Source of the DNA: a virus
Taxonomy: Duplodnaviria; Caudoviricetes
Reading direction: 5' to 3' (one strand)
IMG/VR virus record: IMGVR_UViG_3300023235_000989
Location: 1-59,346 of that record
Length of the DNA: 59,346 nt
Part shown: piece by piece, positions 1 through 59,346 of the stretch
Position numbering within the stretch: the first letter of the stretch is position 1
Layout of the letters: every line of letters begins with the position of its first letter
Program-made: the position numbers and the translations under genes
The notes under the pieces: model-generated
Databases searched by the model: none
What the model was told of the DNA's origin: nothing
Seen by the model: only the letters and a program-made list of their open reading frames with translations

Positions 1-114
1 CTTATAGCCAGAACATCCGCCACCATGCATGGCGATACGCACGCGGGGGGCATTCCCCTCAGCGGCTGCGATGCGCTTAAGCTCAGTGATCGCTGACTCA
101 GTAATACTAATCAC
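1..114 (-). CDS. iscA: A-type Fe-S cluster carrier (IscA/SufA/ErpA/HesB family), 5' part only, runs off the window edge
   Basis: Manual translation from GTG at 114 (AGGA upstream) gives MISITESAITELKRIAAAEGNAPRVRIAMHGGGCSGYK, with the family N-terminus and GGCSG motif. Not in the ORF track. Confidence 0.85.
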   Translation of the reverse strand, partial: MISITESAITELKRIAAAEGNAPRVRIAMHGGGCSGYK

Positions 115-140
115 CTTCTGTCCTACTTTACGTAGATCTC

Positions 141-605
141 TCATTCCCCTACCTGCCTGATCTCTGTCTCACCATCTTCGTTCACAAAAGATTCATGAGC
201 CTTGCCTGTTTCCATTACCTTTTGAAGTAAATCGGACTGTTCTGGTAGCTCCCTCCTAGGTTCTTTCTTGGTGTATTGCGGGCGCTCATCCTTGTCTCGT
301 TTCACGAGCCACACATCATCCATCTTACCGCCCCAGCCCGCATAATCGACCCATGTATCGAGTGGCACGATGCGATAGCCTAGTCCCGCGTAAGCTACTT
401 CTAGTTCATCTAGAATATGATAGACCTCGGGGTCCTTGATGTTGTAATACTTGCCCCTGATATCCACCTCTACACTACCCATATGAGCGTAGCTGATCCC
501 GTCGCCAAGGCTAACCGCTGCTCGTCGGTATTCGCTCGTGATCTTGTCGTGATTGTATTTGTCGCGTGCCGTCTTACTTAGTAGTCGTTTAATCAAAGAG
601 ATCAT
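141..605 (-). CDS. hypothetical protein
   Basis: 154-aa ORF within the co-oriented gene train, GGA upstream; no motif recognised. Confidence 0.7.
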   Translation of the reverse strand: MISLIKRLLSKTARDKYNHDKITSEYRRAAVSLGDGISYAHMGSVEVDIRGKYYNIKDPEVYHILDELEVAYAGLGYRIVPLDTWVDYAGWGGKMDDVWLVKRDKDERPQYTKKEPRRELPEQSDLLQKVMETGKAHESFVNEDGETEIRQVGE

Positions 606-813
606 CTATGCTTTTCCTTTTTGCTGGGTGGTATATGTAAGCGCTGTGTGTCCACAGCCTATTAAGAAGGTAGTCCCTACCCTCATGTGTCACTGTTATG
701 GGTGGTGTGATCTTACCCAGTGTGTTTGGGTAGCGTTTCTGTGAGATGACAGCTATCAGAGCTTCATCATCCTCACGAACCAGTATCAATTGTAGCGTTT
801 CACTTGTTGCCAC
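589..813 (-). CDS. hypothetical protein
   Basis: 74-aa ORF filling the gap, with short overlaps to both neighbours. Confidence 0.6.
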   Translation of the reverse strand: MATSETLQLILVREDDEALIAVISQKRYPNTLGKITPPITVTHEGRDYLLNRLWTHSAYIYHPAKRKSIDDLFD

Positions 814-1474
814 TTGACTTATTCTCTAGGTAGTCCCGGAACGTTCTCTGAAAGATAAGAGCATGGTCCCATGGGATATCAGCGCTGTCAACTAGGTCAT
901 CCAACTCAAGAACTGACGATGTGGCTAGGTAGGCTGCCGTCTCATCATCTAGAACCGCCTCGCAGTATCCCATCTTGATTAGATGATGGCGAATCCTATG
1001 GCGGAATGTCTTTGGAAGCGACTCTACCATTCCCTGCATCATCTCGCGATACTCCCTATGGAGATACCAGAATGCGTGGGATAACTCGTGATTCATAATC
1101 GAGTCTCCGCCAGATTCAAACGTGCCAATCACGTAATAGGGCTCGTCGCCTACTGGCCTGTGGCATTTGATGGTTCTGATTAACCCAGCCTCCATAAAGT
1201 CTGGCTCAAACGTCCATATGAATCTATCAGCTACGTCACCGGGGACGTTGAATCCACCCCAGTCATCGTAGTAGGTAAACTCCTCATAGCCAACTCCCGT
1301 CCCCATCGTTTTCGCGTAAGCCTTCTTGAACTCATCACGCGTAAAATGCTTACCTCTAAAGCCAGGAATCCCTGACTCATAGAACTCCTGCATCCGCATG
1401 AATGCCCTAGCAAGCATTGTCTGGTTGGGGCAGACGACGTGGACTATGCCGGGGAACGGGGTTAGGACTTTCAT
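800..1474 (-). CDS. putative zincin-like (HExxH) metalloprotein
   Basis: NHELSHA motif with a downstream DETAAY (possible third Glu ligand); GGGA upstream. Confidence 0.55.
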   Translation of the reverse strand: MKVLTPFPGIVHVVCPNQTMLARAFMRMQEFYESGIPGFRGKHFTRDEFKKAYAKTMGTGVGYEEFTYYDDWGGFNVPGDVADRFIWTFEPDFMEAGLIRTIKCHRPVGDEPYYVIGTFESGGDSIMNHELSHAFWYLHREYREMMQGMVESLPKTFRHRIRHHLIKMGYCEAVLDDETAAYLATSSVLELDDLVDSADIPWDHALIFQRTFRDYLENKSSGNK

Positions 1475-1478
1475 TTCC

Positions 1479-1910
1479 CTATGGGTATGTTACAGTGCCC
1501 GTGCCAGTTAAATTACTACCCCAGGGGGTTCCGTTAGGATAAAATCCCTGACACCAGTATTTTACCCACGTAAACGTGTCGGGGTCGTCGGGATTCTGCT
1601 GAAAGAGATAGTAGTCATTTGTTGGGCTCATACCGGTGCCGTATCGGTTTTTCCAAACACGATAGTATTCCACATTAGAGCCATTGGGGTTGGTGCCGCC
1701 AATAGTAAAAATCAAAGACTCGCTAGTTCTAGAGTTAGAGAAGTCAACCTTGGCGGCAAGGCCATTGGCATCACATGTAAACTTGCCCGTCGTAGTAGGA
1801 CCCTCCTGATAAGCACCCGTGCTGCTTGTTCCGATCGGCTTGACGGTTTCTTGTGATAGCGCTGGGAGCGCAAGAAGAGCGATGGTTGTGATAAATGCTA
1901 GTGTGTTCAT
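1479..1910 (-). CDS. putative secreted protein with N-terminal signal peptide
   Basis: Hydrophobic leader MNTLAFITTIALLALPALS, then a T/G/N-rich beta-type sequence with two Cys. Confidence 0.6.
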   Translation of the reverse strand: MNTLAFITTIALLALPALSQETVKPIGTSSTGAYQEGPTTTGKFTCDANGLAAKVDFSNSRTSESLIFTIGGTNPNGSNVEYYRVWKNRYGTGMSPTNDYYLFQQNPDDPDTFTWVKYWCQGFYPNGTPWGSNLTGTGTVTYP

Positions 1911-1953
1911 ATTATTTTCTTACTGGCTGCAATAGATCGAAAGTGATCTGTTC

Positions 1954-2814
1954 TTACTTAGTTGGTGGGACATAATTGTCAAGATGCTCTCCCTTCAGCA
2001 TCTTCCTGTATTGAATCCAGCCTTTGAAGTTACCACTCCAGGCATTAGGATTGGCGTCAGGGGTCGCAATATGCTCAAATGGACTGAGGTGTTTGCTGCT
2101 AAATAGCCTATCATACAAAGCTATGTCTAGGTCGATAGTCGGTGTCTTGTTATCATGCGTCAAGTAAGACACACGAGCACACCTAGCGATCGATGCGCGG
2201 ATTAGACTGCGCTCGTTCTTAAGATGACTATTCTTCGTGTGTCCCGGAGCGAACCGTTCCTCATCTTGAATATACGGTAGATGCCATTGGCCAGGGTTAA
2301 GACGACGGGGTTGACCAGAGTAATACAAGTCCCTCATCTGATCAGCTAGGACTTTGATCTCAGGCTGTGCGTCGGGATGACAACGAAGTGAGAAAAAGTT
2401 GTCGAACTCTGTTGCCGTAAGCACTACCGATATGTGTGCCCATGGCTCGGTCATTCGATTAACTACCTGCTTATGTAGCCCCATGCTTTCTAGACCGCGT
2501 GCGATAGCTAGAACTCCATCTCTTGCTTCTAGCCATAGCTTTTCACAAGCCTTAGCCTGGAAGGCGTCCATCTCCTTTTCTGCCTGCATACCCTTCTGGT
2601 TCAAACCCCAGTGAATAGGCATGGCTGGATTGGTCTCGATGTCATTAAAGAGTCGAGCGGCTGGAATCGCACGGCTAGACGATGCGTTACGACTAAAGAG
2701 TCGATGAGTCATCAATTCCGCGTGAATAAACCTAGGGTAACGCAGTTGAAACGTAGTCAACCTAGCCCGTGTTGGGCTGATCGAGTCTTCAATGATTTTT
2801 GCTTCGATTGTCAT
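1954..2814 (-). CDS. thyX: FAD-dependent thymidylate synthase (ThyX/Thy1, phage type)
   Basis: Motifs HAELMTHRLFSRNASSSRAIP, LRCHPDAQPEI, ARCARVSY and HLSPFEH. Confidence 0.92.
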   Translation of the reverse strand: MTIEAKIIEDSISPTRARLTTFQLRYPRFIHAELMTHRLFSRNASSSRAIPAARLFNDIETNPAMPIHWGLNQKGMQAEKEMDAFQAKACEKLWLEARDGVLAIARGLESMGLHKQVVNRMTEPWAHISVVLTATEFDNFFSLRCHPDAQPEIKVLADQMRDLYYSGQPRRLNPGQWHLPYIQDEERFAPGHTKNSHLKNERSLIRASIARCARVSYLTHDNKTPTIDLDIALYDRLFSSKHLSPFEHIATPDANPNAWSGNFKGWIQYRKMLKGEHLDNYVPPTK

Positions 2815-3146
2815 ACTTCTCTAATGGAGTTGCTTTCAGGGCTATAGATCATATCGTTGACAATAGCGCCGCCGAACTCGTGGACTTGATAAAAACAGTC
2901 AACGTCAAGCTTTTGCTTGCTAGTCATCGTGACACCTAGATTTCCATAGCACCTAGCCATTAAGGAGTCTCTAAGGCTGTCAAAGATGCCAACAATAAAG
3001 TGGTGATGTTCGCTTTCGACATGCATCACGAGGACATACTTGCTGTCTTGCTTATCATACTTTTTAGCCAAGTCCTTATGAATAAAGTTACGATGCCCAG
3101 GTGCTGGAGGAGGGAGTTCGGTCCAATCTTTATTTACGGATGTCAT
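2811..3146 (-). CDS. hypothetical protein
   Basis: 111-aa ORF with ATGA overlap to thyX. Confidence 0.65.
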   Translation of the reverse strand: MTSVNKDWTELPPPAPGHRNFIHKDLAKKYDKQDSKYVLVMHVESEHHHFIVGIFDSLRDSLMARCYGNLGVTMTSKQKLDVDCFYQVHEFGGAIVNDMIYSPESNSIREV

Positions 3147-3148
3147 TT

Positions 3149-3370
3149 TTAGAACTGACCTGGATTGCCGAACTCCTTAAGCTTGGCGTTGGCGTCCTCT
3201 AGGCGGGTATTCATGGTGATCCTTTCTGCCGCTAGGATAAAAGACCTTTCCGTCACTTCATCAAGCTCGACTTGCGTCGTAGCACATTGCTTAAACAAGC
3301 CTACTACCTGCTGGTTGGTGAGGTGGACGGTTTCTCCGTCTACATCAATCTTAATCGTCTTATCAAACAT
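3149..3370 (-). CDS. hypothetical protein (short coiled coil)
   Basis: 73-aa ORF with GGAG RBS, overlapping the upstream stop. Confidence 0.6.
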   Translation of the reverse strand: MFDKTIKIDVDGETVHLTNQQVVGLFKQCATTQVELDEVTERSFILAAERITMNTRLEDANAKLKEFGNPGQF

Positions 3371-3890
3371 TCCCTTCTCCTGTTAGCTTGTATACATCAG
3401 CTAGTGTTGTGCCGTTGTGCGTTAGTCGTTTATTGTTATACTCTGCGTTAGTGTTACTAACCCTACGAGTAAGAGCTTCTATCAGAGCGTCCTTGGTTCT
3501 TCCATCAGCGACTTGACTACTGAGGTCGTGGATATCTTTTGCAAAATCCTCTATGATCAATTGGCTAGCGGCGAGGTCAGCCCTCGCCTCCTTATGGGCG
3601 CTTTCCGCTTGACCCCTAGACCTTTCTGCACGCCGTGCAATACGACGCAGTTCGTCACAACGAAACATGAGGTTGAATCCCATGATGCCTAGTCCAGCCA
3701 ACACTGATGTCATAATGCCCATCGTTAATCCTATCAGAAGATAGACCATAGCAAAGTTGACTACCATGTAGGCAACTAGATTAGTATAGGAGCTAGTCTT
3801 CAGTAGCGGGATCGTCGCCAAAGATCTTGTCGATAAGGTCTTGGGTCTCTTTATATTCTGCTCGTTCTCGTTCGGTATTGTAGTAGACAC
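3363..3890 (-). CDS. membrane protein with hydrophobic segments and C-terminal coiled coil (true start probably downstream, near 3767)
   Basis: Long hydrophobic stretch LVAYMVVNFAMVYLLIGLTMGIMTSVLAGLGIMGF followed by a heptad-like region. Confidence 0.55.
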   Translation of the reverse strand: MSTTIPNENEQNIKRPKTLSTRSLATIPLLKTSSYTNLVAYMVVNFAMVYLLIGLTMGIMTSVLAGLGIMGFNLMFRCDELRRIARRAERSRGQAESAHKEARADLAASQLIIEDFAKDIHDLSSQVADGRTKDALIEALTRRVSNTNAEYNNKRLTHNGTTLADVYKLTGEGNV

Positions 3891-4161
3891 GTGGTTTTAG
3901 AATCTCTGTTGAAATATGACCGCAGGCTGCTTCGCCAGCGTGAGCGCAGACCGAGCTACCGTAGTCCGCCTCTTCACTCTCCGCAGCGTCCAGGAAGACC
4001 GCCCTTAGCTCTAAGACCTCTTGCCTAACGAGGCGATTCTCTCGCACCATCAGCTTAGAAAGCTCTGCATACAGGGCGTCTTGCATCCCTACTGGGATCT
4101 TAGCGGCGTCAATCGCTTGGTAGATACGTGCTCTAAGCTCGACAGGAAGTGGATAGCTCAT
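3793..4161 (-). CDS. hypothetical protein
   Basis: Start moved to ATG at 4161 (MSYPLP), immediately downstream of the promoter motif at 4168-4193. Confidence 0.65.
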   Translation of the reverse strand: MSYPLPVELRARIYQAIDAAKIPVGMQDALYAELSKLMVRENRLVRQEVLELRAVFLDAAESEEADYGSSVCAHAGEAACGHISTEILKPRVYYNTERERAEYKETQDLIDKIFGDDPATED

Positions 4162-4167
4162 ACCCCT

Positions 4168-4193
4168 ATTATGTGGCAACTAGGGTTTTTCGT
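4168..4193 (-). promoter_or_regulatory. putative phage promoter, copy 1 (ACGA-N12-GCCACATAAT)
   Basis: Bipartite motif shared with five other gene-boundary sites at identical 12-nt spacing. Confidence 0.75.
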
Positions 4194-4212
4194 GCGGTTT
4201 TTTATCGGCGTT

Positions 4213-4647
4213 TTATAGCTCCACCATCTCCACTCCAGCCTCATCAGCCATTTCGTTAGCTAGTTGAAAAGATTCCCCCCAACGCTCAAGCTCGTCAGCG
4301 CTAGGCTTTGGGAAGACAACACGTTTAATGCCAGCGTTAATCATAAGCTTCATGCAATCAGAGCAAGGAGCTAACGAGTTGTAGGCGGTAGCCCCCACTG
4401 TTGACTGAGTTGCGTTTAGGACCGCGTTTACCTCAGCATGAACAACTAGTTTGTATTTAGTAGGGCGATGATTCAGCCTCTCTGGTGTGTCGGCAATCTT
4501 ACGAGGAAAGCCATTGTAGCCTAGGCCAATTGGGATGTGTCGGTCATTAGCCAACACGCACCCGACTTTGGTTGACGGGTCCTTGCTCCATTTAGAGCCA
4601 ATGTAATTCGCCAACCCTACAAGTTTCTTGTCCCACTCTTCGCTCAT
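4213..4647 (-). CDS. dCMP deaminase
   Basis: SKDPSTKVG, GYNG, HAEVNA and PCSDC zinc-binding motifs. Confidence 0.93.
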   Translation of the reverse strand: MSEEWDKKLVGLANYIGSKWSKDPSTKVGCVLANDRHIPIGLGYNGFPRKIADTPERLNHRPTKYKLVVHAEVNAVLNATQSTVGATAYNSLAPCSDCMKLMINAGIKRVVFPKPSADELERWGESFQLANEMADEAGVEMVEL

Positions 4648-4658
4648 TTTTATCTCTC

Positions 4659-6683
4659 TTACATGATAGCCAAAGCTTCCCATCTCCCATACTCAGCAAA
4701 AGCGTGAGGTTGTGGTAGATAGTTACTTCTTTGAAAGGCTAGGTATTCAGTTGCTAGTTCAGAAGTCTGACCAAACAACGCTGGATTCTCTGCGATCAAC
4801 TTAATTGCTGGAGTTCCCCATAGTTGTAGTCCGCCGCCCGCGTGCTCGAATAGTGCAGGGTCTAGGTATTGTGCCGGGGTCAATGGGCTACCATCTGGAT
4901 TCCACTTAACGCCAGCACCGACCTGTGCGTTTAGTAGGGTGGGACCATCACGAGTTGCAAGCCAGCCATGCTCGACAAGGGCAACGCCCCACGCGATCAT
5001 AAGATCACGCACGATAGGATCATGAGTAGTATTATAGAGTGCGACTACACCAACAAAGCCGAGGGTCTCATTCCACGGAACCCAAGCTTCTACTAGCCCA
5101 TTAAGGACCCTGTTGTCTAAGACGTGACCCCAGTTCCTAACCGGAGAGATGTTAGCACCATCCCATTGGATATTACATACTTCATGGAATCGATTAAGCA
5201 TATGCTGCTTGATCTCTTCTCGTCCAGTTAGAAGATAGTGGTTACAGACCGCGTGAGTATTTCTACCAAAGCCACGGGGTGCGCGCTTGTCACAAGTTGA
5301 CCAGCCTGGATACTCACTAGGTAGCGTCATCCCAGCAAAGTAATGCTCCATCTCTACGTCTGCTTCGTCTTGGAGCATGTAAGAACCGGTGAGCAGCGCA
5401 GCCATAGTTAAGAGATTGCTAGAGTGATGCTGGGCGTCCTTACCAAACCAACCATGATGAACATCACCTGGACCCGCGAGGGTTTTACCAAGACGATCTG
5501 GTGACACGGACGTATGCCAGTGAGTCTGACCCGACCATGTCACCCATTGTGGGTGGCTTGTGTGCCTTACTGGACTAGCGTCAGCTTCATAATAGTGTCC
5601 TGGTCGCTTCGTATCTTCAGTAGCCATAAACAGGTAAGCATCTAGCAACTCAGCAGCTCCAAGATACAATACTTCGCCACCTTCGATACAACCGAAGTCT
5701 CGCTGCGCACCAGTTTGTCCAGCGGTCTTAGCCAAACCTAGAAGATACGAGTCCCAGGGGTTACCATTGTCGTTCATGTAAGAACTAAACGTATGATAGC
5801 GGGTATAGACATGACTCCACGGGTTATTACCCTGTGGTGGCTGGATTATACCGAACGAAGCGTATGCGTTGGTGTCCTTCCACGAGGTAGACATACCATA
5901 CAGTGGGAAGTCAAGGGCAGCTAGACCGTTAGATGCTTGGAATGTATCAGTAAGGTCGATAGCTGGCATCAGCTCGCCATACCATACCTGCTTCTGTCCA
6001 TCACCAAAGTAGCTATTCATAGGCATGAGACGGAAGTCAGCATGCGGCTCTAAAGCCTCTACGCCACGCCTTCTCATCCCACGGACATTCATTAGGTTCC
6101 CACCACCAGAGAGTAGGCGGATATCCTCAAACGGATAGGAGTATAGCGTGTTGTCTGGGTTAGACCCAGTGATCGCCAATTCAAACTTGATGAGCTGTTG
6201 CTGTGACGATATGTAATACTTCATATCAACCACAAAGTTACCCATGCGGTGACGAGACTGATAGACCCCACGTAGTCTATTGTGCTCTAGAAGCGTTACA
6301 TCTCCAGTAAACTGAGTCCACTCCCAGTTGCCATTTACCTTAATACCTAGCCTGGGGGAGTTGGCACCGGCAGTGTCAAGAACTGCTTGATGAATTCGGT
6401 ATCTCGGCTGGACTAATAGCTGACCGTCAACTAGGTTATGAACTTGTGTTGTCTGTCCTGGAATCGTAAGCCGAGCCAGTAGCCTAGCGTAACGGACTGT
6501 CCCGTCGTCCCACCTAGCGCCAAAGGGCTCAACAAGGGAGTCAATTTGTTCCCCCGCGCTGTCCTCTAAGACTAGGGGTGACTGTCCATCCCATTCGCCA
6601 GTGGCAAAGTCTACGGTAGCATAAGCCACCTCTGTTCGATCAAAGTTGGATAGATTAGGGAAACGGATTTGCTTGTTGATCAT
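4659..6683 (-). CDS. large hypothetical protein, possibly a carbohydrate-active lyase/hydrolase-like fold
   Basis: N-terminal ARWDDGTVRYARL resembles the N-terminal barrel of exo-rhamnogalacturonan-lyase-like proteins; the C-terminal half is aromatic/His-rich and helical. Confidence 0.5.
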   Translation of the reverse strand: MINKQIRFPNLSNFDRTEVAYATVDFATGEWDGQSPLVLEDSAGEQIDSLVEPFGARWDDGTVRYARLLARLTIPGQTTQVHNLVDGQLLVQPRYRIHQAVLDTAGANSPRLGIKVNGNWEWTQFTGDVTLLEHNRLRGVYQSRHRMGNFVVDMKYYISSQQQLIKFELAITGSNPDNTLYSYPFEDIRLLSGGGNLMNVRGMRRRGVEALEPHADFRLMPMNSYFGDGQKQVWYGELMPAIDLTDTFQASNGLAALDFPLYGMSTSWKDTNAYASFGIIQPPQGNNPWSHVYTRYHTFSSYMNDNGNPWDSYLLGLAKTAGQTGAQRDFGCIEGGEVLYLGAAELLDAYLFMATEDTKRPGHYYEADASPVRHTSHPQWVTWSGQTHWHTSVSPDRLGKTLAGPGDVHHGWFGKDAQHHSSNLLTMAALLTGSYMLQDEADVEMEHYFAGMTLPSEYPGWSTCDKRAPRGFGRNTHAVCNHYLLTGREEIKQHMLNRFHEVCNIQWDGANISPVRNWGHVLDNRVLNGLVEAWVPWNETLGFVGVVALYNTTHDPIVRDLMIAWGVALVEHGWLATRDGPTLLNAQVGAGVKWNPDGSPLTPAQYLDPALFEHAGGGLQLWGTPAIKLIAENPALFGQTSELATEYLAFQRSNYLPQPHAFAEYGRWEALAIM

Positions 6684-6707
6684 ATGATCGCCTCGATGGA
6701 TATTTAG

Positions 6708-8780
6708 TTAAATCTCACAGATGTCGTTACTACAATACTTCTCCCCCTCCGCCTCTCCGCCACGTAACGACGCAAGTCGTAGCTTCTTCAAGCCTGCAAC
6801 ATAAAGATCAAAGTCTTCCTTTTCGCATTTTTGATAGGGGGCCTGTTCATACTTATGGTCTTGTAATGGCAAGAAGCTTAGTGTCTTAACGTAAGGAGCG
6901 TGATACTCAATAGCGCTCTTCAGGTCGGGCACTTCTTCTGGCTTGAATGTCACGGTGATACTCACAGAGTTATCAGACCACTTGTCCTGCATTTCACGAG
7001 CTAGACAAAGCTGCTCCCACAGAGAGATGTCGAACTTACTCTTAGTGAAGTTCTTCTCTTTGACTGGGAAGTAGACAACTAGCGATCCACCAGCGGCGGC
7101 GAATCCATCCAGCGTATCCTGACTAACCTCTTCGATCGTTAGTCCAACACGCCATGCCGTATCTTTATTTACAGCAATAACCTTCTCATAAACCTTTTGG
7201 TCTGTTGCAGAGAATTCAATGCGGTAGTTAGCAGTAGACAGCTTGGCAACCAGAGGATGCATTGCAGCGATCCGGAAGGTGCGCCAGTAGTATTCAGAGT
7301 GAGTGCAATGAACACCTGGAGTAGCGCCAGCTAATAGCGACACCGTGCCACTTGGCTTGACTGTTGTCACCTTGATAGAGGTAGGAATACCCAACCAGCG
7401 TGAATATACTCGATCCCAGTGCTTGACTACGTCATATCCCTTATCGCAGAAGTCACTGAAGAACTTGGCTGATCCAAACTTCTTTAGCGCTTGCTGAATA
7501 CCTGACATGCTAAGCCCAATACGACGATTGCTTAACATAACCTGATTAGTTAGGGCATTATGCGTTGGGATCAACGTAACGGTCTTCGCATACATAAATG
7601 CATACTTGAGCGTCTCGTGATACTCTTCAACAGTCTCGTGGTTAGCGGGGAATGTTTCAACTAGACAGCATAATTCACCATGCTTAAGACTTTGCTCAGC
7701 ACAGGGATTAAATCCATCTACATCATCAAAGCGACTGCTTGTTTCCGGCATCCAACCATCCTTAAGTCTGCCATAGTGGCGCGCATTCTTAAGAAAGATG
7801 AGTCCAGGCTCTCCATTCTTAGCGATAGACTCAACCGCATTCTCAAATGTGCTGTCGGACGTTACGAAGATAGAGTTGTTCGACGCCCAGCGACGATCCA
7901 TTAGCTCCTTAGAGAAGCGCTCAGGGTCTTTCATTTGGACGAAGTCCAAGTCATCCTCTTCACCAATAGCAATCTCGGCTCCGCGACGCACGTTTCCGCT
8001 CACTACAAACTTACCGATGAAATTCATTACGTCGGTAATACCAACAGACGTTAGTGTCTGACCCGCAAATCCATCTAGAAGAATACGGATAGACTTCAAC
8101 CCCTCTTTAAGTGGCTCTGGTCCACATGCAATACCACCAAAGCCACGAATAGGCTCGCCAGCCTTGCGGATAAGATGGAACTCGAAATCAACGCGCTGCT
8201 GACCCGCCCTAGAATACGAGTCTAGTAGCAATTTGACAGCCTCAACCCAACCCTCTCTGGTATCAGGGATGGTGTAGGTGACCCCATCATCTTTGGGCTT
8301 GTGGATAGTGGCCTTGCCCGCACCCTTTACGTCAAAACCTACACCGACACCGAGCATCATCATATCAGCACACCAAACGAATGGCATGGAGAACTCGCGA
8401 TGGATGTCCCTTGTGCTAATGAAGCCACAGTTCTGTAGCGCGGCTGATCCGATCTTCTCTACGACTGGTGAGCCCATGATCCATAGACCACGTCCGGGTG
8501 GTAGGAACTTGAATTCCCACATCTTCTGAAACATCTTATGTGCGGTAGCCTGAGCCTTTTGAGGAATCCACTCTAGCCCTACCTGCTTGCAGTGCTTTAG
8601 CTGAATGTTGAAGATGCCCTCAACTACACGCTGACAAGTCTCCCAATACTCTTCTTGCTGTCCATTAGTTTTCTTCCTGGCATACTTAGTCTTGTAGACA
8701 AAATATGACAGATCTCCAAAGCCCCATTCTGGTTGCTTTCCTTTATACTGACCAATGAATAGGTCGGATAATCTAAACAC
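6708..8780 (-). CDS. nrdJ: class II (adenosylcobalamin-dependent) ribonucleotide reductase, monomeric RTPR type
   Basis: PPGRGLW, NCGF, FNPCAEQ, TTVKPSGTVSLL and a C-terminal CSNDIC cysteine pair. Confidence 0.93.
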   Translation of the reverse strand: MFRLSDLFIGQYKGKQPEWGFGDLSYFVYKTKYARKKTNGQQEEYWETCQRVVEGIFNIQLKHCKQVGLEWIPQKAQATAHKMFQKMWEFKFLPPGRGLWIMGSPVVEKIGSAALQNCGFISTRDIHREFSMPFVWCADMMMLGVGVGFDVKGAGKATIHKPKDDGVTYTIPDTREGWVEAVKLLLDSYSRAGQQRVDFEFHLIRKAGEPIRGFGGIACGPEPLKEGLKSIRILLDGFAGQTLTSVGITDVMNFIGKFVVSGNVRRGAEIAIGEEDDLDFVQMKDPERFSKELMDRRWASNNSIFVTSDSTFENAVESIAKNGEPGLIFLKNARHYGRLKDGWMPETSSRFDDVDGFNPCAEQSLKHGELCCLVETFPANHETVEEYHETLKYAFMYAKTVTLIPTHNALTNQVMLSNRRIGLSMSGIQQALKKFGSAKFFSDFCDKGYDVVKHWDRVYSRWLGIPTSIKVTTVKPSGTVSLLAGATPGVHCTHSEYYWRTFRIAAMHPLVAKLSTANYRIEFSATDQKVYEKVIAVNKDTAWRVGLTIEEVSQDTLDGFAAAGGSLVVYFPVKEKNFTKSKFDISLWEQLCLAREMQDKWSDNSVSITVTFKPEEVPDLKSAIEYHAPYVKTLSFLPLQDHKYEQAPYQKCEKEDFDLYVAGLKKLRLASLRGGEAEGEKYCSNDICEI

Positions 8781-10046
8781 TTACTCTCCCTGTTCTAGCC
8801 TTTTCGGCGTAAAGATGTTAAACTCAGGAATACTCAACTTTGATCGAAGAATCTTCTCTGCTATGTTTTTTGCGCCTGCGAAAGCAAGTCCAAATTTATT
8901 GCGCCCGTGAGCGGCGTTAATGTAATGATTCTCGAAGTGTGGAATCTCTCCCATAAGCGGAAGACCATCCTCCATCTCGGTCTCAATGTAAGTCCATGCG
9001 TGAGTAACCTCCATATGGTTTGTAATAGGGATACTATTCATCATGGTCTTATCTAGCTGGCCTAGCACTCTCTCATTAAACCCAGTGTCATCAGTGATGC
9101 CAACCTCTGGATCCTTCGTAAGTCCGTTCTTACCACCGGTCATAATTACAGAACGGTTATGGATCCTGACCGAGTCTAGTCCACGGTTTAGTTCTACTGG
9201 CATGAGAGGTAGCGGCATGTCATCTAGATCCATAGATAGAGGTTCTGTGCGGATAACCTGCTCGCGACGATGGATCACTGTTTCTTGGATACGATCCCAT
9301 GGTGCGGTATCCGTAGATGTGTGAATGATCTTACCTGCGGTTAGGACGTGACCGTTCGACAAGTGGAGCTGCGGGCCAAACTCCTCTGATGTTTCAGCGC
9401 GCTTAACTCTAGTGCCATAAGCCATCCATACGTTATTCTTACGCATCAATCGTGCCAACTTATTAGTAAAGGCAAACGGATCAAACATCCCCTCACCAGG
9501 AACGAATAGAGAGCCCTTAACATGAGGGACAACCATTACGTGCTGTGACTGACTGTGGTCAAATCGTGCGGGGTAGTATCCCCACTTACGTAGTAGTTCA
9601 AAGCTTTCATCTAGCTCAACCAACTCTTTAGCGGTAGATGCCATGCGGAGGCCACCATTAAACTCTGCGTCGCAATCAATACCACGCTCGATAAGATCCC
9701 GGAGAGCGATGTTGTTCTTTGAGCTGTAGTTATACAGCTTCTTCGCCGTGTTTTTACCCAATAGGTCCGACATGTATCTAGCCGGGTGGTTACTACCAAG
9801 ATAGACACTCCCATTCATTCGACCACTAGACTTGAACCCCGGGTAGGAGGCTTCATCAAGCACTATGACGCGCAAAACCTTCTTATTCTTCTTCGCTAAG
9901 CGAGTAAGCCAGTAGGCTGTGCTGATGCCACTAAACCCAGCACCAATGATAGCCACGTCAGCATACTGTGGTAGTTGCGTTTGGAATGCAAAGTCAGGAG
10001 CCGTATTCTCCCACCAAAAACTATACTTCTTTGAGGTCGCACCCAT
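8781..10046 (-). CDS. FAD-dependent oxidoreductase (DAO/PuuB/glycine-oxidase family)
   Basis: DVAIIGAGFSGISTAY Rossmann motif, SSGRMNG, DGLPLMG and a C-terminal AHGRNKFG. Confidence 0.85.
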   Translation of the reverse strand: MGATSKKYSFWWENTAPDFAFQTQLPQYADVAIIGAGFSGISTAYWLTRLAKKNKKVLRVIVLDEASYPGFKSSGRMNGSVYLGSNHPARYMSDLLGKNTAKKLYNYSSKNNIALRDLIERGIDCDAEFNGGLRMASTAKELVELDESFELLRKWGYYPARFDHSQSQHVMVVPHVKGSLFVPGEGMFDPFAFTNKLARLMRKNNVWMAYGTRVKRAETSEEFGPQLHLSNGHVLTAGKIIHTSTDTAPWDRIQETVIHRREQVIRTEPLSMDLDDMPLPLMPVELNRGLDSVRIHNRSVIMTGGKNGLTKDPEVGITDDTGFNERVLGQLDKTMMNSIPITNHMEVTHAWTYIETEMEDGLPLMGEIPHFENHYINAAHGRNKFGLAFAGAKNIAEKILRSKLSIPEFNIFTPKRLEQGE

Positions 10047-10047
10047 A

Positions 10048-10359
10048 TTAATTTAGTGAAAAGTCCTTGTGATCTGTATCTCTATCATCGTCAGCGGCCT
10101 CTTGCTTTATCATTGCCTTAGAAAGCTTCCGAAGGTTTTCTCTTACAAAAACTTTGTCTTGTTGTTGGTATCTACTTACACAGAATGTGCATGCCTCAAG
10201 GTGTCTTTCACTGCCACGAACAGCTACGGTCTCTTGACTAGGTTGCGTTATGCTACCATCACTATTCACATACTTACCAAGACGCTTCTTATTACATGCA
10301 GGGCAGTCAACCATCCTGATTGTTGGGATACCATTACTGCTGTTGTTTACGCTGAACAT
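10048..10359 (-). CDS. hypothetical zinc-finger protein
   Basis: CPAC and CTFC pairs; start moved to ATG at 10359, which follows a GGAGG RBS. Confidence 0.65.
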   Translation of the reverse strand: MFSVNNSSNGIPTIRMVDCPACNKKRLGKYVNSDGSITQPSQETVAVRGSERHLEACTFCVSRYQQQDKVFVRENLRKLSKAMIKQEAADDDRDTDHKDFSLN

Positions 10360-10369
10360 CTTTCCTCCA

Positions 10370-10380
10370 TTATACACTAA
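10370..10380 (-). promoter_or_regulatory. possible second-class promoter element TTAGTGTATAA
   Basis: An identical 11-mer occurs at 51521-51531; both lie at gene boundaries just upstream of an RBS. Confidence 0.35.
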
Positions 10381-10872
10381 TCATTTGCCGGTAGAACCAA
10401 ATCCACCAGCGCCACGAGTTGTTTCATCCGGATCCGGATACTCATACTCAACTTCATCTTCTAGCTCGTGAATTTTTACGATACGAGCTTGCGCGATGCG
10501 GTCGCCAGCCTTGACCAAGTAGTCTATACCGCTGTGGTTATAGAGCAAGATCTTAATTAAGCCACGATAATCAGAGTCGATCTCACCAGCCTCTACAGTG
10601 ACTGCTTTTTTGGCAGCCAGCCCCGAACGGGAACGTAACACCAATGCATATCCTGGAGGTATTGAGGCAACTACCAGTGAATTTATGAGGGCGCTACCCA
10701 CGCCCAGAATGGGGTCATGCTTGGGGATGACGATAGTTTCGGGTGAGACTAGGTCAAAAGCCATAGAACCGACAGTCACGCGGACAGGGATTAGGTCATC
10801 CCTATTCTCTGGCACATGCCAGGTAATGCGCGGTGCGGGTTCTGGCTTATTACTTGGCCAGAACCACCCCAT
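10381..10872 (-). CDS. dut: trimeric dUTPase
   Basis: RSGLA, GEIDSDYRG, GDRIAQ and RGAGGFGSTG motifs. Confidence 0.95.
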   Translation of the reverse strand: MGWFWPSNKPEPAPRITWHVPENRDDLIPVRVTVGSMAFDLVSPETIVIPKHDPILGVGSALINSLVVASIPPGYALVLRSRSGLAAKKAVTVEAGEIDSDYRGLIKILLYNHSGIDYLVKAGDRIAQARIVKIHELEDEVEYEYPDPDETTRGAGGFGSTGK

Positions 10873-10873
10873 C

Positions 10874-11386
10874 CTATTCCTCTACTCCGAACCCCAGCAT
10901 ACGGGTGAGTGACTCGCGAGTAAAGTGAGCGAGGATACCCAACTCTTCTGCGTTAAGGAACATCTGAACACGTTGTGTGCTTCCCCCGGCAGTGCGACTC
11001 AACTTAAAGCCGAAGTTAGGCTCACCGTTGTATTCCCCAGCATTGATCTCAAGCACGCTAGTGATTTGCTTCTCTGGTTGGCTATGCAGGCACTTAGCCT
11101 GACTCTTCCGACCATTAAAGAGAGGTAGCAGCTTAGCAATATCTGCTACTCCGATCTTAAATACGATCTTGCCGTTCCAATCAAACTGATCCTTTGCGCC
11201 AATCGCAAGCTTCGGACCTCTCTGATTTGCCGCCTCTAGGAAGATAGCCTTCTTGACGGGATCGTAAGAGAACTGAATAGCCGCACCGGCATCATCCTTC
11301 TTTAGCGGCTTGTAAACATTCCAGTGTGGCTTCTTGCGATATGCCCGATTCTGTGTGTCATCATCTCGATTTTGCGTGTCACTCAT
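10874..11386 (-). CDS. Whirly-like single-stranded nucleic-acid-binding protein
   Basis: NVYK...AAIQF...IFLEAA...QFDWNGKIVFKIGVADIAKLL parallels the Whirly signature (YKGKAAL...LQFA...YDWxxKxxFxLSxxEIG). Confidence 0.55.
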   Translation of the reverse strand: MSDTQNRDDDTQNRAYRKKPHWNVYKPLKKDDAGAAIQFSYDPVKKAIFLEAANQRGPKLAIGAKDQFDWNGKIVFKIGVADIAKLLPLFNGRKSQAKCLHSQPEKQITSVLEINAGEYNGEPNFGFKLSRTAGGSTQRVQMFLNAEELGILAHFTRESLTRMLGFGVEE

Positions 11387-12231
11387 AGCTTCTTACCCTT
11401 CTTTTTTGCCTTCTTCTTTAGATCGTTAAGTATACGAAGCGCCTTACGGGCTTCTCCCGTAGTCAGCTTCTCGACAGAGAATACCTCTCTGGTGGTAATC
11501 CCCTCTAGTAATTCCTTCAGGGATAACTCAAGACCTGTCAGTATCTTATCGATAAGCTTTGCTTGTTCAGCCTTAATTGGACTATCATCATCTGGCGCTA
11601 GCTCTTCACCAGCATCCTTATCCACGATCTCTTCCGCTGCGTGAGCTGCAATGCCAAGAACCTTACGCAAGCAACGCGCCTCCGCACGAGCTGATGCTAC
11701 CGCTGTTGGGAAAAGCGCTAACTCTTCACAGTTAGAATAAAAGGCGTCAGCCGAATCAGAGAACGTCCTGCCATCCTTCAGAGTGATATTGAAGGTCACG
11801 GATGCCATCGGAAAGTTATGCGTTGCGATCTCTTCATGCACGGACATGACATCATCATCTCCATTCTTACTTGTTAACTCTTGAATGTGTTCCCGTGGCA
11901 CAATTATGAGTTGATTAACCTTGCTCTCTTCTTTTAGGATGAAGGGTTTGGCTAAGCGTCGCAAGCCATGTAGTCGTGGAGCTGGCCCCTTAGCTGAATT
12001 GAAGACCTCGCCCTCCTTGAGCTTACTCATCCAGTCCTCTGTGTCTAGGTCTGGCTCAATTTCAGGAGTCTCCTCAACAACTTCCTCCGCAGCTTGTTCT
12101 TCGATTACCTCGTCGGTTGAAACAATTTCTTCGGTGATAGGCTCATCCAGTATGATGTTGTTAACATCCACTTTCTCGCCGTCCTCTTTAGTTTTGTTCA
12201 ACATACCAGACTGATGCTCTGTCATCTTCAC
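11383..12231 (-). CDS. Rad52/Sak-like single-strand annealing protein
   Basis: Acidic N-terminus; core LHGLRRLA...FSDSADA...AVASARAEARCLRKVLGI...AEE typical of phage SSAPs; small C-terminal helical domain. Confidence 0.6.
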   Translation of the reverse strand: MKMTEHQSGMLNKTKEDGEKVDVNNIILDEPITEEIVSTDEVIEEQAAEEVVEETPEIEPDLDTEDWMSKLKEGEVFNSAKGPAPRLHGLRRLAKPFILKEESKVNQLIIVPREHIQELTSKNGDDDVMSVHEEIATHNFPMASVTFNITLKDGRTFSDSADAFYSNCEELALFPTAVASARAEARCLRKVLGIAAHAAEEIVDKDAGEELAPDDDSPIKAEQAKLIDKILTGLELSLKELLEGITTREVFSVEKLTTGEARKALRILNDLKKKAKKKGKKL

Positions 12232-12952
12232 CTATCTCCTTAATCGCTTGTTCGATTTTGTCAATTCTCAGTTGGCTAAGTGGACCATTATTATCCCGCA
12301 CTCGTAAAACGTTGTAACCCACTGCATTGATCATGTCATCCTTGCGGGTATCGCGTTCCTGTTGTTGGGCAAGATGCTCCTCTCCATAGATAGGCAGGAA
12401 GTGTGTGGGGCCGTCAACTTCAATAGCGATACGTTCCTTTGGTAGACCTAAGTCTACTTCAAAATCCTTACCGGTGGTATAGTTAGTTGACCTCTCTTCT
12501 ACTGTGTATCCTCGCTTACGAAGCTCTTCTGCAATGAAGCGTTCTAGACGAGAGCCTTGACCTTGCGCCTCCTTAGCCTTGCTGGCGAGACCCTCCATCA
12601 TTAGCTTTCGATCTTGTTCAGACATACCAGCCCACTTGCGCTGCCATGCTGATCCGATCTTGCGTTTGACTTCGTCACGCTGTTCGTCATCTAGAGATTC
12701 CCAGAAGTCACCTAGACTATGAGAAATCTTCTTCTTGGTTTCATCCGTATGCTTACGACCCTTCATTTGATGGTCGTGCTCTTTTAGGAAGTTCTTTTGT
12801 GCCTCGCCCTTAGATCGAGCGGTGATACCCACCTTTTTCATAAAGCGAGATAAGGATGCCAGGGGCACCTTCATCTTTTTAGCTGTGGCACGCATACTTA
12901 ATCCCTCTTCGAGATAGAACTCGCGCACAATCTGTTCGTTGATTTCAGCCAT
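12188..12952 (-). CDS. HTH + NUMOD3 + Vsr/DUF559-like PD-(D/E)xK endonuclease
   Basis: N-terminal HTH (LSMRATAKKMKV), GRKHTDETKKKIS NUMOD3 motif, and EVDL...IAIEVDGPTH...D..K...GYNVLRV. Confidence 0.8.
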   Translation of the reverse strand: MAEINEQIVREFYLEEGLSMRATAKKMKVPLASLSRFMKKVGITARSKGEAQKNFLKEHDHQMKGRKHTDETKKKISHSLGDFWESLDDEQRDEVKRKIGSAWQRKWAGMSEQDRKLMMEGLASKAKEAQGQGSRLERFIAEELRKRGYTVEERSTNYTTGKDFEVDLGLPKERIAIEVDGPTHFLPIYGEEHLAQQQERDTRKDDMINAVGYNVLRVRDNNGPLSQLRIDKIEQAIKEIGEDDRASVWYVEQN

Positions 12953-13647
12953 TATGGTCTCATTAGGTCTGGGTCCATATCAGGAACTAATCGCTTGACT
13001 TCATTCATGATATCCACCGCCGTGCCACCAAACCTACGTTGTAGATGAGAGACTCCATGTGGCGCGTTCTTCTTAAAGTCGCGAATGTCCGCCAGTGCAA
13101 TGCGGAAGCTGGTCTTACCAGTCGCGGGATCTAGCCCCTCAGAGATTAACTGACGGAGGCGATCCTCTTTATTCTTTCTCTGAGCAACGTCTCGACGGGT
13201 TGTCATGGTGGCGTCAACGTCCTCTGGCGACTTGACTACCTCCTTCATAGCTTCCTGTTGATCAACTAGCTTCTGCTCTGCCACTGCGTGGTCTGTAACA
13301 CTCTGTGCTTGACGTTCCTGCTCGTTCTGTGCATGGGCACTATCCAGTTCGGCAATCACTCCTGAGTTGACTAGGGACTTCGCATCCTCAATTGACCTAA
13401 TATCGAATGCGGCCAGCACTCTACGAACCTCTTCAACTGACACATCAAATCGATTCGAAAGATAATGAGCGTCGCCAATATCGGCATACATCTTCACTAA
13501 ACTGACTGCACTCTTCGTGGTTAGCTTATTGGAGGCTGCGAGCAACTTATCGCGCAACGCATCTCCCTTACCACGGTTCCATGCATCAATCTCGCCTTGC
13601 TTGATCTCTGGCACTTCTTCGTGATTTAATCGCTTCTTGTCGTTCAT
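12952..13647 (-). CDS. hypothetical protein (possible HTH, coiled coil)
   Basis: GGAGG RBS directly downstream of promoter copy 2. Confidence 0.7.
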   Translation of the reverse strand: MNDKKRLNHEEVPEIKQGEIDAWNRGKGDALRDKLLAASNKLTTKSAVSLVKMYADIGDAHYLSNRFDVSVEEVRRVLAAFDIRSIEDAKSLVNSGVIAELDSAHAQNEQERQAQSVTDHAVAEQKLVDQQEAMKEVVKSPEDVDATMTTRRDVAQRKNKEDRLRQLISEGLDPATGKTSFRIALADIRDFKKNAPHGVSHLQRRFGGTAVDIMNEVKRLVPDMDPDLMRP

Positions 13648-13664
13648 CAATATCCTCCTATTCT

Positions 13665-13690
13665 ATTATGTGTCTACTTGACGAATTCGT
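13665..13690 (-). promoter_or_regulatory. putative phage promoter, copy 2 (ACGA-N12-GACACATAAT)
   Basis: Minus strand ACGA ATTCGTCAAGTA GACACATAAT, overlapping the end of gmd. Confidence 0.75.
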
Positions 13691-14741
13691 CCTTCATTTT
13701 TACCCTATCAACTACTCCTTCTCGCAGACAGTCGCGGTATACCATACTATACACTAAGTCTTGGAAGTCGTGTTCGGGGGTCCAGCCTAGCTTGTTGTGT
13801 GCTTTGGCTGAGTTGCCAATCAGAACATCAACTTCCGATGGGCGAACAAACTCTGGGTTAATGGTTACGTATTGGCTCCAATCATCAATACCGACAAAGC
13901 CGAAGGCAAGATCTAGGAAGTCTCTGATGCGATAAGTCTGCCCCATAGAGATTACAAAATCCTCCGGGTCCTTTTGTTGTAGCATCATCCATGCTGCGCG
14001 CATGTAGTCTTCTGCATGCCCCCAGTCACGATAGGCATCTAGGTTACCAAGTTCTATAGTGCTCTTCTCTCCTGTTAGGATACGCGCAATGCCATCAGTG
14101 ATCTTACGAGTCACAAACTCAATGCCGCGATAGGGAGATTCATGATTGAACAGGATGCCGCCGACCGCGAACATGTCATAAGCCTCTCGGTAGTTACGCA
14201 CCAACGAATGGGCTGTAAGCTTAGCTACGCCATAAGGTGAGCGCGGAATCATAGGAGAGTTCTCATCCAGAACCTTCTCGAAGACCACACCTTTCTCTGG
14301 CCTATCCTTACCTAAGATAGCCGAGTTACCGAACTGCTCTGAGCTACCCGCTTGATAGAAGCGTGTCTTTGGAGAGAACTGTCGAACGGCTTCTAGACAG
14401 ATAGCAGCGCCTTGACCGGTGATCTCTAAGGTAGAAAGCGGAGACTTGAATGAGTGCCACACCTGACTTTGTGCTGCGAGATTGTAGAAGAATTCTGGCT
14501 TGTATTCAACGACGATGCGAGCAATTGATGACAAGTCTGTGATGTCACCCGCCTCAATAATAAGATGTCCATCGGCGCAAAACTTCTCATATCCTGGAAT
14601 ATCTGTTAGCCGCCATCCAGTGGATGAGCTAGTCCGGCGCTGGATGCCAACAACACGATGTCCCTTCTCTAATAAGAGCTTAGCGAGGTAAAAGCCATCT
14701 TGTCCATAAATTCCAGTAATGATTGATGTTGGTTGATTCAT
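13674..14741 (-). CDS. gmd: GDP-mannose 4,6-dehydratase
   Basis: ITGIYGQDGFYL, LAAQSQV, RFYQAGSSE, PRSPYGVAK, NHESP, EFVTRKI and RDWGHA. Confidence 0.96.
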   Translation of the reverse strand: MNQPTSIITGIYGQDGFYLAKLLLEKGHRVVGIQRRTSSSTGWRLTDIPGYEKFCADGHLIIEAGDITDLSSIARIVVEYKPEFFYNLAAQSQVWHSFKSPLSTLEITGQGAAICLEAVRQFSPKTRFYQAGSSEQFGNSAILGKDRPEKGVVFEKVLDENSPMIPRSPYGVAKLTAHSLVRNYREAYDMFAVGGILFNHESPYRGIEFVTRKITDGIARILTGEKSTIELGNLDAYRDWGHAEDYMRAAWMMLQQKDPEDFVISMGQTYRIRDFLDLAFGFVGIDDWSQYVTINPEFVRPSEVDVLIGNSAKAHNKLGWTPEHDFQDLVYSMVYRDCLREGVVDRVKMKDEFVK

Positions 14742-15706
14742 AATACCTCGTTCTCCTGTGCCCACTTGTAGCTCCGGTCTAGCATTACATCTAGACTAGT
14801 TTGAGCTGTAAAACCAAAGCCGGTTCGCGCACGACTCACGTCGAGACAACGCCTCGGCTGTCCATTGGGTTTGGTCTTGTCCCAGATGGTTATGCCTTCA
14901 TATCCGACTACCTTCTTAATCTTCTCGGCTAACTCCAGGATCGTTACCTCTCTACCCGTGCCAATGTTTACAGGCTCCTGATCATCGTGTAGTAATGTTG
15001 CGCGGAGGATCGCATCTGCGCAATCGCCCGCATATAGAAACTCTCGTGACGCAGACCCGTCACCCCACAACGTTACGCTAGGTGCGCCGCTGATCTTTGC
15101 CTGATGGAACTTCTTAAGCATCGCAGGAATGACGTGACTACTTTCGTCCTTAAAGTTATCCCACTCTCCAGCCATGTTAACTGGGATGAGAAAGATTCCG
15201 CTAAGCCCATACTGGGCACGGTATGCCTTAAGCATCTCTAGCTGCACACGTTTGGCGATACCATAGGGCGCGTTAGTCTCCTCGGGGTAACCGTTGTATA
15301 GGTCTTCCTCCTTGAACGGAACCTGGGTGTGCTTGGGGTAACTACAGACAGTGCCGATACCAACAAACTTACATTGTGGTAAGACGCATCGCGTTTCCTC
15401 AATAAGGTTAGTGGTCATCATCAAGTTATTATAAAGGAACTCTCCTGGCTTATTTTGATTGATTCCAATACCACCACATTGAGCAGCTAGATGAATAATA
15501 ATGTCTGGCTGCTGCTTAAACAGATAGGTGTTGATGTGATCCTGTTCCAAAAGATTAAGCCGTGAACGAGTTGGTGTTAGAATCTTGATATCAAGTCTTG
15601 CTCCATTAGTGCCTCCTTCACGATACTCCTCTAGAGCCTTAACGACGTGATGTCCCAAGAAACCGCCAGCGCCAGTCACAAGAATGGTTGAATTATCAGC
15701 TATCAC
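14738..15706 (-). CDS. fcl: GDP-4-keto-6-deoxy-sugar epimerase/reductase (Fcl/WcaG or ColC-like)
   Basis: LAAQCGGI, GTVCSYPK, PEETNAPYGIAK, SSHVIPA and WGDGSASREF. Confidence 0.9.
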   Translation of the reverse strand: MIADNSTILVTGAGGFLGHHVVKALEEYREGGTNGARLDIKILTPTRSRLNLLEQDHINTYLFKQQPDIIIHLAAQCGGIGINQNKPGEFLYNNLMMTTNLIEETRCVLPQCKFVGIGTVCSYPKHTQVPFKEEDLYNGYPEETNAPYGIAKRVQLEMLKAYRAQYGLSGIFLIPVNMAGEWDNFKDESSHVIPAMLKKFHQAKISGAPSVTLWGDGSASREFLYAGDCADAILRATLLHDDQEPVNIGTGREVTILELAEKIKKVVGYEGITIWDKTKPNGQPRRCLDVSRARTGFGFTAQTSLDVMLDRSYKWAQENEVL

Positions 15707-16853
15707 CGTTCACCGCCTTAATGATGATGTCTGACATAGCGTCGATATCAGAAAGTTCTAACTCAGGATGCACTCCGACATAGAACCCCTGACGATTGAT
15801 CCTTTCGGCGTTAGGAAACTCCGTCTGTAACGTGCTGCCGAAATACTTCTGCACGACAGGCTGGGTGGTGATAGGCATCATACGCCTGACTTCGATACCA
15901 CCATCGTTAAGCTCGCGAATGATTCTGTTGGCATCCATCTTTTCACCTAGCAGGATTGGGTATACCATAAAGGTGTGACCATTCCTATCGGGAAGGTCAA
16001 CGCCACGAACCCTTAGGTCGTGTAAGCGCTGCCGGAAATTCTCAGCGTTCAGCTTTCGCTTCTCGTAAAGCTCATCCCTGCGCTCAATCTGAGCCTTTGC
16101 TAGGGCTGCTGGAACATCACTCCACTTCATGGAGTGTCCCCAGATATCGAAGTGGAACTTGTCAGCAATCTGATGGATGTTCTCATTACCAAATCTAGCA
16201 CTACGACCATGGTTGATCAACTTCCAGCAGTGATGGTCGAGCGCTGAGTCATTAGTCATAATGACACCACCACCACCGGCAGAGATCAGGTGATTGCTAA
16301 AGAAGGACGTAGTGAGAATATGTCCTCGACCTATGCCAGGAGCAAACGTTGACTCACATGCATCTTCCACGACCCACACATCATGCTTCTCACATACGTC
16401 GAACACCTTAGGACTACAAGCCTTGCCAAACAGGTGAACAGGAACTACAATGTCTACTGGTCGACCAATATTACTGGCGTCGTTCAAGACATTCTGTAGA
16501 CTGGCAGGACACATGTTAGCGGAAGGTAGTTCTACATCGACTAGCACGATATCACATCCGGGTAGGACAGCGGCAGCTAGAGTAGAAATGTATGTGCAAG
16601 CTGGCACTGCGACTAGTGGCCTACGCCCATTATTAGCGAGGCGCGTTTCTACGATCGCTTGGATTGCTACGTGAATAGCGCTCTGTCCTGAGTTAAGTGC
16701 TAGCCCATGCTTCATACCATGTAGTCGCGCCGTTTCTTTCTCGACGTGATCTACGACAGGACCGGGAGAAATAAAGTTTGCGCTCAATACATCCATGACG
16801 TAACGCTTCTCTAATTCTCCTATGCTTGAACTTCCTAGTGTGAAACGTTTCAT
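15696..16853 (-). CDS. DegT-family PLP enzyme with His at the Schiff-base Lys position (ColD-like 3-dehydratase)
   Basis: NSGQSA, PVHLFG, EDACES; SFFSNHLISAGGGG has H where the paralog at 22394 has K (SFQAVKNLPTADGG). Confidence 0.8.
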   Translation of the reverse strand: MKRFTLGSSSIGELEKRYVMDVLSANFISPGPVVDHVEKETARLHGMKHGLALNSGQSAIHVAIQAIVETRLANNGRRPLVAVPACTYISTLAAAVLPGCDIVLVDVELPSANMCPASLQNVLNDASNIGRPVDIVVPVHLFGKACSPKVFDVCEKHDVWVVEDACESTFAPGIGRGHILTTSFFSNHLISAGGGGVIMTNDSALDHHCWKLINHGRSARFGNENIHQIADKFHFDIWGHSMKWSDVPAALAKAQIERRDELYEKRKLNAENFRQRLHDLRVRGVDLPDRNGHTFMVYPILLGEKMDANRIIRELNDGGIEVRRMMPITTQPVVQKYFGSTLQTEFPNAERINRQGFYVGVHPELELSDIDAMSDIIIKAVNGDS

Positions 16854-17200
16854 CGTGCTTTGTAGTCCTTAAGGTCCGGTTCTTTAATGATATCAGCGTC
16901 TTTACCCAAGATGGCTTCTGCCGCCATGTCACCTAGAGAAGCGATAAGACGCGGGCGCACCTTGCCATTCCAGTAGTCAATCTTACGCTTGATGGCACCG
17001 ATCTCTTCGTCGGATAGTTCTTCTTCTCGGGCTGCATTTTCAAGCATGAATAGCTTAACGTGAGTGATCATCAGACGTTCTATAGCATAGGTCATCGTGA
17101 CGGGGTGCTCTGTAATAGACTCCCCCCTCATTTCAGCCATACGGGTTGTAAATTGTTTTGACCTTAAGAAGTCATACAGATATTGGTCAATGTCTTTCAT
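16850..17200 (-). CDS. DUF4254-like protein
   Basis: IERLMITHVKLFMLEN...KRKIDYWN...R pattern; adjacent to a GT9 gene. Confidence 0.5.
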   Translation of the reverse strand: MKDIDQYLYDFLRSKQFTTRMAEMRGESITEHPVTMTYAIERLMITHVKLFMLENAAREEELSDEEIGAIKRKIDYWNGKVRPRLIASLGDMAAEAILGKDADIIKEPDLKDYKAR

Positions 17201-18084
17201 TCTATGTATCCCTCAATTAGATCACTTATGACTGAAACACTGGGCGCGGGGCACAATTCCAATACTTTGTGATCACTTCTTAGTCCCATTGCTTTGATCC
17301 CCGTCTTGTTAAGTGGGAAGTCTCTGCTGTGTAGTTTAATGATTGGCGTATTACCCGCACAGGCTAAGGCGACCGCGCCGCTGTCTAGCCCCAGCCAAAG
17401 ATCGCTAGCTCCAATGAGATAAGACCACACTCTGTATGGCATACCCCGCGCATCAATAGCGCCATCAGGAATAGGTTCGTTGGGTGCCCCGGTGAATACT
17501 GACTTGATTCCGCGAGACTCTAGTTCTGCTACTAGTAGCTTGTAGTTCTCAGGTGACCATACCGGACTAGCTGCGTAACTAATGTGGTTGACGGTGATAA
17601 ACTTGTCTTCTGGCTTGGCGATGTTATTAGCGTGTAGGAAGTCTGCCGTTGCCTGATGGTCGGCGGGGGTGCATTCCAACACGATCTTACGATCGATTGG
17701 TGGTTCCAACCCAGCATTACGTGCCCTTAGCGAGATGAAGTCTTCGCTGGGGCGCTCATAGAAGTTGCTTTGGCGTGGCCAGTATTGCAGATCGTAAACC
17801 TTGGAGTATTCCTGAGTGGCATAAACGCGGATTATATCGTCCATGATATATTCTGCGTCTTGACGGCTGTCGTGTCCTTCGGGGAGTGTGAACTTAACCA
17901 CATGATTGACATCAGGGTTGGTCTCAACCACCTCTGCAAACTTATCTCGGATCAACCAAGAGATATCTGCCTCCGGATGCATGAGTCTTATCTTACGAAC
18001 GATAGGAGTGGCGTATAGCACGTCCGCCATAGCGCCCCAGGCAATGATCCCGATGGTTTCTTTAGTGCTTGTTTTTTGAGTCAT
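17197..18084 (-). CDS. glycosyltransferase family 9 (heptosyltransferase-like)
   Basis: GAMADVLYATPIVRKIR..HPEADISWL, NPDV and GLDSGAVALA. Confidence 0.85.
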   Translation of the reverse strand: MTQKTSTKETIGIIAWGAMADVLYATPIVRKIRLMHPEADISWLIRDKFAEVVETNPDVNHVVKFTLPEGHDSRQDAEYIMDDIIRVYATQEYSKVYDLQYWPRQSNFYERPSEDFISLRARNAGLEPPIDRKIVLECTPADHQATADFLHANNIAKPEDKFITVNHISYAASPVWSPENYKLLVAELESRGIKSVFTGAPNEPIPDGAIDARGMPYRVWSYLIGASDLWLGLDSGAVALACAGNTPIIKLHSRDFPLNKTGIKAMGLRSDHKVLELCPAPSVSVISDLIEGYIE

Positions 18085-18139
18085 TGTGGCTTTTTATTGG
18101 GGTCAATGCGTGCCTTTCGAGTCACTACGGTATACATCT

Positions 18140-18165
18140 ATTATGTGTCCGTATCCGTTTTTCGT
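18140..18165 (-). promoter_or_regulatory. putative phage promoter, copy 3
   Basis: Minus strand ACGA AAAACGGATACG GACACATAAT. Confidence 0.75.
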
Positions 18166-18296
18166 GCGTCTTTTTTGACGTAGCCTGCCAGGGTTAAGAG
18201 GAAATTAATGTCATCCACGACATCCACCATACCCGGCGCATCCTCATCCTCATTATACCGTTTGTTGATCTCTTCTAATACATCCTGAATTATCAC
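18141..18296 (-). CDS. small hypothetical protein (51 aa)
   Basis: Manual translation MIIQDVLEEINKRYNEDEDAPGMVDVVDDINFLLTLAGYVKKDARKTDTDT; GTG start overlaps the upstream TGA; below the ORF-track cutoff. Confidence 0.5.
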   Translation of the reverse strand: MIIQDVLEEINKRYNEDEDAPGMVDVVDDINFLLTLAGYVKKDARKTDTDT

Positions 18297-19009
18297 ACAC
18301 TCCTGATCGATGAACTATCTAGTCTCCATAAAGCGCACAACTCTAACAGTCGATGAAATTTATGTCCTGCCATAATAGCCTTCTTCCAAGTTTCAAAGTC
18401 AGGGCTTTTTCCATCGGTCTTAACATCCGAGCGAGAGAAGCCACCGATAGTCTTAAGAACCTCGGGGCGATACATCATGGTGGTATGCCCTAAACAGTTC
18501 TGTCCCTTGTCAATTATGCAATGCTTAATCTGATCATGCGTGGTGACATCTACGTTAGGCTCATTAGGTTCTACGTAATTTAGCTCAAGCATTTCTGGCT
18601 TGGGATCTCCATAGAACCCGACCATTCTAGTCCCTAGGAAGTCAGTATCCGGATTGGCATCTAGAAACTCAGACTGTAGAAGCAGGCGATCAGGGTGGAT
18701 GATGTCATCTAAGTCATGATGAGCCATGAACTCAGTCTCAACCTTACTAGCCGCGAAGTCAATCACCTCACCAATTACCGGCGCGCTCTTGAATGAGTAA
18801 GAGGCCACCCTAAAGAACAAGTCATCACTCAGGCAGCTCAGATCCTTGTTGAATTGAGCCATGCTCTCTGGAGTATCCCATTCCCAGTTGTGGGCAACGA
18901 ACACAATGTCAAAGTCACGGAACGTTTGCTTCTGTAGCTGTTCAGCCCAGAATGGAATCCACTTCCTATGAGCCTCGTGACAATAGCTTACTACTGTTAG
19001 TTTAGTCAT
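18293..19009 (-). CDS. glycosyltransferase family 2
   Basis: QTFRDFDIV, HHDLDD (DxD), PDRL..Q..FL, GHTTMMYR and IGGF. Confidence 0.85.
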   Translation of the reverse strand: MTKLTVVSYCHEAHRKWIPFWAEQLQKQTFRDFDIVFVAHNWEWDTPESMAQFNKDLSCLSDDLFFRVASYSFKSAPVIGEVIDFAASKVETEFMAHHDLDDIIHPDRLLLQSEFLDANPDTDFLGTRMVGFYGDPKPEMLELNYVEPNEPNVDVTTHDQIKHCIIDKGQNCLGHTTMMYRPEVLKTIGGFSRSDVKTDGKSPDFETWKKAIMAGHKFHRLLELCALWRLDSSSIRSV

Positions 19010-19229
19010 CTAGAACCTCAAATTCATCGTAACCACAAAGCTCCTCGTCTTCATACTTTACACCAATAGGCTTATTAGCTTCGGAGCTAGGGTTCTCACA
19101 GGTTCTGATTCCTGAGAAGATCCCCATTTTAACATGCTGGCTACTGCAATCCTCAACTAGCTTACACTCTGTTCCTTTATCGAACCAAGTGCCGTCTGAA
19201 ATATATCTCACCATGTTATATGTCTCCAA
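19002..19229 (-). CDS. hypothetical protein
   Basis: Short ORF overlapping both neighbours; start may be ATG at 19214. Confidence 0.55.
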   Translation of the reverse strand: METYNMVRYISDGTWFDKGTECKLVEDCSSQHVKMGIFSGIRTCENPSSEANKPIGVKYEDEELCGYDEFEVLDD

Positions 19230-19951
19230 GTTCTACCAGTCTTAATATCACTAATGCTAGATTGAGATACATCGAATTGACGAGCAATAACAGATGTTTT
19301 CTCTCCGTCTAGGATTAAAGATTTGATTTTCTTTACTGTTTGTTTAGTAAGTTTACTGTTCGCATTTCGCTCTCCGCGATGAACCTCTCTTAGTCGTTCA
19401 CGACATTGATCGGATACTTTTCTTCCGATACCTGCTTGGCTGATCTTTCTCTTTGCAGATTCGGTATGGGTTTTTCCAGACATGGGGTGATTCTCAGAAA
19501 TTTCAAAACGCTGTTTGGCGGCTCTGCTCATCCTCTGTTTTGATTCTTCTGACACCACACGACCTTGAGCCTTTTGGCTTATGACTTGTTTAGTCTTATT
19601 GGAATGAGTCTTCCCCGCCATCCCCGGAGGTCGTCTTGCTTCTCGGCTAATATTGTAACCCACCCTGTCAAAGCGATCATCACGTCTAGATGCAAACAAT
19701 AACCCATTTAGGTAATGCTGCTCGCGGTCAATACATTGTTCGGGTTTACATTCCTCTAGTATCTCAAAAACAAACGCCTCGTGTCCGTATTTATTCCAAG
19801 CATTCTGTAACTTGAGTGAATGATGCTTATTCGTTTCAAGCAATCTTCGATGCGTATTCCATCTATGATTAAACCCTCTTTTGCCTGCGGCGCTCCCGAC
19901 GTATCTCTTGTTGCTAGCTAGATGTCGTATTTGATATACTCCTGTTTTCAT
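19208..19951 (-). mobile_element. free-standing GIY-YIG homing endonuclease (NUMOD3 repeats + C-terminal HTH), apparently intact
   Basis: MKTGVYQIRH...RYVGS...RW..H, LQNAWNKYG, FEILE, REQ, GYNI; GKTHS/GKTHT NUMOD3 repeats; AT-richer than its flanks. Confidence 0.9.
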
Positions 19952-19959
19952 GTAGTATT

Positions 19960-20967
19960 CTACACTAGCCAGAACTCCGAAGAGATGAATTCTTTTAATC
20001 TAGTTGTCCATAGGTGCTCCTCTCGTTTTAGATATGCACGATCAGCCATATCTTGCCGCAGTGCGTCATCATTAACGTAATTACGGATCGAATCTGCAAG
20101 ATCGATCATATCAACTTCTACAAACTCCTGTCCCGGAACGTAAAGCTCGTTGAAGTCTTGAGTCTCAAAGTGCTTTGTTGCCATCATGAATGCGCCACAT
20201 CCCATTAGTTCAAAGTCGCGCCCCTTGATCTGACCATGCTGTTCGCTTCTAGAGCACCAGCGGAGATTAAGGTTGACCTTACTCTGATTGAAGATAGAGT
20301 TCATTTCTCGATATGATGGTCTATGATGGTTGTCTGGATGCTCCGGCCAAAAGAACCCGAATACATCAACCTTGATTCCGGCACCTCTAAGCTGAGATAT
20401 CACACGCTCTCTAATTCCGTGTTTTTGTCCAATAAAAGTCACATCGTATTTCTTATCGCAGTCCTCTTTTGAGGAATACTCCGGGATGCCGAATGGCATA
20501 CAGTAAGATCGAACCCCCTCAAGTAACAACCTCGGCATCATATGCTGCGCGGGAGTAATCGTATGAGTATCGTAACCTTCGGTTACTCTCGACATTACAA
20601 AGCGATCACCAGCAGGATGATCGTAACGAAGGTGAAGATCAGGATGAAAGCTAACAATAGGTGTGCCTCCTTCGATGATTTGTCTAGCTTGCGGTAAATG
20701 AATCCCCAAGGCATGCGTCACTGGAATTTGAAAGACTAGATCAACATCTTTGGCGATATTGACTAACCTATCAAGCCCCTTTGGAGTTGACTGCTGGTCA
20801 ACCCAATGTGTCTGTAGCTCAATCAGTCCCTCATCTGCTAGTTTTTGCCATGATGGAAATACGCTAGCTTTTTCCCATGATTCATTTACTGCATTATTAT
20901 TCTCATCGAATTGCAATACTCCATTTTGACCAAACTCTGCATTGATAGAAACAAACAAGACCTTCAT
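19960..20967 (-). CDS. CgeB/YkvP-like glycosyltransferase (GT-B)
   Basis: YDVTFIG..HGIRE, FNQSKVNLN and KGRDFELMGCG. Confidence 0.8.
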   Translation of the reverse strand: MKVLFVSINAEFGQNGVLQFDENNNAVNESWEKASVFPSWQKLADEGLIELQTHWVDQQSTPKGLDRLVNIAKDVDLVFQIPVTHALGIHLPQARQIIEGGTPIVSFHPDLHLRYDHPAGDRFVMSRVTEGYDTHTITPAQHMMPRLLLEGVRSYCMPFGIPEYSSKEDCDKKYDVTFIGQKHGIRERVISQLRGAGIKVDVFGFFWPEHPDNHHRPSYREMNSIFNQSKVNLNLRWCSRSEQHGQIKGRDFELMGCGAFMMATKHFETQDFNELYVPGQEFVEVDMIDLADSIRNYVNDDALRQDMADRAYLKREEHLWTTRLKEFISSEFWLV

Positions 20968-21734
20968 TATTCTTCCTCGACTAACTTAAGATGGATCCGG
21001 TAAAACTTGCCGTCAATCCGAACGCGCATACCAGACTCAAGGTTTTTGAATGTTCTAGCCCTTAGGTCATCAAGCAACCAACCGATATGCTCATAGTCAT
21101 CTAGGTCTAGTATCTTGTCACGATCAAAGTCTTTAGCTAGGTGAAACGTAGCGTCCTCTTCATTCTGGTCCTTACCAGCAGGAAACCTTTGGGCGGCAAT
21201 TTCATTGATGTTAGCCATAAATAGATGAACCATGTTGGTGACCCCCGCATGGTATAAACCCCCTCCGGTTGACTCTGGAGGCACATCAATCTTTGATTGC
21301 CAAAGTATTCTACCGGTGTCAACACCGTTATCGATACGATGAATCGTTACTCCGAATGGTGTCCCATCCATGATAGACCAGTAGTATGGATACTTCCCAC
21401 GGTTGTAAGGCAGTAGTGAGGGATGGGTGTTGATGACGTTGATCACATGCTTTTGCAATAGCTTAAGGATATGTGGCCACCAAAGACACACGATGGTTGT
21501 CACCTCCCTGTCCTGAGCCAGTTCTAGTAGTCTTTTCTCGCTACGATATTGGAGAAGCGGGACTACACGGTTCTTGCACGTAGTCTTGATGGCGTTCCTG
21601 TTAGAAACATACTTGGTAGTATCATTGCCAATCTTGCAGACAAAACCTACTCTTTCAGGAAACCTATCGGTGAACACCTCGGCACAGTGTCGTGCCGCTG
21701 CCGTGTCACCACATAGAAATGCGATCTTACCCAT
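20967..21734 (-). CDS. sugar N-formyltransferase (N10-formyl-THF dependent)
   Basis: INTHPSLLPYNRGKYP, GVTIH, GVDTG; start moved to MGKIAF at 21734. Confidence 0.85.
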   Translation of the reverse strand: MGKIAFLCGDTAAARHCAEVFTDRFPERVGFVCKIGNDTTKYVSNRNAIKTTCKNRVVPLLQYRSEKRLLELAQDREVTTIVCLWWPHILKLLQKHVINVINTHPSLLPYNRGKYPYYWSIMDGTPFGVTIHRIDNGVDTGRILWQSKIDVPPESTGGGLYHAGVTNMVHLFMANINEIAAQRFPAGKDQNEEDATFHLAKDFDRDKILDLDDYEHIGWLLDDLRARTFKNLESGMRVRIDGKFYRIHLKLVEEE

Positions 21735-22413
21735 GCTTCTTACCGATAAATGCCATCTGTGGATGATGACGTTCGTAGATGATAGCGGGAGACTCTCGAT
21801 ACTCACAATATGACATCGTCTTCTCGATGTAACCCCACTCATCCTCTGGGATGACATCCACCTTCGTAATGGGAATACCAGCCTCGATCTGCTTGATGAT
21901 GTTCCTTGTTGGTGTGACCTTGGACTTATTGTATAGGTTACCATCCCACCAGTTCTCTCCAGTGATAATGTCCTCTATGATATACACGCCACCACCACTT
22001 AGCCAGTGAAACAATACACCCCACGCAACCTGCATGTCTTTCTGGTCGTGACTACCATCGTCGATGATGATGTCAAACTTATCATCTGCCGCAAAGAAAC
22101 TACCAAGCTTAATGGAATCGCCAGTGTCTACTAGATAAGTTGAGATGCGATCGTTATCCAACATCCCAGGTAGCTCATACTGACGCGTGATATCCAAGCC
22201 TGTCACACTAGCGTTAGGAAAATACTCAGCCCACATCCTAAGAGATGAGCCCTTGTTAGTTCCGATCTCCAAGATATTCAGAGGTGCGTCGCGCTTGAAC
22301 CCCTGACGTTTGAAATACTCTAGATACAACGCTAGGTATTCGTTTTGCCCTGCCTGCTTGTCCGTATCGAACTTGCGGGCAAGGGCTTCTAGATCAGTTA
22401 GGCTGTGTTCCAT
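21727..22413 (-). CDS. class I SAM-dependent (sugar O-)methyltransferase
   Basis: TDK, ILEIG..KGSSLRMW..YFP, DIIIDDGSH and GGVYIIED. Confidence 0.85.
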   Translation of the reverse strand: MEHSLTDLEALARKFDTDKQAGQNEYLALYLEYFKRQGFKRDAPLNILEIGTNKGSSLRMWAEYFPNASVTGLDITRQYELPGMLDNDRISTYLVDTGDSIKLGSFFAADDKFDIIIDDGSHDQKDMQVAWGVLFHWLSGGGVYIIEDIITGENWWDGNLYNKSKVTPTRNIIKQIEAGIPITKVDVIPEDEWGYIEKTMSYCEYRESPAIIYERHHPQMAFIGKKHG

Positions 22414-23566
22414 TAGTGATATCTATTGCGATCTTAAGCATATCTACTACTCGGTCAACGTCTTCATTTGTGACACCAAGGTGGATAGGCAGTGTTAGTA
22501 ATTCATCCGACAGCTTGTGAGCTACGGGGCAGGTATCCATACCATGTCGATACATGCGATAATGAGTGTTGTCGACGTAATGCACACCTGGATAGATATC
22601 CATGTTGTTTAGTTCTACCAAAACCCCGTCACGGTTTGGAATGCTGATTTGAAATAGGTGACCAGAATGTTCCACAAGCGACAATATCCCAGGCTCGTTA
22701 TGGATTTTGACCCCGTTGAGCTTTAGCTTCTCGCTATACCTACGTGCGATCTGGCGACGACGGAGGTTATCCTCATCTAAATACTTAAGTGCAACTAGAC
22801 CTAGTGACGCCATGATTGAGTTGCCGTGATACTTGAATCCCATCTCGGGCACATCATACTTCCACTTGTAGTCGCCCTGCATGCTGCTGCGAAGATAAGT
22901 ATCCTTGTCGATACCAAGCCAAGCTAATTTGCGCGCCTTGGCATCGAACTCAGCATCTTGAAAGCAGATCATTCCTCCGTCAGCAGTCGGTAGGTTCTTA
23001 ACCGCCTGAAAACTGAACACTGTCACATCAGCTTCGTGCCCCACGTGACGACCACCTATCTTGGTGCCAGCCATGTGTGCAGCATCAAGGATTAACTTTA
23101 GTCCCTTGCGCTTACATAGTGCTCTTATTTCATCTAGCTGTCCTGGACTCCCACCGACGCCGACATACATTACTGCTCGCGTTCGCGGCGTGATCTTAGC
23201 TTCGACCGAAACCGGATCCAAGCACAGAGTATTAGGGTTAATATCAGCGAATGAGGGGAAGAGCCGTTCATATAGAATGGCATGATTGGTTGACACAAAG
23301 GTTAGCGGTGTGGTAATGATTTCATCACCGTCTTGCCAGCCGTATGCGTCCTTAAGGATCTTGACAGCTAGATGTAGTCCTGCCGTGGCAGAGTTTAGGA
23401 AGTGAGCGTGTGGGAGATTTGTATACCTCTTCCACTCTTCTTCAAATTCAGTAGTCTTGAACCCTAGTCCCGTCCAGCCACATTCCAAACACTCGCGAAT
23501 AGCCTCAAGACATTCGTCTACTCTGTAAAAGGGCTTAAGCACCTGAATCTTATGCTTGTTATTCAT
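22394..23566 (-). CDS. DegT/DnrJ/EryC1/StrS sugar aminotransferase (Lys type)
   Basis: NSATAGLHLA, TFVST, DAAH, FSFQAVKNLPTADGG and GVHY. Confidence 0.92.
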   Translation of the reverse strand: MNNKHKIQVLKPFYRVDECLEAIRECLECGWTGLGFKTTEFEEEWKRYTNLPHAHFLNSATAGLHLAVKILKDAYGWQDGDEIITTPLTFVSTNHAILYERLFPSFADINPNTLCLDPVSVEAKITPRTRAVMYVGVGGSPGQLDEIRALCKRKGLKLILDAAHMAGTKIGGRHVGHEADVTVFSFQAVKNLPTADGGMICFQDAEFDAKARKLAWLGIDKDTYLRSSMQGDYKWKYDVPEMGFKYHGNSIMASLGLVALKYLDEDNLRRRQIARRYSEKLKLNGVKIHNEPGILSLVEHSGHLFQISIPNRDGVLVELNNMDIYPGVHYVDNTHYRMYRHGMDTCPVAHKLSDELLTLPIHLGVTNEDVDRVVDMLKIAIDITNGTQPN

Positions 23567-23751
23567 ACGTGAGTCCATGTTCTTCTATTTAGGATTGATG
23601 TAATCGTAGGAGAGGATACGTTATAGTTCTTTGCTAAACTTCTATGGGTGTGACCGCCACCATCATAAAGCTTGCGTATTGCGATAACGTCATCTTCTGT
23701 TAGTTCTGTTTTGTCTACTTTTAGCCAAAACCTTTGCCTAGGAGTAGCCAT
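23563..23751 (-). pseudogene. HNH homing endonuclease remnant (N-terminus fused in frame to C-terminal HTH; nuclease domain missing)
   Basis: RFWLKVDK, a typical phage HNH N-terminus, is joined directly to LTEDDVIAIR...LAKNYNVS..TI..I..RRTW.HV. Confidence 0.7.
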
Positions 23752-24454
23752 ACTTTTTACGCATCTCCACCTTATCTAGCTCAAGCTGTCGAGGCACATT
23801 GATTTGATTCGTTAGCTGATTTTTCCACATACGAATAACAACCGCTACGTCGGATAGGATCACTGGCTCTCCACCGCTCCTAAATAAATCAATCCACATC
23901 GAACAGTCCATTGCGTAAAAAACGTTCGGGTCACATCTTAGTTTTAACGACCTTTCAAAAATCACGACTGACGGACATCCAATAGAATTAACGCCCTCAA
24001 CCATACTCTTCTCACCTCTCCAGACTGGAGTATGTAGTCGATCTAGATATGTTTCATAGTCATCTGTATGCAAGCATGCCGCCGCGAGCCACTTCTTGCC
24101 TGACGATTGCAATAACGGAATAGCATCACGTAAAGCATTCTCGTGGTAAAAGAAATCATCCTGATTCAAAACCTGAATATACTCACCTGTTGCATGAGCG
24201 AGTGCATTATTAGTGTTATGAGCTGAGATACCACTGTCGTCTTTGAAGTCTAGATACCTGAGTTGAACCTTTGCATCTAGAAACTTAAGGATAGCGCGCT
24301 CTTTCTTCTCTGTGGCGTCCTGGTCACTGATGACTAGCTCAATGTTGGGATAGACCTGTTCCTTCACAGACATGATCAGTCGTGTCAAGATCCTTTCCTG
24401 CTCACCGTTCGCGTGATACGTGGGCACACATATAGAGACTAGTGGTTGACTCAT
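23738..24454 (-). CDS. glycosyltransferase family 2
   Basis: PLVSICVPTY, QVYPNIELVISD, NTNNAL..ATGEYI, QDD and IGCPS. Confidence 0.88.
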   Translation of the reverse strand: MSQPLVSICVPTYHANGEQERILTRLIMSVKEQVYPNIELVISDQDATEKKERAILKFLDAKVQLRYLDFKDDSGISAHNTNNALAHATGEYIQVLNQDDFFYHENALRDAIPLLQSSGKKWLAAACLHTDDYETYLDRLHTPVWRGEKSMVEGVNSIGCPSVVIFERSLKLRCDPNVFYAMDCSMWIDLFRSGGEPVILSDVAVVIRMWKNQLTNQINVPRQLELDKVEMRKKYGYS

Positions 24455-24755
24455 AGGTGACTCCATCTATATCCATACTTGATGTTTTTAATACAAGATA
24501 CAGACACGCCAAACGTAGTTGCTATATTCTTAACAGTCGTATTCTTAAGCATTAGCTTGATATGCAATACATCTTGTTCTATCAACTTAGATCTACCATT
24601 TCTAGAACCTAGATTGGGCTCTTTTGAATTGCTTTGTCTAAGTCGTTCAATCTCATTACTAACCAAAATATGTGACCAACTTTTACCAGACATAATCGCC
24701 TTAATTTGAGTTCGTGATAGGTTATATTTCTGACTTGATAGACGCCATTCTTCAT
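24451..24755 (-). pseudogene. internally deleted GIY-YIG homing endonuclease
   Basis: ATG at 24755 (ATGA overlap) reads MKNGVYQVRNI; a second frame continues QKYNLSRTQI...W, then GSRNGRSKL and a second HTH; the catalytic core is absent. Confidence 0.75.
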
Positions 24756-25648
24756 AGTAAATCATTTGTCTTGGCGAAGGCTATAATAGATTCTGCCCTA
24801 TTGCGGTAGGTGTGATGTTGATACATATATTGTTGAATACGTTCTCCATACCCTTCTAGGGTAGGTAGTTTTTCGCTCCACTCAAACATCCATTTTTGAA
24901 TATCATCTGCGCCATCAAACACAAAAATACACTCATGTAATTCTTGTGGCAAAAACTCTACGAAGTCTTCATATGAAGAACGATCCATTAGTAGTGTTGT
25001 GCCACAGCCAGTGCTTTCAAGTGGCCGTCCCGGCACAAGCCCCTTACATGCATCCTGATTAATGTGGACCATAGTGTAGAGTTGATTAGTTGCATTAATT
25101 AGTGCCTCGCCAAATACGCCCTGAACGCAGCGAACACTCTGTAATAACTGCTCTCTTTCTGGAGTCATACTACCAACGAAGCCAAGAATGTCTGTCTTAA
25201 GGATCTCTGGCTTACGTCTATGGATAGTAGGTGAGCACGCATAAGGCAGCAGTAGAGATGGCTTGCCGAACTTCTTAGCGAAGTCATCAACGAAGAATCG
25301 ATTACCTACTAGGTAACCATCGTAGGCGATCTTGCCAGCCCGTGCAAACGACACGTCCGGGTGATAGCTAACATCAAAGTCCCAGTAGAGTCGCGGCACA
25401 TCCTTAAGTCTATAGTAGTTGAATAGCGATTCATACCCCCACATACCGTCGTTCATTTCGGTGACTACTACTAGGTCGAAGTCTGCTCCTTGGACTCCTT
25501 TGACACCTAGAAAGTTATTAGGCTCTCCATAGAAACAACCGTAGAACACACACTCGTGCCCCGCTTGACGGAAACCCTCCGCAAGCTGCTGCCCCGTGCA
25601 GCGATCAGGCTGGGTGGGGATACATCTCCCCGTGACTAATACTTTCAT
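24752..25648 (-). CDS. CgeB-like glycosyltransferase (GT-B)
   Basis: LPYAC, ILGFVGS..PER, RPLESTGCGT and HHTYRNRA. Confidence 0.75.
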   Translation of the reverse strand: MKVLVTGRCIPTQPDRCTGQQLAEGFRQAGHECVFYGCFYGEPNNFLGVKGVQGADFDLVVVTEMNDGMWGYESLFNYYRLKDVPRLYWDFDVSYHPDVSFARAGKIAYDGYLVGNRFFVDDFAKKFGKPSLLLPYACSPTIHRRKPEILKTDILGFVGSMTPEREQLLQSVRCVQGVFGEALINATNQLYTMVHINQDACKGLVPGRPLESTGCGTTLLMDRSSYEDFVEFLPQELHECIFVFDGADDIQKWMFEWSEKLPTLEGYGERIQQYMYQHHTYRNRAESIIAFAKTNDLL

Positions 25649-25681
25649 GACACCCACCTACAGTTCCGTTCCTTGTCACAC

Positions 25682-26215
25682 TCAGACATGTTTCATCTCC
25701 GCGTTATTGATGGCGTGTTGAAGAATGCTATCGAAGTTCTTCTCTGTTTCGAGATCTCCGACATTGATTACTGGAATATTGTTTGCAGTTGCGATTTTGA
25801 TAGCCAGTCCAGTTCCCCCGGTTACCTCACCATATGGTGTCCAACATACAATTAGATCTGAAGGAGACTTTAGATTCTCACCCAGAATTTGATAGACGTT
25901 GCGCGACTTGATAAGCTTCACTCCATCACTGAGGTCTTTAGCATACTTCTCGTGCTTGTATACAATCTTGAGGACTTCATCCCTCAATTGCTGGGTCCTG
26001 GGGACACCTAGAACCTCCTTGTCTTTATTAAAGGTCGACCATGGCATGTAGACGATACAGCTACTTGTAGCGCCCTTCTCGAAGGCGTAGTCCGCACCAT
26101 CAGCATGACCAGAACGAACCCACCAACCGCGAGTGCGGGCTTCTCTACCAAGCTCTGTGAACAACTCACAGATATGATCTGGGGTTGCTCGTGCTCCAAT
26201 TCCAGTAATAATCAT
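25682..26215 (-). CDS. SLOG-superfamily (DprA/YpsA-like) protein
   Basis: TGIGARATP, RSGHADGAD..FE, SRNVYQILG, CWT, GGTG.AI..A and IPVIN. Confidence 0.85.
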   Translation of the reverse strand: MIITGIGARATPDHICELFTELGREARTRGWWVRSGHADGADYAFEKGATSSCIVYMPWSTFNKDKEVLGVPRTQQLRDEVLKIVYKHEKYAKDLSDGVKLIKSRNVYQILGENLKSPSDLIVCWTPYGEVTGGTGLAIKIATANNIPVINVGDLETEKNFDSILQHAINNAEMKHV

Positions 26216-27270
26216 GATGTGTGACGTGGGTGACTTTCCCTAAGGGTGTTGTTTGTGACTACCACAAACTCAGCGGCGTCGCGTAGTTCAGTAATATTGC
26301 GAGCACCGCTATAGCTAAGCCCGCTACGAATACCAGCCTCAAGATCGCGAAGAGTATCCCCAACAGGACCACGATAGGGAACACGAGTAGCAATACCTTC
26401 GACCCTGGGATACCGCCCTGGCCTTTTTTCTGTTTGAACTTCACGAGACGCCATTCCCCTAAACATTTTGTATGAAGTGCCATCCTCTATGATGCGACTA
26501 CCTGGGGTTTCTTCCGTCCCAGCCAATAGCGAACCTAGCATAACCGCATCAGCACCAGCGGCAAGAGCCTTTACGATGTCGCCAGAGTAACGGATACCAC
26601 CATCTGCAATGATCGAAGTGTAGTGTCCGTTGGCATCGCGATACCCATTCAATCTTAGCTCTTGCTCTACGTTAAGGATAGCGCTAAACTGAGGGTAGCC
26701 ATGACCACTTACTATTCGTGTTGTGCATACCGACCCAGGACCGATACCCACTTTGACGATAGTTGCGCCAGCCTCTACTAGTCGACATGCCGCCTTGCCA
26801 GTCGCTACATTACCAGCAATGATATCAACCGTGTCGCGTAGAACGGTATTCATATCACGAATAACCTCTATCACCCTTTGATGATCTCCATGAGCAACGT
26901 CAACGCATATGCCATCTAAGCCATACTCATCAGCCATAAAACGAACGTCTTTTGGTTTTGTATCCAAACCAACCGAGATGATTCTTGGCTCCACACCCCC
27001 AGAGCGCATGTCCTGTAGCCAGAAATATTGCCTCTCTAAATCCGCAAACCTATGTAAGACCCCCGCTCCACCGTTATTGGCCATTTCGATAGCCATAGAC
27101 GCTTCAGTTACCGTATCCATATTGGAAGACAAGATTGGCAGCTTTAGATAGAGTCCACGACCTAGCTTAACGCTAAGGTCTACGTCCTGTCTAGATACAA
27201 TCTTGGAATGCTGAGGCACCATCAAGACATCATCGAAGCTGTATGCTGGTCTATCGTTAATTCTTGTCAA
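26212..27270 (-). CDS. guaB: IMP dehydrogenase / GMP reductase family enzyme lacking CBS domains
   Basis: [49 protein letters not shown]; start moved to TTG at 27270 after GGAG. GuaB versus GuaC not resolved. Confidence 0.88.
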
Positions 27271-27694
27271 GGTCTTTCTCCCAAGGAAACTGCAACCACC
27301 GATCATCATCAATAGCGAATGCGTAAAAGTCCGCAGTGAACTTGGCACCAATACGATGATATAGCGTCGCAGTCCTTGCCATAGGGAACAACTGCTTGAG
27401 AACCCTGAAGGTATCTCCGCTGTCACAGATTTCGTCTACGATTACAAGCTTGTGCAGCTCACTAGGTAAGACGTGGTAGATATCAGGAACGAGCCTTACC
27501 CTAACACCTTGATCTTCTAGATGATGAGCAATCGTTACTGCTGGAACCATTCCGCCGCGTGGAATTCCATATAGGACAACGTCGTTACCGACCTTCTCTT
27601 GGATCCACTTAGAGATATAGACAGAGCCAAGCTTAACTGACTCCCATGCTACGATATCAATCGGCTGGTCTTTCTTGATTACGTTACTTGGCAT
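27257..27694 (-). CDS. type I phosphoribosyltransferase (purine/Gpt-like)
   Basis: GIPRGG, PRPP loop VIVDEICDSGDT, and WLQFPWE. Confidence 0.88.
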   Translation of the reverse strand: MPSNVIKKDQPIDIVAWESVKLGSVYISKWIQEKVGNDVVLYGIPRGGMVPAVTIAHHLEDQGVRVRLVPDIYHVLPSELHKLVIVDEICDSGDTFRVLKQLFPMARTATLYHRIGAKFTADFYAFAIDDDRWLQFPWEKDLDKN

Positions 27695-28380
27695 TACTTG
27701 AGTATTGCATGATGTTCGGGATGAAGTCTCTCTTCGTTCGGACCAATGATGGAACCTATGAAGTTGTCCGCATCTCTAGGTATCGGGAATCTATGACACC
27801 CCGGATGGATATCACTAGCTGCATGCACCTTATGGGCTATTAGCGGAAATACGTGCTGCTTGAGAAAATCTTGATCGCACTGCCAAGCATCTGGATACTG
27901 TAAGCAAAACTGCTTGATTAGCTCACTCATCTGCGGGCAGGCATACTTCTTCATTCCAAACATACCACCCATCAAGGCGTAAGACGGATTGAAGTGATGA
28001 GGGTGGTCTCCCATTGAATGAACCAACTTAGGTCCATCTAGCCACTCTTGAACTGCCTTCGCCTCACGTTCACTCAGTCGTGAGTCACAGTCACGAGAGA
28101 TAAAAACATCTACGTCATCCTCACTGGCTGGTAGGAATCGAGCAAACATACCCTTCCATCCCCTCATGCCCCCTGGCATATCTACTAGTTCGGTTCCGTT
28201 ACCAGCCTGAGCTAACATCATTTGATATTGAAGTGGAACCGTATTACGGTCAACATAGAAGCGACAAGTCCAATCAGGGTAAAGCTTCTGTGCTAGTATA
28301 ACATTACGGCACGCCCCGACTGTATATTTTTCTTCACTTCCCCAAAGTGAGAATGTGATTAGTTTCTTAGTCATTGTCAT
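27694..28380 (-). CDS. putative GT-A-like glycosyltransferase (FSLWG family)
   Basis: ITFSLWG..KY..GA..N, YPDW.CRFY, RFLP, SRDCDSR (DxD), GGMFG, DQDFL; start uncertain. Confidence 0.6.
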   Translation of the reverse strand: MTMTKKLITFSLWGSEEKYTVGACRNVILAQKLYPDWTCRFYVDRNTVPLQYQMMLAQAGNGTELVDMPGGMRGWKGMFARFLPASEDDVDVFISRDCDSRLSEREAKAVQEWLDGPKLVHSMGDHPHHFNPSYALMGGMFGMKKYACPQMSELIKQFCLQYPDAWQCDQDFLKQHVFPLIAHKVHAASDIHPGCHRFPIPRDADNFIGSIIGPNEERLHPEHHAILK

Positions 28381-28408
28381 TCTATTAGACATGTTAAAAA
28401 CCAGGGCT

Positions 28409-29224
28409 TTATGCAAATTCTTTAAGGAAATCTTTGTAGCGTTTGTAGTAGTCAGGAGACTTAAACTTCGTTTCCGTCTCTAATCCGACAGCAGATGGAC
28501 CACCGGGGTAGAACGACTGCATGGCACGCATAGCTTCGAAGTTACTACGCTCTTTGTCGGACTGCTCTAGTGAGTCCTTTCTCTGATTGTAGATACTGAA
28601 GCACGATGGGATGTCTACGCCTTTAGCACCTAGAGACATAAAGTAGAGGACGAGCCAGTAGTCGAAAGCCGACCGATACTCGTTGCCAGCCTTAATCATC
28701 AGATCCCAATCAGCCACGTCGCGCAGTTTATTATCCCAGTGAACATGCACGCCACAGCGGAAGAACTGTTGTAGGTCGAGTTCTGTATACTTCGGCGGGA
28801 TGCCCTTAGCCGTGACGATGTCGTCGACCCGCGTTTCATAACCGCCGTAGTAGAAGTGGAGCTTCTCCCAACGTAGCATGGCAGCCTGTCGATTAGCCTT
28901 GTCAGCCGCGCTTAGAACCTGCACGCCGCGCCAGGGGTAGGACCTGTCATCGCTGTTGGTGTTGCACACTATGCCACCCTTCGCTACATGCCAGCCCTCT
29001 AGCCATGACACGCCATACGGTGTTCGCTTAGTCTGCTCTAAGAGTTTGATTCTCGGGTCACGCTTCTGCCACTTCTTGATGATCTCTACGCTTCTGTCGG
29101 TTGACTCACTATCTACAATGATATGTTCGTAGTTAGGGTTACTCTGCTGGCTAAGGTTCTCGATGAGTCCATCTAGAAACTCTTCCGAGTTAAAACAGCT
29201 AGTAATAAAGGATATGTCAACCAT
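28409..29224 (-). CDS. glycosyltransferase family 2
   Basis: ISFITSCFNSE, EHIIVD..STD, NTNSDD; start moved to 29224. Confidence 0.85.
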   Translation of the reverse strand: MVDISFITSCFNSEEFLDGLIENLSQQSNPNYEHIIVDSESTDRSVEIIKKWQKRDPRIKLLEQTKRTPYGVSWLEGWHVAKGGIVCNTNSDDRSYPWRGVQVLSAADKANRQAAMLRWEKLHFYYGGYETRVDDIVTAKGIPPKYTELDLQQFFRCGVHVHWDNKLRDVADWDLMIKAGNEYRSAFDYWLVLYFMSLGAKGVDIPSCFSIYNQRKDSLEQSDKERSNFEAMRAMQSFYPGGPSAVGLETETKFKSPDYYKRYKDFLKEFA

Positions 29225-29225
29225 C

Positions 29226-29474
29226 TTAAGTCTTGATGTCAAAGACATACACCACACCATGGATGTCATGTGGGTGACGCTTAACATCAGACACACGAGG
29301 ATCGTTACCGACCTTGACGATCGTCTCTAGAAAGCGAGTCTTCTTCACTTCCGTCTTTAGATCATCGGGCGATGGCCAGACTGAAAGCCTCGCCTCGCCA
29401 GCGGTAATCGCACTACTAACCCAAGGATGCTTACGCGGCTTCTCTGGAAGCTTTGCTAGTGGTTGCTTCGTCAT
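29226..29474 (-). CDS. hypothetical protein
   Basis: 82-aa ORF with TAATG overlap. Confidence 0.6.
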   Translation of the reverse strand: MTKQPLAKLPEKPRKHPWVSSAITAGEARLSVWPSPDDLKTEVKKTRFLETIVKVGNDPRVSDVKRHPHDIHGVVYVFDIKT

Positions 29475-30517
29475 TACGCATCCACCAAGTTAAAGAGCTT
29501 GTCGTATCCTTGCTTGCCCTCTTCGGCAAAGATCCAAATCAAGGGGACATGAGTTAGGCAATATGGTGCCGCCAACTCGTGATTCATAATCTCTTCCTGT
29601 GCGTCTAGGAATGCATCCTTACGTTGCACAATCGGATGATTAGCCATGGCTGGAGGATGAATACCATCAAAGAACAGGACCGTATCCATATCTTCTGACT
29701 GAGCTAGATACTCATCAGTCTGACCGCCACGAGCATAGGCTCCTACGTCACCGTGTTTGTCCTTGCCAAGCTCCTCATCATAGAACGCCTTCTTCTCCGC
29801 GATCTCCTTATCATTATCCTTGCAGTAAGAGTAATGGTAAACTGCGAACTCAGGAAGAACGAAACGACGACTCAGATAACGAGGGTCGAAGTATGTGCAA
29901 ATCCCATCCTTGTCACGAGCAACGGGATGATTCTGATAGTTCAGTCCAGGCTGAAAGCGAATGAACCTCTGGTGTTGCTGACCCCAATCCCCACTAGGCT
30001 TACGCACATGATAGGCATCGCGCCAAAAGTGATAGAAGCCAGCGGGAACAAACTCTGTAGCCCACGGCTCCAGGCTGATGGCTTCACGAAGCTTGTCGGC
30101 AACGTCCGGCATGATAAACTCGTCAGCGTCAGTGATCAGCATCCAATCGCCCTGCTGCATGTATTGGAAGAAGCTGTTCTTTAGTTCTTCTAGGTCAGCC
30201 CATGGACGATCAATCTGCACAAAGATAATCTTCTTGTCTGGGTCCTTGTTTGCCTTCACGTCCTTGATGATCTCGACCGTGCGATCTAGCGAGTGACCAT
30301 CGGGAGTAGCCTGACCGGCAGCCGCCTTACTTTGGACTGCGCCTTCGATAACGATGATGCGATCTACCTTATCGTAGAGCTGAAGCATACACGCCTCGAC
30401 GAGCTTCTCTTCATTACAGACTTGAATGCACTGCACAATCTGAGGCTTTGCGTCAAGCGCATCAACAGTGACAGAGATCTGATTGGGAAGATTGTTATTG
30501 AATGGGTTATTAGACAT
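29474..30517 (-). CDS. glycosyltransferase family 2-like
   Basis: CNEE, DRIIVIEG, SLDRT, WMLITDADE (DxD), YHYSY; start moved to 30517 after GGAG. Confidence 0.8.
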   Translation of the reverse strand: MSNNPFNNNLPNQISVTVDALDAKPQIVQCIQVCNEEKLVEACMLQLYDKVDRIIVIEGAVQSKAAAGQATPDGHSLDRTVEIIKDVKANKDPDKKIIFVQIDRPWADLEELKNSFFQYMQQGDWMLITDADEFIMPDVADKLREAISLEPWATEFVPAGFYHFWRDAYHVRKPSGDWGQQHQRFIRFQPGLNYQNHPVARDKDGICTYFDPRYLSRRFVLPEFAVYHYSYCKDNDKEIAEKKAFYDEELGKDKHGDVGAYARGGQTDEYLAQSEDMDTVLFFDGIHPPAMANHPIVQRKDAFLDAQEEIMNHELAAPYCLTHVPLIWIFAEEGKQGYDKLFNLVDA

Positions 30518-31706
30518 TGCTAGTCTCCTTAGTCTTGCTAGCTGCAATCTCTTCAATCACAGCAAGCATTTTTGGTCCAACTACCGAGTGGTCGAACTCT
30601 GTCATGTTTGGAGCTTCAAGTGTTTGAGCCTCCTTGGCGATCTTCATTTGAACCATCATCGAAGAGACAGATGGTTCTGCGATCATGTCAAAGCTCGTGT
30701 AAAGCTCTGGGTCAGCATGTTGTTGGCTGACTAGGGGCTCCATCGAGAAGGCTATAGGATACACGTTGTCTCGTGTGCGCTCCACCTTGTATGTTGAGTG
30801 TCCATCGGGATATTCTGCTGTTTGAGCAAACTCACCCATACCACCCCAGAGGGTAGTGATCAACTTATTGCCATGGGTTAGTGCGTCGAATGCTGGAATA
30901 CACCAACCCTCACCACGCGAACTACACACGTAAGCGTCACCAGTCTTGTGGATCTTTCGGATCTGATGATCAGTTAGCGTCTTTGTTACCAGCATCACTG
31001 GAGGAAAACCATCTGCGGGAAGTCGCATACCCTGCTTTACATTATCAATGTAAGCCTTTAGCTTCTGCTGTTCCTGCGAGCGTCCCTGCATGTTCACATA
31101 GGTCTTTAATAGTAGCACGACCTCATCTTGTTTGCCATGGAATGCACCAAAATAGGCACGTAGCAAACTATCGATACCCTTCTTCTGGGAGAATTGACTG
31201 ATATTGTAGAATACAAATCGGTCCTTCAAGAAGTTAGGATCACTAGGTGACACGATTTCCTCAACGTCATCTAGAGAATAAGAGGGGATGTCGAAGGTGT
31301 GCGGCACCTTGTGGATTGGCACAGTGACACCGGAGTCCTTAAACGCCTTGACACTAGCATCGCAGAAGGTCATCACTGAGTCGAACTGGTTAAGCTTGTC
31401 CGCCCAGTAGCTAGGGATCCTTGTAGTCTCCCAAGCGACGATAGCGATGTTGACCTTGCCGGATGCTGGACGACATTCATTGGGTGTTGTATGCTGAATA
31501 ACAACATCAACATCATTTAAGCTTCCCTTGAATAGCTCTCGCTCTCGCTCTGTTGGTTTATATGAAGAGCCCGGATCTGCTTGATCGTATCTAACCGGAC
31601 GGGTTACGATATTAGCACCAGCCTCATCCAACGCCCTGACATATGCACGACTAGCTGTTGCGTATCCGCTAAAATCTCGCAGGGGTGCGATATAAAGAAT
31701 TTTCAT
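30510..31706 (-). CDS. glycosyltransferase family 4 (GT-B)
   Basis: SGYA, WET, QKKGIDSLL, SSRGEGWCIPAFDA and TLWGG. Confidence 0.9.
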   Translation of the reverse strand: MKILYIAPLRDFSGYATASRAYVRALDEAGANIVTRPVRYDQADPGSSYKPTERERELFKGSLNDVDVVIQHTTPNECRPASGKVNIAIVAWETTRIPSYWADKLNQFDSVMTFCDASVKAFKDSGVTVPIHKVPHTFDIPSYSLDDVEEIVSPSDPNFLKDRFVFYNISQFSQKKGIDSLLRAYFGAFHGKQDEVVLLLKTYVNMQGRSQEQQKLKAYIDNVKQGMRLPADGFPPVMLVTKTLTDHQIRKIHKTGDAYVCSSRGEGWCIPAFDALTHGNKLITTLWGGMGEFAQTAEYPDGHSTYKVERTRDNVYPIAFSMEPLVSQQHADPELYTSFDMIAEPSVSSMMVQMKIAKEAQTLEAPNMTEFDHSVVGPKMLAVIEEIAASKTKETSNV

Positions 31707-31790
31707 ACATGACTCCAGATTTTTCTATTATTGATAGCGCTTACTGTAGTTTGCGCTATGTCGAATTTGATATACACCATTCTTCATCAT
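31703..31790 (-). pseudogene. 88-bp scar of a GIY-YIG homing endonuclease
   Basis: One frame reads MKNGVYQIRH (N-terminus); an overlapping frame reads KFDIAQTTVSAINNRKIWSHV* (C-terminal HTH end), with ATGA overlap to the next gene. Confidence 0.75.
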
Positions 31791-33664
31791 AGAATCATTG
31801 CCTCGAACGAATCGGTGTCTTCACTGCCCACTTGCGCGGACGGTTCATTAGTCTTCCCTGCACGCATAAGCTCAACTTGATTCTGAGCCTCAGCCTGCTG
31901 ACGGAAGAAGTTAGCTATCTCGCCACGGGTCTTTTCGGCGGGGACTCCTCGCGATACTTCGACAGATAGCTTCTGCATCCAGTTACGTCGTCCGTCCTCA
32001 TCAATGTCATGCTCGGTTGCATAACCTAGCACCTTTGTGTAGCACCAGACAACGAACGCTTCGTCAGTTGCATCTGCTGGAGGTTGCTGCGCATCGATCT
32101 CAACTAGAGACACAGGCTTATCCCAGGTCTTGTCACGATCCAATGGCGTGATATGGTCTAGGATGAACTCCCATTCCTTATAGTTCTTATCCCAGTCATA
32201 ATGCTTCTCAGCACACTCGCGGGCTTCGACACTCATTGTCTTAAGTCGCTTATGATCACTTAGCATGTCACCCATCTTCTGAGCGCAGTCAGTCATAGAC
32301 GTGGCAGCACGCCAGCAAGTAGTTTCGGGCTCTTCGTAAAGCTGACTGACCTTCATTACCTCGCCACCCTTGTTGACATCGTAAGTCTTCTTGTCGATGT
32401 GGTCATAGTCAGGGACCTTGCCCTTCTCGGAGATGGCAGCGTAGTCAGTCACCAGCACTGGGATACCGCACGCCTTTCCTTCTTGGACGGGCATGCCGCA
32501 GCCTTCCGCAATACTCATCTGCACCATAATGTCAGCCATACCGTAGACTTCGGATAGCTGCTCACGAGTAAGTCCAGCTCCAGTAGTTGGAGTTCTAGCT
32601 GATTGCTGACCGCACTTAGGACACATAATTGTGTGACTTTGGCGTAGGTTAATTGAAGGAGCAACAAACACATCACCACATGTTGTGTTATGACACATGA
32701 ATGTCGAACATACTTCTCGAATGATTCCCTTGCGAGTTACCGGGATACCGTGAGTGCCAGTTTGGATGCGGGCAATAGCACGAGGGAAGTCGATTGACAT
32801 AGCGTTGTCTGGCCATGCAGTATGCATAAGCAAAATTGACTTCTGCACGGTCTCATCATCCGGGAACGCCTTCTTCATAAGCGCGAACGACTGGATGACT
32901 TCCGAGATACGCTTTCGAGCTTGGTTTCGCTGCACCAGCAAGATGATTGGCACGTCAGGCTTGAGACCCCACTTTTGCCTCAGCTCCGCCTTAGCCTTAT
33001 CGTCACGCGGATGGAACGTCTTCAGGTCAACACCTGGACGCATTGGCACAGGGTGTAGCTTGCCGGGCATCTTATCAATACCAATGAACCCAGGCTTGCC
33101 CGGTGGGTCAGAGCGTAACTCTAGACGTGGCGAAGACTTGCGAAGCGAGTCAATACCAAAGTCGGAGTATGCCATGACATAGGTAGCACCGTTATAGGTG
33201 TTGATCCATTCTTCCTTCTGAGGGATCGAGTCAACAGTCGGCATTACCAACCAGTTGAAGTATTTGCGGAATGGGCTTCGCTCTTGGAATGCGACCATCC
33301 ACCAGTCACGAATATCAATTACGATATCAGGACGAAAATCAGAAAGAACATGCTCGAACTTCCATCGACCAAACTGATTAGTGTTCTGTCCTGGCTGAGC
33401 CGGATCCTGCTGTTGGAATACCTGCTCCTCTTCAGGAGTCATTGGTTGGTTGCCGTAGAACTTCCACCGGCCTCGGATAGATCCCTTGATACGGGGATCA
33501 TCATCCCTGGCATAGGAACCGAACTCCGCAATCTCATACTTACCAGTCGCAGCAAGGCGAGGCAGTAGTTGATCGTAGATATTAGAAAATCCCGTGTTTA
33601 GAAAAGACGCTTCTCCGACAAAGAGAATGCGCTTCTTGTAGTCTTCTTTACTCTCGACACCCAT
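31787..33664 (-). CDS. glycosyltransferase family 4 with Cys4 insertion and DUF4214-like C-terminal domain
   Basis: TGF, PGVD...F.P, RNQARK, AEGCGMPVQEGKACGIP; CHNTTC...CPKC insertion; TDEAFV..CY..VLG...DEDG...W. Confidence 0.85.
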   Translation of the reverse strand: MGVESKEDYKKRILFVGEASFLNTGFSNIYDQLLPRLAATGKYEIAEFGSYARDDDPRIKGSIRGRWKFYGNQPMTPEEEQVFQQQDPAQPGQNTNQFGRWKFEHVLSDFRPDIVIDIRDWWMVAFQERSPFRKYFNWLVMPTVDSIPQKEEWINTYNGATYVMAYSDFGIDSLRKSSPRLELRSDPPGKPGFIGIDKMPGKLHPVPMRPGVDLKTFHPRDDKAKAELRQKWGLKPDVPIILLVQRNQARKRISEVIQSFALMKKAFPDDETVQKSILLMHTAWPDNAMSIDFPRAIARIQTGTHGIPVTRKGIIREVCSTFMCHNTTCGDVFVAPSINLRQSHTIMCPKCGQQSARTPTTGAGLTREQLSEVYGMADIMVQMSIAEGCGMPVQEGKACGIPVLVTDYAAISEKGKVPDYDHIDKKTYDVNKGGEVMKVSQLYEEPETTCWRAATSMTDCAQKMGDMLSDHKRLKTMSVEARECAEKHYDWDKNYKEWEFILDHITPLDRDKTWDKPVSLVEIDAQQPPADATDEAFVVWCYTKVLGYATEHDIDEDGRRNWMQKLSVEVSRGVPAEKTRGEIANFFRQQAEAQNQVELMRAGKTNEPSAQVGSEDTDSFEAMIL

Positions 33665-33685
33665 GCAGTTCCTTATTTATCCTGT

Positions 33686-34324
33686 CTAGCTGTCCTGGCC
33701 CCATGCCAGGATCTTGTCACGAATAGATGCTTTGATAACGAATAAGGTGGAGCGACTCACCGCCATCTCCGTTACGATATCATCCATCGAATAGTTACTT
33801 GTTACTAAGTTGACGAACTTCAATTCCTGTTCAGTCAATCCGATCTCATCTAGCACCTTAAAGATGCTGCCTTCTTCAGGAGAAGTGTCATCGACTACCT
33901 CAATCTGATTGGGATCAACGGAACGATTCTCAACTAGTCCTAGTAAAGAAAGAAAAGTAGCCCGGGTTTTGATTCCGAGCTTAGCCATGATCTCCGCATC
34001 GTCAACTCCGTCTCGCCTCATACGATGAACGGCATTGGCTTGACGGCGCACTTTCTCATCAACCGTAAATACGTTACTGAATGAGTTGGCTTGCTCTAAT
34101 AGAGCGTGGCGGATACACTTACGTATATAGGATGGGAGAGACCCAAGTGATGGATCGTATGACTTCAGCGCAACCACAAGTGCTAGAGCACCTGCCTGTT
34201 GTAGATCTTGCGTATCTACGACTGCTGGGTTATTTACCACGATCGAGTTAATCAGAGATCTGATTAAGCCTCGATGCTTGAGATATACCTTATCTGGAGA
34301 TTGATCCATCCTACACAACGTCAT
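33686..34324 (-). CDS. phage sigma70-family RNA polymerase sigma factor
   Basis: Region 2-like DLQQAGALAL..ALKSYDPSLGSLPSYI...IR; C-terminal region 4-like HTH. Confidence 0.8.
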   Translation of the reverse strand: MTLCRMDQSPDKVYLKHRGLIRSLINSIVVNNPAVVDTQDLQQAGALALVVALKSYDPSLGSLPSYIRKCIRHALLEQANSFSNVFTVDEKVRRQANAVHRMRRDGVDDAEIMAKLGIKTRATFLSLLGLVENRSVDPNQIEVVDDTSPEEGSIFKVLDEIGLTEQELKFVNLVTSNYSMDDIVTEMAVSRSTLFVIKASIRDKILAWGQDS

Positions 34325-34338
34325 GGCAACTAGACCCC

Positions 34339-34755
34339 CTAGAAGGGGATCGGAGCGGACTCGCTGCCCTGCGACGAGGAGCGATCATTACCACCACTAG
34401 CTTGACCACCACCAGCATTAGCGGTTGCATCTTCGTTGTCCGAACGACGGGTGCTTGTGGTCGCAGTAATACTATTCACATTCACCTGGACACGGCTTAC
34501 CTTAACGCCTTCCTTATTCTCATAACTATCCTGTTCAAGGTCACCCGTGATAAAAATGCCCATACCCTTGGTGAAGTCACGCATGATATCTGCACGCTTG
34601 CCCCAGGCGATAGCGTCGATAAAGTTTGCCTTACGCTTCTCGTCACGACCGCGATTATACGCGATAGAGAACACTGCGCGCTGCTTGTCACCCTCTCCAA
34701 AGAACTGGGGGTCACGCGAAAGGCGACCGACTACAACTGCTGATCCTTGATCCAT
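34339..34755 (-). CDS. ssb: single-stranded DNA-binding protein
   Basis: GRLSRDP, FSIA, FID..AWG..A, KG..I.ITG.L, G/S-rich linker and C-terminal IPF. Confidence 0.92.
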   Translation of the reverse strand: MDQGSAVVVGRLSRDPQFFGEGDKQRAVFSIAYNRGRDEKRKANFIDAIAWGKRADIMRDFTKGMGIFITGDLEQDSYENKEGVKVSRVQVNVNSITATTSTRRSDNEDATANAGGGQASGGNDRSSSQGSESAPIPF

Positions 34756-34766
34756 ATTTTTTTTTC

Positions 34767-35273
34767 CTACTGACTTGGTTTTCTAACTGCCAAAAAGATT
34801 CCAGAGGCTCGAATTTGAACGAGACTCAAGAAGTCATCCACAATACCCTCATCTTCTGCAATTTGAATGATCTCAGCATTAAGGACACCAACCTCATCAT
34901 ATCTAGAATATACGTTGAGTAGCGCCGTCTGCTGAGAAACAAACATCGTGATGTCTGCCTCATTCCCTTTTAAGGTTGGGGGTAAAAACTGCACATCGGA
35001 GAGACACTCTCCCATGTGGTTGATAATCGTTAGGTCTCCTGGCTTGACCTCGAAGGTTCGAACTAAGCTAGCTGTAACCGTGCGGATGAATTGCTCAGCC
35101 GCAAGTTCAGTTACCATAATCGGACCTTCACTAAAGGATGTTACAAATCCTGTCGATTGATTTTCGTCAAAGATACACCACCGGAAGTCCATTGTCTGCT
35201 TCTCGTCTTTATCGACGATGACAATCTTGACAGTTCCATGAATGCCATTAATGGTAGTAGTGATCTTGGCCAT
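34767..35273 (-). CDS. hypothetical protein
   Basis: 168-aa ORF directly after promoter copy 4. Confidence 0.65.
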   Translation of the reverse strand: MAKITTTINGIHGTVKIVIVDKDEKQTMDFRWCIFDENQSTGFVTSFSEGPIMVTELAAEQFIRTVTASLVRTFEVKPGDLTIINHMGECLSDVQFLPPTLKGNEADITMFVSQQTALLNVYSRYDEVGVLNAEIIQIAEDEGIVDDFLSLVQIRASGIFLAVRKPSQ

Positions 35274-35279
35274 ACCTCT

Positions 35280-35305
35280 ATTATGTGTCTAGATGCTAAA
35301 TTCGT
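35280..35305 (-). promoter_or_regulatory. putative phage promoter, copy 4
   Basis: Minus strand ACGA ATTTAGCATCTA GACACATAAT. Confidence 0.75.
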
Positions 35306-35308
35306 ATG

Positions 35309-35542
35309 CTATTTTTCAGACTTATCTAAAACAACTTTACGTTCCAAAACTAGATACGGAAAGTTAAATCCAGCCCACACAGCCCTCCAGCCTTCGTTCT
35401 CTGCAAGTGCATTTAGGAATTCGAAAAAACCAGCACCACCTAGCGTCGGCGGGTTAGCAGGATCATTCGCCGTCCGCATAGCCTCAAGCTTTTCACACAC
35501 ATTATCCGGGACCTTAACTTCCTTGTATTCCATATAACTCAT
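35309..35542 (-). CDS. hypothetical protein
   Basis: 77-aa ORF with TAATG overlap to dnaE. Confidence 0.6.
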   Translation of the reverse strand: MSYMEYKEVKVPDNVCEKLEAMRTANDPANPPTLGGAGFFEFLNALAENEGWRAVWAGFNFPYLVLERKVVLDKSEK

Positions 35543-38500
35543 TACAACAACCTCATTTGATTTACGATTAGTCCTCGATCGGACATCTTACCATTTACAG
35601 ATACAACATCACCTACGCCAATTCCCATCAATCTGACTTTGTCATAAAGATCTGGGAAAATACATGAGCCATCTAGACTATATGTAGAGTCACTTAAGGT
35701 GATAAACGACATGAGACGACCTTGCGTTTTACCACGCTTAACCGTCACTTCCTTCATTTCTTCGACGACCACGCAGAGATTAACGTAAGTCCCCGGAGGC
35801 ATGCCGGTGCCTACATCTCGACACGTGTGCTTCGCCCCACTCATGGCCCGCTCAAGGTCAGCCATGCTGCCCGAAAGCGTAGCTCCGAGGTAAGCCTTCT
35901 CCCATACCAGAAGCTGAGCCACTGTGTCTCTGTGGCTCTCCTGGTTAAACTCGTCGATCAAGACTCTGATCTTTGCTCTGCGGTTCACATTGGGAACCGC
36001 CATCTTCTTTTCCTTCCGCTCATCTAGCGTAGTCTCGTCCGTGAGCGCCGTAAGCTGCTCTAGGAGGACCCCGGGATAAAAGCCTAGGTTGGAACGCTCC
36101 TTATCCGTCAGTGCGTCCCAGAGGGCATACTGCGCCTTCATGGAGCGTCTGGCGATGCCGTAGCCATCTAGTGCGCCAGCACAGATGAATGCTTCGACTA
36201 CCTGCTTATTCATCTTACTTGTAGAGGCAAGATTAAGGAACTCGGTAAAGGTCTTAGCGCCCTGGCAGGCTTTAACTGACTTAAGTGCAGACACTCCGAC
36301 TCCCTTGATGTGAGAGAAACCATACGAGATAGTCGTTGGACCCACGATGGCGAAGTCGATCTCGCTAGTCTCAATACGTGGCGGAACCACATCGATATCC
36401 TTCAGCTTGCCATCATTCACAAACTGAGCGATAACATCCTGTGGGGTTCGTTGTTGGTTAGCCTTATCCTTGGCGTGCATCAAATTGGCGGTCATGAACT
36501 CTAGGAAGTAGTTGGCCTTTACCCATGCGGTCCAGTAAGCCATAACAGCATAGCCAACCGCGTGACTCTTGTTAAAGCCATAGCCAGCCTGCTTCTCAAT
36601 CCAGCCCCAAATCTCTTCTGCAACCTTCTTGGTTACGTTCTTTGCTGCGCCATCCATGAACTCCTTCTTCTTCTGTCGAAGTTCTTCTGGCTTCTTCTTA
36701 CCAATAACCTTTCGGACAGCATCAGCATCCTTTAGGTCCATTCCAGCAACAGCCTGACAGATAGCCATAACCTGCTCCTGGTAAAGCAAGATGCCCTTCG
36801 TCGGCTCTAGGATAGGCTCAAGGATTGGGTCAATGTAGCTCGGAGTCTCTTCACCACTCTTGATCTTCGCGTAACTCTCAGACATCCCCGTGTCCAAACA
36901 CGCAGGACGAATGATAGCCACAAGTTCAGCGATCTCTTCAATTGTCTGTGGCTGACACTTCTTAGACCATGACTTACCTAAGTTAGACTCTAGTTGAAAT
37001 ACACCTTGGTTGTATCCATCACCTAGTAGCTGAAATACCTTCTTGTCATCTAGAGGGAGTTCTAGTAGCTCGTAGGTCTTGCCATGGCGCTGCTTGATTA
37101 GCCCGAGTGCAGTCTTAAGAACGTCGAGTGTCGCGATTCCCAAGATATCCACCTTGAGCAGACCAAGCGCATCAACCGAATCCATGTCCCAGCCGCAGAT
37201 CAAGTCTTCCTTTCTAGCGCCCTTTACGAGGGGGACACCAGCACGGCAGAAATCATCATCAGCAATAACAACCGCAGCAGCATGAACTCCGCTAGTTTTA
37301 TAGCACCCCTCAAGACGACCCGCAATGTCGAACAACTCTTTCCAGGACGTTGTTCTAATGACTCTTCCTCCTCGGATGATATCGAATGGTTTTGCATCTT
37401 CTGAATACTCCTTCAGCTTTGGGACTGCCGCGATAGCCTCTTTAAGACTGATCGAACCATGGTCCTCGTTCTTAGCTGGGATCAAGCCAGCGATAAGGCT
37501 CTTGACGCTTTCGTCAATACCCGCAACCTTAAATACATCTCGGATGACTTGTTTGGCACCTAGAGATGATAGGGTGACGATCTGCGCCACTCGTTGTTCG
37601 CCAAAGCGCTTTCGAATATAGGCGATGACCTCGTCGCGCCGACTTTTCTCCACGTCAGTATCAATATCTGGCATGGAGCCCTTACGACCAGCGTTGTAGA
37701 ATCGCTCCCAGATCAGACCATACTGAATCGGATCGATCTGCGTGATACCCAGTAGGAAACTAGCAAGCGAGCCACCAGCAGAACCGCGGCTCGGACCAAG
37801 CATTACATCATTCTTACGACAGTAGTCAGTAATGTCGGACACGATCAGGAAGTAGTCTTCTAGACCGGCACCCTCGATGTCTTTAAGTTCGTGTTTAACG
37901 CGAGCAGCGTAGACACCCTTAGGGTCCTTGATGTCACGGCGGGTCCAACCTTCACGCAGCTTCTCCCTGAGGATCTCGATAGATGGGCGCGGATCCTCTG
38001 TTGGATAAGTCGGCAGGCGCATCTTGTTGAGATCTAGCACTGCGTTGCATCGGTCTGAGATCTCTCGCGTGATGTCTACCTCTGACGGCTTAATGTCAGA
38101 GTCTGTTAGGACAAGCTTCCTGTTTTTAATGTAGAATTCGTTGGTGGAGAATCCACTCTCCCCCTGTGGGACTCCAACCTTTCCCCACGCCATAGCCTTT
38201 AGAAAGCCATGCGCGGTAGCGTCGTCCTGGTTGACATAGTGCGCGTCTTGTGTCGCCACTGTCTTCAACCCCATCTCTCCCGCCATCTGACGGACCCTCT
38301 TGTTGATCAAGAGCTGCTCTGGGATACCACCGTCTTGGACTTCTAGAAACAAGTTGTCCGGTCCTAGGATTCGCTTCAGCTCATTAGCAAAGCGATACGC
38401 CTCTGGAACGTTAGCTGCTTCCTTAAGCTTGGACTCTTCGCCGGGGACTGGCCATGACATCTTATCAAACAACCAGTAGGAGATAGGACCGTGCATGCAC

Positions 38501-38901
38501 GCAGTTAGGACAATCAACCCCTCCTTATGACGCTCAAGGTCCTTAAGGTCAATACGTGGCTTGTAGAAGAAGTTCTCGTTTGCGCGGGTGGTTAGCTGCA
38601 CGATGTTATTCAATCCAACCTCGTTTTCCGCAAGCACAACTAGGTGATGTGCATGACGGTTCTTAAGGTCGTGCTCGTCCGTCATGTAGAACTCACTACC
38701 AAGGATCGGCTTGATTCCAGCCTTCTGGCACTCCTTGAAGAACTCTACCCAGGCAAAGATATTACCATGGTTGGTAATAGCCATGGCGTCCAACCCTAGC
38801 TCCTTTGCCCTAGCAACCATATTCTTGATAGAGGCTTGACCATCAAGAAAGCTGTGACTTGAGTGATTGTGGAGGTGGACGATTTCGTTATTTTTAGTCA
38901 T
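35542..38901 (-). CDS. dnaE: DNA polymerase III alpha subunit (family C)
   Basis: PHP motif HLHNHS..S.LDG, RGSAGGS, PDIDTD, GLLKVDILG, GVFQLES, YGFNKSH and C-terminal OB fold; start moved to 38901. Confidence 0.96.
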   Translation of the reverse strand: MTKNNEIVHLHNHSSHSFLDGQASIKNMVARAKELGLDAMAITNHGNIFAWVEFFKECQKAGIKPILGSEFYMTDEHDLKNRHAHHLVVLAENEVGLNNIVQLTTRANENFFYKPRIDLKDLERHKEGLIVLTACMHGPISYWLFDKMSWPVPGEESKLKEAANVPEAYRFANELKRILGPDNLFLEVQDGGIPEQLLINKRVRQMAGEMGLKTVATQDAHYVNQDDATAHGFLKAMAWGKVGVPQGESGFSTNEFYIKNRKLVLTDSDIKPSEVDITREISDRCNAVLDLNKMRLPTYPTEDPRPSIEILREKLREGWTRRDIKDPKGVYAARVKHELKDIEGAGLEDYFLIVSDITDYCRKNDVMLGPSRGSAGGSLASFLLGITQIDPIQYGLIWERFYNAGRKGSMPDIDTDVEKSRRDEVIAYIRKRFGEQRVAQIVTLSSLGAKQVIRDVFKVAGIDESVKSLIAGLIPAKNEDHGSISLKEAIAAVPKLKEYSEDAKPFDIIRGGRVIRTTSWKELFDIAGRLEGCYKTSGVHAAAVVIADDDFCRAGVPLVKGARKEDLICGWDMDSVDALGLLKVDILGIATLDVLKTALGLIKQRHGKTYELLELPLDDKKVFQLLGDGYNQGVFQLESNLGKSWSKKCQPQTIEEIAELVAIIRPACLDTGMSESYAKIKSGEETPSYIDPILEPILEPTKGILLYQEQVMAICQAVAGMDLKDADAVRKVIGKKKPEELRQKKKEFMDGAAKNVTKKVAEEIWGWIEKQAGYGFNKSHAVGYAVMAYWTAWVKANYFLEFMTANLMHAKDKANQQRTPQDVIAQFVNDGKLKDIDVVPPRIETSEIDFAIVGPTTISYGFSHIKGVGVSALKSVKACQGAKTFTEFLNLASTSKMNKQVVEAFICAGALDGYGIARRSMKAQYALWDALTDKERSNLGFYPGVLLEQLTALTDETTLDERKEKKMAVPNVNRRAKIRVLIDEFNQESHRDTVAQLLVWEKAYLGATLSGSMADLERAMSGAKHTCRDVGTGMPPGTYVNLCVVVEEMKEVTVKRGKTQGRLMSFITLSDSTYSLDGSCIFPDLYDKVRLMGIGVGDVVSVNGKMSDRGLIVNQMRLL

Positions 38902-39307
38902 TTCGTAGTCTCTCTTCGCCTTGGCCTTTGCCGTAGCCTTCATGTCTGTCTTGTCGTCTTCCACCGCCCATCTCTTTATTAAGTTTGTCGAGGACGCGCT
39001 TGCGATGTCTGTCTGCCATCTTAGTTTCCAACTCTTCCTCCTTGCGCTTGTAGTTGTCTGGATTCAACTGCTGGTAGCGTTCCATGCTGACATATCCCTT
39101 TGTCCCGCCAAGAACAGAGGGTCCGTCACCGGAGGTATGATAAGACATGCTGGCAGAGCTGCACTTCTCACACGTCTCAGTCTTTGTCTTTTTATCCTCA
39201 TCCAGATATTGACCTTCAATCTGATAGAAGCACTTATCGGACTTGATCTTTAACGATTGAATATGAGTGCAGTTGTCGCATTCAAAGTAGATTGTAAACG
39301 TGTTCAT
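38894..39307 (-). CDS. FmdB-like zinc-ribbon protein
   Basis: YFECDNC and CEKC pairs; follows promoter copy 5. Confidence 0.6.
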   Translation of the reverse strand: MNTFTIYFECDNCTHIQSLKIKSDKCFYQIEGQYLDEDKKTKTETCEKCSSASMSYHTSGDGPSVLGGTKGYVSMERYQQLNPDNYKRKEEELETKMADRHRKRVLDKLNKEMGGGRRQDRHEGYGKGQGEERLRND

Positions 39308-39318
39308 GTCCTGTCCTT

Positions 39319-39344
39319 ATTATGTGTCGACATAGCAAAATCGT
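39319..39344 (-). promoter_or_regulatory. putative phage promoter, copy 5
   Basis: Minus strand ACGA TTTTGCTATGTC GACACATAAT. Confidence 0.75.
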
Positions 39345-39361
39345 GCTGTGTTTCTTGCAAC

Positions 39362-39748
39362 TTAGTCTTCTATGTAAGCCCTGTAGAGCTTTCCGTATGC
39401 ACGAGCAAAGACATCACTATGATCCTTACCTTGCTCTACTTCATTCCAGGTTAAGGCGTGAGCCCATTCGTGGAGGATAGTGTCAAATTGCTGAGACCAC
39501 GAACAACTCTTATTGATAGTGATTAGAAAATACTTCTTGGCTTTTGGCCCGTCACTATTAACTAAAGAGCACCATCCGAAAATCTTCCGTTTGATGATCT
39601 CGCCAGTAAGCCTGCGAACTTTGATGGGTGCGACTGCTGGGAAGTCCGCACGTAACAGCTTTAGAATAAGCCTAAACTTTTGACTTACGCTGAGATCCTT
39701 TGGTTGGCCAAGAAGATACTTGGCGCGATCGTCTGGAACATCATTCAC
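39362..39748 (-). CDS. SprT-like HExxH metallopeptidase domain protein
   Basis: DTILHEWAHA followed by DHSDVF (third His ligand). Confidence 0.7.
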   Translation of the reverse strand: MNDVPDDRAKYLLGQPKDLSVSQKFRLILKLLRADFPAVAPIKVRRLTGEIIKRKIFGWCSLVNSDGPKAKKYFLITINKSCSWSQQFDTILHEWAHALTWNEVEQGKDHSDVFARAYGKLYRAYIED

Positions 39749-40740
39749 TTTGCTTCAGGCTCTCTTGGCTTCTTTGCCGGATTTGATCCGTCAATACCAT
39801 TAAGTAATTCTGCCCACTTCTTATCACAAAGCGGACGATTACATAGATACTTGCAGTAGTGATCCATACCCCGGCGTTTGATTGATCGAGCCTTTTTAAT
39901 CTTGTTGTATAACTTGGTGACTTGACTACGCGTGACCTCATCATCCTCGGCGGTGAATGCATGCTCTAGTGGGATGCTACGGAAGTAATCAAACTGAACC
40001 CAGTAGTATTTATAGTCTGGATACATAGTCTTGGCTGCAAAAGAATACATCCTTGGCTGTAGGTCTTCGATGAACTTCTCATGCTGTGGGACTGAATACC
40101 CAGTCTTATAGTCAACGACCAACAGTGTCTCAGGATCATATTCAAGCACTAAGTCAATAAAGCCATTCATTAGAATGGGGTTACCATCCTCGTCTGGTCC
40201 CCACGAAATATTCTCGCCCTCGGCAAGCGCGCCCTCTCTAGTCGGTGCCTCAATGCCAATCACCTTACCACCAGGGTTGTCCTTGCTCTTTACACCAGTG
40301 TCAAAGTATTTGCCGTATCGATCGATCGCCGTCTCGACCATCTGAAGACCTTCCTTGTAGAGCTTCCTGGGGCATCCCTCGAAGTGTTCTACGTGTTTCT
40401 CTACGATACTACAACTAGCCTTCTTCGCATTAAAAAATGGACAGTTCTCACAGTCCTTCTCAATGAAGAAAGAGGCACGCGCCTTCGACGGTGCCTTGTT
40501 CATGTCGTCACTAAATGGACGTAGATCATCTACATTCTTAGCGTAAAGCTCTTCGTAGCTTGCTGTCCCCTTGGATTCCGCATACTGCTCCAACGTATAG
40601 TGAACGGCACTGCCAAATTCGCTACAGAAGGTGTATTGGAATAGCGCATCTGCCCAGCCCCATTCATACGAGAGGAAGTATTGGAATTCACACTCTAAGG
40701 CTTTCTTGAGCCTTGATGGACTGACGTAAGGGATTTTCAT
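39745..40740 (-). CDS. PD-(D/E)xK exonuclease (RecB/AddB/Cas4-like)
   Basis: SPSRL...C, FGSAVH, GFIDLV, VDYKTG, Q..MY and C-terminal CKYLC...C. Confidence 0.88.
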   Translation of the reverse strand: MKIPYVSPSRLKKALECEFQYFLSYEWGWADALFQYTFCSEFGSAVHYTLEQYAESKGTASYEELYAKNVDDLRPFSDDMNKAPSKARASFFIEKDCENCPFFNAKKASCSIVEKHVEHFEGCPRKLYKEGLQMVETAIDRYGKYFDTGVKSKDNPGGKVIGIEAPTREGALAEGENISWGPDEDGNPILMNGFIDLVLEYDPETLLVVDYKTGYSVPQHEKFIEDLQPRMYSFAAKTMYPDYKYYWVQFDYFRSIPLEHAFTAEDDEVTRSQVTKLYNKIKKARSIKRRGMDHYCKYLCNRPLCDKKWAELLNGIDGSNPAKKPREPEAK

Positions 40741-41366
40741 ACTACTAGGCTGTTACCAGTTAGGATTGCACTTACTGCGCGGCGGAGATCATCAAAGCTA
40801 CCGTTATTGTCAATGACATGGTTGTAGCCAGCGTAGTCATCTAGGGCTGTTTCAGACTTATGTCCGTCAGACTTCAAACCAGTCTCTCGTTCAACGCCAA
40901 TGAGGATACCATTGTTCCTAGCAAAGTCGCATTCATTAGGAAAGCGAGCATCGGCAACTACAACAATATCATCATCACGATACTTCTTGCGGTAGACCGA
41001 CTGCACCCAAATATCCGGATCTAGTTGATTGCGAAATAGGTCAGTGCCAACGAACTGAAGCACCTCTCGGACAGTCATGAACTTTTCAGGGACCATATCC
41101 TTGTGCTGTTCATATGGCTCATATCCTAGAGTAGCGCCATTGCGCTCAATTCCTACGGGCCACTTAACCTGAGTCAGCTTTTGCTTACCAGTCTCAGTCT
41201 CCATATCCTCTCGTTGGATACCAAAGATAAGAACGCACGCATCCTTTAGGGCGTCAGCGAAGTGAACGATGTGCGTCCGCTCTTCCCCAAGGAACTGCTT
41301 GATGTATTGAGCAGATGAATCCTTACCTACTTGCTTCTTGCCCGCCAGGGTGATGAACTTAACCAT
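40737..41366 (-). CDS. deoxynucleoside monophosphate kinase (T4 gp1-like)
   Basis: LAGKKQVGKD, FADALK, REVLQFVGTD, DARFPNE, HKSE, IDNNG; start moved to 41366. Confidence 0.9.
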   Translation of the reverse strand: MVKFITLAGKKQVGKDSSAQYIKQFLGEERTHIVHFADALKDACVLIFGIQREDMETETGKQKLTQVKWPVGIERNGATLGYEPYEQHKDMVPEKFMTVREVLQFVGTDLFRNQLDPDIWVQSVYRKKYRDDDIVVVADARFPNECDFARNNGILIGVERETGLKSDGHKSETALDDYAGYNHVIDNNGSFDDLRRAVSAILTGNSLVV

Positions 41367-42084
41367 TGCTTTTGACTCCCAAAATGATGTCAGGTGTATA
41401 TGATAGATCCGGAACCGTAATAACACCATCGGGCATCTGGTCCTTACCAACCTCGACACTTCCCCAGTTGGAGGTGTCAAGGTGAATTGCATTTAGACCG
41501 GCTGCATGGGAAGACAAGATGTCACTCCTAATGCTATCTCCGATCATCCAAGAGTTTTCCTTGTCCACGTTATGCTTGATGCAGAAGTCCTCAAAGACAT
41601 CACTAGTCTTCTTTAGAACGACCCAGCAGTCATGGAATAGGTTGCGCATTGTTAGGTCATCGAATCGCTTAATCTGAACCCAGCGTTCGCCAGCGGTGAC
41701 TACGGCAACCTTGAAGCCAGAGTTAGCAAACTGTCGCACGACGCCCGCTGCATAATCATACTCAATCGATGTCTGTTCGAACACATCCATAGCAAACTGC
41801 CTAACTTGAGCTACGACCTCTTTGCTACGCTCCTCATCCATGAACCCGAACTGAAAGAAGTGCTTGGCGGTTCTCTCAAAAGACTCTGCAAACCTATCTG
41901 TAGAGTATCCGAACTCTTCGAATAAGCCAGCGTCAATTTCGTCCTGCTTCTTCATAACTTGTTCTTTATTGAAGCCATGACTAGACATGAAATCGCCAAA
42001 GTTCTTAGATGCACTGGTGTAAAGCGGTTCAGTGTCAATGAGCGTATTGTCCATATCAAAAATTACCCACTTAGACTTTATCAT
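41359..42084 (-). CDS. HAD-superfamily hydrolase
   Basis: FDMDNTL and MIGDSIRSDI. Confidence 0.88.
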   Translation of the reverse strand: MIKSKWVIFDMDNTLIDTEPLYTSASKNFGDFMSSHGFNKEQVMKKQDEIDAGLFEEFGYSTDRFAESFERTAKHFFQFGFMDEERSKEVVAQVRQFAMDVFEQTSIEYDYAAGVVRQFANSGFKVAVVTAGERWVQIKRFDDLTMRNLFHDCWVVLKKTSDVFEDFCIKHNVDKENSWMIGDSIRSDILSSHAAGLNAIHLDTSNWGSVEVGKDQMPDGVITVPDLSYTPDIILGVKSNG

Positions 42085-43178
42085 ACATACTCCTTAAAGA
42101 TGAGCTTAAGTTGTGATGGGTCGTGATCTCCTGGATCCTTACCAGACTCTAGCTCTACGTTTACAAATGTGAAATACTCACTACACGTCTTTTCTACACT
42201 CTTCTTTGCCTTCTGTCCTGGCTCATCATTGTCAAACACACACATGATCCTACTGCAACCGATCTTATGCAGGAGTGTTCTGTGATGCTTTCCAAATCCA
42301 GTTCCCAGAACCGCAACCACATTCTTGATACCAGCTTCCCACATACGCATTACGTCACCCGGTCCCTCCACCAGAATGATCGTCTTAGACTCACCCATAA
42401 AGCCCTTTGCGCGATGCAGGTTATACAGCACGGATGATGCGTGGAACTTCTCTTCGTCTGCCCTGTCAGCGGACTTCTTACGTATGTCTGCAAAGTTAAG
42501 CGCATGACACCACTTCGGACGCCACTGCTCAACCAAGTTGTCGTCCAGTAGGCGACATGTGAATGCGATAAGGAATCCGTCCAACGGATCATAGACTGGA
42601 ACGATTGCACGGTTCTCACCATACGTTCCGTTCTTGTGCCATTCACCCCAACAGCCAAACTCCTGAACCACCTCTTCAGAGAAGCCTCGGTTCGTGAAGT
42701 ATGAGCTGGGCTTTAGATGACGCATTAGGTCATCCTCCATCTTCTGGTGCTTTACCAACTGAGACCGCTTACGAATGACTTCTTCTATCCTGTCGGACTC
42801 ATCCTTGTCTAGCTCCTTAATGTCGTCAATGTCCTTCTCGACTGCATCTAGAATCCACTGTAGTGAGTCTTTGAAACCGATCTTCTTCACACACTGAACC
42901 AGCGCGAAGACATCAGACCCGCTTATGTCGTGACAACGATTGCTGAAGCACTGCCACATCTGTCTGCTGAAGTCCCAGCTAAATGCCTGTTCGTTATCAT
43001 TAGGGCTCCTGCCATCTCCATGAGGAATGGGGCAGCAACCCACTAAACGACTACCATAGTCGAAGCCCTTAAAGTTGAGCTTCTTCATGATGATACGCAT
43101 GTTCTTGTGCGCGAGCCTACGGATGCCCTCAAGCTTGGACTTATTTAGTTTGCCAGTAATTGGCTGTGAAGTTGTCAT
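42081..43178 (-). CDS. dnaG: DNA primase (zinc-binding domain + TOPRIM)
   Basis: CPIPH...WQCFS..C, LYNL, LVEGPGDV, AVLG, FDND..G and KDPGD. Confidence 0.9.
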   Translation of the reverse strand: MTTSQPITGKLNKSKLEGIRRLAHKNMRIIMKKLNFKGFDYGSRLVGCCPIPHGDGRSPNDNEQAFSWDFSRQMWQCFSNRCHDISGSDVFALVQCVKKIGFKDSLQWILDAVEKDIDDIKELDKDESDRIEEVIRKRSQLVKHQKMEDDLMRHLKPSSYFTNRGFSEEVVQEFGCWGEWHKNGTYGENRAIVPVYDPLDGFLIAFTCRLLDDNLVEQWRPKWCHALNFADIRKKSADRADEEKFHASSVLYNLHRAKGFMGESKTIILVEGPGDVMRMWEAGIKNVVAVLGTGFGKHHRTLLHKIGCSRIMCVFDNDEPGQKAKKSVEKTCSEYFTFVNVELESGKDPGDHDPSQLKLIFKEYV

Positions 43179-44689
43179 GGCGTTTGTGTCTTTGGGGTGC
43201 CCGGGGTCGGTGCTTGTGGTATATTAGCGACTGATGGTGCCTTGCCCCTAGCGGCGGGCTTGACTACCTGCTGAGATACTGGTGGTGCGAACTTAGCTAC
43301 ACCTAGCTCTTTGAACTTGCCGATACCCAGGTCGGCTGAGATGTCAACATGAGTGCTGACGCCCTTACCGTATCGTGTTCCTAGGATGTGCATTTCGTGT
43401 GTGCCATTAGGAGCCTTTACAATGTCGTCGGGGTCCTTCTTGTGGAATAGGCTGATCGAGTCAACTAGCTCAACAATCTTCTTGGCACCAGCAATCATAC
43501 CGAGGTCTTTATCCATCGCACGGTTAGTCTGACCGAACGCAAGGATTGGTAGGTTGAACTCTTCTGCGAAGTCATGAAGCGCCATGCAGGTATCGCCAAG
43601 CACATCGTGTGCCCCAACACCCATAGCCTTAACTTCATCAATACGAGCCAACTTAACATAGTCCCAAACGATCAAGCAGCGTGCTTGCCTTGTCTGAGTA
43701 TCGAGACCGACATGTTGCATAACCCAACGACGTAGGAATGGCAGCATATCTCGCGCTGTCATACCCGTCATCTTCTTGTAGTAAAGCTTCTTGGATTGAA
43801 ACTCTGCTCTGATATTCTCATCCTGAACCAACTGACGAGCCAACTGACACTGAGTCGCAAATGTCCTGTCATAGCCGTCTCTGACGATAGTAGAAGGATC
43901 AGACTTCCAGTAGCCAGTCTCTAGGATCTCATAGTTAATTTCTGCGTGCATACCAAACGAGCGAACTGATTGTGCGATCTCATTCAGCTCACTGTCACAG
44001 TATAGCACAGGCATGTGGCGAGATAGCTCAACTGCTGCACGAGCCCCAATTTGAGACTTGCCAGCCTTAGCCGTAGCCGCCACAAACGTCACACTACCAT
44101 TACGAAGTCCACCGACGGCACGCTGCCAAACTGGAAATCCGATATCCACACCAAGCTCACCTGGGTGATCCGCCAAGTCCTCAATGATCTCTAGGGCTCG
44201 TTCTGGTAGGTGAATGATCTCGTCATCTACCACGCCCTGAAGCTTGTTCGATAGTGTCATTAGCGAGTTATCGACCCTGCCGATCATGTCGCTAGTATCA
44301 TCAGAAGTGTCCTCTAGATACTTTCCTAGTTGCTTGAGCATACCCTGATAGCTGCCCTTCACCGTTTCACGCTTTACTTGCAAGAAGGATCGACCCGTAT
44401 CAGCCGCAGACGCCTCATGCTCGAAACAAGCGTCGAGTAGTTCTCCATCCCGCATAACCTCAAGGAAGTCCTTGAAGCCTAGGGCACTTGCTTCCGCTAA
44501 GAGACCCGCACGAGTAACTGTCAGATCTCCAGTGGCGTTCATCAAAAAACGCTGAAGGACGATAAAGAGCTTCTGATGTGCCTTCGTTGAGAAGTCATCT
44601 ACTGAGACATGCTGCTGAATGTTGAAGTAGACATCTGGGTTCTTGCATAGACCTGCAATGAACGTGAACTCAGCGGCAATATTACCCAT
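43175..44689 (-). CDS. dnaB: replicative DNA helicase (DnaB family)
   Basis: Walker A ATAKAGKS, DSE, WDYVKL, QTNR and RYG. Confidence 0.9.
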   Translation of the reverse strand: MGNIAAEFTFIAGLCKNPDVYFNIQQHVSVDDFSTKAHQKLFIVLQRFLMNATGDLTVTRAGLLAEASALGFKDFLEVMRDGELLDACFEHEASAADTGRSFLQVKRETVKGSYQGMLKQLGKYLEDTSDDTSDMIGRVDNSLMTLSNKLQGVVDDEIIHLPERALEIIEDLADHPGELGVDIGFPVWQRAVGGLRNGSVTFVAATAKAGKSQIGARAAVELSRHMPVLYCDSELNEIAQSVRSFGMHAEINYEILETGYWKSDPSTIVRDGYDRTFATQCQLARQLVQDENIRAEFQSKKLYYKKMTGMTARDMLPFLRRWVMQHVGLDTQTRQARCLIVWDYVKLARIDEVKAMGVGAHDVLGDTCMALHDFAEEFNLPILAFGQTNRAMDKDLGMIAGAKKIVELVDSISLFHKKDPDDIVKAPNGTHEMHILGTRYGKGVSTHVDISADLGIGKFKELGVAKFAPPVSQQVVKPAARGKAPSVANIPQAPTPGTPKTQTP

Positions 44690-45020
44690 TAGTGGCTTCC
44701 TCTAGTTTAGACAGGACTAAGTCCTTGGTCATTTCTTCGTTGTATGCTACTCGAATCAAAGTTATTTCCTCTTCCTCGCATCGCTGGTCTTTGTTGGCGT
44801 CGCGTCGCTTCGCCTTAATGAAGTTCTCTTTACTACCATGGAAGTGTTCATTATATGAGAAGTGGAATTCTCCATCATACTCAAATCCGATCTTAAACCT
44901 AGGTAGATATATGTCAATGAACAACCCGCCGCGTATAGCAACGTTATGTTCTAGCTCTATCCGTTGGTTTGGATAGATCAGTTTCACAATCTCTAGCAGT
45001 GCCTTAGCTCCCTTGCTCAC
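44682..45020 (-). CDS. Vsr/DUF559-like endonuclease
   Basis: FIDIYLP...GFEYDGEFH...RRD..K...C....ITLIRV. Confidence 0.75.
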   Translation of the reverse strand: MSKGAKALLEIVKLIYPNQRIELEHNVAIRGGLFIDIYLPRFKIGFEYDGEFHFSYNEHFHGSKENFIKAKRRDANKDQRCEEEEITLIRVAYNEEMTKDLVLSKLEEATNG

Positions 45021-46068
45021 CGAATGTCTCTGGGTAAAGTCCCTTCAGTTCATTTAGAGTAGACATGAATAGGTTTATGTCACCGCGCATGATCTCCACT
45101 GTGGTCTTGTGAGGTCTCTTTACAAGCTCACCCTTTGCGTTCGGTAGCATGAAGTATTTGCCGTCCTTCTCAAGCACACCAAGGTCGCCCGCCATCGTCA
45201 CAAGCTCTTCACAGATATCGATACCCTTGCCGTAGATGAGGGGAAACTCACCGCTCACGAAAGGTGGAGCAACCTTATTCTTGATGATCTTGAATCGAAC
45301 AGTGTGCCCGATCTGGTCACCATCCTCGCCCATGATACGAGTCGCCTTAGTGATGTCCATCAGCTTGATTCGCTGCGCTGCATAGAAGGGGAGTGCGCGA
45401 CCACCACTAGTGGTGTCCGGGTCGCCGTATGCGCCAATGTTGGTGCGTTGCTGGTTCAGAAAGATGATCGTGCTCTTAGCCCTGCCGACCGCAGCTTGTA
45501 GCTTGCGACATCCAGCACTCATAAGCTTAGGCAGAGTTCCAACATCGGTCTCTCCGATCCCCTTAGAGTCTGTCTGTTCTGGGAGTAGTGCATCTACAGA
45601 GTCAATAGCGATGACTGACCCAGGATATTGCAGCGCCCAAAGCTCTGCTAGCCTTAGCGCGTCTTCACCTGTCGGTGCTGTAATAACCTCTAGGACTCCG
45701 GGGTCTCGTAGTATGGGGAACGAATCAACCAGCGTGGGCTGTAGCGCCTGCTCTTGGTCAATGAATAGAACCTTCTTGCCCCTCTTTGCAGCCTCTGCCA
45801 GGATGGACAGCACGAGCGTCGTCTTACCAGCGCCTGAGTTACTGAAGATCTCGATGATGCCACCTTGGTAGCATGGCACCTGTAGGTTGATGTCCAGGCT
45901 AAGTGACCCAGTGGAGTTACCAATTGGTAGCTCTAACTGATCACCAGAGTGAAACTGAGTATCCTCAAACTGCTTCTTCAGTGAACGCATAAAGACCTTG
46001 TCTTCTTTTGAGTCACTATTCCCTTCATTCGATTCTGTCACGTTCGGTTCCTCAGTTGGTTGTTCCAC
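45004..46068 (-). CDS. recA: RecA-like recombinase
   Basis: TGSLSLD, GAGKTT, IDQEQA, IDSVDAL, NQQR, SGGRALPFYA and KNKVAPPF. Confidence 0.93.
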   Translation of the reverse strand: MEQPTEEPNVTESNEGNSDSKEDKVFMRSLKKQFEDTQFHSGDQLELPIGNSTGSLSLDINLQVPCYQGGIIEIFSNSGAGKTTLVLSILAEAAKRGKKVLFIDQEQALQPTLVDSFPILRDPGVLEVITAPTGEDALRLAELWALQYPGSVIAIDSVDALLPEQTDSKGIGETDVGTLPKLMSAGCRKLQAAVGRAKSTIIFLNQQRTNIGAYGDPDTTSGGRALPFYAAQRIKLMDITKATRIMGEDGDQIGHTVRFKIIKNKVAPPFVSGEFPLIYGKGIDICEELVTMAGDLGVLEKDGKYFMLPNAKGELVKRPHKTTVEIMRGDINLFMSTLNELKGLYPETFGEQGS

Positions 46069-46522
46069 TCTCTAGCTCCTGTAAGATGTCACTTAGGCTC
46101 TTCTTGCGATTACTACTACCAGTCTTCATCTTGTAACCAGAGGTCTCTTCTACGTAGTTACTACTCTCCCTTACTAGGGTTGAGTGAAGAGCAGTGTAGT
46201 AAGCTACAAACTTATCGACGTTACACCACTTAAAGTAGTTCTTGACCTTCCACTTAAGTAGGCCAAACTCCTTATAGTCCAGGTCGGTCACCTTGTAGAA
46301 TTGGACGAACCATGCCAGTTGCTCTACCTCCACACCGAGCTTGCTCACGCGCCTTACCTTGGTGAGCAGTTGACCCCATTCCTTCGCGAATGGACCGTCC
46401 TTTCTCCAGCCGCCTTCGGGTAGCGCTCCATGCCTATTCATCAGGATGGCTTCTACGACGAAGTTTGGCAGGTCGTGTGCGACTTCTGACGTAGACGGGC
46501 TGGCATATTTCTTAGCTGTCAT
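46052..46522 (-). CDS. hypothetical protein
   Basis: 156-aa ORF, GAGG RBS, first gene after promoter copy 6. Confidence 0.7.
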   Translation of the reverse strand: MTAKKYASPSTSEVAHDLPNFVVEAILMNRHGALPEGGWRKDGPFAKEWGQLLTKVRRVSKLGVEVEQLAWFVQFYKVTDLDYKEFGLLKWKVKNYFKWCNVDKFVAYYTALHSTLVRESSNYVEETSGYKMKTGSSNRKKSLSDILQELESGTTN

Positions 46523-46538
46523 GGTTCCTCTCTACACA

Positions 46539-46564
46539 ATTATGTGTCGAGAAGAGAGTTTCGT
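46539..46564 (-). promoter_or_regulatory. putative phage promoter, copy 6 (heads the replication block)
   Basis: Minus strand ACGA AACTCTCTTCTC GACACATAAT, at the structural/replication boundary. Confidence 0.78.
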
Positions 46565-46587
46565 GCGTCTTTTCTTAAGTTTGGCTT

Positions 46588-49500
46588 TTAGCTAAATCTC
46601 AGGAAGTTCTGTCTATTCGAAACAAAGAAGCTCCCAACCCTTGTAGAGCCATCGCCTGGAGTGGTGGGGTTTGTGCTTAAGACCTCGGCGGTCATTAAGA
46701 TCCCCTTGTCACCTACGATTATGAACTCCGGGTTTGGGAACGGCGTCACGTCGCCCTCTGGAATAGCGCTCTGATCTAGATTACCGTTATCCGTAAGACC
46801 CTGCACTGTCACTATAGCACCAGATGTCCCCACATTAGTTATAGCCGTAACCTGCACTGGGGTTGAAGAGTTACCACCAGGGTTTAGGAATACGCCAGGA
46901 GTCTCAAGCGTTGCACCTGGGCGCTCTAGGACTCTGGGGGTTCCATTACTTGCTTGCGAGGCAAGGGTGGTGAGGTCTCCAAGATTAACCGCGCCGTTGA
47001 GAAGCGGAACGTTAACGAGACGACGAACAGGATCGGTGTCCAGTAGAGCCACATCAAACGTGTTAGAAGACGTTCCTACGCCACTGACAAACACAACCGT
47101 GCCATTAGAGAATGGACGCCCACCAGTCCAGTAACGTTGAATTTCGCGCCCCTGCCCCGGAAGCCTAAGCTCGTTTACGTGATAGAGCGCTTCGTCACCG
47201 ACATTTAAGAATCCGTCTACACAGACGGAGCCACCACGACCAGCACCAGTCTCAAAGTTTGGATCAGAGCTGCCGGGAGACTTCGCAGGAACGGTATAGT
47301 CTTGTGCGGTTATACCACGATACCTTTCTTGTGTTCCCGCGTCTGGAGTGTTGGAGAATGTTAGCGCAAAGTTGACTTCATTGATTGTTGCCTTGCGAAT
47401 GGTCTCACCCTTACCTCGTGGCGCACCAATGATGTTAGGCGGCTGGGGGCGCGCACGGCTACGCGTGCCTGGGGCTAAGGGGCTGGCTATGTCGAAGTTG
47501 ATTGGTGTGATGATGCCATTTAAGATCGAGCGCTGACGCTCACCAAGTGGTGCATCCTTGCCAAATTCAGCAAAGAAACTAGCAATACGATAGTTGCTTC
47601 TAATACCAGCAGTTCCAAGAGTGAAGTTTACCTCGGTGATACCATGGTTGCGAACACCAATAATCCCACTTGCGTTAGGTGAAGAGTTGGAAAATGAGTC
47701 AAAGGAAATCTTAGGAAGTCCAACTAGTTCAATTGCAGAGAACTGAGAGTTAGCCGCTGGAGCAATCAGTCCCTGAAGACGACGGAACGCACGATCTTCC
47801 ATAAGCTGGATAGACGTTGTGCGACCTTGTGGTGGGAAGTTCCATGGGCCAAACTGATCATCAATGACGATCGACTCTGAATCACATGGTGTAGCTAGTT
47901 CCCCACTTACCCACGCCTGTGGAAACGACATGCCGTATCTCTCAGTAAACTCTACTGGGATCGCGACACCATCCAACCTGATGTATGGATCGATAAGGAT
48001 ACCCGGATCAACGAAATCTACGATACCAGAACCAGATGACTCTAGCGCGTCTTCAGTTAGCGTTACTAGGTTGCGGAACGTAAAGTTCTCACTCGATCCA
48101 GTGCCTGCAATAATAGGGATCTCAGCTAGGAGTGTGCCTTCTGGGTATTCTTCAAACGCCCTTAGTGGGTCACGTGGATCAATAGTTAGCTGGCCTACTT
48201 CCGTCAAGGTGATAGGAATATAGTGCTCTCCGGTGCGAGTCCGACGACCTGAATCAGCAGTCGTGTTGCCAATATTATAGTCCTCGGTCCATTGACCGAA
48301 TCCCGCTGGTGCATCCTCGCCTTCTGGACCATAAACCGTTCCGGAAGGAAGAACACAGTATGCAGAAATCTTATCGTCGGTTCCTTTGAATGGCGAAAGT
48401 GGACTTAGGTCACGGTTGATCTCATAGTTGTTTACGAAGAGACCACTAGAACCACCTGTTGAGATGCCTTGTCCCTCCATCTGGTTCTCTACATTACCCC
48501 ATGCTGCATTGGCTAATTTGAATGCACCCGAAGCTGCATTGACTAGAATACCAGAAGCGATATAGGCACGACCAAAGAAGCGTGTCGCATGGTCACGGAC
48601 ACGGTTGTAGAAATTAAGGACCCAGTTCTGATTAGCGTCGCGGCGGTTATTGATAAGACGGATCTGACCAGACTCGTTACCGCCAAGTGCAGCAATCGGC
48701 TGCGCTGGATCATATCGACTTTCGAAGTCAGGATGTTGCGCGGCAATACTACCGGCATCAATTGGCTGACCAAAACCCGGTGACGTAAGACTAATGTCCG
48801 CTGCGTTAGTCTGATACTTTTTGAAGTATGTCCAATGCTCGATCCCCTTTAGGGCAGCCTGTAGTTCTAGATCGCTTGGCTTGTAGCCACGCAGAATACC
48901 AACAGCATCTGTAAACTGAACTGAAAAATTAGGCCAAGCTGGCTGAAAAACAACTCCAGACTCAGGTGCTGGCACTCCATCAATTCCACCTAGTAGCGGA
49001 GAGTTGAGCCAACCTTCTTGGTGAGCACCAAGTAGACGAACGCGACGTGGTTGGGTAACTAAGTCATCACCATACTGCAAGCTAACCGTTTGCTCTAGAC
49101 CACTTACGGACCCTAAACCTGCTACGATGTTGAGTAGCTCATCCTCACGTAGGTCGAATGCAACCTTTCTATTGACTAGACGAACCTTCTGCTCGGACAT
49201 ACTCCAATACCAGTCATACGCAGTGGCTTCTAGAATACGAGTGAGGGCTTCTGTTAGTGGCGTTCCATCAAAGTTAAACCTAACGGCTGATGCGTCACCG
49301 CCCAAGTTAGCCTCAAGGTCTTCTTTAGATGGGATTTTATCAAGGTCGAAAAGAATCTCGCCCTCGTCGATTGCAAGCTGAATCGCATCCAAGATCTGAG
49401 GGTATGTGCAGCCTTGCTCAAGGACAAGGCGATACTCTCTGAATAGCGGCTCTGAGACATTCCCGTCAATATTAGTGAACCCCTTCGTGATGCGAACTCC

Positions 49501-49950
49501 ACGAGCTACAGAGACCGAGCCCGACCCAGGGTTGTTTCCTAGGTCTTCTGTAATTAGCTTAATGGCATCTAGACAACGACGGTTGTCACGGATGTTTACT
49601 TGGATGATTGAGCCCTGCGAGTTAGCGCTATACTCAGAGTGAGTGATCTCACCGCTAGCTAGGAACTCTCCAACCGTAAAGCCGATGATGCTGCCGGGTG
49701 CGGGAGCTTGACCACTAGCGCCATGGAACGCCTTCGGGTCGTCACGGGTTGGCACCCACGTGGTGTTGAACGAGTGAGGAGTCGTGTTGAATCCAAACGT
49801 TGCATTGATCTGAATCAACGCCGCTTCAAGATCACGTCCTGGCGCTCCTGCCGGGATCTGACCAGATGGAAACATTATGATAGGCTGACAGTCACCTAGA
49901 CCGAGCCCCTCAACGTTTATCTGTTGGCCTGTGATATTGAAGTTTGCCAT
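46588..49950 (-). CDS. large putative virion (tail/baseplate hub-like) protein
   Basis: 1120 aa, G/S/T/N-rich, Lys-poor, in the structural block; no catalytic motif seen. Confidence 0.6.
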   Translation of the reverse strand: MANFNITGQQINVEGLGLGDCQPIIMFPSGQIPAGAPGRDLEAALIQINATFGFNTTPHSFNTTWVPTRDDPKAFHGASGQAPAPGSIIGFTVGEFLASGEITHSEYSANSQGSIIQVNIRDNRRCLDAIKLITEDLGNNPGSGSVSVARGVRITKGFTNIDGNVSEPLFREYRLVLEQGCTYPQILDAIQLAIDEGEILFDLDKIPSKEDLEANLGGDASAVRFNFDGTPLTEALTRILEATAYDWYWSMSEQKVRLVNRKVAFDLREDELLNIVAGLGSVSGLEQTVSLQYGDDLVTQPRRVRLLGAHQEGWLNSPLLGGIDGVPAPESGVVFQPAWPNFSVQFTDAVGILRGYKPSDLELQAALKGIEHWTYFKKYQTNAADISLTSPGFGQPIDAGSIAAQHPDFESRYDPAQPIAALGGNESGQIRLINNRRDANQNWVLNFYNRVRDHATRFFGRAYIASGILVNAASGAFKLANAAWGNVENQMEGQGISTGGSSGLFVNNYEINRDLSPLSPFKGTDDKISAYCVLPSGTVYGPEGEDAPAGFGQWTEDYNIGNTTADSGRRTRTGEHYIPITLTEVGQLTIDPRDPLRAFEEYPEGTLLAEIPIIAGTGSSENFTFRNLVTLTEDALESSGSGIVDFVDPGILIDPYIRLDGVAIPVEFTERYGMSFPQAWVSGELATPCDSESIVIDDQFGPWNFPPQGRTTSIQLMEDRAFRRLQGLIAPAANSQFSAIELVGLPKISFDSFSNSSPNASGIIGVRNHGITEVNFTLGTAGIRSNYRIASFFAEFGKDAPLGERQRSILNGIITPINFDIASPLAPGTRSRARPQPPNIIGAPRGKGETIRKATINEVNFALTFSNTPDAGTQERYRGITAQDYTVPAKSPGSSDPNFETGAGRGGSVCVDGFLNVGDEALYHVNELRLPGQGREIQRYWTGGRPFSNGTVVFVSGVGTSSNTFDVALLDTDPVRRLVNVPLLNGAVNLGDLTTLASQASNGTPRVLERPGATLETPGVFLNPGGNSSTPVQVTAITNVGTSGAIVTVQGLTDNGNLDQSAIPEGDVTPFPNPEFIIVGDKGILMTAEVLSTNPTTPGDGSTRVGSFFVSNRQNFLRFS

Positions 49951-49951
49951 G

Positions 49952-50431
49952 TTAGCTGATTAGTCCTAGCCTTCCAGAGTGCTTTGCGTTCTTACTAAAG
50001 TCACGGTTTTCGGTAGTCACCCTTCCATGGTGCGAATCAACCCAATGAATCGTAAGGGTCTCGCCGTGTAGTTCACCAAACCCCTGAGCCTCATCCTGAT
50101 AGTTGGCGAAGTGTGGGTTCTGCGACATCATTCTGCGGACGCGCTTGCTATAGAAGTAGCCATCCGCCTGAGATGTCAAGTTGATTTGGGCGACTGGGTT
50201 AAGATCCTGTCTAGCAAACGACATGCCAATTATTTTGCAGTCATTGTCTACACAGTATCGTTTTAGACGAAGCCATGGGTTTGGCTCCTCTAGCGAGGGG
50301 TCCTCAAGCGTTTGATAAACTTCAATTCCACAACTAAGAAAAACAACCCAAAATCTCCATAACGGACACTCTTCTATTCTAGTTGCTAAATTATACGGCG
50401 TCTCTTTTATCACATCTCGATAGTCTTTCAT
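49952..50431 (-). CDS. hypothetical protein
   Basis: 159-aa ORF with GGGA upstream. Confidence 0.65.
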   Translation of the reverse strand: MKDYRDVIKETPYNLATRIEECPLWRFWVVFLSCGIEVYQTLEDPSLEEPNPWLRLKRYCVDNDCKIIGMSFARQDLNPVAQINLTSQADGYFYSKRVRRMMSQNPHFANYQDEAQGFGELHGETLTIHWVDSHHGRVTTENRDFSKNAKHSGRLGLIS

Positions 50432-50818
50432 ATGTGTCCCATCCTTTTATTGTTATACCACTCCAACTTTTCCCATACTTGATTCGTTTAATGACATGAA
50501 TACTAACACCGAATATTGATGCAATCTCATGTTCGTTCATTCCACCAACAAGCATATCCTTTATTTTACTAACCCTCGACTCATCTAACAGTGCGCGTGG
50601 GTTTTTAGACCCAGTATTATTAGAACTCATTTTGGCTCTAGTTTCGAGAGACGCCCTGATACCAAGTTTTGCACGACGAATCCTATCCTTTGTCAAATCG
50701 GATGTTTTGACTCCAAGTCTACTACCAGCAATCTTATATTAAATCCCTTACCAGCAGCACTGCCAATATAACACTTACCTGTTTTTAAGTGTTGGATCTG
50801 ATAGACCCCATTTTGCAT
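50391..50818 (-). pseudogene. internally deleted, frameshifted GIY-YIG homing endonuclease
   Basis: ATG at 50818 reads MQNGVYQIQHLKTGKCYIGSAAGKGFNIR; another frame continues KIAGSRLGVKTS...(NUMOD3-like)...GSKNPRALL + HTH; the rest of the nuclease domain is missing. Confidence 0.8.
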
Positions 50819-51489
50819 TAAAGGAACTCTATGACCATAAAAAGTCCAAAGTCACTCCGCTGCCCCGCCGCTTCCGGTGATGCCGAAAGTCCGATGAAGA
50901 AGTCATGAACAAGATTGCTTACATTACGATCTTGTAATAGAAGACGATTATCAATCGCGCCAGCGCCAGCAGTCTGAGTCCAGGTAGCGTCCGCTCCTGG
51001 TTCATATCCCTGTATCTTGAGACCGGTCACGACAGAGCTTACGTCATCAACACCACTAGCTGCGTTTAGGGCTACGGTGTAGAGGATGGCATTCTGAGTT
51101 CTAACCTCGGTAGATCCAGATGCTTCAAATCTAGCTAGGATAGTGCCAGACTCTGGGGTCACATTGATCAGAGCAACCTCACCTAGACCACTAACATTGA
51201 CAGTGCTAGTTGAAACATACTTGTGGTTGATAAGCTGACCACTAGCTGGGACGCCATATGGCTCTTGCCCTAAATTGGTCCCGCTTGTGTTGGTGATAAA
51301 GGTTAAGTCCTGATAGCGGCTTACAATAACCGCAAACGGGACACCTTCCGGTCCTCCCGCTCCAAAGAATCCGACGTGATTAGCGCCACTGGTGTTACCC
51401 GGTGGATCCAACGACTCAATCGGCACCAAACTCGTAAAGTTTGAGCTTGCTGGCGATCCGGATGGAGCGTAAAAAGTAAGAGTATTCAT
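50818..51489 (-). CDS. putative virion structural protein
   Basis: 223 aa, beta-rich composition, 8 SG dipeptides, GGAGAGG RBS. Confidence 0.6.
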   Translation of the reverse strand: MNTLTFYAPSGSPASSNFTSLVPIESLDPPGNTSGANHVGFFGAGGPEGVPFAVIVSRYQDLTFITNTSGTNLGQEPYGVPASGQLINHKYVSTSTVNVSGLGEVALINVTPESGTILARFEASGSTEVRTQNAILYTVALNAASGVDDVSSVVTGLKIQGYEPGADATWTQTAGAGAIDNRLLLQDRNVSNLVHDFFIGLSASPEAAGQRSDFGLFMVIEFL

Positions 51490-51502
51490 TGTGGCCTCTC
51501 CT

Positions 51503-51516
51503 GGTGACTAGTCACC
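51503..51516. repeat. perfect 14-bp palindrome GGTGACTAGTCACC
   Basis: Lies between the TTAGTGTATAA element and the RBS of 50818..51489. Confidence 0.7.
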
Positions 51517-51520
51517 TATG

Positions 51521-51531
51521 TTATACACTAA
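51521..51531 (-). promoter_or_regulatory. possible second-class promoter element TTAGTGTATAA
   Basis: Identical to 10370-10380; at a gene boundary in the structural block. Confidence 0.35.
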
Positions 51532-53723
51532 ATGTTTAGGACGGCTGCGCGCCCACTGAGAATTACGTCGGTGGCAGCTACCTGGTTAATATGAACGATC
51601 TGGAAAGATGAGTTCATCTTGGCGAAGTAAGATGGTCCAGCAAATCGTGTGGTAAAATACAAGTAATGCAAGCTGGTCACTGGATCCCATACTGCGGGAC
51701 CATACGTATCAACTGTGGACGGCGTCATCGGCACGTCTGGAGCAAAACTGATGGTCGCCGAACCCGCTGGTGTAATCGCCATCGAGTTTGGAATTGTGAA
51801 TTGGTTGTTCGTCGTTACGGATAATCTGATCTTCCAGCTAGGGTAGAAACCAACAATATAGGTTGTTGACGAGTGTGACGTAGAAGGTGTTAGAGTTGAA
51901 GTTCTCGCGACCGTGCTAATGGGCGCGAACTTATCATTCTTGGGTAGGATCGGAATCTGTAATGCACCAACATCACTCCATTGAATATACGTCGAGCCGT
52001 TAATATGCACAAAGCCATGACCGGGCTTGCGATTGAAAAAGAACGACATGATGTTTCCGATATCGTAAGTGTCAGAAAAGAACTCGATGTTCTGTGAGTA
52101 AAAGAGTGGTGACTCGGGAGGGTCTAGTTCGATCCATTGGAATTCGCCGTTGGCTGGGTTTGTTCCCTCTCTGTAGACATGTCTCTCGAAATCAATAGTC
52201 TCTGTTCTCTTGTCTCCACCACCAGAACGATCCTGACCTGGACATACCATACGATCTAGGGCTCCCCACTCGTTATATGCCTTGAACCATACAACTCCGT
52301 CCCCCGCCGCGTTGATATCTCCAATAGTCCATGTCGTGCCACCATACAAATTAGGCTGATATGAAGTCACAAATTCTTGCGACCAATTGGCTGGTGATAA
52401 AGTATTGTCTAGAGTTGCCCAGTCGACTATCGACAAACCATTTGATGTATTAGACGAGCTTACACCACCAAACGCATAGATGGTGTTTCCATTAACATAC
52501 TTCAGTGTTGATGAAACGTTCCCACCTCGCGGGCTGGTCTCTGATCCAACGAAGTGACCGAACACCTTTTTACCATTGATGAGACTTCTACCTACCGCTA
52601 GGTTGTTAGCATTGAACTCACCTAGACCATAAAGAAGCCTGCTTGTGTTATGAACTCCAGGATGAGCAATTCCATTCTTGTTGATGCCACTAGTTGCTGA
52701 GTAGTTAGCAGGATAGTTTTGAATGACCAAGCCACTACCGCCATCATCAGAAACATCTAGAAGATAAACTGTATCGTCCGTCAAAGGGCCAGGAACGTTA
52801 TAGATCGCCTGCCTACCAGATGCGTTGATACATCCACTATTCTGAGTCTCGTAGTATCTGTTAAGTTCCTCACCCGCTGGGAATTGAGCCCATTCAACGT
52901 TCTCTCTAAATGTTCCTTGCGGTGCCGCAAACTGTCCGGAACCTGTGAGGAGCTTAATGCTCGTCCCTGCCACAAGTCTATCACCAGTGATGATCATACC
53001 GCCAGATGTAGCTGCATCAAAACCAAGCTTGCCAAAGTTCTCTTTGTCTAGGTCACTGAATGTTGGTAGATTACCATCCACAAGAACCGCTGGGAATACT
53101 GGCTCTAGTGGTATGTCACTAGGTCCGACCCTTGGTTCCTTTGGACGGGTGAATGGCTGCCACATCACTTCATCAAGGTCAATGTCTTGGAACTGTTGGG
53201 CACCTAGCTCAACCGTGTCGCCAGATGTGACCAAGCTTGATGGAGCAACTGGCACCGTATTCACTGGCGCGGGATGCACATACTCTAGATCGCTTGTTCC
53301 TGACGCACTTGTGTTGGGAATGTCGTAGATCGCACGATTACGCTGCATGTGTGCAATGAAGAACTCATCTGCCGAGTATTGAGAGTCCCCGGCGTGAAGG
53401 GCTGTAACTTCTTCTAGCAGGGTCCTCATATCGAGGATGTAGTCTGCGTAATGTGGAGTCGCAGCCTCATAGCCACTAGCATTTAAGGTCGGCTCAATAG
53501 ACTGAGAAAGTCCTGCATCCCTATTGATGTAGAGCTTGATCGGAGTATTTACTGGATGGCTACTAGCTGTCGTAAATAGACGCTTATCAAGCAGTAGACC
53601 GAAAGCCGGGATAGAGAAGTAGCGCCCCTCATACGCTACTAGATCTTGGAGACCAAGCCTGAATGGTTCGCGTGAGTAAGGATATGGTCGATGTAGAAAT
53701 TCAAATCCGCTTGGGCACGTCAT
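51528..53723 (-). CDS. putative virion structural (tail-associated) protein
   Basis: 731 aa, S/T/G/N-rich, in the structural block. Confidence 0.6.
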   Translation of the reverse strand: MTCPSGFEFLHRPYPYSREPFRLGLQDLVAYEGRYFSIPAFGLLLDKRLFTTASSHPVNTPIKLYINRDAGLSQSIEPTLNASGYEAATPHYADYILDMRTLLEEVTALHAGDSQYSADEFFIAHMQRNRAIYDIPNTSASGTSDLEYVHPAPVNTVPVAPSSLVTSGDTVELGAQQFQDIDLDEVMWQPFTRPKEPRVGPSDIPLEPVFPAVLVDGNLPTFSDLDKENFGKLGFDAATSGGMIITGDRLVAGTSIKLLTGSGQFAAPQGTFRENVEWAQFPAGEELNRYYETQNSGCINASGRQAIYNVPGPLTDDTVYLLDVSDDGGSGLVIQNYPANYSATSGINKNGIAHPGVHNTSRLLYGLGEFNANNLAVGRSLINGKKVFGHFVGSETSPRGGNVSSTLKYVNGNTIYAFGGVSSSNTSNGLSIVDWATLDNTLSPANWSQEFVTSYQPNLYGGTTWTIGDINAAGDGVVWFKAYNEWGALDRMVCPGQDRSGGGDKRTETIDFERHVYREGTNPANGEFQWIELDPPESPLFYSQNIEFFSDTYDIGNIMSFFFNRKPGHGFVHINGSTYIQWSDVGALQIPILPKNDKFAPISTVARTSTLTPSTSHSSTTYIVGFYPSWKIRLSVTTNNQFTIPNSMAITPAGSATISFAPDVPMTPSTVDTYGPAVWDPVTSLHYLYFTTRFAGPSYFAKMNSSFQIVHINQVAATDVILSGRAAVLNI

Positions 53724-53726
53724 GAT

Positions 53727-53948
53727 TTATGATAGAAATTCAATGATCTTTTCATGACAGCAAGAACAGGATGGGCAATCTGTATCGCTATAGTGAGATA
53801 AAGTTTCGTCTTTTAGATTCTGCCTAGCCAATCCTCTTCGTTTTAAAATACAGAATCTACATGTCATGTATTTGACACTATAGAAATCGGAATACGGTCT
53901 TGTCTCGTTACAACTACGACATTCCTTTTCTCCCATCCTGCCATCCAT
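53727..53948 (-). pseudogene. truncated Cys-rich HNH-type homing endonuclease
   Basis: CRSC...F...CRFC zinc finger, then HY...CSCCHE....FLS*, stopping where the IDH catalytic motif would normally follow; AT-rich. Confidence 0.6.
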
Positions 53949-53949
53949 A

Positions 53950-56900
53950 TTATTCCACCCCAATTGCCGTAGACACAATTCCCCATGAACCGCTTACAGC
54001 CCAAACTGCATTATAATGCCCCGGCATGGTATAATCATGTGTCTTAACAGAATTGGCGAACTGCGTTCCGCTAGGTGTCTCCATGCTATTCATCAAGCTT
54101 TCTTGCTGATCGCAGAAGTTCGTATATTCTAATATACCACTTGTCGTTTCTAGGTCGGCGTGATGAGTGAAGAATACTCGATGGATAGCACTGCCACTTA
54201 GTGGTGTCCCAGAAATTGAGATAGACGGCAAGCTAGCAAGATATGTTCCAGATTCAGAACCACTTGGAACAAGCAAGAATTCTCTCACGCAACTAGAACG
54301 ATACCCATAGCTATCCAATACTTCAATTGCTACGTTGTAGAGTCCCGGAGTTTCAAAAGTCCTTGATGCTTGGTATAGACCACTGAATGACACTCCATCA
54401 ACTAGGGTTCCATCTTCACCCTTCTTGAAGTCGGCGAACGTAAACCTCACCTTGCTGACATCCTTCTGATCCTGGGCGATGCCGCTTCCCTCTACCGTCA
54501 AAGTATAAGGAGTTCCAGACGCAATCAAGCCGACCTCTGGCATTTCCAAAGTGCAGACCGGTGGTTGGGTTATTCTGATTACACCGAGCCTAGAGTCAAA
54601 GCCATAGATCTCAGTCTTTTCTACACCAAGACGTGCGTCAAAATCCTTTGAGGTTACAATCTCAAACGTGAGGGTTACATCAAACTCATCCAGTGTCTGA
54701 CATGCACCAAAGGTATAGGATCCGAGTAGTCCGCTCACGATACCAAGACCGTGCATGAAGTGACCAAATATACCGCTTTGAGAAGCTATACCATGGGTGA
54801 ATCCACCAGTCAAGCCACTAGCGAAAGCGCGACCATGAATAAAGCCACCATACTCATTGACGATGCCGGACACACCACTGATACTACCACCGAATAGATC
54901 AATGTCTTGACCTAGACCATGCATGTATGCGCCGATCATACCCGACACTATTTCCTGGTTGATACCACTCATCCACATACCATACGTGGAGTTGATAGTT
55001 CCAGCGTTACTCGTGAAATTGTAGGAATTTGCTGCTAGTCCAGAAATCTCAGGTAGGGTCAATACCCTACTGAATAGCATTGTGTCATCTAGAACACCAG
55101 AGAATGCGCTACCGCCATTGACGGCATTACCCTCTTGGTCTCCACGACCACCAAGCGAGAGACCAGAGTTGTTCGCTACAATCTCCCCAAGTGGGGTGAA
55201 TGAGGTGCCAGCATAGCGACCATTGACGATCACACCAAACTCGTTGTTGTCTTGATCGTAAGTAACAGCTAGATGATTCCATTCTTGTGGAGCTAGATCA
55301 CCATTCTGTCCAGACACACTGCTATTAGCCGCAAGTGCTTGTGCGGTAAGTGAACTTTGAGGTGTGAATACCTTGATGCCGGTTGGTGATGCGGATGGAC
55401 CACTTCCCTTATTCATGATTACATGAAGATCGGTAGCACTGGGGATGGGTGGCTTGAGCCAAGTCAACATGGTCCACGATTGGGTTCCAGAGCCAAGATC
55501 AAGACGGCGAGATCCTGGGTTTGATGGAATTGTATCTAGGTATTCCAATCGACGGACTACGACACCACTAGAGTGGACAGACCCTTCCACACCGACCTTA
55601 TGCCCGTCAGTATTGATTGGGAATAGGGTATTGTTTTCCCTACCGAAGTCTAGAACCTTATTTCCAGCCTTGTCAAACTTCCAGTGGCTGATATTAGCTG
55701 GGTCCGTAACCGACACATCCCCACTGACCAAGACGATATCATCGATAGCTCCACGCTTGGTGCGAATCCAACTAGCGTCATCTAGATGACCAAGATGCAT
55801 GAACGCCAGTCCCATCCTGGTGGTCTGTGGGAATCCATAATCTAGATTTGGAGCATTCAGGATACTGAATCCACTAGCGCCCACTGCCTGTGGGATCTGA
55901 TCAGATAGTCCGAATGTTTCATCAATAGCGTATCTTACCTCTACCGTCTCACTCAGTTCAGCTTGCACCACCTGAGCCCGTAAGGCAAAACCTGATGAGA
56001 ACACATTGCAACCAATGAAGAATGGGCTGTTGAATGGCACCTCGTTTTCGGAGGTGTATTCAACTAGTGATGATGCGCTATCTCTAAACTTGATGTGTGG
56101 TTTGTTGTCTTGAATACCAAGGAACCACGACTGCTCTGTGGATACCTGTGACCATGCTCCCATGATCATATGATCACCGTCTAGACCACTACTACCATGT
56201 CCCTCGGAGCCTAAATCGCCAGAAGGTAGGTATACCCAAGCGCCAGCGGAGAATCCGCTCGTAGCAAACAGATTCTGTGCGGAGGCATCTAGGTTATCCC
56301 CATGAAGAACTCTCTCAAGCGACATCATAGATCCGCTAAGTGAGACATTCAATCCGCTACTCACTGACGAAAGTTCTGTGTTGAGTCTACCACCAAGCGT
56401 AAAGAGACCACTAGTGTTGGTCAGGTGATGTGAATACCAACTATGATCATCTAGCCTAATGCCAGAAACAAATGTTGGGTCATAGTTTACGAATTCGTCC
56501 AAAGGCCAGTATCCCACCAACGCCTTTTGCGGAGTGCTAAGAACTGGTCCTGGTGCCGGGGTCGCAATATTGGCTAGACCGAATCCAGACATCTCTGGGA
56601 TAGACAAGATCCTATTGTAAACAGCAAAGCTGTCGAATTCCACCGACCGCACATTCTGCGGGGCAAATCCAAACCAACCAGCCTCTCCGTCTAGTCCGTC
56701 TGATGCAAATCCAGATGCTGATGAGATTTGCTGGGTCATCTGAAAGACCGTCTTCGCATCTCTGACCATATACATCTGGCCACATTTGACATCGAATACA
56801 CCAGCCCATAGATGCCAGCCGTCATCACCTGTATCAAATTCCGGATCCGAAACAGATGACGAATTACTTAAGCCAAGTTGACCGCCATATGAATTTGTCG

Positions 56901-58536
56901 CATCGCTGTTTCGTGATGTAAATCTAACGCTAGGTAGTGTTCCTATGCCTGTTCCACTAGCTAGTGCATTGACGGATAACGCATTTGTATTACCACCGAC
57001 ACCACCATTTTGAGACTCGGCAAAGAAATTATTGTGACGACCATCACGACCGAACCATCCAAATCCACCACCGACAAGATTCGTGCCAGTGGGAACTGAC
57101 CTCATCCATCCAATAACAGTCATACCCTCATCTACGGTATGTCCACTTGGGAATAGTAGGGAGAGACCACTGTTCGCTGGAATCAGCGGATATGCCTTTG
57201 ACGCCCGTAGGGCTTCACCACCAGTAGCGCCTAGGATGCTTTGGTCACCCAGAACCCTAATCGCACGACCGCCCCCTATGCCATCGACAAACGACATCTG
57301 AGATGGAGTTCCACTAAGAGATAGGTTTAGTCTTGGGTCAGTTAAGGTATCTGGTGCTGTGTTATCACCATTGTCACTATCAAATCCCCAGTATGCTACT
57401 AGACCGCTTGACTGAGGAAACTCTGGAACGAATCCACTGCTTTCCGGATTGGACGTTTCGATATACCGCATGCCGCTAAGTGCATAATGCGCGATTTGAT
57501 CCTGATCGAGATTACCATCTGCTACATATACGACTTCGTCAATCTCTCCACCGTTAGGTAGGTGTCTATTAGTTGTCGTGCCATCTCTAACTCCTTCCGA
57601 GCTAGACCCAAACGTCATCGGGTTGCCACCAATTCCTGGCCCGGCGTAGTTTGCAACGATGTTTGGCCCTCTGAACATTATGGAGCTAGATCCGATGATA
57701 CCGCTCTCGGCAGTGCCGACCCAAATCGTCATCTGCCCACTGCCATTAGCAGTAAAGCTACGGTTCTCTTCTACGTCTTCTCTTCTAACCTGAGCGGCGA
57801 AAAAGAATGGTTCATATGGATTACCCGGAAAGTTAGGGACAGCCTCGTTTCTAACCGCAGCATCAACAAACCATCCTGGGTCGTTGGTAACAGTAACACC
57901 ATGAACAATTGAACCGTTGAGTGGACTGATAAGGTTGGCTTCCGATGCCATAATGAGAGAAATAGCCATTGAGTCGCCGGGTGGGGAATGACTAGCAATG
58001 TCCTGCCATGTCACACGCCACTGCACCATGCTTCCCAATCCACCCTCTTGAGTGGATCGACTAACGATGTTTTGTGCTGTGCTAACTCCTGGCGACTTCC
58101 TTCCTGGGCGACACCAGCCAATGACGGTGAACCCAGAATACATTGCAACTCCGTGACTAAGAGTTCCATGTGTCTCATTAGAAGCGGCGTAATTTTCGAT
58201 TACGGTATCTGAAGGAACATAAATCGTATCAGCGTTAGCTCCATCATCCCAAAGAAATCTGATGCCACTTCCGTCGAGTGCCCATGGGGCTAATCCCGAC
58301 GTTGGTTGTATTAACGCTTCAGGAGTATCAGAAATGAAGTATGGCTTAAGGTGATGCTTCTGAGGACCAGAATCAACTAGAAGACCAGAGAGATAGTTAG
58401 TCGAGGTCTGCTCTTCCGGAGTCTGGAAATTATTCTTAGGCGTATCGTCGCCAAAGCGCCACCAGCCTTGAATCAGGGGGTTGTCACTTCTCCAATAATC
58501 GTAGTTCGATCCGTTAGGTTGCCACTCGCGTGTCAT
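53950..58536 (-). CDS. large tail fibre/adhesin-like virion protein with several LamG (concanavalin-like) domains and PKD-like C-terminal modules
   Basis: Repeated LVAYWGFD/LVGYWPLD/ISHWKFD domain starts, WNHLAVTYD, FSGVLDD..LFSRVL, and C-terminal TPGLYNV and HDYTMPGHY. Confidence 0.75.
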   Translation of the reverse strand: MTREWQPNGSNYDYWRSDNPLIQGWWRFGDDTPKNNFQTPEEQTSTNYLSGLLVDSGPQKHHLKPYFISDTPEALIQPTSGLAPWALDGSGIRFLWDDGANADTIYVPSDTVIENYAASNETHGTLSHGVAMYSGFTVIGWCRPGRKSPGVSTAQNIVSRSTQEGGLGSMVQWRVTWQDIASHSPPGDSMAISLIMASEANLISPLNGSIVHGVTVTNDPGWFVDAAVRNEAVPNFPGNPYEPFFFAAQVRREDVEENRSFTANGSGQMTIWVGTAESGIIGSSSIMFRGPNIVANYAGPGIGGNPMTFGSSSEGVRDGTTTNRHLPNGGEIDEVVYVADGNLDQDQIAHYALSGMRYIETSNPESSGFVPEFPQSSGLVAYWGFDSDNGDNTAPDTLTDPRLNLSLSGTPSQMSFVDGIGGGRAIRVLGDQSILGATGGEALRASKAYPLIPANSGLSLLFPSGHTVDEGMTVIGWMRSVPTGTNLVGGGFGWFGRDGRHNNFFAESQNGGVGGNTNALSVNALASGTGIGTLPSVRFTSRNSDATNSYGGQLGLSNSSSVSDPEFDTGDDGWHLWAGVFDVKCGQMYMVRDAKTVFQMTQQISSASGFASDGLDGEAGWFGFAPQNVRSVEFDSFAVYNRILSIPEMSGFGLANIATPAPGPVLSTPQKALVGYWPLDEFVNYDPTFVSGIRLDDHSWYSHHLTNTSGLFTLGGRLNTELSSVSSGLNVSLSGSMMSLERVLHGDNLDASAQNLFATSGFSAGAWVYLPSGDLGSEGHGSSGLDGDHMIMGAWSQVSTEQSWFLGIQDNKPHIKFRDSASSLVEYTSENEVPFNSPFFIGCNVFSSGFALRAQVVQAELSETVEVRYAIDETFGLSDQIPQAVGASGFSILNAPNLDYGFPQTTRMGLAFMHLGHLDDASWIRTKRGAIDDIVLVSGDVSVTDPANISHWKFDKAGNKVLDFGRENNTLFPINTDGHKVGVEGSVHSSGVVVRRLEYLDTIPSNPGSRRLDLGSGTQSWTMLTWLKPPIPSATDLHVIMNKGSGPSASPTGIKVFTPQSSLTAQALAANSSVSGQNGDLAPQEWNHLAVTYDQDNNEFGVIVNGRYAGTSFTPLGEIVANNSGLSLGGRGDQEGNAVNGGSAFSGVLDDTMLFSRVLTLPEISGLAANSYNFTSNAGTINSTYGMWMSGINQEIVSGMIGAYMHGLGQDIDLFGGSISGVSGIVNEYGGFIHGRAFASGLTGGFTHGIASQSGIFGHFMHGLGIVSGLLGSYTFGACQTLDEFDVTLTFEIVTSKDFDARLGVEKTEIYGFDSRLGVIRITQPPVCTLEMPEVGLIASGTPYTLTVEGSGIAQDQKDVSKVRFTFADFKKGEDGTLVDGVSFSGLYQASRTFETPGLYNVAIEVLDSYGYRSSCVREFLLVPSGSESGTYLASLPSISISGTPLSGSAIHRVFFTHHADLETTSGILEYTNFCDQQESLMNSMETPSGTQFANSVKTHDYTMPGHYNAVWAVSGSWGIVSTAIGVE

Positions 58537-59086
58537 TGCTTGCTCCTATGTATAATGGATCTGCACTGAAGCGATGTAGAATCTCGCCTGAGTCATCTAG
58601 AACGTCCGCGTTTACTGACTGCAAGCATAGCGAATTAGCGTCGAATGGCAGTGGGTTATGAAGTGGGATATGACAGATCTTACCACTCTCATCAGTAGGG
58701 TCTAGGTGCTCAACCAAGTAAACAGAATCTCCCATACCGAATGAATGGTCATGCCTATTATCAGTTTCTACGATGCCTTCCATCGTGAGCACAAACATCT
58801 TTAGGTCCGTTATCCTTTGCACTACTCCAGCCCTCATGTTGACACTTGACATTGCCGTGAACGATACTATGGTCTTTGGCTCTTGAGATTTTGGAAGCTC
58901 TATCGTGGCGACATGCTTTCTCTCGCGGCTGAATAAGTCCACGAACCTTAGTTCTAGAGTGTAGATACTAGTGTCTTGTTCGTCATGAGAATGAATCAAT
59001 CGTGACGATGCATCTAGAAACCTACTCTTCATCCTTTCAAACCCCATCCTAATAAATAGCCACTCCCCCAAAGGAGGAGCAGCCAT
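58514..59086 (-). CDS. hypothetical protein
   Basis: 190-aa ORF in the gene train. Confidence 0.6.
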   Translation of the reverse strand: MAAPPLGEWLFIRMGFERMKSRFLDASSRLIHSHDEQDTSIYTLELRFVDLFSRERKHVATIELPKSQEPKTIVSFTAMSSVNMRAGVVQRITDLKMFVLTMEGIVETDNRHDHSFGMGDSVYLVEHLDPTDESGKICHIPLHNPLPFDANSLCLQSVNADVLDDSGEILHRFSADPLYIGASNDTRVAT

Positions 59087-59104
59087 GATCCAGTCTACTG
59101 CCGA

Positions 59105-59290
59105 TTAGCCCACGGTGAATGGGTTCGTCGCAGTCACTTCGTTTACCGACAAGCGGCTCACAAAGATCGCAGCACCGAGAAACGCGCCACTGGTGACATT
59201 TACGTCACTGTAGAGCAATAGCGTGCGAGACTTGCTCATACGCATGCGGTTTGCACGGTTGGTGCTGGAAGTTGCATTGATAGTTGCCAT
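59105..59290 (-). CDS. small hypothetical (possibly virion) protein
   Basis: 61 aa with a very strong AAGGAGG RBS. Confidence 0.6.
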   Translation of the reverse strand: MATINATSSTNRANRMRMSKSRTLLLYSDVNVTSGAFLGAAIFVSRLSVNEVTATNPFTVG

Positions 59291-59307
59291 GTTTCCTCCT
59301 TAAGGTT

Positions 59308-59321
59308 AAGAACTAGTTCTT
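59308..59321. repeat. perfect 14-bp palindrome AAGAACTAGTTCTT
   Basis: Just upstream of the RBS of 59105..59290; same ACTAGT centre as the palindrome at 51503. Confidence 0.65.
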
Positions 59322-59346
59322 GCTAGCGGGGAGAACATCCCCACGT

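Follow-up and report, generated by a model that had tools for sequence, protein, structure and literature searches.

Ser-Gly (SG) pairs in four tail-tip proteins of an uncultured large phage are enriched two- to threefold over chance, directional and under selection. We read SG here most readily as a turn motif made of a cap residue and a glycine, in which selection on the outer tail proteins would have favoured Ser specifically, an interpretation to which we give an even chance of being right. The window, that is, the whole stretch of DNA analysed, is 59,346 nucleotides long. Its ORFs were split into the four SG-rich tail-tip proteins and the other 56, and the SG count of each of the four was compared with 2000 sequence shuffles.

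The four SG-rich proteins

46588..49950, minus strand: 1120-aa protein, better conserved than the rest of the block; SG 18, GS 13, expected SG 8.9, z 3.4, shuffle fraction 0.0025
50818..51489, minus strand: 223-aa beta-sandwich protein (p223); SG 8, GS 2, expected SG 2.6, z 3.8, shuffle fraction 0.003
51528..53723, minus strand: 731-aa protein, no fold assigned; SG 12, GS 5, expected SG 5.8, z 2.9, shuffle fraction 0.0085
53950..58536, minus strand: 1528-aa multi-LamG tail-tip protein; SG 50, GS 21, expected SG 21.3, z 7.1, count reached in 0 of 2000 shuffles
54292..54528, minus strand: PKD-like beta-sandwich of the 1528-aa protein, residues ~1337-1415 (weak Pfam matches and model)
54697..54984, minus strand: periodic stretch of the 1528-aa protein, residues ~1185-1280 (read from the sequence)
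55042..55485, minus strand: LamG_3 domain of the 1528-aa protein, residues 1018-1165 (Pfam)

The 1528-aa protein is predicted to adopt the Laminin_G_3, or concanavalin-A-like lectin, fold. PF13385 (Laminin_G_3) matches residues 1018-1165 at 57.2 bits (gathering score 27.6; E 2.9e-15). The AlphaFold model of residues 361-1528 (mean pLDDT 75.4) resembles laminin LG, neurexin LNS and sialidase lectin domains in Foldseek (E 3e-12 to 1e-7), the best match being to tandem laminin-G/neurexin LNS domains; TM-scores are low because the model is multi-domain. The PKD-like region gives sub-cut-off Pfam matches (PKD_4, E 0.0016; PKD, E 0.0089) and an all-strand model with a pLDDT of 83-90. The periodic stretch consists of units of about 13-14 residues of the form S-G-hydrophobic-x-G-x-hydrophobic-x-H-G, and pLDDT falls to 25-40 over model residues 817-961 (residues 1177-1321 of the protein). 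All 61 homologues of this protein (36-85% identity, 57 full length) have an observed/expected (O/E) SG ratio of 2.0-3.3.

The 223-aa protein is modelled with a pLDDT of 85.9 and a pTM of 0.85, and neither Foldseek (best E 0.01) nor VIA (best Z 5.4) gives a clear fold match. The 731-aa protein, which has no match in Pfam or PHROG, keeps its synteny in 7 loci. The 1120-aa protein is 70-86% identical across 7 loci, with no match in Pfam, PHROG or PDB sequences and no informative Atlas match.

Excess and direction of the SG pairs

The original prediction relied on hand counts of SG, GS and TG; a recount gave exactly the same numbers, including the 6 TG of the 1528-aa protein. The SG excess is significant by shuffling in all four proteins (z 2.9-7.1), and the predicted direction is borne out by the pooled counts (SG 88 vs GS 41, expected 38.6). 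The enzymes of the window had been described as not obviously showing the bias; the 56 remaining ORFs hold 62 SG and 71 GS for 66.1 SG expected, none being above z 2.95. Among all 400 dipeptides of the 1528-aa protein, SG is the top outlier, with the runner-up at z 3.6.

The signal is borne by the protein. SG-coding hexamers number 50 in frame, whereas the two shifted frames of the same strand have 2 and 10, and the SG pairs of the four proteins use both Ser codon classes (AGY 49, TCN 39) in 19 different hexamers. A DNA-level source of SG, for example a preferred hexamer or a DNA-binding or DNA-modifying site, is thus refuted by codon use, and we give it practically no credence. T is indeed the last letter of the Ser codon in 72% of SG pairs, vs 35% of Ser codons elsewhere. 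However, T-ending codons before Gly are general in the genome (41% vs 28% in other genes) and are also preferred for Ala, Thr and Gly, and the SG residues are conserved down to 36% identity.

Conservation of the SG sites

In each of the four proteins the Ser of SG is conserved well beyond the remaining Ser: 82% vs 36% in the 1528-aa family (58 homologues), 0.87 vs 0.35 in the 223-aa protein (116 homologues), 0.69 vs 0.38 in the 731-aa protein (6 homologues) and 0.90 vs 0.54 in the 1120-aa protein. The Gly of SG is 86% conserved in the 1528-aa family. There, 31 of the 50 sites are kept as SG in at least 90% of the 58 homologues, and three sites of the LamG_3 domain, NSG (1124), FSG (1146) and ISG (1165), are each SG in 58/58. 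An alignment of 59 sequences contains 35 columns with SG in at least 80% of them; nine other dipeptides were compared and have 0-4 such columns each. Lineage-specific pairs amount to only 2.8 SG vs 8.1 GS per sequence. When Ser is replaced at the 50 sites (2900 cells), T (97), D (83), E (60), A (45) and N (43) are the most frequent substitutes, and the S to T ratio is 2372:97. The SG sites of the neighbours p159 and p156 and of RecA show no raised Ser conservation.

Proteins resembling p223 in distant lineages carry 5-9 SG each (pooled 93 vs 36.8 expected, n = 13), at positions shared only in part. Site 69 of p223 is SG in the window, in the closest relative and in three paralogues, while other lineages have NG (five), DG (two) or VG (one). 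This exchange of S, N, D and V before the Gly suggests that the same turn is made elsewhere with another residue, which argues for the turn reading.

Distribution of SG-rich proteins

In a complete 176-kb relative, the SG-rich genes come after the tape-measure gene. Its 13 tail-tip/fibre ORFs contain 144 SG vs 56.4 expected, and the 207 other ORFs show no excess (155 vs 155.4). Enzymes, tape measure, portal and terminase are without excess, and the putative major head protein is not enriched (2 vs 1.4 expected). BLAST links only two pairs among the 13 ORFs and detects no self-similarity within them. The SG-rich giants of other lineages contain FG-GAP, YWTD, RCC1, LamG or no known domain. In the control sets, SG O/E is 1.26 for 135 unrelated LamG proteins and 1.18 for T4 virion proteins. 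An excess that is selective within the genome and shared by unrelated proteins requires one cause behind it that affects particular proteins, and argues against the turn reading.

The sites had been called dispersed rather than tandem. This holds for most of them: 42 of the 50 SG of the 1528-aa protein lie outside the periodic stretch, and the remaining 8, which are in it, are 76-100% conserved. The eight pairs of the periodic stretch would fit a view of the whole excess as a historical accident, in which a few SG motifs spread as LamG domains and short repeats were duplicated within the protein, and were then inherited. The recurrence in the LamG repeats of a C-terminal helix motif, P-E-[IM]-S-G-[FL], at sites 650 and 1165 and in weaker form at 354 and 938, fits the same scenario. 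We nevertheless regard duplication as improbable, given the same excess in unrelated proteins and the lack of BLAST self-similarity within the 13 ORFs of the relative. Moreover, in each of four separate families the Ser of SG is much better conserved than the other Ser, and selection is therefore indicated rather than mere inheritance.

SG as a proposed cap-plus-glycine turn

In the turn reading, a small polar residue would end or cap a strand or short helix, the Gly after it would adopt a left-handed backbone conformation, and the residue following Gly, often hydrophobic, would begin the next strand. A cap residue and a left-handed Gly are combined in the type I turn with G1 bulge and in the Schellman helix C-cap. 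The phage SG would qualify as a motif of this class by its conserved Gly, the interchange of S, T, D and N before it, the hydrophobic residue that often follows and, for part of the sites, a predicted position at strand or helix ends. L, I, V, F or M follows the Gly at 32 of the 50 sites of the 1528-aa protein (background 27%); for 521 SG sites in SG-rich proteins of other lineages, L, I, V, F, M, W or Y does so at 49% (background 33%). A basic residue precedes SG in only 0-3% of cases in SG-rich proteins, against a background of 7-8%, compared with 16% (background 15%) in the other window proteins.

The original prediction expected the sites to map to surface loops of AlphaFold models. In the p223 model all eight SG occupy loops, strand edges or the ends of short helical turns. 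In the 1528-aa model DSSP assigns 17 of 28 confident sites to coil, 7 to strand and 4 to helix; a strand begins within two residues at 7 sites. Three of the helical sites are mid-helix, at positions that are Ala-Ala or Gln-Ala in control LamG domains, and the fourth is the first residue of its helix. The strand and mid-helix sites argue against every SG being a turn.

Ser in place of Asn and Asp

The capping place would be taken by Asn or Asp in most proteins, and less often by Ser or Thr. In 58 members of the 1528-aa family, O/E is 2.68 for SG, 0.87 for NG, 0.74 for DG and 0.52 for TG (S+N+D+T 1.38; Ser share 0.67). The corresponding values in the 135 unrelated LamG-rich proteins are 1.26, 1.57, 1.69 and 0.94 (S+N+D+T 1.34; Ser share 0.26). 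The cap-Gly total is thus the same as in ordinary LamG proteins, and Ser holds the share that Asn and Asp have elsewhere. The turn reading is built on these observations, namely the constant S/N/D/T total and the S/N/D interchange, together with the excess, its direction, its restriction to certain proteins and the fixed positions. In this phage lineage Ser would have become nearly exclusive in a subset of tail-tip, baseplate and fibre proteins, where purifying selection would hold it. The pattern would then need no covalent modification.

The phage SG also departs from ordinary cap-plus-Gly motifs, in its high Ser share, in its occasional position within strands and helices and in its confinement to chosen outer virion proteins. 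Depletion of TG argues against a pure capping role, since capping would tolerate Thr. At site 1146 the family has Ser in 58/58, whereas the 557 control LamG domains place N (95), D (78), K (56), S (50), A (38) or also R ahead of the conserved Gly. An invariant Ser where the LamG fold accepts many residues leaves the choice of Ser without a reason in the fold, which again counts against the turn reading.

Asn-Gly deamidates and Asp-Gly isomerises, both fast, and long-lived free virions might therefore be selected to replace these labile pairs by Ser-Gly in exposed turns of the host-recognition apparatus. NG and DG in the family are indeed at about half the level of the LamG controls with an unchanged cap-Gly total, and the shift concerns the tail-tip/fibre proteins and not the rest of the same proteome (NG O/E 1.26, DG O/E 1.24). 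However, NG and DG show no avoidance in absolute numbers, with 20 and 22 present in the four window proteins (O/E 0.86 and 0.98), and the idea does not account for the scarcity of TG, which is chemically stable. Other giant proteins in the same genomes keep NG and DG (e.g. NG 14 vs 8.1 expected in the 1366-aa ORF of G021), and T4 virion proteins show no shift from NG/DG to SG. We consider this explanation improbable.

SG as a possible glycosylation sequon

The original prediction took SG for an O-glycosylation sequon, by analogy with eukaryotic proteoglycan xylosyltransferase, whose acceptor is Ser followed by Gly, with acidic residues nearby and often as SGxG. The surroundings of the sites do not bear this out: SGxG occurs at 6/88 sites and at least two acidic residues at -4 to -1 at 1/88, the flanks being hydrophobic or small rather than acidic. 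Pfam and NCBIfam scans found no xylosyltransferase-related enzyme family in the window.

In a broader form, a phage-encoded, Ser-specific O-glycosyltransferase would act in the cytoplasm on SG or on the Ser of cap-Gly turns; this is possible, though we think it doubtful. Ser specificity, outer-tail restriction and the parallel excess in unrelated virion ORFs are compatible with a modification. The strong preference for Ser over Thr, its invariance where the fold takes many residues and the low basic -1 flank, a signature missing at control SG sites, all favour it, as does the persistence of SG density in distant p223-like proteins with partly shared positions. The window also encodes a sugar island:

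13674..33664, minus strand: sugar island, context only (Pfam and NCBIfam matches)
13674-14765: GDP-mannose 4,6-dehydratase (GMD); BLAST homologues in 9/9 whole relatives
30510-31706: 398-aa glycosyltransferase (GT); BLAST homologues in 9/9 whole relatives
31787-33664: 625-aa GT; BLAST homologues in 9/9 whole relatives

It further includes a GDP-fucose-synthase-like reductase, two DegT aminotransferases, a formyltransferase, a methyltransferase and about eight GT-like ORFs. Only GMD and the two GTs listed have homologues in every whole relative; most of the island is shared by BLAST with the closest relative only, and partly with G006, whereas the SG trait is far wider. A GT2 match is present in 22/23 related records and PF13524 in 9/9, and a GT-free relative, which the original prediction called for as a comparison, was not found among the related records. 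The presence of SG-rich proteins is not tracked by any GT family: BLAST clustering found none confined to SG-rich genomes, and only a ClpP-like family is in at least 6 SG-rich and 0 SG-poor genomes, an underpowered comparison made with two SG-poor genomes and BLAST-level clusters. Two complete relatives, G016 and G007, encode GMD and both conserved GTs and give PF13524 and GT2 matches, but no ORF of theirs that passed the screen is SG-rich. The cap-Gly total, not raised over controls, indicates that no extra sites were added, and the SG sites show almost no lineage-specific gain.

A bacterial precedent is provided by Aah and TibC, which act in the cytoplasm on the E. coli autotransporters AIDA-I and TibA (PMC3835316; PMC4358343). 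Many Ser of these beta-rich adhesins are described as heptosylated, at the loop start of a strand-loop-strand motif (PMC3835316), and several SG of the p223 model are similarly placed. No sequence consensus is described in PMC3835316 or PMC4358343, unlike the strict SG pair of this phage, a candidate acceptor. A TibC-type enzyme was not matched: the GT9 family PF01075 is found in 0/9 whole relatives and TIGR04414 is absent among the 25 window proteins scanned. A 295-aa ORF (17197-18084) gives a weak N-terminal heptosyltransferase I-like match (NCBIfam, 44 bits, cut-off 185), and its PDB match to 3tov is also weak (E 0.012). In mycobacteriophages, phage-encoded GTs modify virion proteins, the glycans being carried by capsid and tail-tube subunits at their C-termini (Freeman et al. 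2023, as cited in PMC12619734). The candidate sites here differ from that account in being dispersed through tail-tip/fibre proteins, with the putative major head protein of the 176-kb relative unenriched.

If such a glycosyltransferase did act on these proteins, the tail-tip and fibre proteins would bear sugars at dozens of fixed turns, and the structural niche described here would coincide with the sites of the sequon.

Ser-Gly excess in four tail proteins

The window is an entire 59,346-base virus record with every gene on the minus strand. It encodes replication and nucleotide enzymes (Pol III alpha, a RecA-like protein, a DnaB-like protein, primase, a ThyX-like protein, class II RNR, dUTPase and dCMP deaminase), several homing endonucleases and a sugar island (13674-33664). 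The four proteins rich in the Ser-Gly dipeptide (SG) gave no family match except LamG_3 and a weak PKD, both in p1528. The features considered here, with proteins named by their length in residues, are:

53950-58536, minus strand: p1528, SG-rich
51528-53723, minus strand: p731, SG-rich
50818-51489, minus strand: p223, SG-rich
46588-49950, minus strand: p1120, SG-rich
50391-50696, minus strand: homing-endonuclease-like ORF, HNH/HTH-like
19208-19951, minus strand: homing-endonuclease-like ORF, GIY-YIG with NUMOD3
12188-12952, minus strand: homing-endonuclease-like ORF, HNH-like

The hand counts of the original prediction for p1528 (50 SG, 21 GS, 6 TG) proved exact, and shuffling bore out the enrichment that it had proposed. 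For p1528, 21.3 SG are expected (z 7.1) and none of 2000 shuffles reached 50. Excesses were also obtained for p1120 (18 against 8.9 expected, z 3.4), p731 (12 against 5.8, z 2.9) and p223 (8 against 2.6, z 3.8). The bias is absent from the rest of the window, as had been supposed for its enzymes: the other 56 ORFs pooled contain 62 SG and 71 GS for 66.1 expected. Among the 400 dipeptides of p1528, SG is the top outlier, the runner-up having a z of 3.6. The excess is confined to the reading frame and is spread over 19 hexamers and both classes of Ser codon, so a DNA-level cause was rejected; the signal acts at the protein level. The T-ending Ser codons found before Gly were likewise dismissed as a DNA signal. 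They follow a codon-context preference that runs through the genome: codons preceding a Gly codon end in T in 41% of cases in ordinary window genes versus 28% elsewhere, and in 56-72% for Gly-Gly and Ala-Gly pairs.

The gene order p190-p1528-p731-p223-p159-p1120-p156-RecA is conserved in seven IMG/VR loci. The homing-endonuclease-like ORF at 50391-50696 lies between the tail genes p223 and p159; in three of these loci (L002, L003 and L004) the gap at that place is just 11-15 bases. Across the seven loci p1120 is 70-86% identical, above the adjacent RecA-like protein (52-80%). One of these loci sits in G001, a record of 176,061 bp that is complete and has direct terminal repeats. There the block comes after a 2216-aa tape-measure protein, with terminase, portal and a putative head protein upstream, and its products are therefore tail-tip or baseplate proteins. 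The SG excess of G001 lies mainly in the ORFs after the tape measure and in a separate fibre block.

SG dipeptides in the ORFs of G001 (observed; expected)
10 ORFs after the tape measure: 113; 44.5
Separate fibre block, 3 ORFs: 31; 11.9
19 ORFs from terminase to tape measure: 53; 38.2
Tape measure alone: 12; 12.6
Remaining 207 ORFs: 155; 155.4

Conservation of the SG sites

A tblastn search of 50,697 phage records with p1528 returned zero matches. Its 61 homologues (36-85% identity, 57 of them full length) lie on contigs of up to 183 kb. Some homologues of the tail proteins (P0026, P0086 and P0136) carry source labels of Nitrososphaerales, Thorarchaeota or Saprospiraceae metagenome bins; because they are homologues of phage tail genes, these bins probably hold phage contigs. 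The observed/expected ratio (O/E) of SG is 2.0-3.3 (median 2.67) in all the p1528 homologues and in a 25%-identical relative, with GS near 1.2.

In a 59-sequence alignment of p1528, Ser within SG is 82% conserved versus 36% for other Ser, and Gly within SG 86% versus 57% for other Gly. SG is retained in at least 90% of 58 homologues at 31 of the 50 p1528 sites, and in all 58 at 12 sites. Columns conserved at 80% or more number 35 for SG versus 0-4 for each of nine other dipeptides, and lineage-specific SG are scarce (2.8 per sequence). Of the 20 invariant Ser in a 30-sequence alignment, 17 belong to an SG. With six homologues each, the conservation of Ser within SG compared with other Ser was 0.69 versus 0.38 in p731, 0.90 versus 0.44 in p223 and 0.90 versus 0.54 in p1120; with 116 homologues of p223 it was 0.87 versus 0.35. 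The same comparison revealed no extra conservation in p159, p156 or RecA. The SG sites are thus fixed and selected. The 13 SG-rich ORFs of G001 comprise just two related pairs by BLAST, and we regard inheritance alone as a very improbable account of the pattern.

Residue choice before glycine

A library-wide search with one LamG domain yielded 135 LamG-rich proteins outside the p1528 family, seven family-like rows (SG enrichment 2.3-3.9) being left out. These controls have a pooled SG O/E of 1.26 (median 1.22, 95th percentile 1.90, maximum 2.19). A second control, 23 proteins of T4 (21 from the virion), gave 61 SG for 51.5 expected, and the highest z was 1.6. Both controls led us to reject the excess as a generic property of LamG or tail proteins.

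O/E of dipeptides ending in Gly (SG; NG; DG; TG; sum S+N+D+T; Ser share)
58 family members: 2.68; 0.87; 0.74; 0.52; 1.38; 0.67
135 LamG controls: 1.26; 1.57; 1.69; 0.94; 1.34; 0.26
G001 tail-tip and fibre set: 2.55; 0.83; 0.88; 0.85; 1.41; 0.59
G001 remaining ORFs: 1.00; 1.26; 1.24; 0.92; 1.10; 0.25

The summed S+N+D+T value of the family is close to that of the LamG controls, and therefore the number of cap-plus-Gly pairs is ordinary. The oddity is that Ser occupies the place of Asn or Asp, and does so only in certain virion proteins. At p1528 site 1146, Gly is retained in 503 of 557 aligned control LamG domains, where it is preceded by N (95), D (78), K (56), S (50) or A (38); in the family the residue is Ser in 58 of 58. 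The helix site 1165 reads Ala-Ala or Gln-Ala in the control domains. In the nearest solved LamG domain, 4qvs, SKG, LHG and IKT stand in place of the family NSG, FSG and ISG. At site 69 of p223, Gly is preceded by S, N, D or V depending on the lineage.

SG-rich proteins in the wider phage group

A profile built from distant p223 relatives recovered 42 additional loci. When nine whole records were screened for SG-rich ORFs (five or more SG with a z of 3 or higher), seven contained 4-9 such ORFs and the complete genomes G016 and G007 none. The extremes were a 1320-aa ORF with 72 SG for 18.6 expected and a 4141-aa ORF with 90 for 33.1. The former (L070:2547-6509, in the distantly related record G024) has a z of about 12, approximately one SG per 18 residues, repeated motifs such as R-A-S-G-L-I and T-S-G-V-L, and no Pfam match; it appears fibrous. 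The domains of the SG-rich giants are FG-GAP, YWTD, RCC1 and LamG/PKD, or none known. The p223-like proteins are SG-rich in every lineage, G016 and G007 included. Thirteen of them pooled contain 93 SG for 36.8 expected, with 61 GS, and the 93 SG fall in 29 alignment columns, 12 of which are common to at least four sequences.

Avoidance of the labile Asn-Gly and Asp-Gly pairs would account for part of the residue choice before Gly. It leaves the loss of Thr unexplained, however, and other giant proteins from the same genomes retain NG and DG, so that proteins rich in these pairs are untouched. We therefore consider this explanation very improbable.

Structure models

The model of p1528 residues 361-1528 (mean pLDDT 75.4) consists of tandem LamG sandwiches, an unmodelled periodic stretch and C-terminal sandwiches. 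Blocks modelled at a pLDDT of 70 or more contain 28 SG: 17 in coil, 7 in strand and 4 in helix. For 7 of these 28 a strand starts within two residues. The periodic stretch (residues ~1185-1280, window 54697-54984) is made of Gly/His-rich units S-G-hydrophobic-x-G-x-hydrophobic-x-H-G. It is strongly conserved yet has a pLDDT of 25-40, and may fold only as an oligomer.

The p223 model is a confident sandwich (pLDDT 85.9, pTM 0.85) with all eight SG in loops, at strand edges or at the ends of short helical turns. No PDB sequence match was found for p223, and Foldseek gave no clear fold match (best E 0.01 in PDB, 0.006 in BFVD). The best VIA-wide hit, a pilin at Z 5.4, was set aside as a generic sandwich that assigns no clear fold. 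Sequence searches of Pfam, PHROG and PDB found nothing for p1120, and the Atlas gave no informative match and named no family.

Four observations agree with known turn and cap motifs: the unchanged cap-Gly total, the fixed sites, the interchange of S, N and D, and the hydrophobic residue that follows Gly. That SG is a cap-plus-Gly turn motif has, in our estimate, about an even chance of being correct. The fold alone explains neither the exclusive use of Ser nor the loss of Thr. Nor does it explain why Ser is invariant where the fold is tolerant, or why the shift occurred in parallel in unrelated, selected proteins. All four features would fit a Ser-specific modification.

Sugar genes and glycosyltransferases

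The original prediction took SG for the acceptor sequon of a phage glycosyltransferase (GT). In a fuller version, SG at cap-Gly turns would be the strict acceptor for a cytoplasmic Ser-specific protein O-glycosyltransferase in an uncultured 125-180-kb aquatic phage superfamily. Tail-tip adhesins and fibres would then be sugared at dozens of fixed positions, perhaps with an N-formylated amino-deoxyhexose. The sugar island encodes a GDP-mannose 4,6-dehydratase (GMD), a GDP-fucose-synthase-like reductase, two DegT-type aminotransferases, a sugar N-formyltransferase-like protein, a methyltransferase and about eight GT-like ORFs. The GT-like ORFs are located at 17197-18084, 18293-19009, 19960-20967, 23738-24466, 24752-25657, 28409-29296, 29474-30556, 30510-31706 and 31787-33664. 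Judged from family names only, the island's enzymes appear capable of producing an N-formylated 4-amino-4,6-dideoxyhexose. Genes resembling IMPDH/GMP reductase and xanthine phosphoribosyltransferase also lie within it (26212-27694).

A GT2 match was found in 22 of 23 related records, PF13524 in nine of nine whole records and PF01075 in none of the nine; the related records included no GT-free relative for comparison. BLAST found homologues of GMD (13674-14765), a 398-aa GT (30510-31706) and a 625-aa GT (31787-33664) in each of the nine whole genomes; these three conserved proteins may serve a core function that has nothing to do with the SG trait. The bulk of the remaining island has homologues only in G001 and, in part, G006. 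Out of 1181 BLAST families, a ClpP-like one was alone in occurring in six or more SG-rich genomes and in neither of the SG-poor ones. Thus no transferase tracks the trait in this weak, underpowered test with just two SG-poor genomes, which counts against a glycosylation sequon. We hold the sequon to be possible but lean against it.

Our literature search found no paper describing a Ser-Gly motif in phage virion proteins. If the glycosylation reading is true, it would give phage virions their first O-glycosylation sequon defined by sequence. Modified serines would provide a predictable sequence motif for virion glycosylation, together with candidate enzymes and substrates for co-expression tests, including the small, well-folding p223. 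Unmodified serines would make a clean natural case of selection overriding the usual choice of Asn or Asp at glycine turns within a single functional protein class, which bears on protein design and virion stability. On either reading, a raised SG count offers an easy way to recognise a subset of the outer tail proteins, most of them without a family match, in a poorly annotated phage group.
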